Part shown: in pieces, positions 1 to 64,000 of the stretch
Layout: each line of letters starts with the position of its first letter
Numbering within the stretch: the first letter of the stretch is position 1
NCBI GenBank assembly: GCA_018827375.1
Contig: JAHJYW010000015.1
Span: 14,047 to 78,046, forward strand
DNA: 64,000 nt
Direction of reading: 5' to 3'
Source: Alphaproteobacteria bacterium
GTDB lineage: Bacteria; Pseudomonadota; Alphaproteobacteria; Caulobacterales; Hyphomonadaceae
The notes under the pieces: generated by a model
The model's input: the letters and a program-made list of their open reading frames with translations, nothing else
Told to the model about the DNA's origin: nothing
Database searches by the model: none
Translations under genes and position numbers: made by a program

Positions 1-330
1 AACGGATGTCCTCTGCGGGGCACGGCGCTTTTCAGACCGCCTCTCCAGGACTACCGCGCGGGGATATATATCCCAATGTCAGCGATCGTATTGCACTCGC
101 TTGGTTTCCTGGGAGATCGGAGCATCCGGTATCCACTCAAGGCCGGGTCCGTATTGCGCCGCGTTGACGGGCGCCGTCTCTGGCGCGACGCGTTTCCCCA
201 ACTGTCACCGGACACCTTGCAGGCAGGGTCATGTGCGACCCATGACATGCCGATTACGTATTGCGAGCTTGACCTGTGCTGACGCTGAGGAGAGACCCCG
301 CCATCAGATTCTGCGGTGTCAGTAGGGTGA

Positions 331-1374
331 TCAGGGCTGTGTCGGAGCGGATGGCACCAGCAGGATCTGTCTGTCGATCTCTTCGATGGCTACGGGCAAC
401 ATGAGAACCAGATTTGCAGCGAAATCCGCAGGCGCATCGGCCTGGAACGTCCCGCTGATGCGTTCAGATGCCAAGCGCGCATCGGGCACGATAATTTTCG
501 TATCGGAATACCGGTTCAGTTCAGCCGCAGCTTCCTCCAGGGTCACATTGTCGAACTGAACGATGCCTTGGCGCCAAGCCGGGCCCGTCGTTATGTCAAC
601 TTGCGAAAGGACCTGGGTGCCATCTGCAGCAATGCTGAGCCGGTCTCCGGGCGCGAGGCGTTTGCCGGGCTGCTGGTCGGGAGCCAAGCGCTCATTGTAT
701 GGCAGGGAGTCTTCTTCAGAGGCTGTTACGTGAACCGATCCTTCGAGGAGTGTGATGGCGACTCCAGATGGCTTGAGATATACCTCAAACGCGGTTCCGA
801 TCGCGCGCGTCCGGCTGGCGCCCGCCTCCACCACGAACGGTACGCCCGTTCTGGCCACCTCGAATAAAGCCTGCCCCCGCTCCAGGCTGACATGGCGTTC
901 GCGCGAAGTGTAGAGAACTGCCATTGCGGTGTCTGTATTGAGCGTGACCACTGATCCGTCGATGAGCGTGACGCTGCGCTGTTCGCCAACGTCGCTGGCA
1001 TAGGTCAAAGGACTGGGCACTTCAGGCGCCCGGAGGTTCAGCAGGAGCGCTGCGCCCAGTGCGAGAACCGCTGCGGCCGTGACCAGCACAGCACCAACTG
1101 TCCGTCGCGAGCGGCGCGGCTTGGCGGGCGCAGGGCTGACATCGGTCGCGGCAGTGCCCGTCCTGAGCGAACGATCGATGATCGGCACGCTTGCCTCGAT
1201 TTGCCGGAAGGCGGCCGCATTGCGGGGATCGCGCTCCCAGACGCGAAAAGCATCCCAGGTAGCAAGGTCCACATCGGGTGCCTGGAGATCGCCATACCAA
1301 AGCGCAGCGGCTTCAAGCCGGCCGGTTTCCTCGTCATTTTCGTTCATCACGCGGGGTTCACTTAGCCCTGTCAT
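331..1374 (-). CDS. FecR-family anti-sigma factor / transmembrane sensor
   Basis: N-terminal AAALW..DL..W..DPRNAAAF motif, one TM helix, FecR core (GEQRSVTLIDGSVVTLNT, LERGQALFEV, AIGTAFEV), C-terminal AWRQG..F.NVTL..AAAELNRY. Confidence 0.92.
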   Translation of the reverse strand: MTGLSEPRVMNENDEETGRLEAAALWYGDLQAPDVDLATWDAFRVWERDPRNAAAFRQIEASVPIIDRSLRTGTAATDVSPAPAKPRRSRRTVGAVLVTAAAVLALGAALLLNLRAPEVPSPLTYASDVGEQRSVTLIDGSVVTLNTDTAMAVLYTSRERHVSLERGQALFEVARTGVPFVVEAGASRTRAIGTAFEVYLKPSGVAITLLEGSVHVTASEEDSLPYNERLAPDQQPGKRLAPGDRLSIAADGTQVLSQVDITTGPAWRQGIVQFDNVTLEEAAAELNRYSDTKIIVPDARLASERISGTFQADAPADFAANLVLMLPVAIEEIDRQILLVPSAPTQP

Positions 1375-1984
1375 TGCGCGGGAGGCCGGATTTCAAAAGG
1401 GCTTTCGAAACGGCTCCCAAGGCATTGGCTATATCACTCCTTACAGTGCGTGGCGATACGCCGAGACGCTCGGCAATGGCATTGTGTGTCAGGCCCTCGA
1501 GCCGGTGGAGTTCGAGCGCCTCTCTCTGGCGCGGTTTCAGCTTGGCAAGGGCGGCCTGCGCGACGACCAGGATTTGACTATCCATCAGCTGCTGCTCCGG
1601 GCTTAGGGTTCTGCGACAGGCGAGCCGCTCTTCCTCATCGCCGATATCGGTACTTTGGCGGCGGTGTTTGACATAACCTGATTTGAGGTAGTCGCGGGTC
1701 AGGTTGCGCAGGATCGTGTAAAGAAGAGGGCGCAACTCTTCCGCCGGCTTGTCTGCATAGGCGCGTTTGGCAGAGATGAAGGCTTCCTGGACCAAATCTT
1801 CAGCATCGGCCGCGCCTATGCGCAAGCGGGCGAAACGAAGGAGTTCGGTATGGAGCGACCGGTACATTTGCGCGAGCCCGGGAGAAGCGCCTGAGGCTGT
1901 TCCGATCGATAATTCCGGAGCCTGTAGCGCCATCGACAAAGAGTGGATTTCAATTTTTTCCACTGAGTCCGAACCTCCAGCCAA
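1358..1984 (-). CDS. ECF RNA polymerase sigma factor (FecI-like); true start uncertain, possibly GTG at 1963
   Basis: Region 2 (LLRFARLR..ADAEDLVQEAF) and region 4 (L.PRQREALELHRLEGLTHNAIAERLGVSPRTV); overlaps fecR start. Confidence 0.92.
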   Translation of the reverse strand: MAGGSDSVEKIEIHSLSMALQAPELSIGTASGASPGLAQMYRSLHTELLRFARLRIGAADAEDLVQEAFISAKRAYADKPAEELRPLLYTILRNLTRDYLKSGYVKHRRQSTDIGDEEERLACRRTLSPEQQLMDSQILVVAQAALAKLKPRQREALELHRLEGLTHNAIAERLGVSPRTVRSDIANALGAVSKALLKSGLPRNDRAK

Positions 1985-2051
1985 ACGCGGACTATAAGTT
2001 TTCCGATAACTTCAACGTATAGTTTAAGTTCAGTTTATTTTCCAGCGAAAA

Positions 2052-2069
2052 CATAAAGTCGACTTTATG
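2052..2069. promoter_or_regulatory. Perfect 18-bp palindrome CATAAAGTCGACTTTATG upstream of XRE1 (candidate operator)
   Basis: Read directly from the sequence; 31 bp upstream of ATG 2101, in the divergent sigma/XRE1 intergenic region. Confidence 0.6.
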
Positions 2070-2100
2070 GTATTCTGCTTTCCACAAGCCAACTTGGGGC

Positions 2101-2445
2101 ATGGACAATGCGCGAAGAGAGCAGATTGCCGCCGCCATCCGAGCGGCGCGGCGCGCCAGGGGCTTAACCCAGGAAAATTTGGCCGAGCGTATCAATCGAA
2201 CGTCTGCGAGCCTGAGCAATCTCGAACGCGCCCACGCCCTCCCCTCGCTTGATACCCTGATCCTTATCGCCGAAGCGCTGGATGTTCCGATAGACGCGCT
2301 TGTGCAAGGTCCGGCGCCGGGCCGGAAGTCACGGTCAAGGATCCGGGAAGAAAATGAGGTCATCGACCGCATTCGATCACTTTCAACAGAACACCTCAGG
2401 ATCGCTCGCATACAGATCGAGGCACTCGGCTCAATGAAGAAGTGA
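2101..2445 (+). CDS. XRE-family HTH transcriptional regulator (XRE1)
   Basis: IRAARRARGLTQENLAERINRTSASLSNLERAHALPSLDTLILIAEALDV is a canonical HTH_3. Confidence 0.9.
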   Translation: MDNARREQIAAAIRAARRARGLTQENLAERINRTSASLSNLERAHALPSLDTLILIAEALDVPIDALVQGPAPGRKSRSRIREENEVIDRIRSLSTEHLRIARIQIEALGSMKK

Positions 2446-2480
2446 CGATCAGAACTTCTCAAAAACCAGTCGGATATGTG
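2431..2480 (+). repeat. 50-bp direct repeat, copy 1 (contains last codons and stop of XRE1)
   Basis: TCAATGAAGAAGTGACGATCAGAACTTCTCAAAAACCAGTCGGATATGTG; 46/50 identical to 3198-3247. Confidence 0.9.
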
Positions 2481-2732
2481 CCGCTGTGCGCTGAAGGATT
2501 CGATCATTCGGATCCAGCTTGGCACGACTGATCGGATCCAGATACGAGGATGATCCAATACAGCGCTCTTGTGAGACGGGTATCCGCCGGCTCCGTCAGA
2601 GTTTCCGGAAGCCTTCAGCTCATGTCGGGAAAATTCTCGATACGCGTCAGACACTCTGTTTCCTCTAGCCCACAGGCCGCTGGCTTTGACACTGTTATCC
2701 GCACTGAACGATTTCAGTTCTCAATTTCTATT

Positions 2733-2781
2733 ATGTAAACTTCTTATTCTCATTATTGAGAATGTAAAGTTCTCATTTCTC
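2733..2781. promoter_or_regulatory. Tandem operator-like repeats upstream of XRE2
   Basis: ATGTAAA(C/G)TTCT(T/C)ATT at 2733 and 2762 (29-bp period), plus inverted repeat ATTCTCA-TTAT-TGAGAAT at 2746-2763. Confidence 0.5.
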
Positions 2782-2829
2782 GATATGCACAACGATTACG
2801 CCTTTCTTGTAGTGGGAAAGAGGCGCTGC

Positions 2830-3156
2830 ATGGAACTTCAGAAGATCTTAGGCGCAAACGTTCGACACCATCGTAAATCGATAGGCTGGACGCTGGAACA
2901 TCTCGCCGGTGAAGTTGGTGTTTCGCGCGAAACAATCGGCAAGATCGAACGCGGCATTTCGGCTCCTCTATTTGAAACAGTAGAAAAGATTGCGAGTGCG
3001 CTTGGTGTGTCACCGCAACTATTATTTGGTGCTGCTTCCTATCCACCGGGCGAACGGGGCCGACTACTCTCAGAAATAAACAGCATTCTCGCAAATCTGA
3101 ATGAGAAACAATTGTCTCGGGCGCAAAGGCTGTTGGATACACTCAGAGGATCCTAG
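2830..3156 (+). CDS. XRE-family HTH regulator (XRE2), controller-protein-like
   Basis: MELQKILGANVRHHRKSIGWTLEHLAGEVGVSRETIGKIERGISAPLFETVEKIASALGV; GGAAAGAGG RBS upstream. Confidence 0.9.
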   Translation: MELQKILGANVRHHRKSIGWTLEHLAGEVGVSRETIGKIERGISAPLFETVEKIASALGVSPQLLFGAASYPPGERGRLLSEINSILANLNEKQLSRAQRLLDTLRGS

Positions 3157-3197
3157 ACGGATTGGTTCGCGGTTCCAGCGAATTGATATCGAACCTT

Positions 3198-3247
3198 TCA
3201 ATGAAGAAGTGACGATCAGAATTTCTCAAAAGCCAGTCGGTTATATG
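3198..3247 (+). repeat. 50-bp direct repeat, copy 2
   Basis: TCAATGAAGAAGTGACGATCAGAATTTCTCAAAAGCCAGTCGGTTATATG; lies 767 bp after copy 1. Confidence 0.9.
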
Positions 3248-3573
3248 ATGTTCTTCTGCCCGTCCCGGAAAGAGATTGGCCGAGGAAAACACTCTCAAAG
3301 CACACAGAATCTGGTACCGGAAAGCACGAAAAATCTGACGCGTGAATGTTGGTCGCAGATCTGAATTTGAGTAAAGCCCGGCACTCGTTGGATAAGTTGG
3401 ACCCGAAATCTCTGGTTTTCCTTCGTGTTCGCTCCAGACCGAATTAATCGGTGCCGCTGCACTTGGTGCATTACGAAAGGTCACCTCACGTCTCATTGGC
3501 TTTGATCCCCTGCCTGCCGCAACTCTTTGTAATCCTAAAATGGGTTTATCCGACATTGGGATTACGAATGCAA

Positions 3574-3587
3574 CAAGTTTTTACTTG
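3574..3587. promoter_or_regulatory. Inverted repeat CAAGT-TTTT-ACTTG abutting the RBS of XRE3
   Basis: Seen directly, immediately followed by the GAGG RBS and GTG start. Confidence 0.45.
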
Positions 3588-3595
3588 AGGCTGAC

Positions 3596-3835
3596 GTGAC
3601 CAAATCCCTGAGAACAAGAGCGCACCGGGTTCTGCTCGAAGAACTGAAGGCCGCGCGACATAGCGCCGGTCTTTCCCAACAGGCAGTGGCTGACATCCTC
3701 GATGTGCCACAGTCTTATGTGGCCAAAGTCGAATTGGGTGAACGTCGCCTTGATGTGATAGAGTTCTTGAAACTTGTCGAAGCAATAAGTGGATCGTGGG
3801 GAAAAATACTGGAGAAAGTTTCTTCCACAAAATAA
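3596..3835 (+). CDS. Small XRE-family HTH regulator (XRE3)
   Basis: LKAARHSAGLSQQAVADILDVPQSYVAKVELGERRLDVIEF. Confidence 0.88.
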   Translation: MTKSLRTRAHRVLLEELKAARHSAGLSQQAVADILDVPQSYVAKVELGERRLDVIEFLKLVEAISGSWGKILEKVSSTK

Positions 3836-4206
3836 CTACAATGGGCCGGCGGCGGACTATGCTATTCGAGCGCCCCTGCACTGTTCAGCCACCCCTATAG
3901 TCAGGCCGTGTCCGCAAAAAACTCAATATACCGGGCATGCGCCACGCTTAAACCCGTGAGCGGACAATGACAGAGATGCGTTCGGGTTTGACGCCGCTTC
4001 CCAATAGGAGCCTGTATCTAGGACGTGCTCATCCGCGCGACGATAAACTGCCCTCCTCGACGCCATAACGCGCTCTTAGGCGGTACCCATCCCGCCCCGG
4101 TACGGTCTAGCCAGGCGGAAGATGGCCATGCATTTCGGTTGCATTTTATTTCTTCTTTTGGTTGTATTTCCGGCGCTACCACAGGGCATGGTGGGGAGGC
4201 GGGATC

Positions 4207-5127
4207 ATGCAAATACGTCACATCAAATCCTTCAGCGATATCCTGCAGCGCTACGACGATACAATAGGCCTATCAACGAGCGACTGGGCCTGGGAATTCC
4301 TGAGACGCAACGATCGATTCCAGTCCAATGCTCGGAGCGATACACCCGCGATATCCGGAGATTTAACAGGCGAGGCTCAGCACGTCAGACTTGCCCGGCG
4401 AAACCGGCTGGCCGAGACCTGGGGACTTCTCACGTTTCCTGACATCAATCTTCCGGCAAGCCGGACAAATGTCTTCTGGTCGGATCGCGCCTGTCCCGGA
4501 AAGGTTGCCCTCTTCGGCCGCGAGCGCGCGACCGACGAGCCAGATGGATTGTTCGACCTTGCGGTTCAACAGTGCAAGGTGACCCACCTGACCGATGGAG
4601 CTGGCCAGGCTCATCTCCTTCTGCGGGGCAGCGGATGCGTCCTGCAGGTACGCTATCGCGGCCTATCTTTCCGCTCCGGAGCGACGGACACGAAGTTTGA
4701 CGTGTCGCTGTCCTCCGTACACCGCCCCGGGGCCGAGGCGCGCGCGTTCGCCCAGGCCCGAAGGCTGCTCGGCGAAGCTGGTACACCTGTCTGGACGCGC
4801 CGCCATGTCCTATTTCGCAATGCGCTCGTGGCACTCGAGGCGCACGAAAGCGGTCTATGCTACCGCCAGACCGCCATGATTTTTTACAATGAGGCGCGCG
4901 TGACCCAGGCTTGGAATAGCGGCTCGACCGCGATGAAATCAGAAATGGCGCGGCGCCTCGCCAAAGGCCGACAGTTGCGCGATGGCGGATATTTTGAACT
5001 TCTGTCTTATGGCAGCGCTCGTCGGCCAGGCTTGTCTCCCACTCACCCCGCAGGGCATGTTGACGGGTCATCTGCTAGAGGGCCCCTTCCCCATGCACGT
5101 TCAGATCGTGTCGCTGCAACCGAATAA
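4207..5127 (+). CDS. fseA: FseA-like ICE transfer activator (DUF6499-DUF2285 in-frame fusion)
   Basis: Hallmark DWAWEFLRRN, W-G-L junction motif (AETWGLLTFPD), C-terminal DUF2285-type HTH ending LRDGGYFELL; GGAGG RBS before ATG 4207. Confidence 0.82.
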   Translation: MQIRHIKSFSDILQRYDDTIGLSTSDWAWEFLRRNDRFQSNARSDTPAISGDLTGEAQHVRLARRNRLAETWGLLTFPDINLPASRTNVFWSDRACPGKVALFGRERATDEPDGLFDLAVQQCKVTHLTDGAGQAHLLLRGSGCVLQVRYRGLSFRSGATDTKFDVSLSSVHRPGAEARAFAQARRLLGEAGTPVWTRRHVLFRNALVALEAHESGLCYRQTAMIFYNEARVTQAWNSGSTAMKSEMARRLAKGRQLRDGGYFELLSYGSARRPGLSPTHPAGHVDGSSARGPLPHARSDRVAATE

Positions 5128-5152
5128 CCAGCGGCCGGCATCGGGGATTTGA

Positions 5153-5515
5153 CTAATCGCACAAGGCCTTGAGCACCCTGACGACCCTGTCCATCTCAGC
5201 GTCAGGTATTCGGGAGATGATATGGACCGCTTGCCTGCGCGCGCGCGACGCCGGGGTTTCCAACGGTGCCTGAGCGCTCTCAAAGAATACAGCAAGCGAC
5301 ACTCCGAGCTCAGAAGCGATCGAATACAGCAAGCCCGCCGAGATCCTGTTCTTTCCCTGCTCGTATTTCTGAAGCTGCTGATGGGACAAGCCAAGCCGTC
5401 CGGCGAGTTCGACAAGTGTCAGCCCCGCTGCCCGGCGTGCAACCTTCAGCCGCGCGCTGACCCTGAGATCCATCTCGCTGGGAGCTCGGAACGCTTTTGG
5501 CTTATCATCGGTCAT
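5153..5515 (-). CDS. XRE-family HTH regulator (XRE4)
   Basis: RLKVARRAAGLTLVELAGRLGLSHQQLQKYEQGKNRISAGLL..IASELGV. Confidence 0.92.
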   Translation of the reverse strand: MTDDKPKAFRAPSEMDLRVSARLKVARRAAGLTLVELAGRLGLSHQQLQKYEQGKNRISAGLLYSIASELGVSLAVFFESAQAPLETPASRARRQAVHIISRIPDAEMDRVVRVLKALCD

Positions 5516-5537
5516 CTCGGCGCGGTCTCTCGTGTCA

Positions 5538-5552
5538 CGGATAGGCTATCCG
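5538..5552. promoter_or_regulatory. Palindrome CGGATAG-G-CTATCCG upstream of XRE4 (candidate operator)
   Basis: 7-1-7 inverted repeat 22 bp upstream of the XRE4 start; further ATCCG/CGGAT half-sites near 5592, 5616 and 5632. Confidence 0.5.
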
Positions 5553-5781
5553 CAAGGACAGCCTCCGCTCACTCAACGACATAGCGCGCGTATCCGGCAG
5601 GAAATTTTTAATAGTCGGATGCGTCAGTCGCCATCCGTGGACGCTGGCGATTATACGGCGGCCGAACGGGATAAAGTGTTCGCGCCAGTCACATCAGCAA
5701 CAGGCCTCTTCAACCCAACCGAGACAAAGGAAGCGAAGTGCCCTGCTGTGCCTCTCACAAGCTACGGCGAGGGAGGCAGAC

Positions 5782-6003
5782 ATGCGAATCAAAATGTGGA
5801 GTTTCGACAACGTTCTGATTGACCTGGAGGACCGAGACGTATCGGTGAAGGCCGTTCACGCGCTCAACGGCACCGAAATTACAGTCGCGTTCAGGTTGGG
5901 CGAGAAACAGGTCAGAGGTGAGGCCGGCGAATTGCGAAAGCGAATCGAGATCCTCGCGGCAGACCGCCTGCTTGACCTGGCGTCCTTTCTCGACAGTTTC
6001 TGA
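5782..6003 (+). CDS. Hypothetical 73-aa protein divergent from XRE4
   Basis: Strong GAGGGAGG RBS, protein-like beta/alpha composition, no recognised family. Confidence 0.6.
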   Translation: MRIKMWSFDNVLIDLEDRDVSVKAVHALNGTEITVAFRLGEKQVRGEAGELRKRIEILAADRLLDLASFLDSF

Positions 6004-6342
6004 ATGGCGTCCGGGCGGCGCTCGGACCTGCCGGCACAACACCCACATGCGACCAATCCATAATACCAATGATCCGCCGCCCAAACGGTTGGCCCTATCC
6101 GGATCACGCATATCCAATTGCGCAGCCAGGTCGAAAGTCCGAGAGGCTCAAGCCTGATATCACACCACGCTTAGTCCCTGCTCGACACGTGCCGTTTTGG
6201 ACCTGGCCCGGCGCGGCCCGGGCGGGGCAGAAAAAGTCTTAACGCCTGTAACGGAAAGACGGGGATCTAGAGCGTGACTCCCCGCGCTTTGCCTTGTGCG
6301 GCTTTCTTCAGGCACGGCCTTCCCGAAGGGGTTGGGAATGGC

Positions 6343-6579
6343 ATGACCGGAAAGCGCGCCACAATGCACACCAGCCGTCCTGTTGAGTCTCCGTTCCTGA
6401 CGACGCGCGAAGCTGCCAACTATCTTCGCGTGTCGGAGCGAACGCTTCAGAACTGGCGCTATGCGAACCTCGGTCCGATCTATCGCAAACATGTCGGTAT
6501 CGTCGTCTACCATGTCGACGACCTGCTGAGATTCTCGGAGTCCGGCCACCGACCGGGCAAGGCACACTATGACACCTAA
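6343..6579 (+). CDS. rdfS: RdfS/AlpA-like excisionase (HTH_17)
   Basis: SPFLTTREAANYLRVSERTLQNWR...GP.YRK.G..VVYHVDDL; first gene of the transfer-initiation operon. Confidence 0.8.
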   Translation: MTGKRATMHTSRPVESPFLTTREAANYLRVSERTLQNWRYANLGPIYRKHVGIVVYHVDDLLRFSESGHRPGKAHYDT

Positions 6580-7003
6580 TATGACACGCGTGTCCCTGCG
6601 CCAGGAAGATACGGGTCTGTCCACACGTCTTCTCTTTGGCAATCCATCCTCCACGTATGATATTCGCCCTGGCGTCTCGATCGCGGCCTTCCAACAGGAT
6701 GCCGTCTTTGGATACGAGCGCAGGCGATCCAATTACCGATCTGTGGACGGATGGCAGATATTCATTCTCAAAGCAGCCGGCCCGGGAGACTTGGCGAGCA
6801 GGATCCGCGGGATCCAGCCGGGCGCGGAAATCCTGCTGTCTGCGCTCAATCACTTTCATGCGCGCCGCGCAACGCACGCCCTTGACCTCGTCTGGCAGCA
6901 TACCGAGCCTCACACGATATCCACGTCGTTCTGGCTGCGCTTCTTCACACAACTGCAGGCCGGACTCGACACCTCGGACCTGCTGAGGCGCCAGGTCTGG
7001 TGA
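6569..7003 (+). CDS. DUF2840 family protein
   Basis: Position between rdfS and traF; motifs LLFG.P, F..DAVFGY.R..SN, ILKA..PG, I.PGAEILL. Confidence 0.7.
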   Translation: MTPNMTRVSLRQEDTGLSTRLLFGNPSSTYDIRPGVSIAAFQQDAVFGYERRRSNYRSVDGWQIFILKAAGPGDLASRIRGIQPGAEILLSALNHFHARRATHALDLVWQHTEPHTISTSFWLRFFTQLQAGLDTSDLLRRQVW

Positions 7004-7668
7004 TGCTGACAAAACGCCCGCCCGCGCTATACCTCACCCTCATCGGGATTGGTACCCTCTGGATCGGAAGCGTCATCCGTCCGGACCCTTTCCTCTTCTA
7101 TAATCCAAGCGCAAGTGCGCCAGTCGGCTGGTACAGGATCCTGCCCGAAAGACCCGTGGCGCGCGGAGATCTCGTCGCAGCCAGACTACCCGAAGCAGCG
7201 GGGATCCTCGCCTCTGCTCGCGGATACCTGCCCGGCGACATACCGGTAATAAAGACGGTATGGGCCGTCCCGGGTGATCTGATCTGCATGGACGACACGA
7301 GCCTTGAGGTCACCGACAGGCCACCTCTTGCGCTTCGCCACCAGGATCTGTCCGGTCGTGCCCTGACGCCCTGGCGACAGGGCTGCACCCGGCTTCGACC
7401 GGACGAAGTCCTTATCATCTCCAACAGGACCGCGGACTCTTTCGACGGCCGGTATTTCGGTCCGGTGCGGACAGGTGACATTATCGGCAGGGTCGCCTTC
7501 ATGGGAAATCTCCCCATCACGATGCCGCCCGCCTGCGCCAGACAGGACATATGCTCGCATCAAATCAGGTCGCTTCTGGCTTATCCGCTCCTACTGATAA
7601 AGCGGGCGGGAAGCACGCGTGCAACGCGTCCATCTCGCACCTGGCGCAATGCGCGCGACGCCGGATAA
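7000..7668 (+). CDS. traF: TraF, S26-family conjugal pilin-processing peptidase (C-terminally extended)
   Basis: YNPSASAPVGWY, GYLP..IPVIK.V.A.PGD.IC, DSFDGRYFGPV. Confidence 0.88.
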   Translation: MMLTKRPPALYLTLIGIGTLWIGSVIRPDPFLFYNPSASAPVGWYRILPERPVARGDLVAARLPEAAGILASARGYLPGDIPVIKTVWAVPGDLICMDDTSLEVTDRPPLALRHQDLSGRALTPWRQGCTRLRPDEVLIISNRTADSFDGRYFGPVRTGDIIGRVAFMGNLPITMPPACARQDICSHQIRSLLAYPLLLIKRAGSTRATRPSRTWRNARDAG

Positions 7669-9547
7669 TCCGTTTGCCCCCCGACTGGGGCGGCTACGAT
7701 CCACGCGTCCTCGCGGACGGCAAGGAACCTATCTTTCCCGGATGGCAAAGGCATTCTCGATCTATGGCGGCCCACGTCGCTCACAGGTCGGGCTGCGCCG
7801 CAGGAGCGGGGACCGCAATGGACGCCGCCGGGTCATCGTCAAAACGCGCACGGTCCGCATGGCGGCATCAAGCCGGTCCGCGCTGATGAACCATATTGGT
7901 TATATCAGGCGGGATTCGGCCCTTTCAAATGAGGATCGTGGCCAGCTCTTCAACCGTGACAGCGACACAGCCGATAGCAGGCCATTTGTCGAGGGCGCCT
8001 CCACGGACCGCCATCATTACCGGTTCATCATATCGCCCGAGGAAGGCGCCGAACTGGCTGATCTCAAGCCCTTTGTCCGCGATCTGGTCGGCCAGATGGA
8101 GAAAGACCTCGCAACACGGCTTGAATGGATTGGCGCCGAGCATCACGACACAGGGCGACCTCATGTCCACCTCATTGTCCGTGGCAGGCATCAGGACGGG
8201 CAGGATCTGAAGATACCCCAAGAGTATCTCTATCATGCCGTTCGGGAACATGCCGAAGACCTGATCACGCTCGAACTCGGTCCCGAGACCGCGCTCGAGG
8301 TGGACCGCAAGCGCCAGGCTGAACCTGCCTCTGAACGCCTCACACGCATCGATTCCGTCCTGGAAAGGCAGTCCGATCCGGGCGGCTTGTTTGAACTTAA
8401 AAGCAGCCCGGTCGATCTGCGCGCGCAACATGCAGCTCGGCTGAGAACGCTGGAACGCCTCGGCCTTGCAGACAAGCGCGGCTCAGGGCGATGGCTTCTC
8501 GATCCCGATTTCAAGACAGTCCTGACATCCCTCGGCGAGCGCCAGGACAGGTTCGACATCCTGAACCACGCCATTGCCAGGACAGGCGGCCGGCGCATTG
8601 ACGCCGATGGCGTATTTGACAGCGCTGACCCTGATGCCCGCAGCGTGACGGGCGCCGTGCTTGAGACCGGCAAGCATGGGATCATGCAGGATCGGCCATA
8701 CATTGTCATTGATGGTCTCGACGGACGCGCGGTATTCGTTGAAACTGGCAGCACTGAGCCGGCAAACTTGCGCCAGGACATGATCATAAGTCTCGCGCCG
8801 GCCAACAGAGCGCCGGAGGCGACTGACCGCGCCATTGACCAGATCGCACGCAAGAATGGCGGACTGTATTCAGCAGCCTTTCACCAGAAGGACGATCCGC
8901 GCGTGACCGCTGAAACGCTGAGGCGGCACGTCATGCGGCTCCAGGCAATGGTCCGGCCGGCAAACCTGCACCGTTCATCAGATGCCGTCTGGACCATTCC
9001 AGACGACTATCTTCAAAAAGTGCAAACCTGCGAGCCCGGGGATGCCCGGATGCGCAAGCCGTTTATCCGGATTGAGTCCACGCTGAGCCTTTCGGCCCAG
9101 ATCAAAGCGCTCGGACTGACCTGGATAGACACATTCGTGCCGTCCGCTGACATGCTGCACGGATTTGGCAATCAGACCGCAGACGCCCAATTGATGCGAC
9201 GCACCTTCCTCGCCGAAATCGGCATCGCACCGGATAATGGCAAGCCACTGACCCCGGAGCACAAGGCTGAACTTATCCGCAGGGACCTGGCGCAGGCGGG
9301 TCAGACCCTGAGACAGACCATAGGCAAGCCCTACGCCCCTTCACCGACACGAGGAGAGGTCGCCGGGATCTACCGTGGACCCGTGGCCAGGATCAGCGGA
9401 AAATTTGCTGTCATCGAGCGCGCGCTTGATTTCACGATCCTGCCATGGCGTGACGGACTCGAGCGTAGCCGCGCCATGGCGGTATCCGTCCGGCTGCAAT
9501 CTGGATCAGCATCCTGGACCACAGCTCAGCGCGGTCTCACGATCTGA
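7649..9547 (+). CDS. rlxS: MOBP/VirD2-like relaxase with DUF3363-type C-terminus (RlxS-like)
   Basis: RRVIVKTR, H..YI.RD, HHYRFIISPE, AEHHDTGRPHVHLIVRG (HUH motif). Confidence 0.92.
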   Translation: MRATPDNPFAPRLGRLRSTRPRGRQGTYLSRMAKAFSIYGGPRRSQVGLRRRSGDRNGRRRVIVKTRTVRMAASSRSALMNHIGYIRRDSALSNEDRGQLFNRDSDTADSRPFVEGASTDRHHYRFIISPEEGAELADLKPFVRDLVGQMEKDLATRLEWIGAEHHDTGRPHVHLIVRGRHQDGQDLKIPQEYLYHAVREHAEDLITLELGPETALEVDRKRQAEPASERLTRIDSVLERQSDPGGLFELKSSPVDLRAQHAARLRTLERLGLADKRGSGRWLLDPDFKTVLTSLGERQDRFDILNHAIARTGGRRIDADGVFDSADPDARSVTGAVLETGKHGIMQDRPYIVIDGLDGRAVFVETGSTEPANLRQDMIISLAPANRAPEATDRAIDQIARKNGGLYSAAFHQKDDPRVTAETLRRHVMRLQAMVRPANLHRSSDAVWTIPDDYLQKVQTCEPGDARMRKPFIRIESTLSLSAQIKALGLTWIDTFVPSADMLHGFGNQTADAQLMRRTFLAEIGIAPDNGKPLTPEHKAELIRRDLAQAGQTLRQTIGKPYAPSPTRGEVAGIYRGPVARISGKFAVIERALDFTILPWRDGLERSRAMAVSVRLQSGSASWTTAQRGLTI

Positions 9548-9757
9548 CACGCGCAAAACACGCGTGGCGCCTGGGCAGACGAGGCCCTGACCCCTGGGCG
9601 AGGTGCAGGGCGCCTCCCGGATAAAAAAAGTCACGCTGCAATCGCTACGCTATTTAACCCGAAAGGTGCGCAATTGCGCGCGATATGACCTTTATTGCCC
9701 TGTTTTTACATAATTTTATCTCTTCCCCAAAAGAGCTCCTCTCGCGCAAATAGGCGC
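9548..9757. other. Candidate oriT region between relaxase and traG
   Basis: Non-coding gap with palindrome GCGCAATTGCGC nested in AAAGGT...ACCTTT; oriT of ICEMlSym lies directly downstream of rlxS. Nic site not identified. Confidence 0.35.
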
Positions 9758-11737
9758 ATGAAACCGCACACAAACCTGTCCTGGCAAGTCCTCAGTGTCG
9801 CCGCGATCATCGTCCTGGCGCTTTGGACAGCAACCCAATCGACCGCAGCGTCCCTCGGCTGGTCCAGACGCCTCGGCGAGCCGTGGTTTGTGCTCTTCGA
9901 CTGCCCCGTCTATGCGCCATGGGCCTTTTTTGGCTGGTGGTTTGCCTTTGATGCCTACGCGCCCGACATATTTGATCGCGGCGGAAAGATTGCTGCCTCA
10001 GGCGGCCTGCTCGCCTTTTTGTTCGCTGTCAGCTCCTCCATCCTGCGGGCCCGTTGGAACAAGCATGTCACAACCTTCGGCTCATCCCGCTGGGCGATGA
10101 AACAGGATATGCGCAAAGCCGGCATCCTCGGACCTGGCGGCGTATTTCTGGGCGTGACCTCTGGCGCGTATCTGCGCCATGATGGGCCTGATCACGTGAT
10201 CGCGTTTGCTCCGACACGTTCAGGCAAAGGCGTCGGCCTCGTCATTCCGACGCTCCTGTCCTGGACCCATTCTGCCGTCGTCCACGATATCAAGGGCGAG
10301 AACTGGCAGGTCACCGCCGGATGGCGGGCCCTTTTCTCCGACTGTGTCCGGTTTGACCCGACGGACAAGACCTCAGCGCGATTCAATCCCTTGATGGAAG
10401 TCCGCAAGGGCGATCGGGAAGTCAGTGACGTTCAGAATATTGCCGATATCCTGGTGGATCCCGAAGGCGTCCTTGAACAGCGCAATCACTGGGAGAAGAC
10501 GGCCCACTCCCTCCTTGTCGGCGTCATCCTCCACATCCTTTATGCCGACAGTGAAAAAACGCTCGCACGCGCCGCCAGCTTTCTCTCCGATCCTGACAGA
10601 TCGTTCCGCGCCACGCTCGCGATCATGATGCATACAAATCACGTCGGCACCGATGACGCTCCGCGCACCCATCCCGTCGTCGCGCAATGCGCCCGCGAAC
10701 TGATGAACAAGTCTGAGAATGAACTCTCCGGCGTCCTCTCGACAGCCATGAGCTTCCTGTCCCTTTACCGCGACCCGGTCATCGCCGAGGTCACGTCTCA
10801 ATGCGATTTTCGCATACGCGATCTGGTGGAGGGTACGCGCCCCCTCTCCCTGTTCCTTGTGGTACCTCCATCCGACCTCTCGCGCACGAAGCCCCTCATC
10901 CGGCTATTGCTAAACCAGATCGGCCGACGGCTGATGGAACACGAAGGCGGATCTGACCGGCGCCGCGTGCTGTTTCTTCTGGACGAGTTTCCTGCCCTCG
11001 GTCGTCTCGAATTCTTCGAGAGCGCCCTTGCCTACATGGCCCATTATCGCCTGAAGGCCTTTCTGATCACCCAATCCCTCAACCAGATCGAAAAGGCCTA
11101 TGGCCCGGCCAATGCGATCCTCGACAATTGTCATGTCAGGGTGGCTTTTGCGACCAATGACGAGCGAACGGCCAGACGGATTTCCGATGGCCTGGGGACC
11201 AAGACCGAACAACGCGCGATGAAGAATTATGCCGGCCACCGGCTCGCACCCTGGCTGTCACACAAAATGGTATCGCGCCAGGAGACGGCCCGGCAGCTTC
11301 TGACCCCGGGCGAAGTCATGCAACTGCCCGCCTCTGATGAACTCATTCTCCTCTCTGGCTGCCCGCCAATCCTCGCAAAGAAACTTCGCTATTACGCTGA
11401 TCGCAATTTCATTGAGCGTCTCAGGACGCCTCCGCTCCAGGACAAGGGACTTGCCGCTCCCCGCAGCGATGACTGGAAGGGCCATGTCCGCACGGTCCAT
11501 GAAGATCTGCTGGACACGGATCGTGTAGCCGATCTGTCGGCTACTTCGGTCGCCAACGCGGTCGACAATGGCGGTCATGGTTTTGAACAGGCCGGCAAGC
11601 CGGTCCGTCCGGCGCAGCCCCGGCGCCCTGCCCAACCGCATCGACCTTTGCAGGCCGGTCTGTTTGACGCGATCCAGATTGCGGACGGCATCGAGACCAC
11701 AAGAGGCGTAGACCTGACAGGTCGGGGCGACAGATGA
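9758..11737 (+). CDS. traG: Type IV coupling protein TraG/VirD4
   Basis: N-terminal TMs, TTFGSSRWA, APTRSGKGVG (Walker A), LFLLDEFPALG (Walker B). Confidence 0.95.
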   Translation: MKPHTNLSWQVLSVAAIIVLALWTATQSTAASLGWSRRLGEPWFVLFDCPVYAPWAFFGWWFAFDAYAPDIFDRGGKIAASGGLLAFLFAVSSSILRARWNKHVTTFGSSRWAMKQDMRKAGILGPGGVFLGVTSGAYLRHDGPDHVIAFAPTRSGKGVGLVIPTLLSWTHSAVVHDIKGENWQVTAGWRALFSDCVRFDPTDKTSARFNPLMEVRKGDREVSDVQNIADILVDPEGVLEQRNHWEKTAHSLLVGVILHILYADSEKTLARAASFLSDPDRSFRATLAIMMHTNHVGTDDAPRTHPVVAQCARELMNKSENELSGVLSTAMSFLSLYRDPVIAEVTSQCDFRIRDLVEGTRPLSLFLVVPPSDLSRTKPLIRLLLNQIGRRLMEHEGGSDRRRVLFLLDEFPALGRLEFFESALAYMAHYRLKAFLITQSLNQIEKAYGPANAILDNCHVRVAFATNDERTARRISDGLGTKTEQRAMKNYAGHRLAPWLSHKMVSRQETARQLLTPGEVMQLPASDELILLSGCPPILAKKLRYYADRNFIERLRTPPLQDKGLAAPRSDDWKGHVRTVHEDLLDTDRVADLSATSVANAVDNGGHGFEQAGKPVRPAQPRRPAQPHRPLQAGLFDAIQIADGIETTRGVDLTGRGDR

Positions 11738-12204
11738 AAACACGCATCCAGGCGGCGATCTCTCCGGAAAACCTTGCGCGCCTGCAAGCCATGGCTGCGC
11801 GCCCGAGCCTGTCAGAGAGCAAAGTCGTCGACATGGCCCTGGCAGCCTTCTTCGCTGGCGATACCGACGACCAGAGGGACGCGGCCATCGCACGGCGCCT
11901 CGACCGTATGACCCGCCAGTTTGGCCGCCTTGAGCGCAATGACCTGATACTCACAGAGACACTCTCGACCTTTGTCAGGTATTTCCTGACCGTCACACCC
12001 CCTGTGCCCGTCAGCCAGCTCGATGCGGCCCGCGCAAAGGGCGACCTGCGGTTCGATCTCTTTGTACGTCAGGTCGCCGAGGCGCTGCAGTCCGGTGACC
12101 GTATCCTGCACAATGCCATCGAGGATTTCACGGCAGAGTGTGGCGATTTTGCCTCCGACCCGGAACCCGGGCGCCAGGACGCGCAGCGTGATAGCGATGC
12201 GTGA
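11734..12204 (+). CDS. CopG/RHH-like protein of the trb operon (Msi031-like)
   Basis: Position between traG and trbB; RRLDRMTRQ..RLERN..IL.ETL..FVRYFLT.TPP. Confidence 0.8.
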   Translation: MKTRIQAAISPENLARLQAMAARPSLSESKVVDMALAAFFAGDTDDQRDAAIARRLDRMTRQFGRLERNDLILTETLSTFVRYFLTVTPPVPVSQLDAARAKGDLRFDLFVRQVAEALQSGDRILHNAIEDFTAECGDFASDPEPGRQDAQRDSDA

Positions 12205-13222
12205 GTCTGTCTCCCGGTCCCGCGCGCGTGACATGCTGGCGACGGCCTTCGGACCTGTCATCATGAGCGCGCTCAATGATCCTTGTGTGATCGAGATCAT
12301 GCTTAATCCCGACGGCCATCTCTGGATTGAGCGTCAGGGCGCGCAGCAGACAGACTGTGGCGGCCTCATGGCTGCTGAACATGCCGAGCGCGCGATCAGG
12401 CTGGTTGCAACACTTGGTGGCCGCGAACTCACGCCCACGAGCCCGATTGTCTCTGCCGAACTCCCCATGGGCGGCGAGCGTTTCGAGGCCGTGATGCCGC
12501 CTGTCGCACCCGGTCCCTGCTTTTCAATCCGCCGTCCTGCGCAGCGCATCATCCTGCTCGATGATTATGTCACCTCAGGCACCATGTCGGCGCATTTTGC
12601 CAGCGCCCTGCGCAAGGCCGTGCGTGAGCGCGCGAACGTGCTGGTCGTCGGTGGCGCAGGGTCCGGCAAGACGACGCTCGCCAATGCCCTGCTTGCGGAG
12701 ATCGCCCGCACCGGCGACCGGCTGGTCATCCTGGAAGACACGCGCGAACTCGTCTCGACAGCGCCGAACCTTGTGCGCTTGCGCACGCAACCCGGGTCGG
12801 TCACGCTCGCAGAGCTCGTCCGCTGCACGCTGCGCCTGCGTCCTGACCGGATCATCATTGGCGAGGTCCGCGGCGCCGAAGCCCTCGACATGCTGAAGGC
12901 CTGGAATACAGGCCATCCGGGCGGCATCGCCACCCTGCATGCCAATTCTGCCCTTGGCGGCCTCTCGCGGCTTGAACAGCTCATTGGCGAGGGCGCTGTC
13001 CGGATCCCGCACGAACTGATCGCCGAGACAATCGACTGCGTTGTCTACATCAGCCGGCGCGCGGGGGCACATCGCGTCGAAACCGTGGCCCTCATGAACG
13101 GGCTGGGTTGCGACGGTTACGACCTCAGCCCTGTCCAGCCGAGCTTTGAACTCGTGCTGCCGAGCCTGCCTTTCGCTGAACCCCTTCATTCAACCGCTCC
13201 TGAAAGGACACATCCCAAATGA
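12197..13222 (+). CDS. trbB: P-type conjugative ATPase TrbB
   Basis: EIMLNPDG.LW, GGAGSGKTT, ILEDTREL, LRLRPDRIIIGEVRG, WNTGHPGG. Confidence 0.95.
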   Translation: MRESVSRSRARDMLATAFGPVIMSALNDPCVIEIMLNPDGHLWIERQGAQQTDCGGLMAAEHAERAIRLVATLGGRELTPTSPIVSAELPMGGERFEAVMPPVAPGPCFSIRRPAQRIILLDDYVTSGTMSAHFASALRKAVRERANVLVVGGAGSGKTTLANALLAEIARTGDRLVILEDTRELVSTAPNLVRLRTQPGSVTLAELVRCTLRLRPDRIIIGEVRGAEALDMLKAWNTGHPGGIATLHANSALGGLSRLEQLIGEGAVRIPHELIAETIDCVVYISRRAGAHRVETVALMNGLGCDGYDLSPVQPSFELVLPSLPFAEPLHSTAPERTHPK

Positions 13223-13530
13223 ACAAGGATCATGTAAAATTACTCGCCCTCGCAGGGCTCATGGCCGCGCTCTCTCTACCGGCCCACGCCGCTGGATCAG
13301 GTATGCCATGGGAAGCCCCGCTGCAATCGGTCCTGGAATCCATTGAAGGTCCTGTATCGAAGATACTCGCCACGATCGTCATCATCCTGACCGGCCTCGG
13401 CCTTGCCTTCGGCGAGAGCGGCGGAGGCATGCGCAAGCTCCTGCAGATTGTCTTTGGCCTGTCGATCGCATTCGCTGCGACCTCGTTCTTCCTCTCTTTC
13501 TTTTCGTTCGGCGGCGGGGCGACCCTCTGA
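13219..13530 (+). CDS. trbC: TrbC/VirB2 pilin
   Basis: AGSGMPWEAPL..VL.SIEGPV, two TM helices. Confidence 0.93.
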   Translation: MNKDHVKLLALAGLMAALSLPAHAAGSGMPWEAPLQSVLESIEGPVSKILATIVIILTGLGLAFGESGGGMRKLLQIVFGLSIAFAATSFFLSFFSFGGGATL

Positions 13531-13802
13531 TGACGAACACCCGCGCCCTGCCCGATGGCTACTGCGTCCCGGTGCATCAATCCCTGACAGCGCCCATCCT
13601 GCTGGCAGGTGCCCCGCGATTGGCCACCATTGCCAATGGCACGCTCGCAGCAGGGCTCGGCGTCGGCCTGCAGCTCTGGGGGGTCGGGCTCGTATTCTGG
13701 ATCATTGCGCAGGGCATCTGCGTGTTTGCAGCGCGCCGCGACCCGCAATTTACCGAAGTCCTCGTTCGGCATATCCGCCACAGGAGCTATTACGAATGTT
13801 GA
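13530..13802 (+). CDS. trbD: TrbD/VirB3
   Basis: PVHQSLT.PILLAGAPR..AI.NGTLAA, A.RDPQF.EV. Confidence 0.92.
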   Translation: MTNTRALPDGYCVPVHQSLTAPILLAGAPRLATIANGTLAAGLGVGLQLWGVGLVFWIIAQGICVFAARRDPQFTEVLVRHIRHRSYYEC

Positions 13803-16225
13803 ATCTCGCTGAATACCGCCGGCGGCCCACTTCGCTCGCCGACTATCTGAAATGGGCCTGTCTCGTCGCCCCCGGCATTGTCCTCAACAAGGATGGCAGC
13901 CTCCAGCGCACGATTGCCTATCGTGGACCTGACCTTGAAAGCGTCACGCCCGAAGAACGGGTCTCGGTGACGGCCCGTATGAATAATCTTTTGCGCCGGT
14001 TCGGATCCGGATGGGCCCTTCACATCGAAGCAAGCCGCAGGCCCTCGGTCACCTATCCCACGAACGCCTGGCGCGACGGCGCCGCCTGGCTCGTCGATGA
14101 AGAACGCCGCGCTGCCTTCGAAGAAGATGGGCGGCATTTCGAAACCGATTGCTTCCTGACCCTGACCTGGATGGCACCCGCTGATCGAACCGCCCGGATC
14201 GAACGTCTTTTCATCGAGGATCCGGCGGATGCCGCGACAGCTTTCTGGAGCGAACATATTGGCTATTTCGAAACAGAAACGTCGAGGGCATGCGACCTGA
14301 TGGCCGACATGATGCCGGAGGCCCGTTTCCTCGACGATGCCGAGACACTGACCTATTTGCATGCCTGCATTTCGGTGAACCGTCACGTGCTTGAGGCACC
14401 TGACCTTCCCATGTGCCTTGATGCCCTGCTTGCCGATACGCCCCTGACCGGCGGCCTTGTTCCGAGGCTGGGCGAGGAGACATTGAAAGTGGTGACGATA
14501 AATGGCTTCCCGGCGACCGGCGAGCCAGGTCTCCTGTCCGAACTCGACCAGCTTGGATTTGCCTATCGCTGGGTCACGCGGTTCCTTCCGCTGGACAGGT
14601 CAGACGCTGAAAAGACATTGAACGCCTATGTCCGGAACTGGTTTGCCAAACGCCGTTCGCTCACGTCCTACCTGCGCGAAATTCTCACCAGCGAACCTGC
14701 CACGCTCATCAATAACGACGCCGGCAACCAGGCGGCCGATGCCGATCAGGCCCTGCAGGCGCTCGGCGCCGGCCATGTCGCCTTCGGTTACTGCACGATC
14801 GCTGTCGTGGTGCGCCACCGCGATCCGGATTTGGCAGAAGATCAGATGCGCGCCATTGAACGGGTGGTCAGGGCACGCGGCTTCGCCTGCGTCTGCGAGA
14901 GCGTCAATGCCGTTGAAGCCTGGCTTGGAACGCTTCCGGGTGAGGCCAATGCCAATGTCCGCCAGCCCCTTCTGAATACCGTAAACCTCGCCCATATGGC
15001 ACCGCTCTCCTCGGTCTGGGCAGGGCCCGAGCGCAATGCACACCTCGCAGGTCCGCCGCTGCTGATGGCGCGGTCGGCCAGTTCGACCCCTTTCAGGCTC
15101 GTCACACACCAGGGTGATGTCGGGCACATGATGGTGGTGGGACCGACCGGGTCCGGCAAGTCGGTGCTGCTGTCCCTGCTCGCGCTCCAGTTTCGCCGCT
15201 ACAGCCAGGCCCAGGTCTTCATCTTCGACAAGGGGGCATCGGCGCGCTGCGCGACATTGGCCCTTGCGGGCACCTGGTACGCGCTCGGCCTTGACGGCGA
15301 TATCGCATTCCAGCCGCTGCGGGACATAGACAGCGAGGCCGGACGTGCAGTGGCGCAGACCTGGGTTCTCGGTCTTGTCACGCAGGAAAGCGTCGCCGTA
15401 ACCCCGCAGGTCAAGCAGGCCGTCTGGAGCGCGCTGCAAAGTCTTGGCGCCGCGCCGGCCAGGCAACGCACGCTGAGCGGCCTTGCCGCGCTCCTGCAAA
15501 CACCTGAGCTGCGACAGGCCCTGGAACCCTATACGCTTGCGGGTCCCTATGGCGCCCTGCTTGACGCAGACACCGATCAGCTTGCCGGCGGCGATGTTCT
15601 CTGTTTCGAAATGGAGGAGTTGATGCATGACAGGCGACTTGCCGCTCCCGTGCTTGCCTATCTTTTTGCGCGTCTCGACGCGCGGTTCGATGGCCGGCCC
15701 ACCTTGCTTGTCCTCGACGAGGCCTGGCTCTTTCTGGATCATCCGATGTTTGCCGGACGATTGCGCGACTGGCTGAAGACCTTGCGCAAGAAGAATGTCT
15801 CGGTCGTATTTGCAACGCAAAGCCTTGCAGACATTGCCACGAGCTCAATTGCACCGACCCTGGTCGAAAGCGCTCCAACCCGCATCTTCCTCGCGAACGC
15901 CCGCGCAGAGGAGCCCGCGCAACAGGCTGCCTACCAGGACTTTGGCCTCAACCCGCGCCAGGTGGAGCTGATCGCGCGTGCGACGCCAAAGCGCGACTAT
16001 TATGTCCAGTGTCCGGACGGAAATCGCCTGTTCGACCTCGAACTCGGACCTGTCGCGCACGCGTTATGCGCATCTGGCTCAAAGGCCGATCACGCGCTCA
16101 TGACAGACATCCTGGCGACAACCAGCCCGCAGCACTTTGCGTCAGCCTGGCTCCAGGCACGCGGTCTTGGCTGGGCAGGCGAACTGATAAGAGCGGAGGA
16201 CGCCCTGTCATGCGCCGCCGAATAA
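13796..16225 (+). CDS. trbE: TrbE/VirB4 ATPase
   Basis: MLNLAEYR start, VLNKDGSLQ, GPTGSGKS, LVLDEAW. Confidence 0.95.
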   Translation: MLNLAEYRRRPTSLADYLKWACLVAPGIVLNKDGSLQRTIAYRGPDLESVTPEERVSVTARMNNLLRRFGSGWALHIEASRRPSVTYPTNAWRDGAAWLVDEERRAAFEEDGRHFETDCFLTLTWMAPADRTARIERLFIEDPADAATAFWSEHIGYFETETSRACDLMADMMPEARFLDDAETLTYLHACISVNRHVLEAPDLPMCLDALLADTPLTGGLVPRLGEETLKVVTINGFPATGEPGLLSELDQLGFAYRWVTRFLPLDRSDAEKTLNAYVRNWFAKRRSLTSYLREILTSEPATLINNDAGNQAADADQALQALGAGHVAFGYCTIAVVVRHRDPDLAEDQMRAIERVVRARGFACVCESVNAVEAWLGTLPGEANANVRQPLLNTVNLAHMAPLSSVWAGPERNAHLAGPPLLMARSASSTPFRLVTHQGDVGHMMVVGPTGSGKSVLLSLLALQFRRYSQAQVFIFDKGASARCATLALAGTWYALGLDGDIAFQPLRDIDSEAGRAVAQTWVLGLVTQESVAVTPQVKQAVWSALQSLGAAPARQRTLSGLAALLQTPELRQALEPYTLAGPYGALLDADTDQLAGGDVLCFEMEELMHDRRLAAPVLAYLFARLDARFDGRPTLLVLDEAWLFLDHPMFAGRLRDWLKTLRKKNVSVVFATQSLADIATSSIAPTLVESAPTRIFLANARAEEPAQQAAYQDFGLNPRQVELIARATPKRDYYVQCPDGNRLFDLELGPVAHALCASGSKADHALMTDILATTSPQHFASAWLQARGLGWAGELIRAEDALSCAAE

Positions 16226-16935
16226 TTTCACTTGTGCTCGCCGGGAGCGCCGTCTCCCTCCTGGTCGCTCCACCTGCAGAGGCACTGCTCGGGGTCGGTG
16301 ACGTCGTCCTCGATCCGACAAACCTCGTGCAGAATATCCTGACGGCGACCCACACGCTCGAGCAGCTCAACAATCAGATCGTGCAGCTCCAGCATGAAGC
16401 CCAGATGCTGGTGAACCAGGCCGAGGACCTCAAACGTCTCGACTATGCCTCGATTGAACACCTCAAACGTCTGCTCGAACGCATCGACACGCTGATGCGC
16501 ACCGCTGGGGAGGTCAGCTATGAAATCCAGGCCTCTGAGGGCCAGTATGCCGAAGCGTTCCCCGAGACCTACGAGGACCTCTCCAATGCCGCGATCCTCT
16601 CTGAAGCGGCCGATCAGGTCCGCATCACACGCAACGCTTTGCGGGCATCCATTCAGGTCCAGTCGGCCATTGTAACGTCCATCGCCGACGCCCGCGAAAC
16701 GCTGACCGATCTGGTTGACGAAAGCCAGGCAGCAACGGGCAACCTGTCCGTTGCCCAGGCCGGCAACCAGCTCATGGCGCTTGTCATCGAACAACAGATG
16801 CAGATGCAGCAACTGATGGCGGCGCAATACCGGATGACCAGTCTTGAAGAGACGCGCGCGGCCGCCATCACGCAGCAGGCCAGCGTCCGACACCAGCGCT
16901 TCCGGGGCGACGGTGTCGCCTATACGCGGAAGTAG
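16210..16935 (+). CDS. trbJ: TrbJ/VirB5
   Basis: Signal peptide, V.DPTN.VQN..TA..TLEQ.NNQI, S..A.G.L...QAGNQL. Confidence 0.9.
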   Translation: MRRRIISLVLAGSAVSLLVAPPAEALLGVGDVVLDPTNLVQNILTATHTLEQLNNQIVQLQHEAQMLVNQAEDLKRLDYASIEHLKRLLERIDTLMRTAGEVSYEIQASEGQYAEAFPETYEDLSNAAILSEAADQVRITRNALRASIQVQSAIVTSIADARETLTDLVDESQAATGNLSVAQAGNQLMALVIEQQMQMQQLMAAQYRMTSLEETRAAAITQQASVRHQRFRGDGVAYTRK

Positions 16936-16939
16936 CGTC

Positions 16940-18265
16940 ATGGACGACCTCAGTGTAATCGATCAGTTCGTTGCGACATTCTCCACCTATATCGATAGCG
17001 GTTTCGGCTTGCTGCAACCCGATGTCGCCTACCTGACCAGCACGCTGATTGCGATCGACATTGCGCTGGCGGGCCTGTTCTGGGCCATGGGGCCTGACAC
17101 CGATATTGTCGGTCGTTTCCTGAAGAAGGTCCTCTATGTGGGCGCCTTTGCCTTCATACTCGGCAATTTTGCGCTCCTGTCCGATATGGTCTTTGCCAGT
17201 TTTGCGCAGCTCGGGCTCAACGCGACGGGCGGTACGATCACGGCTGAGGATGTCATGAAGCCAGGCTTCGTTGCCGCGACCGGGTATGAGGCCGCCCTGC
17301 CCTTGCTTGACGAGATCGAGAAGCTGACCGGCCCGGTCGCATTCTTCCAGAACATCGTGATCATCATTGTCCTCTTCCTTGCCTGGGCGATCACGCTCCT
17401 GGCCTTCTTCCTCCTCGCCATCCAGCTCTTTGTCACGATTATCGAGTTCAAGCTGACGACCCTTGCCGGCTTCGTGCTCATCCCGTTCGCGCTCTGGAAC
17501 AAGACAAGCTTTCTGGCCGAGAAAGTGCTCGGCAACGTCATCGCATCCGGTATCAAGCTCATGGTGCTGGCCCTCATACTCGGCATCGGGTCCACGCTTT
17601 TTTCCGCCATCACGTCGACCTTCCAGCCAGATGCAGTGACGCTTGAGCAGGCCGCCTCGGTCATTCTCGGATCGCTCTCGCTCCTCGCCCTTGGCCTGTT
17701 CGGTCCAGGCATCGCCACCGGCCTTGTATCGGGCGCTCCGCAACTTGGCGCAGGCGCTGCCATTGGCACGGCTGCTGGCGTCGCCGCCGGAACGGTCGCT
17801 GGCGTCAGCCTTGCCAGGACAGGCATCGGCGCGGCGGCGGGCCAGACCCGCAGTGCGGTCGGCGCCGCAGCGTCAATGGCGGGCGGCGCGCGCACGGCCT
17901 ATCAAATGCGTGCCGCCGCCTCTGGCAGGACAGGATCAGGCGCAGCAATGGCCGGCATGAGCGGGATCGCCCAGGCAGGCATGCATGCCGCGCGGACTGG
18001 CGCAGTCGGCATCGCCCGCCGCGCCGGCGGCAATCTTCAATCGCGCCATACCGCCGGAGCCCGGTCCGCTTTCAGGGCGACTGGCGGCCAGGGCGTACCG
18101 GACGCACCTGCGACGGGAAGCCAGGATACCTCGCCGACATGGGCCCGGCATATCCAACGCACGCAGGGCCTGCGCGATGCGCAGATGATGGCCATTTCTG
18201 CGGTGCGGGACGGTGACAGGCCCGGCGGCGGCCTGTCGATCGAACTCAGAAGCGATGAGGACTGA
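16940..18265 (+). CDS. trbL: TrbL/VirB6
   Basis: F..YIDSGFGLL, IEFKLTTLAGFVLIPF, GLVSGAPQLGAG, Ala/Gly-rich tail. Confidence 0.93.
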   Translation: MDDLSVIDQFVATFSTYIDSGFGLLQPDVAYLTSTLIAIDIALAGLFWAMGPDTDIVGRFLKKVLYVGAFAFILGNFALLSDMVFASFAQLGLNATGGTITAEDVMKPGFVAATGYEAALPLLDEIEKLTGPVAFFQNIVIIIVLFLAWAITLLAFFLLAIQLFVTIIEFKLTTLAGFVLIPFALWNKTSFLAEKVLGNVIASGIKLMVLALILGIGSTLFSAITSTFQPDAVTLEQAASVILGSLSLLALGLFGPGIATGLVSGAPQLGAGAAIGTAAGVAAGTVAGVSLARTGIGAAAGQTRSAVGAAASMAGGARTAYQMRAAASGRTGSGAAMAGMSGIAQAGMHAARTGAVGIARRAGGNLQSRHTAGARSAFRATGGQGVPDAPATGSQDTSPTWARHIQRTQGLRDAQMMAISAVRDGDRPGGGLSIELRSDED

Positions 18266-18266
18266 G

Positions 18267-18953
18267 ATGAGGTTCTGGAACCGGCCATCCCCACGTTATG
18301 GCGACACCCAAAAGCCCGTCACCCCCTACCAACGGGCAGCGCAGGCCTGGGACGACCGGATCGGTTCGGCCCGGGTGCAGGCAGCCAACTGGCGACTTGC
18401 GGCATTGGCCAGTCTTGCACTTTCCTTTGCACTCGCAGCCGGTCTCATCTGGCGTTCGACCCAGTCGATTGTCACACCCTATATCGTCGAACTGACAGGT
18501 GAAGGTGCCGTGCGTGCTGTCGGCCCGGCCGAGGGGCAATACACGCCAACCGATGCACAGATCGCTTTCCACCTGGCAGAATTTGTCCGCAACACCCGTT
18601 CGATTTCGATCGATCCGGTTATCGTCCGGCAAAACTGGCTGAAGGCCTATGCCTATGCAACCGACCGGGCCGCTGCCACGCTGAATGATTATGCGCGCGA
18701 CAATGATCCGTTTGCAGACATAGGAAAACGATCGGTCTCTGTCGACGTGACGAGTGTCGTGCGCGCCTCTGACGACAGCTTCACCGTACGCTGGCGTGAA
18801 ACAACCTATCGCAGCGGCGCGGAGACCGGCCAGTCCATGCATACCGGCATATTCTCCATCGTGATTGACCCGCCCCGCACGGAAGAGGCCCTGCGGGCCA
18901 ATCCGCTCGGCCTCTATGTCCATGGTCTCAACTGGTCGAAAGATCATCAATAG
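18267..18953 (+). CDS. trbF: TrbF/VirB8
   Basis: TPYQRAAQ.WDDRIGSARVQA.NWR, NPLGLYV. Confidence 0.93.
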   Translation: MRFWNRPSPRYGDTQKPVTPYQRAAQAWDDRIGSARVQAANWRLAALASLALSFALAAGLIWRSTQSIVTPYIVELTGEGAVRAVGPAEGQYTPTDAQIAFHLAEFVRNTRSISIDPVIVRQNWLKAYAYATDRAAATLNDYARDNDPFADIGKRSVSVDVTSVVRASDDSFTVRWRETTYRSGAETGQSMHTGIFSIVIDPPRTEEALRANPLGLYVHGLNWSKDHQ

Positions 18954-18966
18954 GAGCATCTATCCC

Positions 18967-19995
18967 ATGCATCGTCCTGTCCTTGCCTTCCTTGCATGCG
19001 CGGTCCTTGTGGCGTGCGAGTCCCTTCCGGCCAATGTGGGTCCGGACATCATGCTCGATGCACCAGACCGTGTCGAAGATCTCCATCTGCCCTTTGACGA
19101 GGACACCGAAGACCTGGCCAGCATGGACGGGCGGTCAGACCCTCTCCTTCAGACGGCCAGTGCGCCGGACGATATTGCCATTCCCATGCAGGGCCACGTC
19201 CTGCCAATGCCCGTAGAATCTGCCGCCCCCTTGTTAAAGCCCTACGAGGCCATCGAGGCGGCGAATGGCAAGGCGGCCATGGAGCCCTCCACTGACAATT
19301 ACATGAACGCGATCCAGGTCTACCCCTACCGTATTGGCGCTCTCTACCAGGTCTATTGCGCGCCCGAACAGATCACTGACGTGGTGCTGCAGCCTGGCGA
19401 AGAACTTGTCTCTGTCTCTGCAGGTGACACGGTGCGCTGGGTGCTTGGAGACACGGTCTCAGGCACGGGCACGCAGGCTCAGGCGCATATCCTGATCAAG
19501 CCGACCCAGGCCGGCCTCAAGACAAATCTCGTCATTACGACGAGCCTTCGTGCCTACCATCTGGAAATGCACGCGTTCGAAGAGACCTATATGGCGGCCG
19601 TGTCCTGGCGCTATGCAGATCAGCAGCTGATGACGCGGGTCATGCGCGCGGACAGCGTCCCGGCGCCTGTTCCGTCATCGCCCGGTTCATTGCCGATCGA
19701 GCGGCTGAAATTTCGCTACGATCTCTACGGCGACTTTCCGCACTGGCGGCCCGAACGCGTGTTCGATGATGGCCGCAAGGTCTATATCCAGTTTCCGGAC
19801 CGGCTCGACCAGGGCGAGGCGCCAGCGCTCTTTGTCGTCGGACGGGACGGCAAGTCCCAACTGGTAAACTATCGCATGTCTGGCACCTATTTTGTCGTCG
19901 ACCGGCTGTTTGCCCGCGCCGAATTGCGTCTTGGCGAAAAACACCAGGATGTCGTGACGATCCTGCGCAATGACCTTGGTGCCACACGGCCATGA
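18967..19995 (+). CDS. trbG: TrbG/VirB9
   Basis: Lipoprotein-like N-terminus, NAIQVYPY..GALYQVY, AGDTVRW, VFDDGRKVYI. Confidence 0.93.
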   Translation: MHRPVLAFLACAVLVACESLPANVGPDIMLDAPDRVEDLHLPFDEDTEDLASMDGRSDPLLQTASAPDDIAIPMQGHVLPMPVESAAPLLKPYEAIEAANGKAAMEPSTDNYMNAIQVYPYRIGALYQVYCAPEQITDVVLQPGEELVSVSAGDTVRWVLGDTVSGTGTQAQAHILIKPTQAGLKTNLVITTSLRAYHLEMHAFEETYMAAVSWRYADQQLMTRVMRADSVPAPVPSSPGSLPIERLKFRYDLYGDFPHWRPERVFDDGRKVYIQFPDRLDQGEAPALFVVGRDGKSQLVNYRMSGTYFVVDRLFARAELRLGEKHQDVVTILRNDLGATRP

Positions 19996-21224
19996 CAGAC
20001 ACGCCCCCTCCTTCAGACCCGCCACTGGAGATTCGTGGCCGCCCGCGGCCGGTCAAACAGTTCTCCAGACGTGCACTCATCCTCTTGCTCGGTACCGCCA
20101 GCGCGATCGTGCTGGGTTCACTCTGCTTTGCGCTGCGCGGAAAGGGGAAGGATGCCGCCGGTCCCGTTCGTGAACTCTATCGCACCGGGCACAATCCGAC
20201 CGCGGATGCCCTGGCAGCGCTGCCTGCATCCTACGAAGAGCTCCGGCCGGCGCCCGACATGCTCGGCCCTCCCTTGCCGGGGGATCTCGGCGCGCCCATC
20301 CTGAAAGCACAGCGTGAAGGTCGCCTGGGAGGGCTGGAGGATGCCCCGGAAAGCGATCACCTGCGTGAAGAGGCAGCTGCGATGGAGACCGAGCTGCGCG
20401 CGCGCCAGTCGGCGCTCGCTGAATCTGCCAGAACAAGCGGCATATTCTTCAAGCGCGGACCAGACATCGGGCGTCCGCGCACTGAAGCTCCGCTTGCCGC
20501 CGCACCGGTCCGCGCCATGCCGCGTCCTGATCTCTCCGCCTTTGCGGCATCTGAGCAGGGCACGTTCGGGTCATCCGTCGGTATGGATCCCAACCGCCAG
20601 GTTTCCAAAGAGGCATTTCTGAGCGGTGGGGCGGATCCAGAAATCTACAATCCACACCAGTTGGAGAGACCCGTATCACCCTATCAGTTGATGGCAGGGA
20701 CGATCATTCCCGCGACCCTTCTGACCGGCGTCAACTCCGACCTTCCAGGGCAAGTCATCGCTCAAGTGACCAGTCCGGTCTATGACACGGTCACGGGCGC
20801 CCACGTTCTCGTACCGCAGGGCTCACGCCTGATCGGGCGCTATGACAGCGTGATCGCCTTCGGCCAGTCGCGCGTGCTCCTGGTCTGGAGCCGGATCATC
20901 ATGCCGGATGGCGCCTCGATCCGGATCGACTCGCTCGCCGGCGTCGACGCTCGCGGATACGCAGGGCTTGAAGACACGGTCGATTATCATTCCCGCAAAC
21001 TCCTCCAGGGCGTTGTGCTTTCCACCCTGCTGGGCGTCGGTACGGAACTCGCAAGTGATGATGAGGGCGATATTGCCCGGGCCCTTCGTCGCTCGGCTCA
21101 GACTGGCGCGGACCAGGCGGGCCAGGACATCGTGCGCCGCAACCTCGATGTCCAGCCGTCGATCACGATACGCCCCGGCTGGCGCCTCGGTGTCCTGGTC
21201 AACAAGGACATTGTATTTCGCTAG
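19992..21224 (+). CDS. trbI: TrbI/VirB10
   Basis: PYQLMAGTIIPA.L.TG.NSDLPG, VPQGSRLIG.YDS, VQPSITIRPG. Confidence 0.95.
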   Translation: MTDTPPPSDPPLEIRGRPRPVKQFSRRALILLLGTASAIVLGSLCFALRGKGKDAAGPVRELYRTGHNPTADALAALPASYEELRPAPDMLGPPLPGDLGAPILKAQREGRLGGLEDAPESDHLREEAAAMETELRARQSALAESARTSGIFFKRGPDIGRPRTEAPLAAAPVRAMPRPDLSAFAASEQGTFGSSVGMDPNRQVSKEAFLSGGADPEIYNPHQLERPVSPYQLMAGTIIPATLLTGVNSDLPGQVIAQVTSPVYDTVTGAHVLVPQGSRLIGRYDSVIAFGQSRVLLVWSRIIMPDGASIRIDSLAGVDARGYAGLEDTVDYHSRKLLQGVVLSTLLGVGTELASDDEGDIARALRRSAQTGADQAGQDIVRRNLDVQPSITIRPGWRLGVLVNKDIVFR

Positions 21225-21346
21225 CACAACACGATCTCAGAAGCGCAAGAGCACGCTCAAGATCATCGGCACGCGATTGCACCAAAGACACGTCACTGAT
21301 TCCAGGTTCGTGTGCCACACGGCAGCGGTCTGCATCAGCAATGGTC

Positions 21347-21390
21347 TTCGGAATACGGGGGCAGGTGTTCAAGTCACCTTAGCGTCACCA
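21347..21390 (+). other. Degenerate tRNA 3' half (anticodon loop to CCA); putative att site at the ICE right end
   Basis: TTCGGAA-TACGG-GGGC-AGGTG/TTCAAGT/CACCT (perfect T-arm)-TAGCGTC-A-CCA; no complementary 5' acceptor strand upstream, so not a full tRNA. Confidence 0.65.
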
Positions 21391-21456
21391 TTTTTCTCTA
21401 ATAATTACAAAGAATCGGCGGACTTTTTCGAGTGATCGTATGGTCACTTATTTTTG

Positions 21457-21476
21457 TGTCCGCACTTTGTCCGCAC
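21457..21476 (+). repeat. Direct repeat TGTCCGCAC-TT-TGTCCGCAC (integrase arm-site-like)
   Basis: 9-bp direct repeat at 11-bp spacing, about 65 bp right of the tRNA fragment. Confidence 0.5.
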
Positions 21477-21813
21477 CGAATGGCAGGAGCTGCAAAGTTA
21501 ACTGGGGTGAGCTTTTCAGGTGCTTGCTGTCGGTGAGGGGCAAGAGTTCGATAAAAAGGCTATCTGTATTAGCGCTTCCCCATTGTCGCCAATCCCGCGA
21601 TCAGCGTCCGAGAAGACACGACGCGATCTCGCTCCGCCATCGGCCGTGAGGTGCGAGGGGGTCGTGTCCGTGTCCGCTGCTAATTTCTTTCACAACTCTG
21701 TCGCCGACTTGCAGCCACGAATCGTGAAATTGTACATATCGACACATCATTATTAGAATCTTGGCAAAGCACAATTGATGCCAAAATGAGCGTCGAGGCA
21801 CTTTTTGACGGGA

Positions 21814-23370
21814 TCAATCGTATGCGGCTGCTGAATAGTCCGCGAATGCGACCTGTACGATCTCTTCCAGTTCGGCGATTTCCGCTTCGGTCAGCCTGGC
21901 GAAAGCGCCGGTCCGTCTCGCCTTGGACAGGTGGCCGTTGTTCTGCCGGACGAACATGATGAAATCCTTGGCCAGACGGTCCGGCATTTCGACACGGTTC
22001 ATGATATTACGTTCAGCGTCATCATGGGCGCGAAGATAGGCGATTTCCCTTGGGAGATCGGTCTCGATGGTTCGCTGGACGCAGGCATACAAGAACTCCG
22101 CCGCCTCTGTTGCGTCGAAGTAGCGATAGAGATCGCCCGTGTCATTGAGCACTTCGACATTGCGCTCAGGCGTGGCGCGCCAATCGATGAATGGCAACAA
22201 CGGAGCGGAGTAGGCTTGCAGCGTTGCCCTGTATTCGTCGATCCGGTCGAGCATGACGCTGGAGACCGGAAACACCATGCCCGCAGGCGCAAATTTCCGT
22301 TCGGCCAGAACATGATGGATCAGGCAGCGGTGCAGGCGCCCGTTTCCGTCTTCGAGCGGGTGAATATAGACAAAGCCGAACGCAAGAACGGCCGCCTGAA
22401 TGACTGCATCGACCTTCGTTACGCGCAACCGATTGTTGCAAGTGTTCCAGGCAAGCATCATGTCCGGCAGATCGTCCGGTCTTGCACCAATGAATTCGGG
22501 CAGAGGATCCTGATTGTGGTCGCGTTCACCCAGAAACACACCGGCAGTCCGATACCCGACCGAAGTGAAGCGGTCGTCTCCCAGCAGAATATTGTGTAGC
22601 CGATAGATCTCCGTCTGGTTCATTGGGCGTTTGCCGGCCTCCTTGATGGCGTTGGCCCAGCGTTCAAGACGGTTGCGCGGGGGACGTTCGCCCTCGATTG
22701 CAAAACTCGCCTGACTGTCTGCCAGAAGCATGAAGCTGGCTGCTCGGGAAATCAGATGCGCGCCGGTCTGGCCCACGGTTTCCTGCGCTGCGTATGCAAG
22801 GTCTCTGGCAATGAAGCCTTGCAGAGCCTCGGTTCTGCGCACGATCGGGCAGAAACCCTTGCTGCCCAGCAGATTGTCCCTGACGCGGTGGCGCTGCGAA
22901 AGATGCGGACGATCAAGGGTAATATAGTCACCGGGATCAAGCGCATCGACCGCCGCGATGCTTGCTGCGTCAGGGATATCCAGTTTCTGGCCCGTGAACT
23001 CTTCGTAGAAGAACCAGAGCCTGCGGGCGAATATGCCTGTTGGTGCGCTTGCAATATAGGCTTCAAGGGGTTTCGGGCCGAGGGCATCGAATGCGCGCTT
23101 CAGAATCAGAAGGTCGAATGTTTCGTTGCGGAGCGCGAAGACTATGTGGGCGATTGGATCCTCGCCCGGATTGTATCTCTTGTCGAACAGCCGCCAAGGT
23201 CCTTCGCGCCGCTGACTTCCGCTGATATGGCCCGACGAGACACAGGCGGGATCGCGTACAGGTGCCTCAAGCCCGAGACCGTGCACGAGGGCGGCCCATC
23301 CGATGAGGCCGGAGTTTTCCGGGAGCGGTTCGTCCTGGAAGCTGGCGGGAGAGGCTGAAAGGAAGGCCAT
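21814..23370 (-). CDS. Fic-family protein (about 518 aa), with inhibitory helix N-terminal to the active site
   Basis: Active site HPLEDGNGRLHR; (S/T)xxxE(G/N)-type motif SFAIEG; start at MAFLSAS chosen. Confidence 0.9.
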   Translation of the reverse strand: MAFLSASPASFQDEPLPENSGLIGWAALVHGLGLEAPVRDPACVSSGHISGSQRREGPWRLFDKRYNPGEDPIAHIVFALRNETFDLLILKRAFDALGPKPLEAYIASAPTGIFARRLWFFYEEFTGQKLDIPDAASIAAVDALDPGDYITLDRPHLSQRHRVRDNLLGSKGFCPIVRRTEALQGFIARDLAYAAQETVGQTGAHLISRAASFMLLADSQASFAIEGERPPRNRLERWANAIKEAGKRPMNQTEIYRLHNILLGDDRFTSVGYRTAGVFLGERDHNQDPLPEFIGARPDDLPDMMLAWNTCNNRLRVTKVDAVIQAAVLAFGFVYIHPLEDGNGRLHRCLIHHVLAERKFAPAGMVFPVSSVMLDRIDEYRATLQAYSAPLLPFIDWRATPERNVEVLNDTGDLYRYFDATEAAEFLYACVQRTIETDLPREIAYLRAHDDAERNIMNRVEMPDRLAKDFIMFVRQNNGHLSKARRTGAFARLTEAEIAELEEIVQVAFADYSAAAYD

Positions 23371-23372
23371 GC

Positions 23373-23566
23373 GTCGAAAAACTCTTATTGGTGTCGAAAC
23401 ACGATTGTATTTTTGCAGTATCGTCGAAAAAGAACAATTACTCGATAACGTCGAGAACTGCAATCAATCATCGAAAATGACGTCAAAATATACCAATTCG
23501 TCGAAAAACACATTAATTATGCGTGCTTGATCCCATTAGTCCATAGGCCAACTCATCCTGTCGAAA
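23373..23566. repeat. Array of GTCGAAA-like heptamers upstream of the fic start
   Basis: Exact copies at 23373, 23393, 23423, 23500, 23560; variants at 23450, 23470, 23482. Confidence 0.75.
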
Positions 23567-23900
23567 CACCCAATGCGGCTGCCACCATGTCCGATCCATC
23601 ATAGGCGCAGTGCTCACGCGGTATCTCAATGAACTGCTTTCAAACATGTATCTGTCCAGTCGCGCATCGAATCCACTCACTTGTGCAAGCCCGCCAGTTT
23701 AACTCATTGTGCTTTTGCTCATCCATAGTGAGGCTCTGAGTCACAAATCAAACTAAACTCAGGCTGAGCACCTTCGTTTGGCAAGCCTCCTGACTTCTCG
23801 CTCGTGTGCGAGGCGCTCGCCCAGCTTAGATCTGTATCTCCCTATCCTTGCGAGCGCCTGCAAATTCGTAGCCCAGGCCGGCGTGTCGCCTCCGGATTGA

Positions 23901-24158
23901 TCGCGCCAGCATGCTAAGACCCGGCTTTTCGATCGGCTTGAGGGACAATTGAATGAGCGGCAGGAACAAGCGCTGCTGCGGATGTTCGCCGAAGGCATCG
24001 ACGGGTTCAGGGGCGGCCTCAGCGCGAAAAACGACATGACGATCACGGGTACACCGACGGCCACCGCTACGCGGGACCTTGCGGACATGGTCAAAAAGGG
24101 CGCTCTCATCCCTCAGGGCGAACTCAAGGCGACCCGGTATTTTCTGAACCTGGACTGA
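23901..24158 (+). pseudogene. C-terminal remnant of a second Fic-family (DUF4172-type) gene
   Basis: AKTRLFDRLEGQLNERQEQALLRMFAEGIDGFRGGLSAKN...TATATRDLADMVKKGAL....ELKATRY matches the C-terminal wHTH of that family; in-frame stop directly upstream. Confidence 0.7.
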
Positions 24159-24339
24159 GGGACTGAAGGGGCTCAGGGCAACGGACCGAAACAATTGAAT
24201 TGTTGCCGACTGCCAGTCACATCCTTTGCGGTTATTGTCAGATCTCTGTCATGAGGCTGAGTGGCATGCTCCCGTAGCGTCACATCTGGCCAGTTGCCTG
24301 ACCCGTGCTAGTCTCCCGCGAAATCGAGGAGACGCCCCC

Positions 24340-25185
24340 ATGCTGCAGAAAACTTATGAAGCCTTCGCTGTCACGATCGAGGACAAGGTCGCTCATATCC
24401 AGATGAACCGTCCCGAAGCGATGAACACGATGAATAAGGCGTTCTGGAACGAGCTGCCAGCCATCGTTCGCGATATCGACATGAACGTGCGCGCACGCTG
24501 CATCGTTATCTCGTCTACCGGTAAGCACTTCTCCGCAGGCATGGATTTGGCCGTATTCGGTTCAGGTGAAGGGGGTGGCAAGGTTGATCGCTATGTCGCG
24601 GCTGAGGCCTTCCGCTCCAACATCCGGCAGATCCAGTCCAGCTTCAACGTTCTGGAAGAGGCGCGTGTGCCCGTTCTCTTTGCCCTGCACGGCGGCGTCA
24701 TCGGCGGTGCGATCGACATGATCTCGGCTGGCGACATCCGCTGGTGTACGAAAGATGCCTTCTTCACGATCATGGAAACCAATATCGCCATGACTGCAGA
24801 CGTCGGCACTTTCCCGCGTCTCCAGCGCTACATCCCCGAAGGATGGGTCAAGGAAATGGCCTATACCGGCCGCCGCATCGATTCCGCCACGGCCAAGGAC
24901 ATCGGCCTCGTGAACGATGTCTTCGATACCCACGAGGAATGCATCGCGCATGTTCTCGCCACGGCGAGGGAAATAGCCTCGAAAGACCCCCTGACGGTCA
25001 CCGGCTGCAAGACGCTGATCAATTACGCGCGCGACCACAACACGGCCGATACGCTTGATTATATCGGCGTCTGGAATGCCGCGATGCTGCCTCCCTCGCA
25101 CATGCAGGAAGCCTTCGCAGCGCGCGCGGAAAAGCGCGACCCGGACTATCCGGACCTGCTGAAACTGCGCGACACGCCGATGTAG
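24340..25185 (+). CDS. Enoyl-CoA hydratase/isomerase (dienoyl-CoA isomerase-like crotonase)
   Basis: MNRPEAMN, FSAGMDL, GGVIGGAIDM, ET.IAMTADVGT. Confidence 0.92.
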   Translation: MLQKTYEAFAVTIEDKVAHIQMNRPEAMNTMNKAFWNELPAIVRDIDMNVRARCIVISSTGKHFSAGMDLAVFGSGEGGGKVDRYVAAEAFRSNIRQIQSSFNVLEEARVPVLFALHGGVIGGAIDMISAGDIRWCTKDAFFTIMETNIAMTADVGTFPRLQRYIPEGWVKEMAYTGRRIDSATAKDIGLVNDVFDTHEECIAHVLATAREIASKDPLTVTGCKTLINYARDHNTADTLDYIGVWNAAMLPPSHMQEAFAARAEKRDPDYPDLLKLRDTPM

Positions 25186-25187
25186 GC

Positions 25188-25463
25188 CTAGGCCGAAACA
25201 ATCCGGTAGACAGCTGTCGCCGTCATCACGACCGTATCGCCGCAAGACGCGGCACCGCCAGTGAACAGCACAGTTCGCGTCTTGCGATCAACGCGTGCCT
25301 TGAATGTCGGCTCACCGGTCACATCCGCGCCGGTCACATCGATTGTGACGGACACAAGTTCCACCATGTCGGGGGCACAAACGCTCTCAGCATCGGCGCG
25401 GATCGCGGCCATAAGGTCGAGCGCAAACCGCTCGTCAGCGCGCAGTCCGTTGATTGTTCGCAT
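25188..25463 (-). CDS. Small HotDog/thioesterase-fold-like protein
   Basis: LVSVTIDV, ARVDRKTRTVLF.GG, V.MTATAVYR pattern; GAGGAAC RBS. Confidence 0.55.
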   Translation of the reverse strand: MRTINGLRADERFALDLMAAIRADAESVCAPDMVELVSVTIDVTGADVTGEPTFKARVDRKTRTVLFTGGAASCGDTVVMTATAVYRIVSA

Positions 25464-25654
25464 GTCTGTTCCTCGTTCAGCAGGGCTGTCCCCGCTGTAG
25501 CGACACAACGCGCGAATGAAAAGAGCCAGACCCGCCTGGAAAGGGGGGCGGCCTGGCTCTTCGGTGCGATCGACCGAGCAGAGGGGCTGCAAGGAACGGT
25601 GATCGCAACCTATATTTACTACGAGCGATATGCGGCAACAGATCAGCCGGAATC

Positions 25655-25680
25655 AAAAAAGCCGCCCTGCGGGGGGCGGC
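25655..25680 (-). terminator. Intrinsic terminator
   Basis: GCCGCCC/GGGCGGC stem with a U6 tract on the minus strand, after the 26136-25714 gene. Confidence 0.75.
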
Positions 25681-25713
25681 CTTGTTTGAATGTCTCCATG
25701 CAGCCTTGATGTG

Positions 25714-26136
25714 TCAGGCGGCTTTGGCGGCCTTCAGTTCGGCATCGAGGTCGTGGCCGATCAGGTCGCCGAGATGACCAAAGCCGGTCATTTCATAATG
25801 CTCTTCCATGAATGTCGAAATCGACGGCAGAAGATGGCCGATGGCCTTGTGGTCCAGTCCCAGCTTGTGAAGCGAGCCGATCATTGTTTGTGCGACAACG
25901 CGCTTGCCGCCGGGCGTCTGCTCGATCAGGCGGGCGATGATGCCGGTTGCGGCGCCGAATTCCGACCCGGTCCGGGCGGCGAGCGCACGAGCGCCGGGGA
26001 TGGCCTTGAACATTGCCGGTGCGAAGGGTGAAGCCTGTCGCTCAGCTGAATTCAATACAATCCCCAGCGCCTTAGTTGCAGTAGATTCCGAGAGTCCATT
26101 GATTGTAGCGATGTGCGCAATGAGATCATTCAGCAT
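25714..26136 (-). CDS. Hypothetical all-alpha protein (140 aa)
   Basis: GGAG RBS, followed by a terminator; MLNDLIAHIATINGLSESTATKALGIVL. Confidence 0.7.
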   Translation of the reverse strand: MLNDLIAHIATINGLSESTATKALGIVLNSAERQASPFAPAMFKAIPGARALAARTGSEFGAATGIIARLIEQTPGGKRVVAQTMIGSLHKLGLDHKAIGHLLPSISTFMEEHYEMTGFGHLGDLIGHDLDAELKAAKAA

Positions 26137-26341
26137 TAGCGTGGCACTCCTAGGATTAATGGCTCCGGAAGACCCATTAACCTCCCACATGCTTTCCGTT
26201 TCCTTTACGCGATGCGCTACATTGCAACTGATTTGCCATAGTCCGTTAAGCGCTGTTAGGACGGGGTAAACAGGTAGGGCACTTTTGTTTACGCCCTGTC
26301 CACAGGCCGCGCGAAGGTCTCATGAAAACAAGGCACGTCAC

Positions 26342-27322
26342 ATGATCAGGATCGGCATTCTCGGCGCAGCCAAAATTGCACCAAAAGCAGTCATCTCACC
26401 GGCCAGCGCGCGCACAGACTGCGAAGTGGTCGCCGTGGCAGCGCGCGACGCCCAACGCGCACGGGAGTATGCCGACGAACATGGCATTCCGCATGTGGCT
26501 GAATCCTACGAAGCCTTGCTGGCGCGCGACGATATTGACCTGATCTATAATGCCCTGCCCCCGCACCGCCATGCTGACCTGACCATAGCGGCGCTGGAGG
26601 CGGGTAAGGCAGTGTTGTGCGAAAAACCCTTCGCGATGAATGCAGAAGAAGCCGACCGTATGGTCCAGGCCTCAGTCCGTGCCGGACGCCCCCTCATTGA
26701 GGCTTTTCATTATCGCTTCCATCCGGCCTTGCAGCGCGTGCTCGACATTGTTCGCAGCGGAGAGCTGGGCGCCGTGCGCCGCATCGAGGCAGCCTTTGAC
26801 GTGACCATACCCTACCGTCCCGGCGAGCTGCGTCATACTTTGGCGGTCGGCGGCGGCGCGCTGATGGACCTTGGCTGCTACCCGCTCCACGCCGTGCGAA
26901 CCCTGCTGGGCGCCGAGCCGACCATCCTCTCCGCCACAGCCCACTGCGATCATCCCGGAGTCGATATTACAACGTCGGCCGAACTGGCCTTCCCGGGCGG
27001 CGAGACGGCCTCGATCCATACGAGCATGGCGCCGGACACGCCCTTCGATGCCTGGATACGCGTCCACGGATCAGACGGCCATCTGGAGATCACGAACCCC
27101 GTCCATCCCCATCGCGGCCACAGCATCACAACCACGATCAGGGGGAAAGCCGAGACCTTCACGGCCGACGGCCAGTCGACCTACGACCACCAGCTCGCCC
27201 ATGTGATGGATGTGCTGGCAGAACGCGCTGCGCCCCTGACAGGTGGCAAGGATGCCGTCGGCAACATGGCGGCCATCGACGCGATCTATCGCGCCGCCGG
27301 GCTCAATCCACGCGGCCTCTGA
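26342..27322 (+). CDS. Gfo/Idh/MocA-family oxidoreductase
   Basis: IRIGILGAAKIA, KAVLCEKPFA, EAFHYRFHP, GGGALMDLGCY. Confidence 0.93.
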   Translation: MIRIGILGAAKIAPKAVISPASARTDCEVVAVAARDAQRAREYADEHGIPHVAESYEALLARDDIDLIYNALPPHRHADLTIAALEAGKAVLCEKPFAMNAEEADRMVQASVRAGRPLIEAFHYRFHPALQRVLDIVRSGELGAVRRIEAAFDVTIPYRPGELRHTLAVGGGALMDLGCYPLHAVRTLLGAEPTILSATAHCDHPGVDITTSAELAFPGGETASIHTSMAPDTPFDAWIRVHGSDGHLEITNPVHPHRGHSITTTIRGKAETFTADGQSTYDHQLAHVMDVLAERAAPLTGGKDAVGNMAAIDAIYRAAGLNPRGL

Positions 27323-28930
27323 TCAGGCGGCGCTGGCCTGCGCCATGCTGATCCAGCCTTCGACTTCGTCTTCCTCGAACTTGGCATCTTCCCAGAGAAC
27401 CCGCTCGCCCTGAGGTGACGTCAGGAAATCCATCGACGCCAGGAACACATCCCGCGCCGAGGCCGAGGCCAGCTCGGCCGCCGTGCGGATGCCCGCCCCC
27501 ACCAGGATCTGCGCGTCATGCACCCGCAGGCCCGGCACATCCATCATCAGGCGCGTCTGGTCCTGCCAGTCGACCAGCGTGTCGGCATCAATGTGATGCA
27601 CATTCAGGAAGCTCGCTGTTTCTTCGGGGTCTGAATCCATCAGGTCGCCGACCGTCGTGATGCCCGCACGCCCGAGGCGCTTGGCCGTTTTCCGCCCGAT
27701 CGACGGCGCATCCACGACGGAAGACTCACGCGTCAGACGCCCACGTCCGCCAATCTCCGCGACCGGTGCAGGCTCAGGCGCAGTCTCGGCGACCGGTTCC
27801 GGCACGGGCTCTGGCGCAGGCATTGGCTTGGGTGTTTCGTTGACGGCTTCCGGCTTGCTCACCGGCTTCGGCTCCATCTTCGCAACGGTCGGTTTTGGCG
27901 CAGGCTTGGAAACAGGTTTCGGCGCCGGAGCTTCTGCCTTTGGTTCGTCATTAAGCGCCTTCTTCACGGCGCTGCCCAGTGGCGCAAGCTCCTGCGCGTC
28001 GAGTTGCTTCAGCGGTACGCGCAACACCTGTTTCGCATGCAGTTTGCGGATGGCCTTGTCATCGTCCGGCAAGGTCTTCACGACTTTGCCGGTCTTCTGG
28101 AATTCGGCATACATGCGCTCGACCTGGCGGCGGTCACCCGCATCGGCCAGCTTCTTCGAGATCATGCGCAGCGGAATATCCAGCGTCTCGATATAGCCCT
28201 GGATCGTGAGGTTCACCTTGGGCGGCGCGACGGCGGCCTCCGCGATGGCGCGCGACATCAGCACGCCCATGCCGGCCGTGGCATAGGCCACAAGGTCAGC
28301 CACGATTTCCAGCATGGTTTCGTCGAGACCGGCCGGCGGATTCTTCACGCCGACATCAAGGTCATAATGGTCGATGAACGTGTGGTAGTGGGGATGCGAC
28401 CGCTCGGCACCGGCGCGCACCATATCGGAGACGAAGCCCACGCCATCCGGCACCTCGATGTCGGGATAGCCAAGTGTCTCGATGCGGAAAGCAATCTCGT
28501 CGTGCGACTTGGCGATACTCCACTCCACCGCGCGATGGATCGCGCCTTCTTCCTCGGTCTGGCCTGTATGGAAGGGCTGCAGCGGGTCAGCGTAATAATG
28601 GCTCAGGACGCCGAGCGCATAGGCGGCCTCGCTCCACTTCCTGCGCGCCAGCAGGTCGACAGCCGTGGCGTACCACTCGGTGGCCTTGTCACGCGCACCG
28701 CCCCATTCGCCCTCGGAAATGTGCAGGACGTGATTGCGGAAATCCTTGAATGTCGTGTCAGGCGCCTTCGCGCCTTTCAGCAGGTGCTCGTGATGCACGA
28801 GAAAAAGAGACTTCCAGCGCTCGGAGTCATCGCCCGCAATCAGGTCCAGCGCATTGAAAGCGATATGGTGATGGGTCGACGTACAGCGGTGCGCACGGAT
28901 AACCCGTTCCAGCAGGGACATGTCGCTCAC
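27323..28930 (-). CDS. Zn-dependent phospholipase C/P1-nuclease-fold domain + Pro-rich linker + DUF4332-like C-terminus
   Basis: THHHIA, KAPD, NHVLH, GVLSHYYADPLQPFH, HRAVE; C-terminal DAPSIG.KTA.RL...GI.TV.DL and WQDQ.RLM..VPGLR. Confidence 0.8.
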   Translation of the reverse strand: MSDMSLLERVIRAHRCTSTHHHIAFNALDLIAGDDSERWKSLFLVHHEHLLKGAKAPDTTFKDFRNHVLHISEGEWGGARDKATEWYATAVDLLARRKWSEAAYALGVLSHYYADPLQPFHTGQTEEEGAIHRAVEWSIAKSHDEIAFRIETLGYPDIEVPDGVGFVSDMVRAGAERSHPHYHTFIDHYDLDVGVKNPPAGLDETMLEIVADLVAYATAGMGVLMSRAIAEAAVAPPKVNLTIQGYIETLDIPLRMISKKLADAGDRRQVERMYAEFQKTGKVVKTLPDDDKAIRKLHAKQVLRVPLKQLDAQELAPLGSAVKKALNDEPKAEAPAPKPVSKPAPKPTVAKMEPKPVSKPEAVNETPKPMPAPEPVPEPVAETAPEPAPVAEIGGRGRLTRESSVVDAPSIGRKTAKRLGRAGITTVGDLMDSDPEETASFLNVHHIDADTLVDWQDQTRLMMDVPGLRVHDAQILVGAGIRTAAELASASARDVFLASMDFLTSPQGERVLWEDAKFEEDEVEGWISMAQASAA

Positions 28931-28972
28931 TCCGGTCTGTTGATGCCACAGACAAGACGTGCGCGAAGATGG

Positions 28973-28988
28973 TTACCGCGAAATTAAC
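28973..28988. promoter_or_regulatory. CtrA-box-like site TTAC-N7-TTAAC
   Basis: One mismatch to TTAA-N7-TTAAC, about 43 bp upstream of the DUF4332 gene. Confidence 0.35.
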
Positions 28989-29036
28989 CCTTCGCGATGC
29001 GGGCGAGATTTGCATCCCGCCCGCTGCGAACAGGTA

Positions 29037-30377
29037 TTATCTGACCGCAAAATCCGTTGGTTCGGTGCTTTTGCCCTTGGTGTCTTTTTCGCCCTTGGGC
29101 TGGCCGTGCTTCTGCGCGCCCATGAAGCCAAAGATGTGGCCGGCGACCTTGCGCATCTGGATCTCCTCGGAGCCTTCCGTGATGCGATAGCGGCGATGGT
29201 GGCGATAGATGTGCTCGAATGGCGTGTGGCGTGAATAGCCCATGCCGCCATGGATCTGCATCGCGCGGTCGGCCGCGTTGCAGCAGAGCCGGTTTGCCCG
29301 GTAGTTGCACATCGACACCTTGTCCGACAGCTTGATCGCCACTTCGGGTTTGGACATCTGGTCCATCTCCCATGCCGTCTTGAAGATCAGCAGGCGCAGC
29401 ATCTCGGCTTCCGACATAAGCTCGACAATCGGGAACTGGATGGCCTGGTTGGTTGACAGTTTCTTGCCAAAGGGCGCGCGCGTATTGGCGTAGTCGATGG
29501 ACTCATCAATGCAGAACAGCGCTGCACCAACCGAGCTGGCAGCCTGGCGAATACGGTTCTCGTGCACAAAATGCTGGGCCAGCGCGAGGCCGCCTTCAGG
29601 TGGACCAAACACGGCGCTTTCGGGCACCCACACGTCCTTGATAGTCAGGCGTGGGTGATCGGTCGGCATGTTGAATGTCCACATGTACTCGAGGATCTCG
29701 ATGCCGGGATCATCTGCCGGCACGAGCAGGCAGGTAATCCCGCGGGCATCGCCATCCTCGCCGCTGGTGCGGGCAAAGCACATCATGTGGCTGGCATGGT
29801 GCATGCCGGTGATCCACATCTTCTCGCCATTGATCAGCCAGCCATCCTTGCCGTCTTTCTTGTGGCGGACCGCGCGGGTTTCCATGTGCGTGGCGTCAGA
29901 GCCGTGGTTGGGTTCCGTCAGGCCGAAGGTCGCGCGGAACTTGCCCTCAAGGGCCGCCGTTGCGAGGTGTTTCTGGTCCTCGCGGGCAAAGTCACGCAGC
30001 ATCAGGATCTGCGGCATGTTGCCGACGATCGAATGCTCGTTCTGCAGGTCATTGTGCAGGCCAAGCCCCTTGCGGGCGAGATGCTCGCGGATGATCGCCA
30101 TCGCCAGGTTTGATCCGTTCTGACCGCCATACTCCTTGGGCAAGCCATACCGCAGGTGTCCCGCTTCATCCGCAAGGCGTCTCGCCTCGCCGAGCAGCGC
30201 TTCCCATTCCTTGCGGGGCAGGCCCTGGTTCTCGAAATCCGTGCGGGCCCATTCGCGGCGATGGTCGAAGAAACGGATATTGTCGTCCTTCTGCTCCAGC
30301 GGCTTGATTTTGTCCTCGATGAACTGGTCGAGGACGACCAGATAGTCGGCGATATCCTGCGGAATGCTGAAGTCCAT
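29037..30377 (-). CDS. Acyl-CoA dehydrogenase
   Basis: TFGLTEPNHGSDA, INGEKMWIT, AMQIHGGMG, RYRITEGSEEI. Confidence 0.93.
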   Translation of the reverse strand: MDFSIPQDIADYLVVLDQFIEDKIKPLEQKDDNIRFFDHRREWARTDFENQGLPRKEWEALLGEARRLADEAGHLRYGLPKEYGGQNGSNLAMAIIREHLARKGLGLHNDLQNEHSIVGNMPQILMLRDFAREDQKHLATAALEGKFRATFGLTEPNHGSDATHMETRAVRHKKDGKDGWLINGEKMWITGMHHASHMMCFARTSGEDGDARGITCLLVPADDPGIEILEYMWTFNMPTDHPRLTIKDVWVPESAVFGPPEGGLALAQHFVHENRIRQAASSVGAALFCIDESIDYANTRAPFGKKLSTNQAIQFPIVELMSEAEMLRLLIFKTAWEMDQMSKPEVAIKLSDKVSMCNYRANRLCCNAADRAMQIHGGMGYSRHTPFEHIYRHHRRYRITEGSEEIQMRKVAGHIFGFMGAQKHGQPKGEKDTKGKSTEPTDFAVR

Positions 30378-30623
30378 TTTGTTTTCTCCCTGGCACGTGG
30401 CCTTGTTCTTTGCGCCACTCTAACTCAGGCGCTGGCAGGAGCAATTTGTGTCGTAGGGGCAACCTGACTGGCCTTTCGCTTACGCCGGGGCATCGTCCGA
30501 ATTCTGCATCCTGAACGCTTGACGAATTATTCAGCGTTTGATAGTCATTAAACGGAAGGGGAAGATGCCCTTTATCCACCGCGTTGTACGCACACACACA
30601 ACCTCGAACAAAGGCACCCTCCC

Positions 30624-30920
30624 ATGCTCCGTTCCGCTCTTCTAGGCGCCGCTGCCCTGGCCCTCACCGCTCCTGCTTTTGCCGCAAATTTCGTTTTCGA
30701 AACGGCAGAGCCTGTTGCTGAAAAGCACATCATCGCTGAAAGCATTGTCTGGACCTGCGAAGGCACGACCTGCGTCGGCGACCTCGACCGCAAGAAAGCT
30801 TCTGTTCGCATCTGCAAGAAGATTGCAAAGGAAGTCGGCGTCGTCACAGCCCTTCGCAATGAGTCTTCGGAACTCACGGCTGACGAAATCGAATCCTGCA
30901 AGTCTTCGGCCAAGAGCTAG
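30624..30920 (+). CDS. Small secreted Cys-containing protein (CC_3452-like)
   Basis: Signal peptide (APAFA), W.CEGT.C, C...AKEVG.V, C near the C-terminus. Confidence 0.7.
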   Translation: MLRSALLGAAALALTAPAFAANFVFETAEPVAEKHIIAESIVWTCEGTTCVGDLDRKKASVRICKKIAKEVGVVTALRNESSELTADEIESCKSSAKS

Positions 30921-30990
30921 CGCTCTTTCGCCAACAATGACCTCTCCTCGGGCCGCCACAGGAAACTGCGGCGGCCACTTTTCTCATGGC

Positions 30991-31386
30991 TCAATCATCC
31001 GCAGGCTCGACAGGTTGCCATAGTTCCACCTTGCGACCGTCGGGGTCCATGACCCATACAAAATGGCCATAGGACTCGTTCAGTGGCTCCCCCTGCAGTT
31101 CAACGCCTTCCTGCTGCAGGCGCGCGATCATGCCTGGCATGTCATCGACCATCAGGTTCATCATGAAGTCGCTGTCTGACGGCTTGAAATAGGTGCTGTC
31201 CCCCTTGAACGGCGACCAGACAGTCTGGGCGCCTCGCGGGAACATGCTTGCAGCCGTGGCATGGCTGAACATGCTGCCGCCGAACTCCTCGATCCGGATA
31301 CCCAGGACACGCGCATACCAGGCCCGCGTCGCCTCGACATCCTTGCAAAGAAAAAACAGCCCTCCCAGGCCAATTACTTTCGCCAT
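30991..31386 (-). CDS. VOC/glyoxalase-family protein
   Basis: KVIGLGGLFF, FM.NLMVDD, YG.F.W..DPDG.KVELWQP. Confidence 0.9.
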   Translation of the reverse strand: MAKVIGLGGLFFLCKDVEATRAWYARVLGIRIEEFGGSMFSHATAASMFPRGAQTVWSPFKGDSTYFKPSDSDFMMNLMVDDMPGMIARLQQEGVELQGEPLNESYGHFVWVMDPDGRKVELWQPVEPADD

Positions 31387-31404
31387 CCCCTCACCTCGCC
31401 TTCA

Positions 31405-31791
31405 TCATATGGCCGCGATCGCGTCAGCAAGCAGGTCGCGCACCTCGCCCGCCACGCGCTTGAGTTCATCATTATCGATTGCCTGCATAGATGCCAGTGG
31501 ATCAACCGCGCTGACCTCAACATCATCGCCAACCTGCCTCAGGATCACGTTGCAGGGCAGCATCGCGCCCACATGTGGTTCAATCTTGATCGCCTGATAG
31601 GCCATATTCGGATTGCAGGCGCCGAGGATGCAATAGGCCGGCATGTCGACATCAAGCTTCTTCTTCATTGTGGCGCTGACATCGATCTCGGTCAGCACCC
31701 CAAACCCCTTGTCCGACAGCGCCTTGCGCGTGCGCTGGTCGACAGCGTCAAAGTCTGCTTCGGTGATCGTCCTGTTGATCGTATATGACAT
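31405..31791 (-). CDS. DUF302-family protein
   Basis: GFGVLTEIDV..TMKKKL, Y.ILGACNP, GAMLPCNV. Confidence 0.9.
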   Translation of the reverse strand: MSYTINRTITEADFDAVDQRTRKALSDKGFGVLTEIDVSATMKKKLDVDMPAYCILGACNPNMAYQAIKIEPHVGAMLPCNVILRQVGDDVEVSAVDPLASMQAIDNDELKRVAGEVRDLLADAIAAI

Positions 31792-31960
31792 GGTTAGGTC
31801 CGCCTCTGCTCTTGCCAGTGCGCTTTGCGTTGCGCCGTCCGCCCACATTAGCACATGCGGCTGACGCGATATTGCGGACATATCCCTAGGCCGGGCCTGT
31901 TGGCATTCACCACCGCCTAACGCATGATGACATGCGAATGATGCCACCGGAGGCCGCGCC

Positions 31961-32863
31961 ATGCCCATCGAAGCCAAACGCACGCCGGATGACCGTTTCG
32001 ACAATCTCCCCGGCTATCAGTTCGCCCCGAACTATCTCGACACCCTTCGCGGTTATGAGGGCCTGCGCGTGCATTATGTCGACGAGGGGCCGAAAGACGC
32101 CGTGCGGACTTATCTCTGCCTGCACGGAGAGCCCTCCTGGGCCTACCTCTATCGCAAGATGATTCCCGTCTTCCTTGATAGCGGTGCCCGCGTCATCGCG
32201 CCTGACTGGCTGGGTTTCGGACGCTCTGACAAGCCGGTCGATGATGCCGTCTACACATTCTCATTCCACCGCGACATGATGATTGCCCTGATCGAACGGC
32301 TCAACCTGAAGAATGTGACGCTGGTCTGCCAGGACTGGGGCGGTCTGCTCGGGCTGACGATCCCGATGGACATGCCCCAGCGCTTTGAGCGCCTCATTGT
32401 CATGAACACGGCCATCGCCACGGGTCAGTCGCCAAGCGAAGGCTTCGATAATTGGAAGGCCTACATGCGCACGCAGCCAGACGTGGATGTCGCCGCACTG
32501 ATGAAGCGCGGCACGCCTGTTCTCTCTGATGCCGAGGCCGCAGCCTATGGAGCGCCTTTTCCGGATGCCAGCTACAAGGCCGGCGTACGGCGCTTCCCGG
32601 AGCTTGTCATGACGGCCCCGGGCATGGACGGCATCGACATCTCGAAACGCGCTACCGCATGGTGGGCCAACAAATGGTCGGGCGACAGCTTCATGGCCAT
32701 TGGCGCGCAAGACCCTGTGCTCGGCACGGGCCCCATGGGTCAGCTGCAAAAGACCATTCGCGGCTGCCCACCCCCCATGATCGTGGCAGACGCCGGTCAT
32801 TTCGTTCAGGAATGGGGCGAACCGGTCGCACGCGCGGCCCTGAAGCATTTCGGTGAGCTGTGA
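31961..32863 (+). CDS. Haloalkane dehalogenase (HLD-I/DhlA-like)
   Basis: HGEPSWAYLYRKMIP, PDWLGFGRSDKP, nucleophile QDWGG, acid QDPVLG, base GHFVQE. Confidence 0.88.
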   Translation: MPIEAKRTPDDRFDNLPGYQFAPNYLDTLRGYEGLRVHYVDEGPKDAVRTYLCLHGEPSWAYLYRKMIPVFLDSGARVIAPDWLGFGRSDKPVDDAVYTFSFHRDMMIALIERLNLKNVTLVCQDWGGLLGLTIPMDMPQRFERLIVMNTAIATGQSPSEGFDNWKAYMRTQPDVDVAALMKRGTPVLSDAEAAAYGAPFPDASYKAGVRRFPELVMTAPGMDGIDISKRATAWWANKWSGDSFMAIGAQDPVLGTGPMGQLQKTIRGCPPPMIVADAGHFVQEWGEPVARAALKHFGEL

Positions 32864-33288
32864 TGGCGCAAAAGCCGGAAGCCGGTTGCGGGGCAGCCAT
32901 ATTCGATGATGACGGTCGCCTGCTTCTGATCCAGCGCCTTACCGAGCCGGAATCCGGCGCCTGGGGCCTTCCGGGCGGCAAAATAGATTTTGGCGAACCG
33001 GCCCGCGAAACCGCCCGCCGGGAGATCGCCGAGGAACTTGGCATCGATATCGAAGTCGGAAAAATCGCGTGCGTTTCTGAAATCATTAACGGTGGTGACG
33101 GTCGTCACTGGGTATCGCCAATCTTTTTTGCGCGCCTCGCTTCGGGCGAGCCGCGGCTGATGGAGCCTGAAAAACATGGAGGTTTTGGCTGGTTCTCCCT
33201 GGATGACCTTCCCGGCCACCTCACCACGCCCACACTCACCCTTCTGAAAGCCCTGCCAACAGCATCAGGCCCCTCGCGCGGCGTCTGA
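32863..33288 (+). CDS. NUDIX hydrolase
   Basis: Nudix box GGKIDFGEPARETARREIAEELG. Confidence 0.92.
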   Translation: MAQKPEAGCGAAIFDDDGRLLLIQRLTEPESGAWGLPGGKIDFGEPARETARREIAEELGIDIEVGKIACVSEIINGGDGRHWVSPIFFARLASGEPRLMEPEKHGGFGWFSLDDLPGHLTTPTLTLLKALPTASGPSRGV

Positions 33289-33301
33289 ATTCTGCTAGAA
33301 A

Positions 33302-33925
33302 ATGCCGATGAGGCGTTTGCGAATCCTGTTGATACGATTGCTGGTTGCTGACCTCGCACTCACCCTGATCTTCTTCGGCTTGACCCGGTTTGTCGACCAG
33401 ACAGACAAGATCAGCCATGGCACCGGTGTGGTGTTCTATTCCGCCTCTCCACGCGAAGCGAATGCGCGAATCGACAAGGGAATTGCCTTGCTGGAGGCCG
33501 GTAAGGTCGACCGACTCATCATGGTCGGAGGACACCGACCGCAGGAAGGGATTGTCGGCAGCCAGGATATGGCGCTCACAGCGATCCGAAAATCAGGCTA
33601 CGGCGCCAGGATCTCGGCTGACATCTCCTCCCGGGACACGATCTCCGGCTTGCAGAACCTCGCGTCTCAACCTGCAATCGCCGATACAGATCAGGTCGTA
33701 CTCATATCAAACTGCATGCACCTTTTGCGCGCAAAATTCGCCTACCACTCCTTCTCGCAGGACGCCCCCCACGCACGCTCAGCGTGTGCAAAGAGCAGTC
33801 TCAATCCTGTCGATATCTGGCAGCGGGCACATTATGAAGCGATCGCGTGGATCGTTTATGCACTGCCTGATTCCTGGCGTAGAAACATTCTGGATCGCTT
33901 GCGGGGCGGGCGATCTGGCGATTGA
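33302..33925 (+). CDS. YdcF/DUF218 (ElyC/SanA-like) protein
   Basis: N-terminal TM, RIDKGIALLEAG..DRLIMVGG, SRDT..GL, LIS...HLLRA. Confidence 0.75.
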   Translation: MPMRRLRILLIRLLVADLALTLIFFGLTRFVDQTDKISHGTGVVFYSASPREANARIDKGIALLEAGKVDRLIMVGGHRPQEGIVGSQDMALTAIRKSGYGARISADISSRDTISGLQNLASQPAIADTDQVVLISNCMHLLRAKFAYHSFSQDAPHARSACAKSSLNPVDIWQRAHYEAIAWIVYALPDSWRRNILDRLRGGRSGD

Positions 33926-34186
33926 CCAAGGCTTTTCATTCCGCCCTGCGGACTTTGCCAAGAGCGACCTTGCCTGTTCGCTGATTATGACGAAGGCAGC
34001 CTCAGCCTCACACCCTCCCTGTCGCGTGACTTCAAGCTCGGATCAGCAGGCATTGGCGCCCGTATCGGCTACAAGGACTACGCGACGTTCGGCCTCGAAT
34101 ATGCCGAGCCATGGGATCTTCCCGTGACCGGCTTTAGTGACGACTCAGTCGTCACCGTCAGTTGGGCTTTTAAATACCAACCCTGA
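33926..34186 (+). pseudogene. C-terminal remnant of an outer-membrane beta-barrel (ShlB/FhaC-like) gene
   Basis: Start-less open frame ..[53 protein letters not shown] with alternating beta-strand pattern. Confidence 0.6.
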
Positions 34187-34383
34187 AATGGAACACTATA
34201 ATTGCTTCCCCGGCCCGCTTTCGCGGTTGCCTCAGGCTAAATTGGGTCACTTGCAGTTATGTTAGCGCTATAAGTGTTTCAAAAATGCCTTGGGGCAGGC
34301 ATGAATGTTGCAGATTTTTGGTACGGGCCAACACTGGCTCAATCAATTTTGCCAAAGCGCCAAAGTCAAAGTCCGAGGAAACA

Positions 34384-35976
34384 ATGAGCGATCAAGTAGC
34401 AATTCTCGCCGAGCTGGGTGTCCGCCCATTATCTGTCCGCAAGAACTGGAAAGAGGCGACGTTGTATGAAACGTCGATCGCAAATGGCGAGTCGCGCGTT
34501 GCCAATGGCGGCGCCCTCGTTGTCGAAACGGGCCAGCACACCGGACGCTCCGCCAAGGACAAGTTCACGGTTCGCGACACCACGACGGAAAACACCGTCT
34601 GGTGGGATAATAATGCCTCCATGACGCCCGAGCAGTTCGACGTGCTTCTTGAAGACTTCAAGACCCATCTCGCGCGCCAGGATATCTTCGCCCAGGAACT
34701 CTTTGGCGGCGCTGACCCGGATCACCGCCTGCCGGTCACGGTCATCAACGAGCTTGCCTGGCATTCGCTCTTCATCCGCCACCTCCTCCGTGTGCCGACC
34801 GACGCAGAGTATGCGAACTTCAAATCCGAATTCACGATCATCAACTGCCCGACCTTCCGCGCCGATCCGGCACGTCACGGCACACGGTCTGAAACGGTTA
34901 TCGCGGTGAACTTTGCCAAACGCATGGTTCTGATCGGCGGCACGTCCTATGCTGGCGAAACCAAGAAATCCGTGTTCACGGCTCTTAACTACTACCTCCC
35001 TACGCAAGGCGTCATGCCGATGCATTGCTCGGTCAACACATCCGACAAGGATGACGCGGCGATCTTCTTCGGCCTGTCCGGCACCGGTAAGACAACGCTG
35101 TCGGCCGATGCCAGCCGCATCCTGATCGGCGACGACGAGCATGGCTGGTCAGAAAATGGCCTCTTCAATTTCGAGGGCGGCTGCTACGCCAAGATGATCA
35201 AGCTGTCAGCCGAGGCCGAACCGGAAATCTTCGCGACGACAAAGCAGTGGGGCACGGTCCTCGAAAACGTCGTAATGGATCCCGAGACACGCGAGCTTGA
35301 TCTGGACGATGCCACGCTGGCCGAGAACTCGCGCGGCGCCTATCCGATTTCGGCCATTCCGAACGCATCGGAATCCGGCACTTGTGGCCAGCCGAAAAAC
35401 CTCATCATGCTGACGGCTGACGCTTTCGGCGTCATGCCGCCCATCGCCAAGCTCACACCGGCCCAGGCCATGTACCACTTCCTGTCTGGCTACACGGCCA
35501 AGGTGGCTGGCACCGAGAAGGGCGTCACCGAGCCCACCGCCACTTTCTCCACCTGTTTCGGCGGCCCGTTCATGCCGCGTCACCCGTCCGAATACGGTAA
35601 CCTCCTGCGTGATCTCATCGGCAAGTATGATGTCGACTGCTGGCTGGTTTCGACCGGCTGGACAGGCGGCCCTTATGGTCAGGGCAACCGCATGCCAATC
35701 AAGGCAACGCGCGCCCTGCTCAACGCAGCACTCGACGGTTCGCTGAACGATGTGAAGTTCCGCAAGGATGACACATTCGGCTTCATGGTGCCTGAGGCCG
35801 TGCCAGGCGTGGACACGAAAATCCTCAATCCGCGTTCGACATGGGCCGATCCGGCGGCCTATGACAAACAGGCCGCGAAACTCGCCGACATGTTTGTGGC
35901 AAACTTTGCCAAGTTTGAACCATATGTTGACGAAACTGTACGGGCCAGCGCGCCGAAGGCGAAAACGCCTGCCTGA
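34384..35976 (+). CDS. pckA: Phosphoenolpyruvate carboxykinase (ATP)
   Basis: [45 protein letters not shown]. Confidence 0.97.
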
Positions 35977-36090
35977 CACTGCGATTTCCTGACGCTAACG
36001 TTAAGGGAAGGCTGGCGCCTGCGGCGTCAGCCCGTTAGTGTGCGCCGCAAACACCGAATATCTTTGTAAAAACTTCTGGAGGAAGACCAA

Positions 36091-37299
36091 ATGCGTGAAG
36101 CTGTAATCGTTTCCACCGCCCGGACGGGCATGGGCAAAACAGGCCGCGGTTCGCTCAATGACACCCACGGCATCACGATGGCTGGCCACGCCATCAAACA
36201 CGCCCTTGAGCGTGCTGGCGTTGAGAGCGCCGCCGTAGAAGACGTTTTCCTGGGCACCGCCCAGCCTGAAGGCGCCACCGGTCACAACGTTGCCCGTAAC
36301 GCAGCCCTCTGGGCCGGTTGCCCTTCCACGACATCCGGCGCCACGATCAACCGTTTCTGCTCGTCGGGCCTGCAGGCCATCGCCAATGCCTCGCACACGA
36401 TCATCAATGAAGGCGCCTCGGTCACCGTCGGTGGCGGCGTGGAAAGCCTCTCGCTCGTCTCCCGCTCCGGCCACATGAACCTCTTCCGCTATACCGAAGA
36501 AGAGCTGATGAAGACCTGGCCGGCCATCTGGATGAGCATGATCGAAACGGCTGAAATCGTTGCCGACCGCTACGGCGTCTCGCGCGAAGCCCAGGACATG
36601 TATTCCGCCGAGAGCCAGCGCCGCACGGCCGAGTTCCAGAAAAAAGGCTACATGGCCGAGGAAATCGCTCCGCTGAAAACCCGCATGAAGCTCTTCAACA
36701 AGGAAACGGGTGAAGAGAGCTACCAGGACGTCGTCGTCGACAAGGACGAGTGCAACCGCCCCGGCACGACTTACGAAACACTCGCTGGCCTGAAGCCTGT
36801 CTTCTCCGGCGGCTTGGTCGTCAAGGAAGGCAAGTACGTCACCGCCGGTAACGCTTCCCAGCTTTCCGATGGCGCCGCTGCCGTGGTCGTCATGGAAGCC
36901 AAGGAAGCTGCAAAGCGCGGCATCGAGCCGCTCGGCCGTTTTGCAGGTTTCAACGTTGCTGGTTGCGATCCGGACGAAATGGGCATCGGCCCTGTTTTCG
37001 CCGTCCCGCGCCTGCTTGAGCGTCACGGCCTGACAGTTGACGATATCGATCTCTGGGAACTCAATGAAGCCTTCGCCTCGCAGTGCCTTTACAGCCGCGA
37101 CCGCCTCGGCATCGACCCTGAGAAATACAACGTCAACGGCGGCTCGATCTCGATCGGTCACCCGTTCGGCATGACCGGCGCACGCTGCACCGGCTCCATC
37201 CTGCTGGAAGGCAAGCGCCGCGGCGCCAAGTGGGGTGTCGTCACCATGTGTATCGGTGGCGGCATGGGCGCTGCTGGTCTCTTCGAGATCTACAGCTAG
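36091..37299 (+). CDS. Acetyl-CoA C-acyltransferase (thiolase)
   Basis: [29 protein letters not shown]. Confidence 0.95.
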
Positions 37300-37327
37300 G
37301 CCTTTCCGGCCCTTCTAAACACATTCG

Positions 37328-37361
37328 ATGCCCCGGCCGTCACACGCCGGGGCATTTTTTT
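37328..37361 (+). terminator. Intrinsic terminator after the thiolase gene
   Basis: ATGCCCCGGC/GCCGGGGCAT stem followed by a T tract. Confidence 0.85.
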
Positions 37362-37412
37362 GTCCGATGTATTGATACGTACAACTGTATCTTGTGTGAC
37401 TATTTTGCGAAA

Positions 37413-37434
37413 TCGTCACGCAAATGTCACGAAA
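37413..37434 (+). promoter_or_regulatory. Pho-box-like tandem repeat
   Basis: TCGTCAC-GCAA-ATGTCAC-GAAA; GTCAC repeated at exactly 11 bp, upstream of a phosphate-porin gene. Confidence 0.65.
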
Positions 37435-37476
37435 CCTACCTACAGCCCACGCTCAGTATCCAGACCGGGGTGTCAA

Positions 37477-38652
37477 ATGACGAGTAGTACGTACGGTGGC
37501 ATCTCGGCATTTGCCCTGGCAATGCTGATTCCGGCCCTGCCCGCCTCTGCCGACACGCCGTGGGACATCAAGCTCTCCGGGCGAATCTTCTACGACTATA
37601 CGCAGGCGACTGCAGACACAGCGGACTTGGAAATTGACGGCACCGAGCTGCGCACCGCCCGCCTCGCCCTCGCTGGCAAGACCGATGGTATTGACTTCAA
37701 GGTCGAACTCGAAACGAACGAAGCCAGCGAGTTCATCGTTACCGACGCCTATGCAGACTTCGCCGTGAGCGGTACGTCCTGGAAGATCCGGGCGGGCAAC
37801 TTCAAGACCCCCAACTCGCTGGAAGAACAGACATCCGGTCGTTTCACGACCTTTGCGGAGCGCGCCGCGTTCACCGACGCTTTCGACTTCGACCGCGGTC
37901 TCGGCATTGCCGCACATACCAAGGGCAACGACTGGACCTTCATGGCCGGGGCTTTCGGCGGCAACGTCAATGACACACCGTCCGAGGAAGGCCTGGCCCT
38001 CGCGGCGCGCGGCACCTACACGCCCATTCATACCAATGACATGCTGGTCCATTTAGGGGCATCGGTGCGATATCGCGAGATTGACGAGCGTCAATCCAAC
38101 CTGCGTTACCGCCAGCGCCCATTCGCCCGCCTGCCAGGCCGGATGATTTCGACAGGCCCCATCACTGACAGCGACATGCTCATCGGTCTGGAAGGCGCTG
38201 TAATTCGCGGGCCATTCTGGGCCAGCGCCGAGTATGCGGATGTCAGGTCAAACCTCACCGCGGGCAGCACCGGCAATTTCACCGGCAGCGGCTTCGAAGC
38301 CGGGTACTTCTTTGGTGGCCAGCGCACCTACAAGGATGGCAAGTTCGAGCGCCCGAAAGTGAGCCACCCTGTCACTGAAAACGGCCTTGGCGCGCTTGCC
38401 GTTTCAGTGGCCTATGACACGCTGGACCTCACGGATGCAGGCGTTGACGGCGGCGCAATGAGCACGGCCCTGATCGGCGTCTCGTGGTATCCCACGTCAA
38501 AAACCCGCGTCGGGCTCAGCCTCTTCCAGTCCGACGCCAATCTGGGCGCATCAACGTCCGGCCTCGACCCCGCCTTCGCAGACGCCGTACGCGCAGGCAT
38601 ACCCGACGACAAGGTAACAGGCGTCACGCTTCGCCTCCAGGCGGACTTCTAG
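37477..38652 (+). CDS. OprO/OprP-family phosphate-selective porin
   Basis: Signal peptide, ELRTARL, GNFKTPNSLEEQTS, RYRQRP, C-terminal LRLQADF. Confidence 0.88.
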   Translation: MTSSTYGGISAFALAMLIPALPASADTPWDIKLSGRIFYDYTQATADTADLEIDGTELRTARLALAGKTDGIDFKVELETNEASEFIVTDAYADFAVSGTSWKIRAGNFKTPNSLEEQTSGRFTTFAERAAFTDAFDFDRGLGIAAHTKGNDWTFMAGAFGGNVNDTPSEEGLALAARGTYTPIHTNDMLVHLGASVRYREIDERQSNLRYRQRPFARLPGRMISTGPITDSDMLIGLEGAVIRGPFWASAEYADVRSNLTAGSTGNFTGSGFEAGYFFGGQRTYKDGKFERPKVSHPVTENGLGALAVSVAYDTLDLTDAGVDGGAMSTALIGVSWYPTSKTRVGLSLFQSDANLGASTSGLDPAFADAVRAGIPDDKVTGVTLRLQADF

Positions 38653-38660
38653 ACAAATGA

Positions 38661-38688
38661 AAGGCCCCGGCTTGGAAGCCGGGGCCTT
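38661..38688. terminator. Bidirectional hairpin between the convergent porin and TonB-receptor genes
   Basis: Perfect AAGGCCCCGGCTT/AAGCCGGGGCCTT inverted repeat. Confidence 0.75.
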
Positions 38689-38712
38689 AATATGCTTATT
38701 GCGCGGTTATTC

Positions 38713-41103
38713 CTAGAAATGGACCGTGAGGCTTGCCTGAACAGTACGGGGGTTCAGCGGCCGGTAGAAGGCATTGCCGCCACCCGTCGTGGTGAAGGTG
38801 AAGGCCAGCGTATCTTCGTCGAAGATGTTGTCCACGTTGACCCGCAGGCTGACATTTTCAGGAAGACCAAAATTGTTCGGTCCGCCAACATCGACATAAG
38901 CGCTCCAGAGATAATAGCCTTCCATCATGTTGCCCGGGCTGACAGCCGCTTCGCGGAAGTCGGCATACCGATCACCGGTGTATTTTGTGGAGAGGTTGGC
39001 CACGAACCACTCGGTTGGTTCATAGGTAATGCCGCCACTGAATATCCATTCCGGGCTATCTGCCAGGAGGCTGCCCGCCGGGTTGCCAAGGAAGGCATCA
39101 TCATTGGTTGCGTTATTATAGGTGATATTCACATCGCCATAAAGTTTGCGATCGAAGATCTCCGGCTGCCAAACACCCGAAAGTTCAACACCGTAGGCTG
39201 TGGTAGACCCGGCATTGACGGAAAAGCTTTCAGGCTGTTGCGTTGCAGGGTTGAACACGTTGCCCGTGACGAGCCGATTGTCGAATGACGTATAGAAAAT
39301 GGCTGCCGCACCATTGAAAGTCGGCCGGTTCGTCCGGAAACCAATCTCGTAATTCGTTGATTCCTCAGCATCAGGCGCTGGCGCGACAAAGCTTGTTGCT
39401 GTGGAGAAAATATCATCGGCCCCACGGGGAAGCGCATAGTTTTTCGAGAATGAGGCAAATACCTGATCAGAATCATTCAGGTCATAAACGGCACCGACAT
39501 TCGGCAGTGCATCGCTGGTGTAGGTCGCAGAGACGCTTTGCGGACCATAGCCGGCCAGTACCGGACCACCATTCGGATCACGTCTTACATAGTCGTCATA
39601 GTCACGATAGCCATCAAGCGAATAGTCGATGTCCAGCAGTTTCAAACCCGCCTGCAGTTTCAAACGGTCATCCATCAGGCTGATCGTATCCTTGATGTAA
39701 TACTGCATCGTATCGCGGACCGATACGTAATCACGCCGGAAATAGGCTACCTCGTCAAACAGGACTGCCCCATCTGCACTGCCGTCTGCATTGTTCAAGC
39801 GCTTCTGTGTGCGGTTGTACTCGTCTTTTTCGTACCACCCGCCAACTTCCACAGTGTGGTTGGCGACTTGCCATTCAAAGCCCAGAACAGCGCCTTTGCG
39901 TGTGCCACCAACGCCCGACAATCCGTACTGGACGCCACGTGGGTGAGTGACATCAAGACCAATATCGACCTGGTCCTGATAGCGGCTGAGCGTGTTGCTA
40001 TATCCGTCGGGCGAAACGCCAAAGCCGTCCTTGTCTTCATAGTACAAGGTCGCTTTTGTATTCAGGCCGTCGACAATGTCGGATTCAAAATTCAAGGCAT
40101 ACAGGCTGTCTTGTCGAATGTTCACACGGTCCTGATAATAGTCCGTACAGTTACCGCCCGTTTGTAGCGGAACATAGTCGCTGCCATCGATGACACCATC
40201 ATTATTGAAGTCCACGCTGACGGGCGAAATACATCCAGCAGGCAGCGTCTCCGAATATCCATAATCCGTTCCCAGCGCTTCAAATCCGGCACGCGAACTT
40301 GATGGTGAGTCATAATCGAAGAAATCGTTCGAGACGTAGGTGGCCTGAATCGAGGTGTCTGCATCGAATTCATACCGCAGCTTTCCCTCGATATGCTCGC
40401 GGTCGATCGTGCCAGGGCCACGCCAGAGATTACTGTCCGTCTTTGATCGGCTGATATAGGCCGAGAAACCGTTGATATCGCCGGTCTCCAATTTGACAAA
40501 CGTCCGCTGAAGGTCATCGTCGCCTAGCGTATATGACATGATGCCACCGGCTTCATCAGAAGGTGCGACCGTATTATAGGAAACGATCGGGCCTAGCGAA
40601 GCATAGCTCGGCAGGGAGACATCACCTGCGCCCGGCGAGGCAACGACCGAGCCGAGATTTTCATTGTCCACATAGCGGAAGATCGGGCTGCCACCGAATG
40701 CATCCGACCGGCCCATGGGGACGCCATCCAGCACAAAGCCGATCTGCTGCAGGTTAAAGGCTCGCACCGTCACGGAGTTGCCGAATTCATAAAGGCCGAG
40801 TGCACCATCGGTCTGGACATTGAAGCCTGGAAGGGATTCCAGCATCTTGAGGCCGGAAATGCCCGCAGGCGCCGACAATAGCTCCTCTCGGGTGACGGCA
40901 ACAGTATTGCTGGCTTCATCCTGCCCGATAGCAAGATCCGTCTGCGATACGCGACGCCCTTCGACGACCACGGTTTCAAAGCGCGCTTCGCTATCGGCTT
41001 CAGCCTCTTGCGCATTCGCTGATGTGACGAGGCTTGCCGCGCCCATTAGCGCACAGGCCGCAAGCGAAACGCGCCGTCTCTGTCGTAAGTTGACCAATCT
41101 CAT
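38713..41103 (-). CDS. TonB-dependent receptor
   Basis: Signal peptide, TonB box ETVVVEG, plug motif (VRAF..GFVLDGVPM), C-terminal NPRTVQASLTVHF. Confidence 0.93.
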   Translation of the reverse strand: MRLVNLRQRRRVSLAACALMGAASLVTSANAQEAEADSEARFETVVVEGRRVSQTDLAIGQDEASNTVAVTREELLSAPAGISGLKMLESLPGFNVQTDGALGLYEFGNSVTVRAFNLQQIGFVLDGVPMGRSDAFGGSPIFRYVDNENLGSVVASPGAGDVSLPSYASLGPIVSYNTVAPSDEAGGIMSYTLGDDDLQRTFVKLETGDINGFSAYISRSKTDSNLWRGPGTIDREHIEGKLRYEFDADTSIQATYVSNDFFDYDSPSSSRAGFEALGTDYGYSETLPAGCISPVSVDFNNDGVIDGSDYVPLQTGGNCTDYYQDRVNIRQDSLYALNFESDIVDGLNTKATLYYEDKDGFGVSPDGYSNTLSRYQDQVDIGLDVTHPRGVQYGLSGVGGTRKGAVLGFEWQVANHTVEVGGWYEKDEYNRTQKRLNNADGSADGAVLFDEVAYFRRDYVSVRDTMQYYIKDTISLMDDRLKLQAGLKLLDIDYSLDGYRDYDDYVRRDPNGGPVLAGYGPQSVSATYTSDALPNVGAVYDLNDSDQVFASFSKNYALPRGADDIFSTATSFVAPAPDAEESTNYEIGFRTNRPTFNGAAAIFYTSFDNRLVTGNVFNPATQQPESFSVNAGSTTAYGVELSGVWQPEIFDRKLYGDVNITYNNATNDDAFLGNPAGSLLADSPEWIFSGGITYEPTEWFVANLSTKYTGDRYADFREAAVSPGNMMEGYYLWSAYVDVGGPNNFGLPENVSLRVNVDNIFDEDTLAFTFTTTGGGNAFYRPLNPRTVQASLTVHF

Positions 41104-41450
41104 GAATACTCTCCCGCTCTATCCGTCGTTGGATGAGATCAGGATTGGTCCGCTCGTAAATCCGCTGAACCGCAAATCGGTATTAGGATATAACTTTAAA
41201 GAGATTGATCGCTTTTGATGCACGATGCCCCGCTGCCGAACAATTCGCGCCCATATACCATCTGGTGTTCGCATGGCTGTTTCCGCCGCGAACTGAGTTT
41301 ACAAAAACTCATGATCTCAATCAGTTGTTGATGATAACGTCGGACATTAAATCAGGCCCCAAGCCGCAACGGCCATCGCACCAAGGCACCCGCAATCGGC
41401 CTTGTACTTGGCTGCGAAATCCACCTGTTCCCGCCCGGAGGGCCCCGCCC

Positions 41451-42656
41451 ATGCTTCGACTGATCACGCTCGCCACGACAGCGCTTTTGCTTGCGGCCTG
41501 CTCGCCCGACAAGGCAGCCACGCCAGAGCAAGCTGCAACCAATTTCATCACGGCGAATGTTCCCCCGCCCACAACCGCAGCCGATACCAAGGGCGACGGC
41601 GTGCTGCGCGATGCAGACAACCGCCCCTATGGCTATGCCCTGCTTGGTGAGCCATTCCCGCAATTCACCGCCACCATGGCGGATGGCCAGGCCTTTGATT
41701 CCGCCGTTCTGAACCGCTGGATGGTCATTGATGTCTGGGGCATATGGTGCGGCGACTGCATGCGGGATGCGCCCTATGTGGCCGCACTCGCCACGGCGAT
41801 CGAACAGGATCCGGACCTCTATTTCCTGTCCATCCATGTCCCGGCCAATGCCAGCCGCACCAGCCCTGAGGAACTCTACGGCAAGTATGGCTCCGTTGAG
41901 GCCTATTTTGCTGAAAAGGGCTACAGCTATCCGACCGTGCTCGATACAGACACGCGCATCCGCGAAAAGCTGAAGATCAGCTGGACGCCCAGCTACCTGT
42001 TGATCTCGCCAGACGGCATCATCCGCGCCTTCCGCACGGACCTTTCAGTCGCTGGCGGCGAACCAGTGAAGGACTTCCTGAAGGATGTCGCCCGTGTGAA
42101 ATCCGAAGTGCGCAAGGCTGAGTTTGGCGGCGCCGCCCTGCCCGCCAGCATCGGCCCGGAAGGAACGATGGGCCTGACGGGCACCACGCCTTTTACGCTC
42201 GATGCCATGAAAGCCGCCTTTCCCGGCCACGAAATCCTCACCGACCGTGCCTATGCCGGTGAGCAGGCCTACCCGGTCTTCCTCGTCCAGACGCTCCCGG
42301 CGGCTGGCCAGGCAGGCCGCCTCGTCTACGTGGTTGAACCCGACTGGACGGTCGGCAATGTCGGCGCCGTGGTGACACGCAATCCCGACGTCGCCGGACC
42401 TGACGGCGGCAAGGTCGGCCAGATGAAGCTCAAGGCGCTCAGCGCAGAGGCGCGCAGCCTCTGCGAACTGGAGCCAGGCCCTGTGGACGCCCTCTTCATC
42501 TGTCCCGACAGCGCGGACAACCCGCGCTTCATCCGGGCGTTCGGCGCGGGCGGCGATTTTGACGGCCAGCTCAGCGATGCCGCGCCTGACTATCAGGCGG
42601 AAGCGGTGCTTCTGGAGATGAAATACGTCCCGCCAGCCCCCGCTGCCGCTCCCTAA
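41451..42656 (+). CDS. TlpA-like thioredoxin lipoprotein with an extra C-terminal domain
   Basis: Lipobox LLAAC, WGIWCGDC, YPTVLD, WTPSYLLISPDG; about 120 additional C-terminal residues. Confidence 0.82.
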   Translation: MLRLITLATTALLLAACSPDKAATPEQAATNFITANVPPPTTAADTKGDGVLRDADNRPYGYALLGEPFPQFTATMADGQAFDSAVLNRWMVIDVWGIWCGDCMRDAPYVAALATAIEQDPDLYFLSIHVPANASRTSPEELYGKYGSVEAYFAEKGYSYPTVLDTDTRIREKLKISWTPSYLLISPDGIIRAFRTDLSVAGGEPVKDFLKDVARVKSEVRKAEFGGAALPASIGPEGTMGLTGTTPFTLDAMKAAFPGHEILTDRAYAGEQAYPVFLVQTLPAAGQAGRLVYVVEPDWTVGNVGAVVTRNPDVAGPDGGKVGQMKLKALSAEARSLCELEPGPVDALFICPDSADNPRFIRAFGAGGDFDGQLSDAAPDYQAEAVLLEMKYVPPAPAAAP

Positions 42657-42804
42657 GGTTTGCACAGCCTCGCGACTTCAGCGGACCAAACTGCCCGAAT
42701 AAACCACATTTCATGCAGATTGGGGGAAGCACAGTTTGAATGTTAGCCTGTCAGCCGCTATTGGGTAGACTTGATCCAGGACAGATCGGGAAAGGCTACG
42801 CACA

Positions 42805-44343
42805 ATGCTGCACCCTTCGACAAAACGGCTGATCGACAAGCTCAGTGAAATGACGCGCAAGCAGCGCGTTGCCTGGTCTGAGGGCGAAGACGGCACGATC
42901 ACCCACGATACAGAGGGTTATCGCGTTGTCCTGACGCCAGAGCCGCATGCCGTATTGCTCACGGATGCGCTCGGCAAGGAAATCGAGTCCTGTTCGCCGG
43001 AGGAATTCGTTGACGAAACAGACAGCGCCGGGCGCCCCTATGCCAGTTTTGTGGCAGACCTCTACCGCGAGGCCCATCGCCACGCCCGCGGCGCCGAGAA
43101 AGCCATCAATACGGTCCTCAAAGGCCTGGAAACCATCGACGCAGAGCCCGAGGAAGCGCCTGCCCCGGCGCTCGATCCCGCTGATCTGGTTGAGGATCCG
43201 GGCGACGACACCGAGGCCTACCCTGAAGCCTATCCGGAAGTCGAAGGTCAGAACGACATGGCGCGCGCCGTCGCCAGCATGGCTGATGAAGTCAATGGCG
43301 GCGTACGCGAAACTGCACCCGAACCCGAAATCGAGGCGGACGAAGAGCCCGAAACCTCTGTCCCCGAATACGAAACGATTATTGCGGCTGAGCCAGACGT
43401 GCTCCCGGATACGGCGCCAGAGGCTGAGGCGCTCGCCGAAGCCGAACCGGACGCCCTGGACGATCCCGAAAGCGAAATGGAAGCGGCAGCGGACGCCCCT
43501 GAAGACGTCGCTGCAGACGCGCCAGAACCCTTCGATTATACGCCAGCCTTCACTACATCGTCCGAGGCCGAGCCTGAAACCCATGAATCCGAACCCTCGC
43601 TCTGGCCTGAAGACGAAAACGCACCCGTTCTTGAGACAGCGCCCGATTTTGAGGAGTCTGACCCCGAGCCGGAGCCCGATCCAGCCCCGGCTGCTGCGCC
43701 AGCGGTTTCCATGTCTTCGCCCTTTGGCGGCGGCTATTTTGGCGCCGGTACCGGCACACTTGCGCAATACACGATGTCTCCAGCCGCACCGGCAGAGCCT
43801 GAACCCGCCCCTCAGGCCGAAGTGATTTCGTCCGACGTCGATTATGCTGGCGAAATCACGCCCGAAGCGCCTCAGATAGACCTGCCGGAAGACGCGCCCG
43901 TCACGGCTGAATCCCCCGTCGTCCCAAAGCCGCAACAGCGCTTCAGCCTGTCCGGCATGTCCTCCGGCTTTGGCCTCGGGGCAGCTGGCAGGACTGGCGC
44001 GATGCCCAATGACGTGCCCCCCGCATCCGGCGCCCCTGACATTGAAAGTCCGCGCATGGTGATCGACGGCACGGTCGACCTGCCAGACGAGATCGACCTG
44101 TCCGAGTTCAGCGCCGATACTGAGACACCCGCCTATCCAGACCCGGTGGCCGAACCTGAATCCGCGCCCCTTGAGTTCAGCGATCAGGCCGAAACGCCGG
44201 CTGACGCCCCCGAACGGTCACGCCCCGAAGAAAGGGCGTTTGAAGTGCCGCCGGAAACCGTCGAGCCAATGACACAAGAGCCCGAAGCGGAAGAGGCGCC
44301 ACCCCCGCCCGCTGCGCCCAAACGTTTCAATCCCTGGAACTAG
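42805..44343 (+). CDS. Hypothetical protein: folded N-terminal ~110 aa plus a long acidic Pro-rich disordered region
   Basis: Long ORF, strongly E/D/P/A-biased, ends PKRFNPWN. Confidence 0.8.
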   Translation: MLHPSTKRLIDKLSEMTRKQRVAWSEGEDGTITHDTEGYRVVLTPEPHAVLLTDALGKEIESCSPEEFVDETDSAGRPYASFVADLYREAHRHARGAEKAINTVLKGLETIDAEPEEAPAPALDPADLVEDPGDDTEAYPEAYPEVEGQNDMARAVASMADEVNGGVRETAPEPEIEADEEPETSVPEYETIIAAEPDVLPDTAPEAEALAEAEPDALDDPESEMEAAADAPEDVAADAPEPFDYTPAFTTSSEAEPETHESEPSLWPEDENAPVLETAPDFEESDPEPEPDPAPAAAPAVSMSSPFGGGYFGAGTGTLAQYTMSPAAPAEPEPAPQAEVISSDVDYAGEITPEAPQIDLPEDAPVTAESPVVPKPQQRFSLSGMSSGFGLGAAGRTGAMPNDVPPASGAPDIESPRMVIDGTVDLPDEIDLSEFSADTETPAYPDPVAEPESAPLEFSDQAETPADAPERSRPEERAFEVPPETVEPMTQEPEAEEAPPPPAAPKRFNPWN

Positions 44344-44374
44344 ACCGGACGCCCGCGCCCACCCGTCTCATCTG

Positions 44375-45049
44375 TCAGGCCTCTGCGATCAGACCCGGAT
44401 GATTGTTGCGCACGTTGCCGACATCTGCACCGACGGGCCAGGCCTGCATCGCGTCACTTGGGAAGGGGCCAAACAAGCGCGTAGGGTCGCCCGCGTCGGG
44501 GTCCAGCCAAAGGGAATAATCCTCGGGCGCCACGATCACCGGCATGCGCGTGTGCAGCCCCGCCATCAGGTCGTTGGGCGTCGTGGTCAGGATCGTGAAG
44601 CTGTGGATCTCCGACCCGTCGATCAGCGCGGAATCCCATAAACCCGCCAGGCAGAACCAACGCCTGTTGCGCAGGCTGATCGCAAAAGGCGTCTTCGCCC
44701 CTTTGGTGCCTGTCCATTCATAAAAGCCGGACACGGGCACAAGGCATCGATGATGGCGGTATGCGCCCCGGAACACAGGCTTCTCGGGCGCTGTTTCGGC
44801 CTGCGCATTGAAAGTCGTGAACTTCATCTCCGACAGCGGCTTGGTCCACCAGGACGGAACCAGCCCCCAGCGCGCAGGCGCCAGTTCCTTGTGGGTGCCA
44901 TGCTCGGCGCGGCGCACGATGGGCTGGATCGTGGTCGGCGCGGCATTATAGGTTGCTTCAGGCGGATCCACATTCGTGACGGGTATGATGCTCAGCGCAT
45001 CATGATATTCGGCCCAGCTCACTTCGTGCCTGAAATAACGCCCACACAT
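44375..45049 (-). CDS. SOS response-associated peptidase (SRAP/YedK/HMCES family)
   Basis: MCGRY N-terminus, RWGLVPSW, FNA.AET, RCLVP.SGFYEW, H.RMPVI. Confidence 0.93.
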   Translation of the reverse strand: MCGRYFRHEVSWAEYHDALSIIPVTNVDPPEATYNAAPTTIQPIVRRAEHGTHKELAPARWGLVPSWWTKPLSEMKFTTFNAQAETAPEKPVFRGAYRHHRCLVPVSGFYEWTGTKGAKTPFAISLRNRRWFCLAGLWDSALIDGSEIHSFTILTTTPNDLMAGLHTRMPVIVAPEDYSLWLDPDAGDPTRLFGPFPSDAMQAWPVGADVGNVRNNHPGLIAEA

Positions 45050-45118
45050 GCTCGCCTGCCTCCCGCGCTGGTAACTCAAATCCCGAATACCAGAATTTGG
45101 CCGCCTTGCGCGCAAGGA

Positions 45119-45487
45119 TTACAGGCTGGAGACGTCGGTCACCTTATAGGTCAGCGGCTCTTCGCCAAAGCTGGCAACCGTCACGTATTCGCCTTCCTTG
45201 AACACGTGTTCGCCAAGGCGGTAGCCCGCCTCGTCGTCGCCTTCATCATCTTCGTCATAATGAAAGGACCAGTGATCGCCGCGATGCGTCAGCAGTCCGG
45301 TGGCATGCTCGTCATCCACAGGCGAAAAGCGCACGACGCGGCAGGCCTTGCGGTCTGCCCGCCAGGCTTCGACATCAATATGAGCGTCAGGCGTCAGGGG
45401 CGCGACAAGCGTGTAACCCCGTTCAGGGTCACCCGTGGGCAGGCCCGGGTTGCGCGCGAGTTGAAGTGTAATGCGGCTCAGGGCCAT
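45119..45487 (-). CDS. Conserved hypothetical protein (122 aa)
   Basis: GGAG RBS; L.LARNP..P.GD..RGY..VAPL, G.L.H.G..W.F.YD, H.F..GEYV pattern. Confidence 0.75.
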   Translation of the reverse strand: MALSRITLQLARNPGLPTGDPERGYTLVAPLTPDAHIDVEAWRADRKACRVVRFSPVDDEHATGLLTHRGDHWSFHYDEDDEGDDEAGYRLGEHVFKEGEYVTVASFGEEPLTYKVTDVSSL

Positions 45488-45520
45488 TGGAGTCTCCTTG
45501 ATCTCAGGGGTTGGACAGGA

Positions 45521-46354
45521 TCAGCGCGCGAGCGCCAGCGCCGGCGCGTCCTTGGCCTCGAGCAGACGCCGCGACGTGCCACCGAAAATCCGTTCGCCGA
45601 GCCGCGAGTGACCATAGGCACCCGCCACGATCATTGACGCACCGCTGCCTTTTGCCAGAGCCAGGAGGCCGCCGGCCACATCGCCTTCGATGCCCGCCAC
45701 GCTTACGGTAACACCGTGCTGCTTCAGCCAGTCTTCAAGTGTACCGGGTTCAGCTACCGGGCGGGCCGCATCACGCTCAAGGTCTTTCGGCGCCTGCGCA
45801 ATGATGACTTCGCCAAACGCGCGGATCAGCGGCAGATGAAACCGCACGGCGCGCGCGGCGCCATTGCTGCCATCCCAGGCAATGATCACCGGGCCTTGCG
45901 GCATTTCATCCGTACCCGCTAGAACGAGCGGCAGGCGCGCTTCCATCATGACGTGTTCAAACGCCATATAAAGCGGCTCACCGACCTTCGCGGCAGATCG
46001 CGGAAACACGACCGCATCCGCCAGCGTCGCGGCATTCGCGGTGGCACGTTCCACCGTATTCACCTCATGGAAGAAGTCGCAGTCCAGGCCGTGTGCGCCT
46101 GTACTGGTCGCGTCATGGAAGGCCGCCTTGGCGACCTCGGTCATCGCCGCTTGCTGGTCGATCATGCTCTGCGTCATGCTGGGCGAAATCGACGCCATCT
46201 CGGGTGACGTTGATACCATCAGCACGGCCATTGGATCAGGCAGCGCGAACAGGCCCGTGACGGGCGTGTTCAGGCGGCGCGCAATCTCCACAGCGGCCAG
46301 CGTGGTATGACGGTCTTCAGCTTCTGTTCCCTGTAGTACGGCGACAACGGACAT
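45521..46354 (-). CDS. Universal stress protein (tandem UspA domains)
   Basis: VIIAWDGS..AARAV, MIVAGAYGHSRLGERIFGGTSR. Confidence 0.9.
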   Translation of the reverse strand: MSVVAVLQGTEAEDRHTTLAAVEIARRLNTPVTGLFALPDPMAVLMVSTSPEMASISPSMTQSMIDQQAAMTEVAKAAFHDATSTGAHGLDCDFFHEVNTVERATANAATLADAVVFPRSAAKVGEPLYMAFEHVMMEARLPLVLAGTDEMPQGPVIIAWDGSNGAARAVRFHLPLIRAFGEVIIAQAPKDLERDAARPVAEPGTLEDWLKQHGVTVSVAGIEGDVAGGLLALAKGSGASMIVAGAYGHSRLGERIFGGTSRRLLEAKDAPALALAR

Positions 46355-46434
46355 GGCAGTTATATCTCCTGACAGATTGCTCCTGAGATAAAACATACCA
46401 TCCAGGCACATGCCTGCGAACTACGCACAAACCC

Positions 46435-47475
46435 CTAGCGGGCGGAAGCGATCCGTTCACGCGCAATCGTGTCGGCTACTTCATTGGTCGGCTTGTCGTG
46501 CGACAGGGCCTCGTCCAGCACGCCGCCCAGCGTCTCCACCAGCCGCGCGAGTTTCGCGTCGACCCAGTCACGCGAGTAATTGCCGGAAATTTCGGCCGCC
46601 ACATTAATGATGCCGCCGCCATTGATCACATAGTCGGGCGCATAAAGAATGCCCTTGCGGCGCAGCAGCTCACCCATTTCCGGCATGACGAGCTGGTTGT
46701 TCGCGCCCCCCGCAATGGCCTTCACCTTGAACCGCTCCAGCGTCTGCTCGTTGACGATCGCCCCAAGCGCGCACGGCGAAAAAATGTCCGCCTCGACATC
46801 ATAGATCTCGTCCGGCCCCACGATGCGGGCACCCGTACGCGCCGATACGGCCTGCAGCGCGGCCTGGTCGATATCGGTGATGATCAGGTTGGCGCCGGCG
46901 GCGGCCAGATGGTCGCACGTATGGCTGCCGACCGACCCAACGCCCTGCACCGCCACGGTCCGGCCATTCAGGTCGCCGCTGCCCAGCGCGCGCTTGGCCG
47001 TCTCCACAATGCCCAGGAACACGCCCCGCGCCGTAATCGGTGACGGGTCGCCGCTGGCTGCGTCGCCCTTGTCGAGCCCCGCCACATAGGTCGTCTCCTG
47101 CCGTACGATCTCCATGTCGGCGACATCAATGCCGACATCCTCAGCCGTGTAATAACGCCCCTGCAGGCTTTCCACGGCCCGGCCAAACGCCCGGAACAGC
47201 TCCGGCGACTTGTCGGTCTTCGCGTTGCCCCAGATCACGGCCTTGCCGCCGCCCAGCGGCAGGTCTGCCATGGCGTTCTTGTAGCTCATGCCCTGGCTGA
47301 GGCGCAGCACATCGCGCAGCATTGCCTCGCCATTGGCAAAATCCCACATGCGCGTACCGCCGGCGGCAGGCCCCCGCGCAGTCGAATGAATGGCGATAAT
47401 TGCCTTCAGCCCGCTCTTGGCGTCCTGGAAAAGGTGCACGCCCTCGTGGGCATCGTAGGAAGGATGGTCGAACAT
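46435..47475 (-). CDS. Glu/Leu/Phe/Val dehydrogenase (leucine-dehydrogenase-like)
   Basis: GPAAGGTR, GMSYKNA..LPLGGGKAV, AEDVG, QGVGSVG, GGANNQL. Confidence 0.93.
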   Translation of the reverse strand: MFDHPSYDAHEGVHLFQDAKSGLKAIIAIHSTARGPAAGGTRMWDFANGEAMLRDVLRLSQGMSYKNAMADLPLGGGKAVIWGNAKTDKSPELFRAFGRAVESLQGRYYTAEDVGIDVADMEIVRQETTYVAGLDKGDAASGDPSPITARGVFLGIVETAKRALGSGDLNGRTVAVQGVGSVGSHTCDHLAAAGANLIITDIDQAALQAVSARTGARIVGPDEIYDVEADIFSPCALGAIVNEQTLERFKVKAIAGGANNQLVMPEMGELLRRKGILYAPDYVINGGGIINVAAEISGNYSRDWVDAKLARLVETLGGVLDEALSHDKPTNEVADTIARERIASAR

Positions 47476-47707
47476 GGGAGGATGGCCATTTGTTACATTT
47501 GAAACAGTCTCTCGGCTTTAGGAACTTGCTTCCCTAGCGTCAATCAACATCAGCCGCGACACAGACCCCTCTGGCTCAATCCTTGCCTGATTGCTACCCA
47601 GTTCTGCCTACCCCCGTGCCGTCGTGGCACTCACGTTGGATACCTCTTGTTAACCTTAAGAAAATTGACGTCTTCGCAGGATTTGCAGCGTATCTTCCGC
47701 GCGTAAA

Positions 47708-49162
47708 ATGCAGTTGCGTCCCCTCTTCCTCGCCATCGGCATCATGACCGTCCTGCTCGGGGCGGCAATGATTCCGTGCGCGTTGATGGATTTTGCAGAC
47801 GAACGCCCGGAATCTCACGTCTTTGCCGTGTCAGCCTTTGGCTCCATTTTCATTGGCGTCTGCCTCTGGGTCCTCGCACGCGGCGGCGACCAGACAACAG
47901 GCCAGCGGGAAGCCTTCCTGCTGACCGTGCTCGTATGGGTCTTCCTGCCCGCCATCGCATCGATCCCGTTCCTGGCATCGGGCATGTCGATAACGGATTC
48001 CTACTTCGAATGCGTCTCTGGCCTGACCACGACCGGCGCAACGGTCATTACAGGCCTCGATGACATGCCACGCGGCCTGCTCCTCTGGCGCGCCATCCTT
48101 CAATGGTTCGGCGGCATCGGGATTATCGTGACAGCGATCGCCATCCTGCCCCAGCTCAGGGTGGGCGGTATGCAGCTCTTCGAACTGGAAAGCTCTGACC
48201 TCTCAGGCAAGTTCCTCCCGCGTGTGACCGACATTGCCGCCTATCTGGGCTTCACCTACCTCCTGATCTCGATGCTCTGCGCCCTGTGCTACTTCCTCGC
48301 GGGGATGAACTGGTTCGACGCAATAACCCATTCGATGACCACGATGTCTGCCGGCGGCTACTCCACGCACGACGCGTCCTTCGGCTACTTCAACGACACG
48401 AACGCGCCTTATGTCGCGACCTTCTTCATGTTCGTCGCCGGCTTGCCGCAGAGCCTTCTGGCGATGTTGCTGTTGCAAGGCCGTATAATGCCCCTCATCC
48501 GCGACCCGCAGCCGCGCCTCTACCTGGCGATCGCGATCTTCCTGTCCCTTGTAATCGTCAGCTATCATGAAGCGGTTGTTGATCCGCGCATCTTTGAAAC
48601 AGCGGCCCATGCATTCAAGGATGCCCTCTTCAACATCATCTCGATCATGACAGGCACGGGCTATGCGTCCGCCCCCTACGACACTTGGGGTTCCCCCGTC
48701 ATGGCGATTTTCCTTGTCGCCACCTTCGTCGGTGGCTGCGCCGGTTCAGCGGCTTGCGGACTGAAGATGTTCCGCCTCGAAATCACGACCAAGGCCCTCA
48801 TCGCCTATTCCCACCGCATGACCATGCCGCACCGCCGCACCCCGGTTCGCTATGGCGGCAAGGTCGTTGACGAAGAGACCCTCCAGTCCGTGATGGTCTT
48901 TGTATTCCTGTATCTCGTCACCTTCCTCGTGGCTGCCGTCTTGCTGTCGCTGTGCGGTCTTGACGCGATCACCGCCATATCCGGCTCCGCCACGAGCGTA
49001 TCAAATGTCGGCCCGGGCCTCGGTCCAGTGATCGGGCCGTCAGCCACGTTCCAGACATTGCCTGATGCCGCCAAATGGATCTGCGCCATCGCTATGCTGC
49101 TTGGACGCCTCGAGTTCATTGCGGTTTTCGTCGTCCTCACCCGCCGCTTCTGGCAAGGTTAG
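47708..49162 (+). CDS. trkH: TrkH potassium uptake permease
   Basis: FECVSGLTTTGAT, QWFGGIGII, AGGYS, GGCAGS.ACGLK, NVGPGLG, GRLE. Confidence 0.95.
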   Translation: MQLRPLFLAIGIMTVLLGAAMIPCALMDFADERPESHVFAVSAFGSIFIGVCLWVLARGGDQTTGQREAFLLTVLVWVFLPAIASIPFLASGMSITDSYFECVSGLTTTGATVITGLDDMPRGLLLWRAILQWFGGIGIIVTAIAILPQLRVGGMQLFELESSDLSGKFLPRVTDIAAYLGFTYLLISMLCALCYFLAGMNWFDAITHSMTTMSAGGYSTHDASFGYFNDTNAPYVATFFMFVAGLPQSLLAMLLLQGRIMPLIRDPQPRLYLAIAIFLSLVIVSYHEAVVDPRIFETAAHAFKDALFNIISIMTGTGYASAPYDTWGSPVMAIFLVATFVGGCAGSAACGLKMFRLEITTKALIAYSHRMTMPHRRTPVRYGGKVVDEETLQSVMVFVFLYLVTFLVAAVLLSLCGLDAITAISGSATSVSNVGPGLGPVIGPSATFQTLPDAAKWICAIAMLLGRLEFIAVFVVLTRRFWQG

Positions 49163-49256
49163 GCTTCCCGACCCCCCGTCTGGACATCCGGCACAATCAC
49201 TGCAAAAACATCCTCCATGAGAGCGCAGCAAACGCGCCCGTGGGAGGAATAGCAAA

Positions 49257-51164
49257 ATGTGGAAGACCCTGACGCTCGCCAGTACGGCGCTCGCGCTTGT
49301 CGCCTGTAGCGGCAACAAGACTGAACCAACACGCGTCGAAACAGCCGCCGCACCGGAAACCACCGTGCCTGAAGGCGCAACGGCCGGCTACAATGCAGAC
49401 CGCAACGCCTATTTCGGCGACATGCACATCCACACGCGCAACAGCTTTGACGCCTATATCTTCAACGTCCGCCGCACGGCCGACGACGCTTACCGTTTCG
49501 CCAAGGGCGAGACGATCAAGCACCCATCGGGTTTCGACATGACCATCGCCGGTGGCCCGCTCGACTTCTACACCGTAACCGACCATGCCGAATATCTCGG
49601 CATCCTCCCGGCGATGAACACCAAGGGAACGGCATTGTCAGAGGTGCCACGCGCCAAGGACATGTTCTCCACCGATCCTGCCAAGATCGTCGCCGCCTTC
49701 CAGGGTGTTGGCGCCTCGGTCCGCTCAGGCGAGAAGATCGAAGACATGTATGACGAGCCGACCATTACCTCGGTCTGGCAGGAGAACATCGCCGCAGCCG
49801 AAAAATACAATGAGCCCGGCGTCTTCACGACCTTCTCAGCCTATGAGTTCACCTCGGTTACGACACAGAGCGAAGATGGCGGCTTCGGCGGGGGCAACCT
49901 GCACCGTAACGTCTTCTTCCGCGGCGAAGCACCGGAGCGCGCCTTCTCGACCCTCGACTCAACCAATCCGGAAGACCTCTGGGACTGGATGGACCTGCAG
50001 CGCGCCGAAGGCCGCGAATCCATCGCCATCCCGCACAATTCCAACGTCTCCGACGGACAGATGTTCAGGCTCGAGACCTATAATGGCGACCCGATCGACG
50101 CGGCCTATGCCGAGCAGCGCATGCGCAACGAACCGCTGGTCGAAGTCACGCAGGTCAAGGGCACGTCCGAAACCCACCCGGACCTCTCCCCGAACGATGA
50201 ATGGGCCAATTTCGAGATCTATGACGAGCTTCTCGGCAGCTATGATGTCTCGAAAACCAGCGGATCCTACGTCCGCGAGGCCTATCGCAACGGCCTGAAA
50301 CTGCAGGAAGAAAAGGGCTTCGATCCCTTCCGCTTCGGCCTGACCGCTGCCTCCGACAGCCATGTCGCTGGCGGGTCCTATTCCGAAAAGGACTATTGGT
50401 CGAAAATCGGCATCGTTGACGGCCTGCCCTTCCAGCGCGGCTCCGTGCCAATGCCGGGCATCACCGACTGGGCAGACCAGCCCGTCAATCAGACCACAAC
50501 CAACGCCAAGAACTGGTTCTCACGCTGGTCGGCCTCTGGCCTCACGGGTGTCTGGGCTGAAGAGAACACACGCGACGCCCTGTTCGACGCCTTCCGCCGC
50601 AAGGAAACCTTCGCAACCACTGGGCCCCGCATGAAAGTCCGTTTCTTCGGCGGCTTCACGTATACCGACGCCATGCTGACCAGCCCGGACCTTGCCACTC
50701 AAGCCTATGCCGGCGGCGTGCCCATGGGCGGCGACCTCGTCGGAACCGGCGCGGCACCACAATTCATCGCCTGGGCAGTCCAGGACGCCAACTCCGCGCC
50801 GCTCGAGCGCGTCCAGGTCGTCAAGGTCACCAGCAGCGGCGAAACCATCTATGACGCGGCCTGCTCCGGCGGCGCCGTGCCGGACGCCATCCATCGCTGC
50901 CCCGACAATGGTGCCAGTGTCGACATCGCGTCCTGCGAAACCAGCCCCGGCTCAGGCGCTGGCGAACTGAAAGCTCTCTGGACCGATCCGGACTTCGATC
51001 CCGCCCAGCGCGCCACCTATTATGTCCGCGTGCTCGAAAACCCGACCTGCCGCTGGTCGACATGGGAAGCCAACCGCAACGGCACACCGCCTAACCCGGC
51101 CTTGCCCACAACCATCCAGGAACGCGCCTACACATCGCCGATCTGGTATATCCCACCCGCCTAG
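49257..51164 (+). CDS. DUF3604 lipoprotein (PHP-like metallohydrolase fold)
   Basis: Lipobox LVAC, YFGDMHIHT, TDHAEYLG, AYEFT, NLHRNV, IPHNSN, SDSH, IQERAYTSPIWY. Confidence 0.88.
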   Translation: MWKTLTLASTALALVACSGNKTEPTRVETAAAPETTVPEGATAGYNADRNAYFGDMHIHTRNSFDAYIFNVRRTADDAYRFAKGETIKHPSGFDMTIAGGPLDFYTVTDHAEYLGILPAMNTKGTALSEVPRAKDMFSTDPAKIVAAFQGVGASVRSGEKIEDMYDEPTITSVWQENIAAAEKYNEPGVFTTFSAYEFTSVTTQSEDGGFGGGNLHRNVFFRGEAPERAFSTLDSTNPEDLWDWMDLQRAEGRESIAIPHNSNVSDGQMFRLETYNGDPIDAAYAEQRMRNEPLVEVTQVKGTSETHPDLSPNDEWANFEIYDELLGSYDVSKTSGSYVREAYRNGLKLQEEKGFDPFRFGLTAASDSHVAGGSYSEKDYWSKIGIVDGLPFQRGSVPMPGITDWADQPVNQTTTNAKNWFSRWSASGLTGVWAEENTRDALFDAFRRKETFATTGPRMKVRFFGGFTYTDAMLTSPDLATQAYAGGVPMGGDLVGTGAAPQFIAWAVQDANSAPLERVQVVKVTSSGETIYDAACSGGAVPDAIHRCPDNGASVDIASCETSPGSGAGELKALWTDPDFDPAQRATYYVRVLENPTCRWSTWEANRNGTPPNPALPTTIQERAYTSPIWYIPPA

Positions 51165-52001
51165 ATGCGCGCCCTTATTCGCGAACCGCTCGTCCATTTC
51201 GTCCTCGTCGCTGCGCTGGTTTTTGCCGGTCACGCGGCGTGGACGGCCTATGCCTCAGCGCGTGACGGCACGATCACCGTCACGGAGGAAGACATGGAGC
51301 GCATGGCCGCCCTCTATGCCTCTGAATCCGGTGCCTTGCCCTCGCCGCAGGACATGGCCGCCATGGTCACCGATCAGGTCCGCGACGAAGCCCTCGCCCG
51401 CGAAGCCCGGCGCCTTGGCCTCGATGTCGGCGACACGATCATCGAACGCCGTCTCGCGCAAAAGATGAGCTTCATGGTATCCGACTTGGCCGACACGCCC
51501 GCGCCGGACGAGGCCACCTTGCGCAAATGGTACGAAGACCATCCGGAAAGCTACACGCTGGCCCCGAGCATCACCTTCGAACACATCTTCCTGAACCCGG
51601 AACGGGCCCGGAATACACCCGGAACGGACTCACAATCCCTCCTCAAGTCCCTCAACGAACCCACACCGCCGGACTGGCGCACCCTCGGCGATCCCTTCAT
51701 GCTCCAGCGCGCCTATGGCGATCTCCCCATACGCGAAACCGTTCGCCTGTTCGGTGCAGACTTCGCCAGGGCGCTCTTTTCCCTAAAGGCCGGACCGGAA
51801 TGGCAGGGCCCCGTCTCTTCAGCATTCGGCCAGCATCTGGTGCACATCGTGGCCCGTGAAGACGGCCGTCTCCAGCCCTTTGAAGAGGTCCGCGCCCAGG
51901 TCGAATCCGACTGGCGCGATGACGCTTTGCGCGGCGCAAACGAGCAGGCCATCGCCGACATCATCAGCCGCTACAAGGTCCACATCGAAGGCGCCGAATG
52001 A
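51165..52001 (+). CDS. PpiC-type peptidyl-prolyl isomerase (rotamase_2-like)
   Basis: LIREPLVHF, D.IIERRLAQKM.F, GDPFML, W.GPV.S.FG.HLV. Confidence 0.85.
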   Translation: MRALIREPLVHFVLVAALVFAGHAAWTAYASARDGTITVTEEDMERMAALYASESGALPSPQDMAAMVTDQVRDEALAREARRLGLDVGDTIIERRLAQKMSFMVSDLADTPAPDEATLRKWYEDHPESYTLAPSITFEHIFLNPERARNTPGTDSQSLLKSLNEPTPPDWRTLGDPFMLQRAYGDLPIRETVRLFGADFARALFSLKAGPEWQGPVSSAFGQHLVHIVAREDGRLQPFEEVRAQVESDWRDDALRGANEQAIADIISRYKVHIEGAE

Positions 52002-52972
52002 GACGCGTTTTCCTCGCCCTTCTGGCGCTCTTCTGCGCCGCGCTCCCGGCGAGCGCCCATGAAGTGCGCCCGGCCTATCTCGAAGTCACTGAAACAGATC
52101 CGGGCCAGTTCGCCGTCACCTGGAAACAGCCCGTGCTCGACGGCAGGCGTCTCAAGCTGGATCCGGTCTTTCCCGAGGATTGCACACGCTCGCGCGAGCG
52201 CAGCGAAATCGCCGCCAGCACCCTGATCCAGCGGTGGGACATGGCCTGCGATCTCTCAACCGGCCAGATCGAAATCGCCGGACTTGAGCGCACGCTCACA
52301 GACGCCTTCGTGCGGGTGAACCGTCTGACAGGCGACGACCTTTCCACGGTGCTGCGGCCCGGCGCGCTACAGCTCGACCTCTCCTCTCCCACCGGCGCCC
52401 CCACCGCGACCTATTTCCGCATCGGTGTCGAGCACATCCTGTTCGGCTATGACCACCTCCTCTTCGTGCTCGGCCTGATCCTCCTGGTGCGCCCCCGCCA
52501 GCTCCTGCCAACCGTCACCGCCTTCACGCTCGCGCATTCCATCACATTGGCCGCAGCCGCCCTTGGCGGCATCACGCTGCCCGGCCCGCCTGTCGAGATA
52601 ACCATCGCGATGAGTATTGCCCTGCTCGGCGCTGAAGCCATCTACCGTGTGCGCGGGCGCGAGACGCTCAGCCAACGCAAGCCCTGGCTGATCGCCTTTG
52701 GTTTCGGGCTAATCCATGGTTTCGGCTTTGCTGGCGCGCTTTCGGAAATCGGCCTGCCCAAGGGCGCCGAAATTGTGGCCCTGCTGCTCTTCAATCTGGG
52801 CGTCGAGGCAGGGCAGGTTCTCTTCGTGGGAGCCGTGTTGCTCGCGGTATTCCTCGCCACGCGGTTCGCCCGCATGCCGCACACGCTGGCCCGCTTTGTG
52901 GCCGCCTATTTCATCGGAATTGTGGGGGCCTATTGGGCGATCGAGCGCATCATCGGCGTGCTGGCCACCTAG
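51998..52972 (+). CDS. HupE/UreJ-family membrane protein with N-terminal periplasmic domain
   Basis: AHEVRPAYL, GVEHILFGYDHLLF, TAFTLAHSITL, FGLIHGFGFA, FNLGVE.GQ. Confidence 0.9.
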   Translation: MRRVFLALLALFCAALPASAHEVRPAYLEVTETDPGQFAVTWKQPVLDGRRLKLDPVFPEDCTRSRERSEIAASTLIQRWDMACDLSTGQIEIAGLERTLTDAFVRVNRLTGDDLSTVLRPGALQLDLSSPTGAPTATYFRIGVEHILFGYDHLLFVLGLILLVRPRQLLPTVTAFTLAHSITLAAAALGGITLPGPPVEITIAMSIALLGAEAIYRVRGRETLSQRKPWLIAFGFGLIHGFGFAGALSEIGLPKGAEIVALLLFNLGVEAGQVLFVGAVLLAVFLATRFARMPHTLARFVAAYFIGIVGAYWAIERIIGVLAT

Positions 52973-53793
52973 AAGCCGAGCGCCTTGTAGAGCATCCGCG
53001 CCGCAACCAGCGCCAGCAGGATCGCAAACAGGCGCTTCAGCAAAACGGCGTCCAGCTTGTGCGCCAGCTTCGCCCCGACAGGCGCCATTGTCACCGTGAA
53101 AACCGAGATCAGCGCAAAGGCGGCCAGGTTTACATAGCCGAGCGAAAAGGGCGGCAGGCCCTCATGACCCCAGCCTATGAAGATGGCCACAATCGCCGAC
53201 GGCAGGCCAATTGCCACGCCCCAGCCTGCGGCTGTCCCCACGGCCCGGTGGATCGGCCGCCCATACAGCGTCATGAGGCTGACGCCAAACGTACCGCCGC
53301 CGATGCCCATAAGGGCCGATAGCGCCCCGATTGCCGTGCCCAGCCCCATGCGCGTTGCGCCCTTAGGCATCTCGTCAGCCAGCCGCCATGAGGGCCGCCC
53401 AAAGAACAGCTGCGCCGACAGCACGAAGCCCATCGTTCCGAAAATGCCGAGCAGTGCCCGCTTCGACAGGAAGCCGCTCAGCCCCATGCCAATAAGCGCT
53501 CCCAGCACGATCCACGGCGCCCATGACTTGATAATGTCCCAGTCAACGGCGCCATGCCCATTGTGCGCCATCACGCTGCGAATGGAGGTCAGGATGATCG
53601 TCGCCAGCGAGGTCGACACCGCCACATGCATGGCCGTCTCGCCATAGCCCATGCCGTCGAACAGGAAGAAAAGCACCGGCACGATCACCGCGCCGCCACC
53701 AATGCCGAACATGCCGGCCGCAAGGCCCGCTGCAGCGCCAGCCACGACGAGACTTAGGAGGAGCGGCCAGTATTGCAGGAAAAGATCGGTCAT
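52969..53793 (-). CDS. TauE/SafE sulfite-exporter-family membrane protein
   Basis: GMFGIGGGAVIVP, AVSTSLA, MGIGGG, AVGTAA. Confidence 0.9.
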   Translation of the reverse strand: MTDLFLQYWPLLLSLVVAGAAAGLAAGMFGIGGGAVIVPVLFFLFDGMGYGETAMHVAVSTSLATIILTSIRSVMAHNGHGAVDWDIIKSWAPWIVLGALIGMGLSGFLSKRALLGIFGTMGFVLSAQLFFGRPSWRLADEMPKGATRMGLGTAIGALSALMGIGGGTFGVSLMTLYGRPIHRAVGTAAGWGVAIGLPSAIVAIFIGWGHEGLPPFSLGYVNLAAFALISVFTVTMAPVGAKLAHKLDAVLLKRLFAILLALVAARMLYKALGF

Positions 53794-53848
53794 GTTTCCG
53801 CTTAGCGGGCAGTACAGGCCTTGTCGATGGGATCGTTCGGAACGGCGT

Positions 53849-54265
53849 CTACCAGACGCCTGCCTGCTTAAGCGCCGCATCGAGATCGGGCGGAATGTCG
53901 AGTGCGGCTTCGCCGGTCTTCAGGTCGCGCGGCGCATCGGTTGGCTTCAGGTAGCGCCAGCCCTGAAATGGCCTTTTCGCCTGCGCATAGGTGCGCACAA
54001 GGTTTGGATCGAACACCAGCTCGCACATGTCACGGCCTGTCTCATCTGCCACGGCGCGAATATCGATGATGCGCTGGCGCACCCGGATGGCGCGCTTGAT
54101 CACCCAGTAGATCGAGCCGCCATCGAGCATTTCCTCGGCCCGCTTGGGGCTCATGCGGGTGTGGTGGACAGGGTTGTCGAGCCGCTGCATCTGGCGCGTC
54201 TGCCAGTCTGCGAGGTCCTCGACGGTCTCGGCGCCTACGCTCAATTTCACCATGTGAATCGTCAT
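53849..54265 (-). CDS. DUF1489-family protein
   Basis: HMVKLSVG, TRM.PKR..E.LDGGSIYWVIK, RPFQGWRYL. Confidence 0.9.
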   Translation of the reverse strand: MTIHMVKLSVGAETVEDLADWQTRQMQRLDNPVHHTRMSPKRAEEMLDGGSIYWVIKRAIRVRQRIIDIRAVADETGRDMCELVFDPNLVRTYAQAKRPFQGWRYLKPTDAPRDLKTGEAALDIPPDLDAALKQAGVW

Positions 54266-54275
54266 GGCGAGGAGT

Positions 54276-55013
54276 CTAGCGTGCCGGGCCGCTCAATCCA
54301 GTCATCAATTGCGGTTTGGCTGCGCGGTCGTCTTCAAATGCCTTCTGCGCCTCGGCGCTCGCGAAGAAGAAGTCCACTTTCACGATATTCGCCGAATAGC
54401 GCCGTTCGATTTTCCGGAAGGCCGCCCGCGCTTCCAGCTCAATGGAAAAGCCCGAAACATAGCTCATGCCCCAGCGCGGTTCCGTGCGCAGGAAGTAACT
54501 CTGATTGTACTGGCTCAGTGTGCCGCCTTCAGGCCCAGCGACAGGCTTCGGCAGCCTGTAGTCGATGCGGAGAAACCGCTCGCCGACAGGGTCAAGCCAG
54601 GCTGTCGCCTGCAGGCGCTGCGCGGCCCAGACATCAAACTCGCCATCATTCTTCGACGGCGTATGACGGAACGATATCTGCCAGGCATGGCCTGCATCGT
54701 TCACTTCCACGCTGCGTCCCAGGCTCGCACGCAGGTCATCAGGAAACAGCCGCCCGTCGGGCGCCGATTCAGCCGCCCAGTTGGCCGCCACCTCTTCCAG
54801 CTCGTCATCATCGCCCTGCCAGTCGACCACCTGCCATCGCTCGGCGCCTTGCTTGCGCGGGTCGAAAGCATAAACGCGCCGGGCCCGGTCGCTTTGCAAT
54901 TCCACGGTAAAGGCGGCGCGCAATGTCCGCGGCGCTTCGGTTGCCGACAGGGCCGCGTCCATCGGCCCCGAGCCTGTCACCATCGTGAGCGCCATGAGCA
55001 GTGCAAGCCACAT
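54276..55013 (-). CDS. Hypothetical exported protein
   Basis: Signal-like N-terminus, beta-rich body. Confidence 0.7.
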   Translation of the reverse strand: MWLALLMALTMVTGSGPMDAALSATEAPRTLRAAFTVELQSDRARRVYAFDPRKQGAERWQVVDWQGDDDELEEVAANWAAESAPDGRLFPDDLRASLGRSVEVNDAGHAWQISFRHTPSKNDGEFDVWAAQRLQATAWLDPVGERFLRIDYRLPKPVAGPEGGTLSQYNQSYFLRTEPRWGMSYVSGFSIELEARAAFRKIERRYSANIVKVDFFFASAEAQKAFEDDRAAKPQLMTGLSGPAR

Positions 55014-55135
55014 AGATCAAACCATCCCAATTCCACTTATGTCCCTATTTGCGGCATCCATGCGGCAAACGGGTCAGAAAGTCTCTCAAGCGGCCATCCT
55101 AGACTGCTAAGGATTTATGGGAGTTGAACAGACCG

Positions 55136-56416
55136 TCAGGGCTTCACATAGGCCAACGGGCGTTCACGCTCGTCGAGTTTGAGGTAGCGGTCGCGCAACT
55201 GGCTCTGGCGTGTCACCATGGATTGCACTTCGCCATCGATCATCACGACATCCGGATTGGATGTGACTTCCAGCGGATCGCCGTCCCACACCACGATATC
55301 CGCGCGCGATCCCGGCCCGATCACGCCCAGCCCCTGCAGGCCGAAGATCGCCGCTGGGGCCGTCGTCAGCGCGTCCATCGCGTCATCGTGGGACAATCCG
55401 TTAGCAACGGCATTGCCGGCAATCTGCATGGCGAGGCGGGCATTGTGCGTGCCGTCACTGATCGCCGCGATGGCCACCGTGACGCCCGCCGCCTTCAGCC
55501 GCGCTGCATTCTCGCCCGTCGCCCCAAGCCGTTCGAAACTGGCTGGCAGGTTCGAAAAGGCATCCACGATCACCGGAATGCCCGATTTCGCCAGTCGCGG
55601 CGCCACCCGCCAGCCCTCGTCCGCGCCGACAATTGCGATATCGAGATCGCTGTTCGCCGCGGCGAAATCCATGATGGCGTTGAGGTCGCTCGCCTTGTTC
55701 GCTTCGATCAGGATCAGCTGCTGGCCCCTGGCGGCGGGTGCCAGTGCGGCGGCATCCACGCGATCAAGCGCCGTGCCTTCATTGCTGGCAAGGTAACGAC
55801 CCGGATAGGCCTTCGCATCGTCCAGCGCAGCACGGAGCTGTGCCCAGGCCGCAGGGCGCGAGCCACCCGCCAGCGATGCCCCATGCTCGCCCAGCGAGAT
55901 CAGAACGAAAGCCTTGCGATCAATCTCGGTGCCCACTGCGCCGGTCGTATCGGCGACAAAGCCCTGACCCGCGAACAGGTTGGAACTGGCTTCAGGCGCC
56001 ACGACGATCCGCGTGATGCCCTCCACGCGCGTCACGGCGATTGCGGTCGCGTCCGGATTGAAACCGTCAGCCGCGTCCAGTGCCACGGAATAGTCTGACT
56101 TGCCCGCCGACGTGTCATCGGTCGTCTCCTCGGCATCGACTTCCACGATACCGGTACGGGAAAACGCAGCGATCAATCCCGGCGTCACCCATTTGCCACC
56201 GGCATCGATCACAGTGGCATCAAGCGGCACGGGCGACCCGGCCTTGTTGACGGACACAACGCGGCCATTGTCGATGACGACAACAGCGCTTGGAACGGTG
56301 CCTTGCCGCGTTCCCGTCCAGACCTTTCCGCCGACAATGGCAACAGGCTGGGCCGCGACCGGAAGGACCAGGCTCGCGACGACAGCGATCAGGCTGGCAA
56401 TATGGCGCGCGCTCAT
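55136..56416 (-). CDS. Amidohydrolase-family protein lacking the HxH metal motif
   Basis: Signal peptide, GKWVTPGLIAAFS (no HxH), G..ADIVVWDGDP. Confidence 0.85.
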   Translation of the reverse strand: MSARHIASLIAVVASLVLPVAAQPVAIVGGKVWTGTRQGTVPSAVVVIDNGRVVSVNKAGSPVPLDATVIDAGGKWVTPGLIAAFSRTGIVEVDAEETTDDTSAGKSDYSVALDAADGFNPDATAIAVTRVEGITRIVVAPEASSNLFAGQGFVADTTGAVGTEIDRKAFVLISLGEHGASLAGGSRPAAWAQLRAALDDAKAYPGRYLASNEGTALDRVDAAALAPAARGQQLILIEANKASDLNAIMDFAAANSDLDIAIVGADEGWRVAPRLAKSGIPVIVDAFSNLPASFERLGATGENAARLKAAGVTVAIAAISDGTHNARLAMQIAGNAVANGLSHDDAMDALTTAPAAIFGLQGLGVIGPGSRADIVVWDGDPLEVTSNPDVVMIDGEVQSMVTRQSQLRDRYLKLDERERPLAYVKP

Positions 56417-57816
56417 TTCAGGTCTCCTTCACCGGGTTGGCCAAGTTCGAAATCCGACACCGGGCGACGGGTCGCGTCGCTGCGGTCATACATCAGGGCG
56501 CCGTCAATATAGACTTGGTCGGCCTTGCTGTAGACGCTGAACGGATTGCCGGACCAGATCACCACATCGGCCATCTTGCCGGGCACAAGGCTGCCGGTTT
56601 TGGTGTCGATGCCAAGCGATTTGGCGGGGTTCAGCGACAGCCATTGCCAGGCTTCCTCTTCAGAAATGTTGATGCCGACCTTCTTGCCATCGGCCCAGGC
56701 CTTGGCCGCTTCCTGGTTCAGGCGCTGGATGCCGACTTCGCTGTCAGAGTGTACGATCGCACAGGCGCCCGCCTTGTGCACGAGGGGAATGTTTTCCTTG
56801 ATGCCGTCATAGGCTTCCATCTTGAAGCCCCACCAGTCGGCCCACATGGACGAACATGCGCCATACTCAGCCAGCTTGTCGGCAATTTTGTAGGATTCGA
56901 CAGCATGGTGGAAGGCCGTGACCTTGTAGCCAAATTCCTTCGAAATATCCATGACCTGCGCCATCTCATCGGCGCGGTAGCAGTGCATGTGAACGAGGAT
57001 GTCGCCATCAAGCACGCCCTTCAGCGTATCGAGCTCAAGGTCGCGCGTCGGGGCGTCGCCGCCCTCTTTCTCGTACTTGTCCCATTTGCGCTTGTAGTCG
57101 GTCGCCTGGATCCAGGCCGCGCGGTAGCCGGCAACATTGCCCATGCGCGAATAGGGCGCGCCGCCCGGGAACCGCCCGCCGCCATAGCCATAAACGCGCT
57201 TGGGATTCTCGCCGCACGCCATTTTCAGCGTGTAGGGCGCACCCGGAAACTTCATGCCCTGCACCGTGCGGCTCGGCACGTTTTTCAGCACCACGCCGCG
57301 TCCGCCAAACAGGTTCGCGCTGCCCGGAAGGATCTGCAAGGAGGTGATGCCGCCCGCCAGCGCCCGCGTGAAACCCGGGTCCTGCGGCCAGACGCTATGC
57401 TCCACCCAGACTTCCGCCGTCACCGGCGCAGAAATCTCGTTGCCATCGCTGAGCGAGCTGACACCCGGCGAAGGATAGGCCCCCAGATGGCTGTGATTGT
57501 CGATGATGCCCGGCGTGACCCAGCGCCCGGATGCGTCGATCTTCTTTGCATCGGCTGGCGCTTCAATGTCCTTGCCAATCGCCGACACCTTGCCGTCCAC
57601 AAGGAGCAGGCTGCCGTTTTCGATCTTCGCGCCCGTACCATCGATGATGGTAGCATTCGAGATGAAGACAGCTACGTTCGGATAAGCGGTATAAGTCGAC
57701 GGAAACGGATCCTTCGGAACCGTGATCGCTTCATCGCCGGATGCGTCATTTTTCCCGCCGCACGCGGCCAGTAAAAGGGCCATGCAAAGCACGCCCGTCA
57801 GGGAAACTCGGTTCAT
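56413..57816 (-). CDS. Amidohydrolase-family lipoprotein
   Basis: Lipobox LAACG, TPGIIDNHSH, KMACGENPKRVYG, HMHCYR, HHAVE, HSD. Confidence 0.9.
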   Translation of the reverse strand: MNRVSLTGVLCMALLLAACGGKNDASGDEAITVPKDPFPSTYTAYPNVAVFISNATIIDGTGAKIENGSLLLVDGKVSAIGKDIEAPADAKKIDASGRWVTPGIIDNHSHLGAYPSPGVSSLSDGNEISAPVTAEVWVEHSVWPQDPGFTRALAGGITSLQILPGSANLFGGRGVVLKNVPSRTVQGMKFPGAPYTLKMACGENPKRVYGYGGGRFPGGAPYSRMGNVAGYRAAWIQATDYKRKWDKYEKEGGDAPTRDLELDTLKGVLDGDILVHMHCYRADEMAQVMDISKEFGYKVTAFHHAVESYKIADKLAEYGACSSMWADWWGFKMEAYDGIKENIPLVHKAGACAIVHSDSEVGIQRLNQEAAKAWADGKKVGINISEEEAWQWLSLNPAKSLGIDTKTGSLVPGKMADVVIWSGNPFSVYSKADQVYIDGALMYDRSDATRRPVSDFELGQPGEGDLK

Positions 57817-57886
57817 TTGCTTCAGCCCCGCTTGCCGCAATCAATACTGGAACAATTGTCCCCAGTTTTGCGCGAGGGGCAAGGGC

Positions 57887-58249
57887 CTATGCCTTGCGAG
57901 AGGCCTTAGGTGGCGAAACTTTCTTCTCGCGCCCAAAAACCAGCTTCATCAGCCAGTTCGGCGCAAAGCGCTCGACCTGTGGATGACGCAGCAACACGCT
58001 TTCCATCCAGCGATGGCCCCAGACCGAGTTGCGGCCAAGCAGGATGACCCCGAGGATGCCGAACGGCAGACCAATCGGTAGAAGCGGCGTCATGATGCCG
58101 ATCGGAATCGACAGGGCAATCATGAACAGGCCGATCAGCGCCAGCAGCTGGCGAAATGCGGTGTTGAAACCAGAACGCAAGGCAAGTCCCGGCTTGGCGG
58201 CCGGAAGGGAGGATGTTTCGGTCATGTCGGTCGTTTCGTCGTCAGCCAT
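57887..58249 (-). CDS. Small membrane protein (PGPGW-like)
   Basis: Two-TM hairpin IGIMTPLLPIGLPFGILG. Confidence 0.65.
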   Translation of the reverse strand: MADDETTDMTETSSLPAAKPGLALRSGFNTAFRQLLALIGLFMIALSIPIGIMTPLLPIGLPFGILGVILLGRNSVWGHRWMESVLLRHPQVERFAPNWLMKLVFGREKKVSPPKASRKA

Positions 58250-58389
58250 TCGAGGATGATATGGGGTTTAATTTCGGTCCAGCCAACGAAATCATCAGGA
58301 TGTGTTCAAACTCTGGCAACAGAGTCACCCGATTGCTACAAAGCTGATATTTCTTGCTGTCATCTGCGGCAACCGGGCATGAGGACGGC

Positions 58390-59763
58390 ATGAAACTACA
58401 GTCCATCCAAATCCTGCGTGGCATCGCCGCGCTGCTGGTTGTTTTCTACCATATCCGCGCTCAGGAAATGCGTAGTATCCTGGACAATAATGGGTCGGAG
58501 ATGCCGTGGCTCTCGGGCATCGTGACGAATGGCTATGCGGGCGTCGACCTCTTTTTCGTCATTTCTGGCTTCATCATGGTTGTCGTCACCAGTGGCGACA
58601 AGCCGGGTTTGCGCACAGCGGCAGACTTCCTGTTTGCACGGCTGACGCGGGTCTATCCGATCTGGTGGTTCTTCGCAGGGATCATGGCGATCTATCTGGT
58701 GGGCTTTCACGGGCTCAGCGGCATGGGTCAGGGATGGCAGTCCTTTGCGCGCTCCGAGCCGGTCGTGCCCTACATCATCAAATCCTTCCTGCTGTTGCCG
58801 CAAGCCGAAGACCCGATTTTGGGTGTCGGCTGGACGCTTGTGCATGAGGTCTATTTCTACCTTGTCTTCACTCTGATCCTGCTCCTGCGGCGAAGCTGGC
58901 TGCCCTACTGCCTGCTGGCCTGGGGCCTGCTTGTGATTGGAGGCTGGTCGATGGGCCTGTCAGGACATCGCCCGGAAGACCTGCCAGCCCTTGTGTTTTT
59001 CCCGATGACAATGGAATTCATTTTTGGTGCCGCGACTGGATTGCTCGTCGCTTCAGGCCTTGCATGGCGGGCGGGTGCCATCACGCTCCTGGCCGTTCTG
59101 GCCCTTGCTGCATCTCTCTGCTTTCAGGGCATCGAAACCACGCACACGCTGCAATGGGGCCGGGTAATGCTGTATGGCTTCCCGAGTGCAGCGCTGATCT
59201 ATGGCGTGGTTACACTGGAGCGTACGGACCGACTGGCCTGGCTTGTACCGGCAGCGGTCACCTTTCTCGTCACCATCCTTGTCTTCCAGCTTTACGGCAC
59301 GGTCGACGAGAGTCCGTTTCAGCTACGGCTCGGCGGGACGATCGTGGCCATCACGGTCGGCATTCTCGCCATGCTGGCAACCCTCTGGGGCGGCTGGGTC
59401 GGTGGGCAGGCCCATCCGGATGTCATTCGCGCCATCACGCCATGGCTGCAGCGCGTGTTGCACGCGTTCGTTCGCCTCGGCGATGCATCCTATTCGCTGT
59501 ACCTGTCCCACACGATCTTCATCGTCGCCATCAGGCTCATCTTCAGCGTGCTGGGTGAAATCAAGCCGCTCGCCCCGCTGTTCCAGCTGGGCCATCCGGG
59601 GCTTCTCGACAATTTCACCTTCCTCGCTGTCTGCCTCACCGTGTCGATCACCGGCGCGCTGGTGAGTTACCGCTTCGTCGAACGGCCGATGACCCGACAT
59701 TTAAGGGGCGTCCGGTCCCGGCTGTTTGATCAGCCGGAACCGGTTGGCAAAACGGCGCCCTGA
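58390..59763 (+). CDS. Acyltransferase-3-family membrane acyltransferase
   Basis: IQILRGIAALLVV.YH, GVDLFFVISGFIM, R..RVYP, GWTL..EVYFY, LGDASYSLYLSH. Confidence 0.92.
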   Translation: MKLQSIQILRGIAALLVVFYHIRAQEMRSILDNNGSEMPWLSGIVTNGYAGVDLFFVISGFIMVVVTSGDKPGLRTAADFLFARLTRVYPIWWFFAGIMAIYLVGFHGLSGMGQGWQSFARSEPVVPYIIKSFLLLPQAEDPILGVGWTLVHEVYFYLVFTLILLLRRSWLPYCLLAWGLLVIGGWSMGLSGHRPEDLPALVFFPMTMEFIFGAATGLLVASGLAWRAGAITLLAVLALAASLCFQGIETTHTLQWGRVMLYGFPSAALIYGVVTLERTDRLAWLVPAAVTFLVTILVFQLYGTVDESPFQLRLGGTIVAITVGILAMLATLWGGWVGGQAHPDVIRAITPWLQRVLHAFVRLGDASYSLYLSHTIFIVAIRLIFSVLGEIKPLAPLFQLGHPGLLDNFTFLAVCLTVSITGALVSYRFVERPMTRHLRGVRSRLFDQPEPVGKTAP

Positions 59764-59766
59764 GGG

Positions 59767-61338
59767 CTACTCCGCAGCGACTGTATCGGAGGCAGGCGCC
59801 GTCCATTTCAGCACTGGCTTGCGTGCTGCCCGCGTCTCGTCGAGGCGACGGGCCGGGGCAAGGTATGGCGCGCCCTTGAGCGTCTCGTCACCCTGCGCCG
59901 CGCGCCGGGCAATCGATTCCAGCGAGGCGCAGAACTGGTCGAGCGTCGCCTTGCTCTCGGTCTCGGTCGGTTCGATCAGCATCGCGCCATGCACCACCAG
60001 CGGGAAGTACATGGTCATCGGGTGATAGCCCTCGTCGATCAGCGCCTTGGCGATATCGAGTGTCTCGATCCCGTCCGCCGTGAACGCATCCGAGAACAGG
60101 GCCTCATGCATGCAATAGCCTTCGAAGGCTGGCGTCATCACATGCTTCAGCTTCGCCGCGATATAGTTCGCGTTCAGCACGGCATCCTCGGCAACCTGCT
60201 TCAGGCCATCGGCGCCATGGCTCAGGATATAGGCCAGCGCCCTTACGAACATGCCCATTTGGCCATGAAAGGCGACCATCCGGCCAAAGCTCTCGCTCGC
60301 TTCGCCGTCCATGTCCTCGACCAGCGAATACACGCCGTCTTCGTTCTTCACCACGAACGGTACGGGGGCATAGGGCGCTAGCGCTTCCGACAGCACAGTC
60401 GGGCCAGAACCCGGTCCGCCGCCGCCATGCGGTGTCGAGAACGTCTTGTGCAGGTTGATGTGCATCGCATCGACGCCCAGGTCGCCCGGCCGCACACGGC
60501 CCACGATGGCGTTGAAGTTCGCGCCGTCGCAATAGAAGTAGCCGCCCGCATCATGGATGAGATCGGCGATCTCCTTGATGTCGGTTTCGAACAGGCCGCA
60601 CGTATTCGGATTGGTCAGCATGATGCCGGCAATATCGTCAGACTTTTCAAGCTTGGCCTTCAGGTCATCCATGTCGACACGCCCGCGCGCATCGGCCCGG
60701 ATCTCGTCTACAATGAAACCGCACTGCACAGCCGTCGCCGGGTTCGTGCCATGCGCCGAGGCAGGCACCAGAACGCGCTTGCGTGTCTCGCCCTCGCCGC
60801 GTGCGATCAGCGCCTGACGGATCGCCAGCATGCCCGCCAGCTCGCCATGCGCACCCGCCTTGGGGCTCATCGCTACGAAAGGCATGTTGGTCAGTGTCTT
60901 CAGCCAGGTCGCCAACTCGTCGATCAGTTCCAGCGCACCCTGCACGGTGGCCTGCGGCTGCATCGGGTGAATGTCACCAAAGCCCGGGAGGCGCGCCATC
61001 TTTTCGTTGAGGCGCGGATTGTGCTTCATCGTGCAGCTGCCCAGCGGGAAGAAGCCGAGGTCGATGGCATAGTTGCGCTGAGACAGGCGCATGTAATGGC
61101 GCACCATTTCCGGCTCCGACAGGCCCGGCAGGCCCGTAGCAACCTTGCGCGCGACGCCGCCAAGGCGCCCCGTCCGGTTCTGCGGCGCAGGCAGGTCAAC
61201 GCCCGTCGTTTCACTGGTCCCGATCTCGAAGATCAGGCCCTCCGCCTGCAACAGGCCCCGCGAACCGGAGACAGTCTCGATGTCGGATACAGACGTCGAT
61301 GTCGGCGCCGTGGGGCGGCCTTGCGTGTTCATGCTCAT
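59767..61338 (-). CDS. gcvPB: Glycine dehydrogenase (decarboxylating) subunit 2
   Basis: PLGSCTMKHNP, SAHGTNPA, DGAN, NLHKTFSTPHGGGGPG. Confidence 0.97.
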   Translation of the reverse strand: MSMNTQGRPTAPTSTSVSDIETVSGSRGLLQAEGLIFEIGTSETTGVDLPAPQNRTGRLGGVARKVATGLPGLSEPEMVRHYMRLSQRNYAIDLGFFPLGSCTMKHNPRLNEKMARLPGFGDIHPMQPQATVQGALELIDELATWLKTLTNMPFVAMSPKAGAHGELAGMLAIRQALIARGEGETRKRVLVPASAHGTNPATAVQCGFIVDEIRADARGRVDMDDLKAKLEKSDDIAGIMLTNPNTCGLFETDIKEIADLIHDAGGYFYCDGANFNAIVGRVRPGDLGVDAMHINLHKTFSTPHGGGGPGSGPTVLSEALAPYAPVPFVVKNEDGVYSLVEDMDGEASESFGRMVAFHGQMGMFVRALAYILSHGADGLKQVAEDAVLNANYIAAKLKHVMTPAFEGYCMHEALFSDAFTADGIETLDIAKALIDEGYHPMTMYFPLVVHGAMLIEPTETESKATLDQFCASLESIARRAAQGDETLKGAPYLAPARRLDETRAARKPVLKWTAPASDTVAAE

Positions 61339-62681
61339 CAGACAATCTCCTTCAGTGCAGCCGCATAGGCTTCAATATCTTCCGGTGTCGTGCACTCGGT
61401 TGCCGCGCAGATGATTACGTCGCCCATGGACTCGGCCGGGAACAGGCGGCTCGCCCGCACGCCGCCGACAACGCCGGCTTCGTCCAGCATGGCCAGAACG
61501 GCTTCGGCATTCATCGGTGTCCGGAACGCAAACTCGTTGAAGAAGCGCGGCGTCAGGATTTCCACGCCCGGCACAGCTTCCAGCGCATCGGCCAGGTCAC
61601 ACGCCGCTTCATGGTTCAGCAGCGCAAGGCCTTTCAGGCCCTTGTCGCCGAGCAGCGTCATGTGCGCAGTGAAGGCCAGCGCGCAGAGCCCTGAATTGGT
61701 ACAGATATTCGACGTCGCCTTGTCGCGGCGGATATGCTGCTCACGCGTCGACAGCGTCAGCACGAAGCCGCGCTTGCCATCGGCATCGACCGTCTCACCG
61801 CAGAGGCGGCCCGGCATCTGGCGCACCAGTTTCTCCGTACACGCAAAGAGGCCCACATAAGGCCCGCCAAAGCCGAGGGGCACGCCGATCGACTGGCCTT
61901 CGCCCACGGCAATATCCGCGCCCATTTCGCCGGGAGGTGTCACGAGGCCCAGCGCCACAGCTTCGGTGAAGACCGACACAAACAGCGCCTTCTTCTCGTG
62001 GGCAGCGTCGGCCACGCCCGAGAGGTCCGTCACCGTCCCGAAAATGTTCGGGCTCTGGCCGATTACGCAGGCGGTCTGGTCGTCCACAGCGTCGGCCAGT
62101 GCCATCTCGCCATCGACGGCGACTGCCAAATGCACCACTTCCAGCCCCTGCGCTTCGCACAGCAGCTTGGTTGCCGCGGCATAATGCGGGTGCAGGCCGC
62201 CGGACAGGATCACTTTTTTCCGGCGCGTCACGCGGCAGGCCATGACGGCTGCCTCGGCGCAAGCCGTCGAGCCGTCATACATGGACGCATTCGCCACATC
62301 CATCGCCGTCAGCGCCGCGACCTGCGTCTGGAATTCGAACAGGGTCTGCAGCGTGCCCTGCGCGATTTCGGGCTGGTAGGGCGTATAGGTCGTCAGGAAT
62401 TCAGAGCGCTGGATCACCATGTCCACGGAGGCCGGAATGTGGTGCTTGTAGGCACCTGCCCCAACAAAGAACGGACCCGACGAGGCCGAGCGGTTCTTGG
62501 CCGCGAGTTTCGAGAGGTGGCGCTCGACAGCCATCTCCCCCTGATGGTCCGGCAAACCTGCAACCTTGCCGCCGAGGCGTGCAGATTCCGGGACATCCGT
62601 ATAGAAATCATCGACGCCTTTTGCACCGATCACTTTCAACATCGCCTTGCGGTCGTCATCAGTCAGGGGAAGATAGCGCAT
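61338..62681 (-). CDS. gcvPA: Glycine dehydrogenase (decarboxylating) subunit 1
   Basis: [40 protein letters not shown]. Confidence 0.97.
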
Positions 62682-62684
62682 GGA

Positions 62685-63077
62685 TTACAGGCCTTTGCAG
62701 AATTCGAGATAGGCGTCCTTGTCCATGAGGCCGGACAGTTCTTCGCCATGCGACAGGCGGATCACGCAGAACCAGCCGTCGGCCTCTGGGTGCTCGTTCA
62801 CCGTCTCTGGCTTGTCAGCCAGCGCGGCATTGGCATCGACCACTTCGCCGCTGACGGGGGCGTAGACGTCAGACGCCGCCTTGACGCTCTCGACGACGGC
62901 CATGTCGTCGCCCTTCTTGAACACCTTGCCGACTTCCGGCGTCTCGACGAACACGACGTCGCCCAGCTGCTCGGCGGCAAATTTGGTGATGCCTACAGTG
63001 CCGAGTTCGCCGTGCACGGTCACCCATTCATGGTCTTCGGTATAGAACGTCACCTGTTCAGTCAGTTTCGTGCTCAT
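62685..63077 (-). CDS. gcvH: Glycine cleavage system H protein
   Basis: [22 protein letters not shown], lipoyl motif VESVKAASD. Confidence 0.97.
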
Positions 63078-63087
63078 AATCTCTGCC

Positions 63088-64000
63088 CTATCGCTTGTAG
63101 TTATGTGGAACAAACGGCAGCGCGACCACTTCGCCCGGCCGTGCCTTGCCTCTGACCATCAGGTCGATTTTCGTGCCCGGCGCCGCATGGGCCGCCGCAA
63201 CGTATCCCATGGCCACCGGATGATCGACCGAAGGGCCGAAACCGCCGGACGTCACAACGCCAACCACTTTGCCGTCTATCTCGATCGCTGTGCCTTCGCG
63301 GGCCGGCGCGCGCTCCAGCGGGCGGATGCCCACGCGCTTCTCGGCCACACCATCCTGGATACCGGCAAGGATCCGCGCCGCGCCGGGGAAGTTGCCCGCT
63401 TCGCGCCGCTTGCGCTGGATCACCCAGCCAAGGTCTGCCTCGATCGGATCGCGCGACCCATCCATGTCATGTCCGTAGAGGCACAGCCCGGCCTCAAGCC
63501 GCAGCGAATCCCGTGCACCTAGACCGATCATCTCGACCCGGTCATCCGTCAGCATCTCGTCGATCAGCGGCAGACCCGCCGCGGGGCTGACCAATACCTC
63601 GAAACCGTCTTCGCCCGTATAGCCGCACCGCGACACGATACAGCCTGTCCCGTTCAGCTCGAACGGCATGTGATGCATGAATTTCAGCTCTTCGCAGCCG
63701 GGGAAGAAATCACTCATCACGTCGACAGCTTCCGGACCCTGCAACGCAAAAAGGATGCGGTCATCGGCGCGCGTCAGCACAGCCTTGCCTTCAAGTGCCT
63801 TTTCAAAGATTGCCCAGTCCTGATCCTTCACCGCGCCATTGACGACGATATAGAGGCTGCCCTGCGCCTCATCGCCCAGCGGCCGCGTGATGATCAGGTC
63901 GTCGAGGATGCCGCCTTCATCGTTCAGGAGAACAGTCAGGCGCGCCTGGCCTTGCTTCAAGCCTGCAATGTCGCTCGGGACCAGCGTCTCGATCAGCGCG
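63088..64000 (-). CDS. gcvT: Glycine cleavage system T protein (5' end outside window)
   Basis: [46 protein letters not shown]; frame open to the window edge. Confidence 0.95.

Follow-up and report, generated by a model that had tools for sequence, protein, structure and literature searches.

The window, that is, the whole 64-kb stretch of DNA analysed, carries between 1985 and 6579 four HTH_3 (XRE) genes, a single-ORF FseA gene and rdfS. On the left is a cargo module of FecR and ECF sigma genes, from which XRE1 diverges, and on the right a set of conjugation genes:

331-1374, minus strand: FecR-like anti-sigma gene (Pfam FecR/DUF4880/FecR_C)
1358-1984, minus strand: ECF sigma factor gene (Pfam Sigma70_r2/r4_2/ECF)
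2052-2069: operator-like perfect 18-bp palindrome CATAAAGTCGACTTTATG, candidate operator of XRE1
2101-2445, plus strand: XRE1, 114 aa, HTH_3 (Pfam E 3e-14)
2431-2480: 50-bp direct repeat, copy 1, holding the XRE1 stop codon; left edge of the XRE2 insert
2718-2775: XRE2 promoter region, 29-bp tandem repeat in two copies (TGTAAAsTTsT...TTCTC)
2830-3156, plus strand: XRE2, 108 aa, HTH_3 (Pfam E 3e-15)
3198-3247: 50-bp direct repeat, copy 2 (46/50); right edge of the XRE2 insert
3532-3562: predicted double operator of XRE3, ATCC-N7-GGTT (3532-3546) and ATCC-N7-GGAT (3548-3562), centres 16 bp apart
3596-3835, plus strand: XRE3, 79 aa, controller (C)-protein-like HTH_3 (Pfam E 1e-9)
4207-5127, plus strand: fseA homologue, 306 aa (best start ATG 4207, stop 5127; Pfam DUF6499 and DUF2285)
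5153-5515, minus strand: XRE4, 120 aa, HTH_3 with a C-terminal extension (Pfam E 4e-13)
5538-5552: palindrome CGGATAG-G-CTATCCG, 23 bp upstream of XRE4, candidate operator
5782-6003, plus strand: ORF73, conserved 73-aa protein (29 representatives), three strands then a helix, not DUF2285
6236-6281: rdfS promoter, TTAAC...GTAACG (6248-6253)-N19-CGTGAC (6273-6278)TCC, probable FseA box
6343-6579, plus strand: rdfS (ATG 6343), 78 aa, excisionase-type HTH_17 (domain search)
6569-21224, plus strand: DUF2840, traF (S26 peptidase), rlxS (DUF3363), traG, a CopG-like ORF and trbB-I (domain searches)

With its DUF3363 relaxase and Trb type IV secretion, the element shares its lineage with those of the ICEMlSymR7A type. 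All its conjugation genes are intact, at 90-94% nucleotide identity to contig 2 of Hyphomonas oceanitis. The island begins just to the right of gpsA and ends at the trbI stop, some 34 kb in all. Its identity between species is 94-98%, although their core DNA shares only 85-88%, which points to recent horizontal movement. The same gene arrangement is present in other public runs and is therefore no assembly artefact; the public runs that contain it are all DNA metagenomes. No tyrosine or serine recombinase is encoded on the 109-kb contig, so that any excision would need an integrase in trans, and the ‘ICE’ transfer control of the original prediction overstates what this element does alone. Neither a tRNA gene nor a pair of att repeats was found (the 3′ half of a tRNA-Thr is partnerless, and the native tRNA is unoccupied).

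FseA combines Trans_reg_dom/DUF6499 (PF20109) and RovC_DNA-bd/DUF2285 (PF10074) in one frame, with the AWEFLRRN and WGL motifs also in frame, bearing out the expectation of a frameshift-free FseA upstream of the rdfS operon. It shares 82-90% identity with both copies in H. oceanitis and evolves fast (32 synonymous to 29 nonsynonymous codon changes). Such an FseA is ordinary rather than unusual: homologues turn up in 44 of the 121 genomes from the same family, nearly all reading through without stops, and about 39% of 4709 published homologues have no frameshift. Both an FseA free of the frameshift and switches built from tandem C-protein/XRE genes have already been described for ICEs of this kind (PMC10359603, PMC8789080), which tells against the new circuit of the original prediction. 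Upstream of fseA, homology to the H. oceanitis copy that lacks XREs begins 159 bp before the ATG, which makes it probable that fseA has its own promoter.

RdfS is 92% identical to its H. oceanitis counterpart. When 13 rdfS upstream regions were aligned at an anchor, the promoter layout proved common to 12 related rdfS promoters. The segment at 6236-6281 is probably the FseA box, matched to the published one by position and architecture only. The proximal half-site of the predicted box lies 65-70 nt before the rdfS ATG, the published distance being 62-67 nt before the start codon (PMC10359603), and the candidate half-sites are 18-19 bp apart as against 15-16 bp in the published box. By homology, the single-ORF FseA would bind this inverted-repeat box, some 65-95 nt upstream of rdfS, and would turn on rdfS-DUF2840-traF-rlxS. 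Homologues of ORF73 lie on other ICE-like contigs (frameshifted in locus L118), its structure model reaches pLDDT 74.7, and it has no match in the PDB.

XRE4, convergent with fseA over a 25-bp gap and divergent from ORF73 and rdfS, is probably a repressor and is under purifying selection (synonymous to nonsynonymous changes 5:1). The convergent pair is found at six other loci with 54-99% XRE4 identity, namely L007 (XRE4 99%, FseA 90% amino acid identity), L118 (83% and 82%), L121 (XRE4 60%, FseA cut by the contig end), L010 (58% and 55%), L126 (XRE4 57%) and L123/L124 (54% and 51%, in L123). At L119 FseA lies 5.4 kb from an XRE4 homologue, and paralogues at 49% identity or less show no linkage to FseA. 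Among the four XREs, only XRE4 is co-inherited with FseA. The palindrome at 5538-5552 is not conserved upstream of XRE4 homologues and is thus a weak operator candidate; searches of PfseA and PrdfS turned up no XRE4-type site. XRE4 would most likely hold the transfer operon off, be it through repression on the ORF73/rdfS side, through transcription that runs convergently into fseA, or through both.

XRE3 matches 3eus (1e-15), C.AhdI (9e-5) and C.BclI (1e-4) among PDB sequences and is likewise under purifying selection (3:1). The ATCC-N7-GGAT at 3548-3562 is the sole perfect copy in the window, and the double site is kept upstream of four XRE3 homologues of 44-68% identity (L097, L098, L099 and L104). 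The same motif makes up the operators O2L and O2R of QseC2 in ICEMlSymR7A (PMC8789080) and, judged by sequence, XRE3 is of the same C-protein-like class as QseC2. It would be an autoregulator equivalent to QseC2, acting through the conserved double operator, and, since it precedes fseA and is read in the same direction, it may act as an on/off gate on the expression of that gene. Its homologues elsewhere do not adjoin FseA.

The 16-bp core (2053-2068) of the XRE1 palindrome is unique in the window even when up to three mismatches are allowed, with 0.02 matches expected by chance, and ATAAAGTnnACTTTAT is kept upstream of the 68% identical XRE1 homologue in L088. XRE1, whose codon changes relative to H. 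oceanitis are 8 synonymous to 3 nonsynonymous, probably regulates the divergent ECF sigma/FecR module and itself. XRE2 is a 767-bp insert; H. oceanitis is without it and has a single copy of the 50-bp repeat. XRE2 shares 80% identity with C21:2121-2441 and 76% with an L122 gene, both of which diverge from ECF sigma-FecR genes; its tandem repeat is conserved upstream of these two homologues, and the palindrome ATTCTCA-N4-TGAGAAT (2746-2763) is not. XRE2 is thus an inserted paralogue of ECF-sigma-associated XREs. The layout in which FecR and ECF sigma genes diverge from an XRE is repeated at G000:C21, G112:C4 and L122, and genes of the XRE1/XRE2 type accompany ECF-sigma/FecR at two loci where the nearest 1.5 kb or so is free of FseA genes, and at a third with only FseA remnants nearby. 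This recurrence makes XRE1 and XRE2 look like cargo regulators, which would be partners of ECF-sigma/FecR (TonB-receptor/lasso-peptide) modules and not transfer regulators. On L122, a second, diverged contig, the ECF-sigma/XRE block adjoins FseA/XRE4, which still allows for a link of XRE1/2 with FseA.

Inside 1985-6579 there is no LuxR, LuxI or DUF2285-only gene. At the far left end of the same island, however, lie luxI (C3:2577-3275) and luxR (C3:3303-4085), with a fifth XRE (XRE5) nearby, an XRE4 paralogue of 40% identity. No QseM-like DUF2285-only gene occurs in the whole genome (Pfam PF10074), and no QseM in C3:1-40000 (family-specific HMM, no filters). The predicted lack of traR, traI and qseM therefore holds for 1985-6579 and, for qseM, genome-wide, and fails for luxR/luxI in the island's left part; of the genes whose presence there was to count against the prediction, luxI/luxR are found and QseM is not.

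As a whole, the region seems best explained as the regulatory junction of an FseA/RdfS-type conjugative island in a Hyphomonas-like host, with parts of separate histories, an interpretation that we hold with somewhat better than even confidence. On this reading, two of the four XREs belong to the neighbouring sigma-factor cargo module, one is a switch protein of the known controller type and one is a conserved partner of FseA. The original prediction saw in all four and their operators one cascade or multistable switch, replacing TraR/AHL and QseM in the control of FseA. The four genes, each with its palindromic or tandem site upstream, were indeed all found where predicted (Pfam HTH_3, site searches), intact and under purifying selection where testable; tandem C-protein genes of ICEMlSymR7A do form higher-order switches (PMC8789080), and L122 again groups an ECF sigma, an XRE2-like gene, FseA remnants and XRE4. 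Yet the count of XREs on this backbone differs between close relatives (4, 3, 1 or 0, the last in the H. oceanitis copy of this conjugation module), which, together with the missing XRE2, rules out one conserved array. Given also the company that XRE1/2 types keep elsewhere, and since the promoters have no operator in common and none of the four XRE operators recurs upstream of fseA or rdfS, we regard a single circuit as very improbable.

Rather improbable, too, is quorum sensing as in ICEMlSymR7A, in which the island's LuxR/LuxI would activate fseA, possibly via XRE5/XRE4 acting in the manner of QseC. The luxRI block and the XRE4 paralogue do share the island, and the block is conserved with it in H. 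oceanitis, but it lies about 15 kb from fseA beyond a lasso-peptide/TonB-receptor cluster, the luxRI region shares no lux-box-like palindrome with the sequence upstream of fseA (which has no inverted repeat at all), and H. oceanitis has TPR-luxR-luxI-PhyH a second time, suggesting that the pair travels with that cargo block. That the island is a decaying, immobile remnant, whose regulators no longer control transfer and whose XREs serve cargo or are relics, would agree with the missing recombinase, tRNA gene and att repeats, with the fast evolution of FseA, and with an XRE1-XRE3-FseA-XRE4-ORF73 block in H. oceanitis that has no conjugation genes behind it. The intact conjugation genes, the recent horizontal movement and the purifying selection on XRE3 and XRE4 all argue against it, and we consider it unlikely.

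The junction, as interpreted here, resembles three known systems in part. Like the C proteins of type II restriction-modification (C.AhdI, C.BclI, C.EcoRV), XRE3 is of their size and sequence and has a pair of neighbouring palindromic operators directly ahead of its gene, with fseA, co-directional downstream, in the place of the endonuclease gene; unlike in those systems, no restriction or methylase genes are present here, and the XRE3-fseA gap is 371 bp, co-transcription being only putative. XRE4, as an HTH_3 protein divergent from an operon that starts with a small ORF and an excisionase, recalls the CI/Cro-type maintenance repressors (SetR of SXT, ImmR of ICEBs1, the 434 repressor), although its sequence similarity to the 434 repressor is weak; it differs in having no S24 peptidase domain and no visible ImmA-type partner, so that no inducing signal is evident. 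Its position is that of the CI-type maintenance repressor in many ICEs and also that of qseM in ICEMlSymR7A of Mesorhizobium japonicum R7A, where qseM is convergent with fseA (PMC8789080). With ICEMlSymR7A the island has in common a DUF6499-DUF2285 activator upstream of an rdfS-traF-rlxS operon, an inverted-repeat box in the promoter of that operon, a C-protein-like HTH with a double ATCC-N7-GGAT operator (XRE3 and QseC2), a small regulator gene convergent with fseA, and luxR/luxI on the same island. In contrast to it, the island here is without +1 frameshift, DUF2285-only antiactivator and integrase, its luxRI are distant and show no visible link, the gene convergent with fseA is the HTH_3 gene XRE4 instead of qseM, and fseA directly precedes rdfS, whereas about 60 genes separate the two in ICEMlSymR7A.

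The explanation of this locus towards which we lean, with slightly better than even confidence, is a composite one: a core in which FseA acts on rdfS, XRE4 as a brake, a QseC2-like regulator in XRE3, and XRE1 and XRE2 as regulators of cargo. The genes concerned are:

2101-2445 (+), XRE1, HTH_3 gene
2830-3156 (+), XRE2, HTH_3 gene
3596-3835 (+), XRE3, HTH_3 gene
4207-5127, fseA, convergent with XRE4
5153-5515 (-), XRE4, HTH_3 gene
5782-6003 (+), ORF73, 73-aa ORF
6343 (ATG), rdfS, HTH_17 gene

The source genome (3.6 Mb, 50 contigs) has Hyphomonas oceanitis SCH89 as its closest public relative. The public runs listed for the region are all labelled DNA, mostly metagenomes, and assembled contigs from other runs confirm the same arrangement.

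The core holds as originally predicted, with a frameshift-free fseA upstream of the rdfS operon. The likeliest start of fseA is ATG 4207, with GGAGG ahead of it, and a single open frame, devoid of the +1 programmed ribosomal frameshift, runs to the stop at 5127 through both DUF6499 (PF20109, Pfam E 2e-8) and DUF2285 (PF10074, E 2e-8, residues 210-281 when the ORF is read from TTG 4162). The two domains are joined by the WGL site, in frame as ETWGLL, and the translation contains DWAWEFLRRND, of the AWEFLRRN type; these are the two motifs by which FseA is recognised (PMC10359603). As about 61% of FseA homologues have the frameshift and about 39% of 4709 curated ones are free of it (PMC10359603), it is not obligatory for membership, and single-frame FseA is found in nearly all of 82 matches within the bacterial family of the source; judged by its homologues, the frameshift-free form is ordinary and already known. 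Downstream of fseA lie rdfS and the genes for DUF2840, traF, rlxS (DUF3363), traG and trbB-I, all intact, and FseA stands directly upstream of rdfS in nine other loci of the same family. At least seven genomes of the family (e.g., G071:C3:35614-37306, G052:C23:108262-109954 and G114:C1:1885672-1887364) have FseA-like genes in tandem, of 278 and 283 aa, with about 120 bp between them; each shares about 41-42% identity with the window FseA.

The rdfS promoter region seems to be conserved as well. Thirteen upstream regions from the same family (the window and 12 relatives), aligned by anchoring on the conserved motif, share (GG)TTAA, a GT..CG half-site, 18-19 nt, a CG..AC half-site and then TCC/TTC; the window has GTAACG (6248-6253) and CGTGAC (6273-6278) as half-sites, with an N19 spacer, 65-95 nt ahead of rdfS. 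The published FseA box, an inverted repeat beside the -35 of PrdfS about 62-95 nt ahead of rdfS, has its proximal half at 62-67 nt and a spacer of 15-16 bp (PMC10359603), whereas here the proximal half-site lies 65-70 nt before the ATG and the candidate spacer is 18-19 bp, a likeness of position and architecture only. In a scan of 1900-6700 for sigma-70 promoters and terminators, matches stayed below shuffle expectation and were uninformative.

The original prediction read the four XRE genes as a single array feeding FseA. All four are present, with HTH_3 above threshold, and the site ahead of each is real, those of XRE1, XRE2 and XRE3 being kept upstream of their homologues and that of XRE4 not. 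The single array itself, however, is not borne out by comparison. The same rdfS-trb backbone carries four XREs in the source genome, one in locus L118 and none on H. oceanitis contig 2, which equals the window minus 5183-6206 (1,024 bp), having lost XRE4 and ORF73 save for 30 nt of the 3′ end of XRE4, whilst H. oceanitis contig 20 has three XREs, no conjugation genes, and HipA after ORF73. With a count running from 0 to 4 across copies, the four-XRE array is not a conserved unit. Nor was an operator found that would link the XREs to PfseA or PrdfS, and two of the four genes fit an ECF-sigma module better.

These two are XRE1 and XRE2. XRE1 faces the ECF sigma-FecR pair of the window head-to-head; this arrangement, ATAAAGTnnACTTTAT site included, is repeated at the 68% homologue of XRE1 in another genome of the genus (G112:C4). 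The 767-bp insert that carries XRE2 has a copy of a 50-bp direct repeat at either edge (2431-3247); H. oceanitis has a single copy of the repeat and no XRE2, and other public runs carry the insert. The closest relatives of XRE2 are C21:2121-2441, in the source genome (80% aa), and a gene of the metagenomic contig L122 (76%); each faces an ECF sigma-FecR pair head-to-head and has the same tandem promoter repeat. Given this partnership, and with no FseA within about 1.5 kb at the C21 and G112:C4 loci, XRE1 and XRE2 are best read as putative regulators of an ECF-sigma cargo module. L122 tempers this reading: it again brings together an ECF sigma gene, an XRE2-like gene, remnants of FseA and a gene of the XRE4 type. 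If two of the four genes do belong to cargo, counting adjoining XRE genes overstates a circuit.

XRE3 is of another kind. Its 79-aa product has controller-type proteins as PDB matches (3eus 1e-15, C.AhdI 9e-5, C.BclI 1e-4). The gene has two sites about 34 bp ahead of its start, ATCC-N7-GGTT and then ATCC-N7-GGAT, spaced 16 bp centre to centre; the latter is the sole perfect ATCC-N7-GGAT in 64 kb, and the double site recurs at the same place in four homologues of 44-68% identity. QseC2 of ICEMlSymR7A is a C protein of the C.EcoRV type that binds two operators, each with ATCC-N7-GGAT (PMC8789080). XRE3 shares with the QseC/QseC2 switch a small C-protein-like HTH and two adjacent palindromic predicted operators at the promoter and, given the C-protein matches and a motif equal to that of QseC2, would be a regulator of the QseC2 class. 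QseC/QseC2, however, controls a divergent qseM, and here no qseM lies opposite XRE3. Of the XRE3 homologues elsewhere none adjoins FseA and one adjoins an integrase. Tandem C-protein genes and a two-XRE epigenetic switch on such ICEs are already published (PMC8789080). The minus-strand ORF that does lie opposite XRE3 (3143-3556, 137 aa) has an indel and is about 82% identical in amino acids at 90% nucleotide identity against H. oceanitis, a neutral-looking pattern that makes it probably not coding; with no family match and no homologue but that at the corresponding H. oceanitis locus, it was rejected as a gene, as was a 220-aa ORF antisense to XRE1, for which no family match was found.

XRE4 appears, from gene neighbourhoods, to be the only one of the four that travels with FseA. 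The two genes stand tail-to-tail in further loci, as follows.

Loci with an XRE4-FseA tail-to-tail pair
L007 (H. oceanitis): XRE4 99%, FseA 90%; no conjugation genes after
L118: XRE4 83%, FseA 82%; 25-bp gap; ORF73 and rdfS after, as in the window
L010: XRE4 58%, FseA 55%
L121 (metagenomic): XRE4 60%, FseA 62% over the 40 aa read; contig end cuts FseA
L123/L124: XRE4 54%, FseA 51%; 26-bp gap
L126: XRE4 57%

At L119 an AbiE insert parts the XRE4-type gene from the FseA gene, and XRE4 paralogues at 49% identity or below have no FseA linkage. The site upstream of XRE4 is not kept ahead of homologues in other genomes, and the protein has weak similarity to the 434 repressor. In ICEMlSymR7A it is qseM that is convergent with fseA, and its promoter sends antisense transcripts into fseA (PMC8789080), whereas here that place is taken by an HTH_3 gene, which makes the convergent XRE4 a specific, conserved candidate for a replacement brake. 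H. oceanitis contig 2 (L008 8918-8977 against window 5128-6207) amounts to a natural XRE4 knockout on this backbone.

On its other side XRE4 diverges from ORF73 and rdfS, as a CI-type repressor does from an excision operon that it faces. Among 1.8 billion clusters the conserved family of ORF73 has 29 representatives, its members being 73-80 aa long; the ORF73 model has three strands and then a long helix (pLDDT 74.7), without a PDB match for the predicted fold or a match in Pfam or NCBIfam. Homologues lie on other ICE-like contigs, adjoining integrases, a DUF3363 relaxase, ImuB or HipA and not specifically FseA, and in L118 the ORF is frameshifted. That ORF73 is a hidden QseM was rejected, as it is strand-strand-strand-helix and not helix-turn-helix, is not DUF2285, has no family match and is not FseA-specific; a role as Cro-like partner to XRE4 is speculative. 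A paralogue (65%) at G000:C2:197105-197320, near an integrase, a serine recombinase and tRNA-Met, indicates that ORF73 marks several integrative elements in the source genome.

It was also noted that the visible region lacks traR, traI and qseM, and that the unseen left part of the element could still carry them; for the whole island the absence proves right for qseM only. For QseM, a small DUF2285-only protein, PF10074 finds three genes genome-wide, all FseA-sized, and an HMM of 47 FseA homologues, run unfiltered on all ORFs of at least 35 aa in C3:1-40000 (contig C3 carries the window, at 14047-78046), finds FseA only. Counting against the original prediction, a luxR gene (PF03472 and GerE) and a luxI gene (PF00765) lie inside the island, in its left part, which reads rightwards from gpsA:

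C3:1002-1394, XRE5, fifth XRE, 40% identical to XRE4
PhyH dioxygenase gene
C3:2577-3275, luxI
C3:3303-4085, luxR
TPR protein gene
lasso-peptide set: transglutaminase-like protein, asparagine-synthase-like cyclase, S9 isopeptidase
STN-domain TonB receptor, FecR, ECF sigma factor

The genes luxR, luxI, PhyH and XRE5 form a run in one direction beside gpsA (C3:1002-4085), and the lasso-peptide-type cluster, as island cargo, covers G000:C3:5950-16030 (locus L006 5950-13977 and window 331-1984). The same left block is found in H. oceanitis, with LuxI 94% identical and at the same distance, and H. oceanitis locus L079 holds a second TPR-luxR-luxI-PhyH copy (76-79% aa). No LuxR-type box was found ahead of fseA, nor a palindrome common to that stretch and the luxRI region, and the 371-bp fseA upstream region (3836-4206) holds no inverted repeat with arms of at least 6 bp.

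Taken in 500-bp steps, identity to H. oceanitis is 85% in gpsA, climbs to 94-98% at about C3:1000 and stays high through window 6173. Further right, H. oceanitis contig 2 aligns with window 6207-21214, up to the trbI stop, and then passes directly to the ECH gene (window 24270 onward, 84%). Together these place an island of roughly 34 kb at about C3:900-35260; the core flank next to it, on contig C11, is 87.5% identical. An island 94-98% identical across two species with flanking core at 85-88% (G000:C3:1-20219 against H. oceanitis contig 20) points to recent horizontal exchange of a recombinase-free block. The ICE transfer set is there (DUF3363 relaxase, TraG, TrbB/E/L/F/G/I and RdfS), and contig C3 has no PF00589 (tyrosine) or PF00239 (serine recombinase) match; the conjugation apparatus of the element is thus complete and comes with an excisionase-type gene, and on these searches the element has no integrase of its own. 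A 3-kb segment in the window (21215-24269), where in H. oceanitis trbI abuts the ECH gene, holds a 549-aa Fic protein gene and a tRNA-Thr(CGT) 3′ half (21357-21394, 36/38 positions matching the native gene on contig C43, with no partner copy). The latter was rejected as the right end, as the native tRNA is unoccupied, the segment is absent from H. oceanitis and no tRNA gene was found on the island. In L121, SNase, XRE4-like and FseA genes adjoin ECH, MocA, PLC-DUF4332 and acyl-CoA dehydrogenase genes, as in the window's right flank, which suggests that this neighbourhood is a shared insertion hot spot.

A bolder reading would have XRE4 replace the QseM antiactivator, the frameshift and the QseC layers in the Hyphomonas ICE lineage, forming with ORF73 a CI/Cro-like two-state switch, tail-to-tail with fseA and head-to-head with ORF73-rdfS, that together with the QseC2-like XRE3 would determine, with no quorum sensing involved, what share of cells is transfer-competent; this we hold to be unlikely. 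The finding carries less weight than it might, because the island is without an integrase and the case rests on sequence. Even so, FseA-type activators control thousands of proteobacterial conjugative elements, and upstream control has been worked out for ICEMlSymR7A only; the locus indicates that neither QseM nor the frameshift is needed for this activator/rdfS core to run, and the conserved candidate operator of the QseC2 type at XRE3 is directly testable. What differs from control of the ICEMlSymR7A type is the absence of QseM together with the conserved HTH_3 gene that stands in the qseM position.
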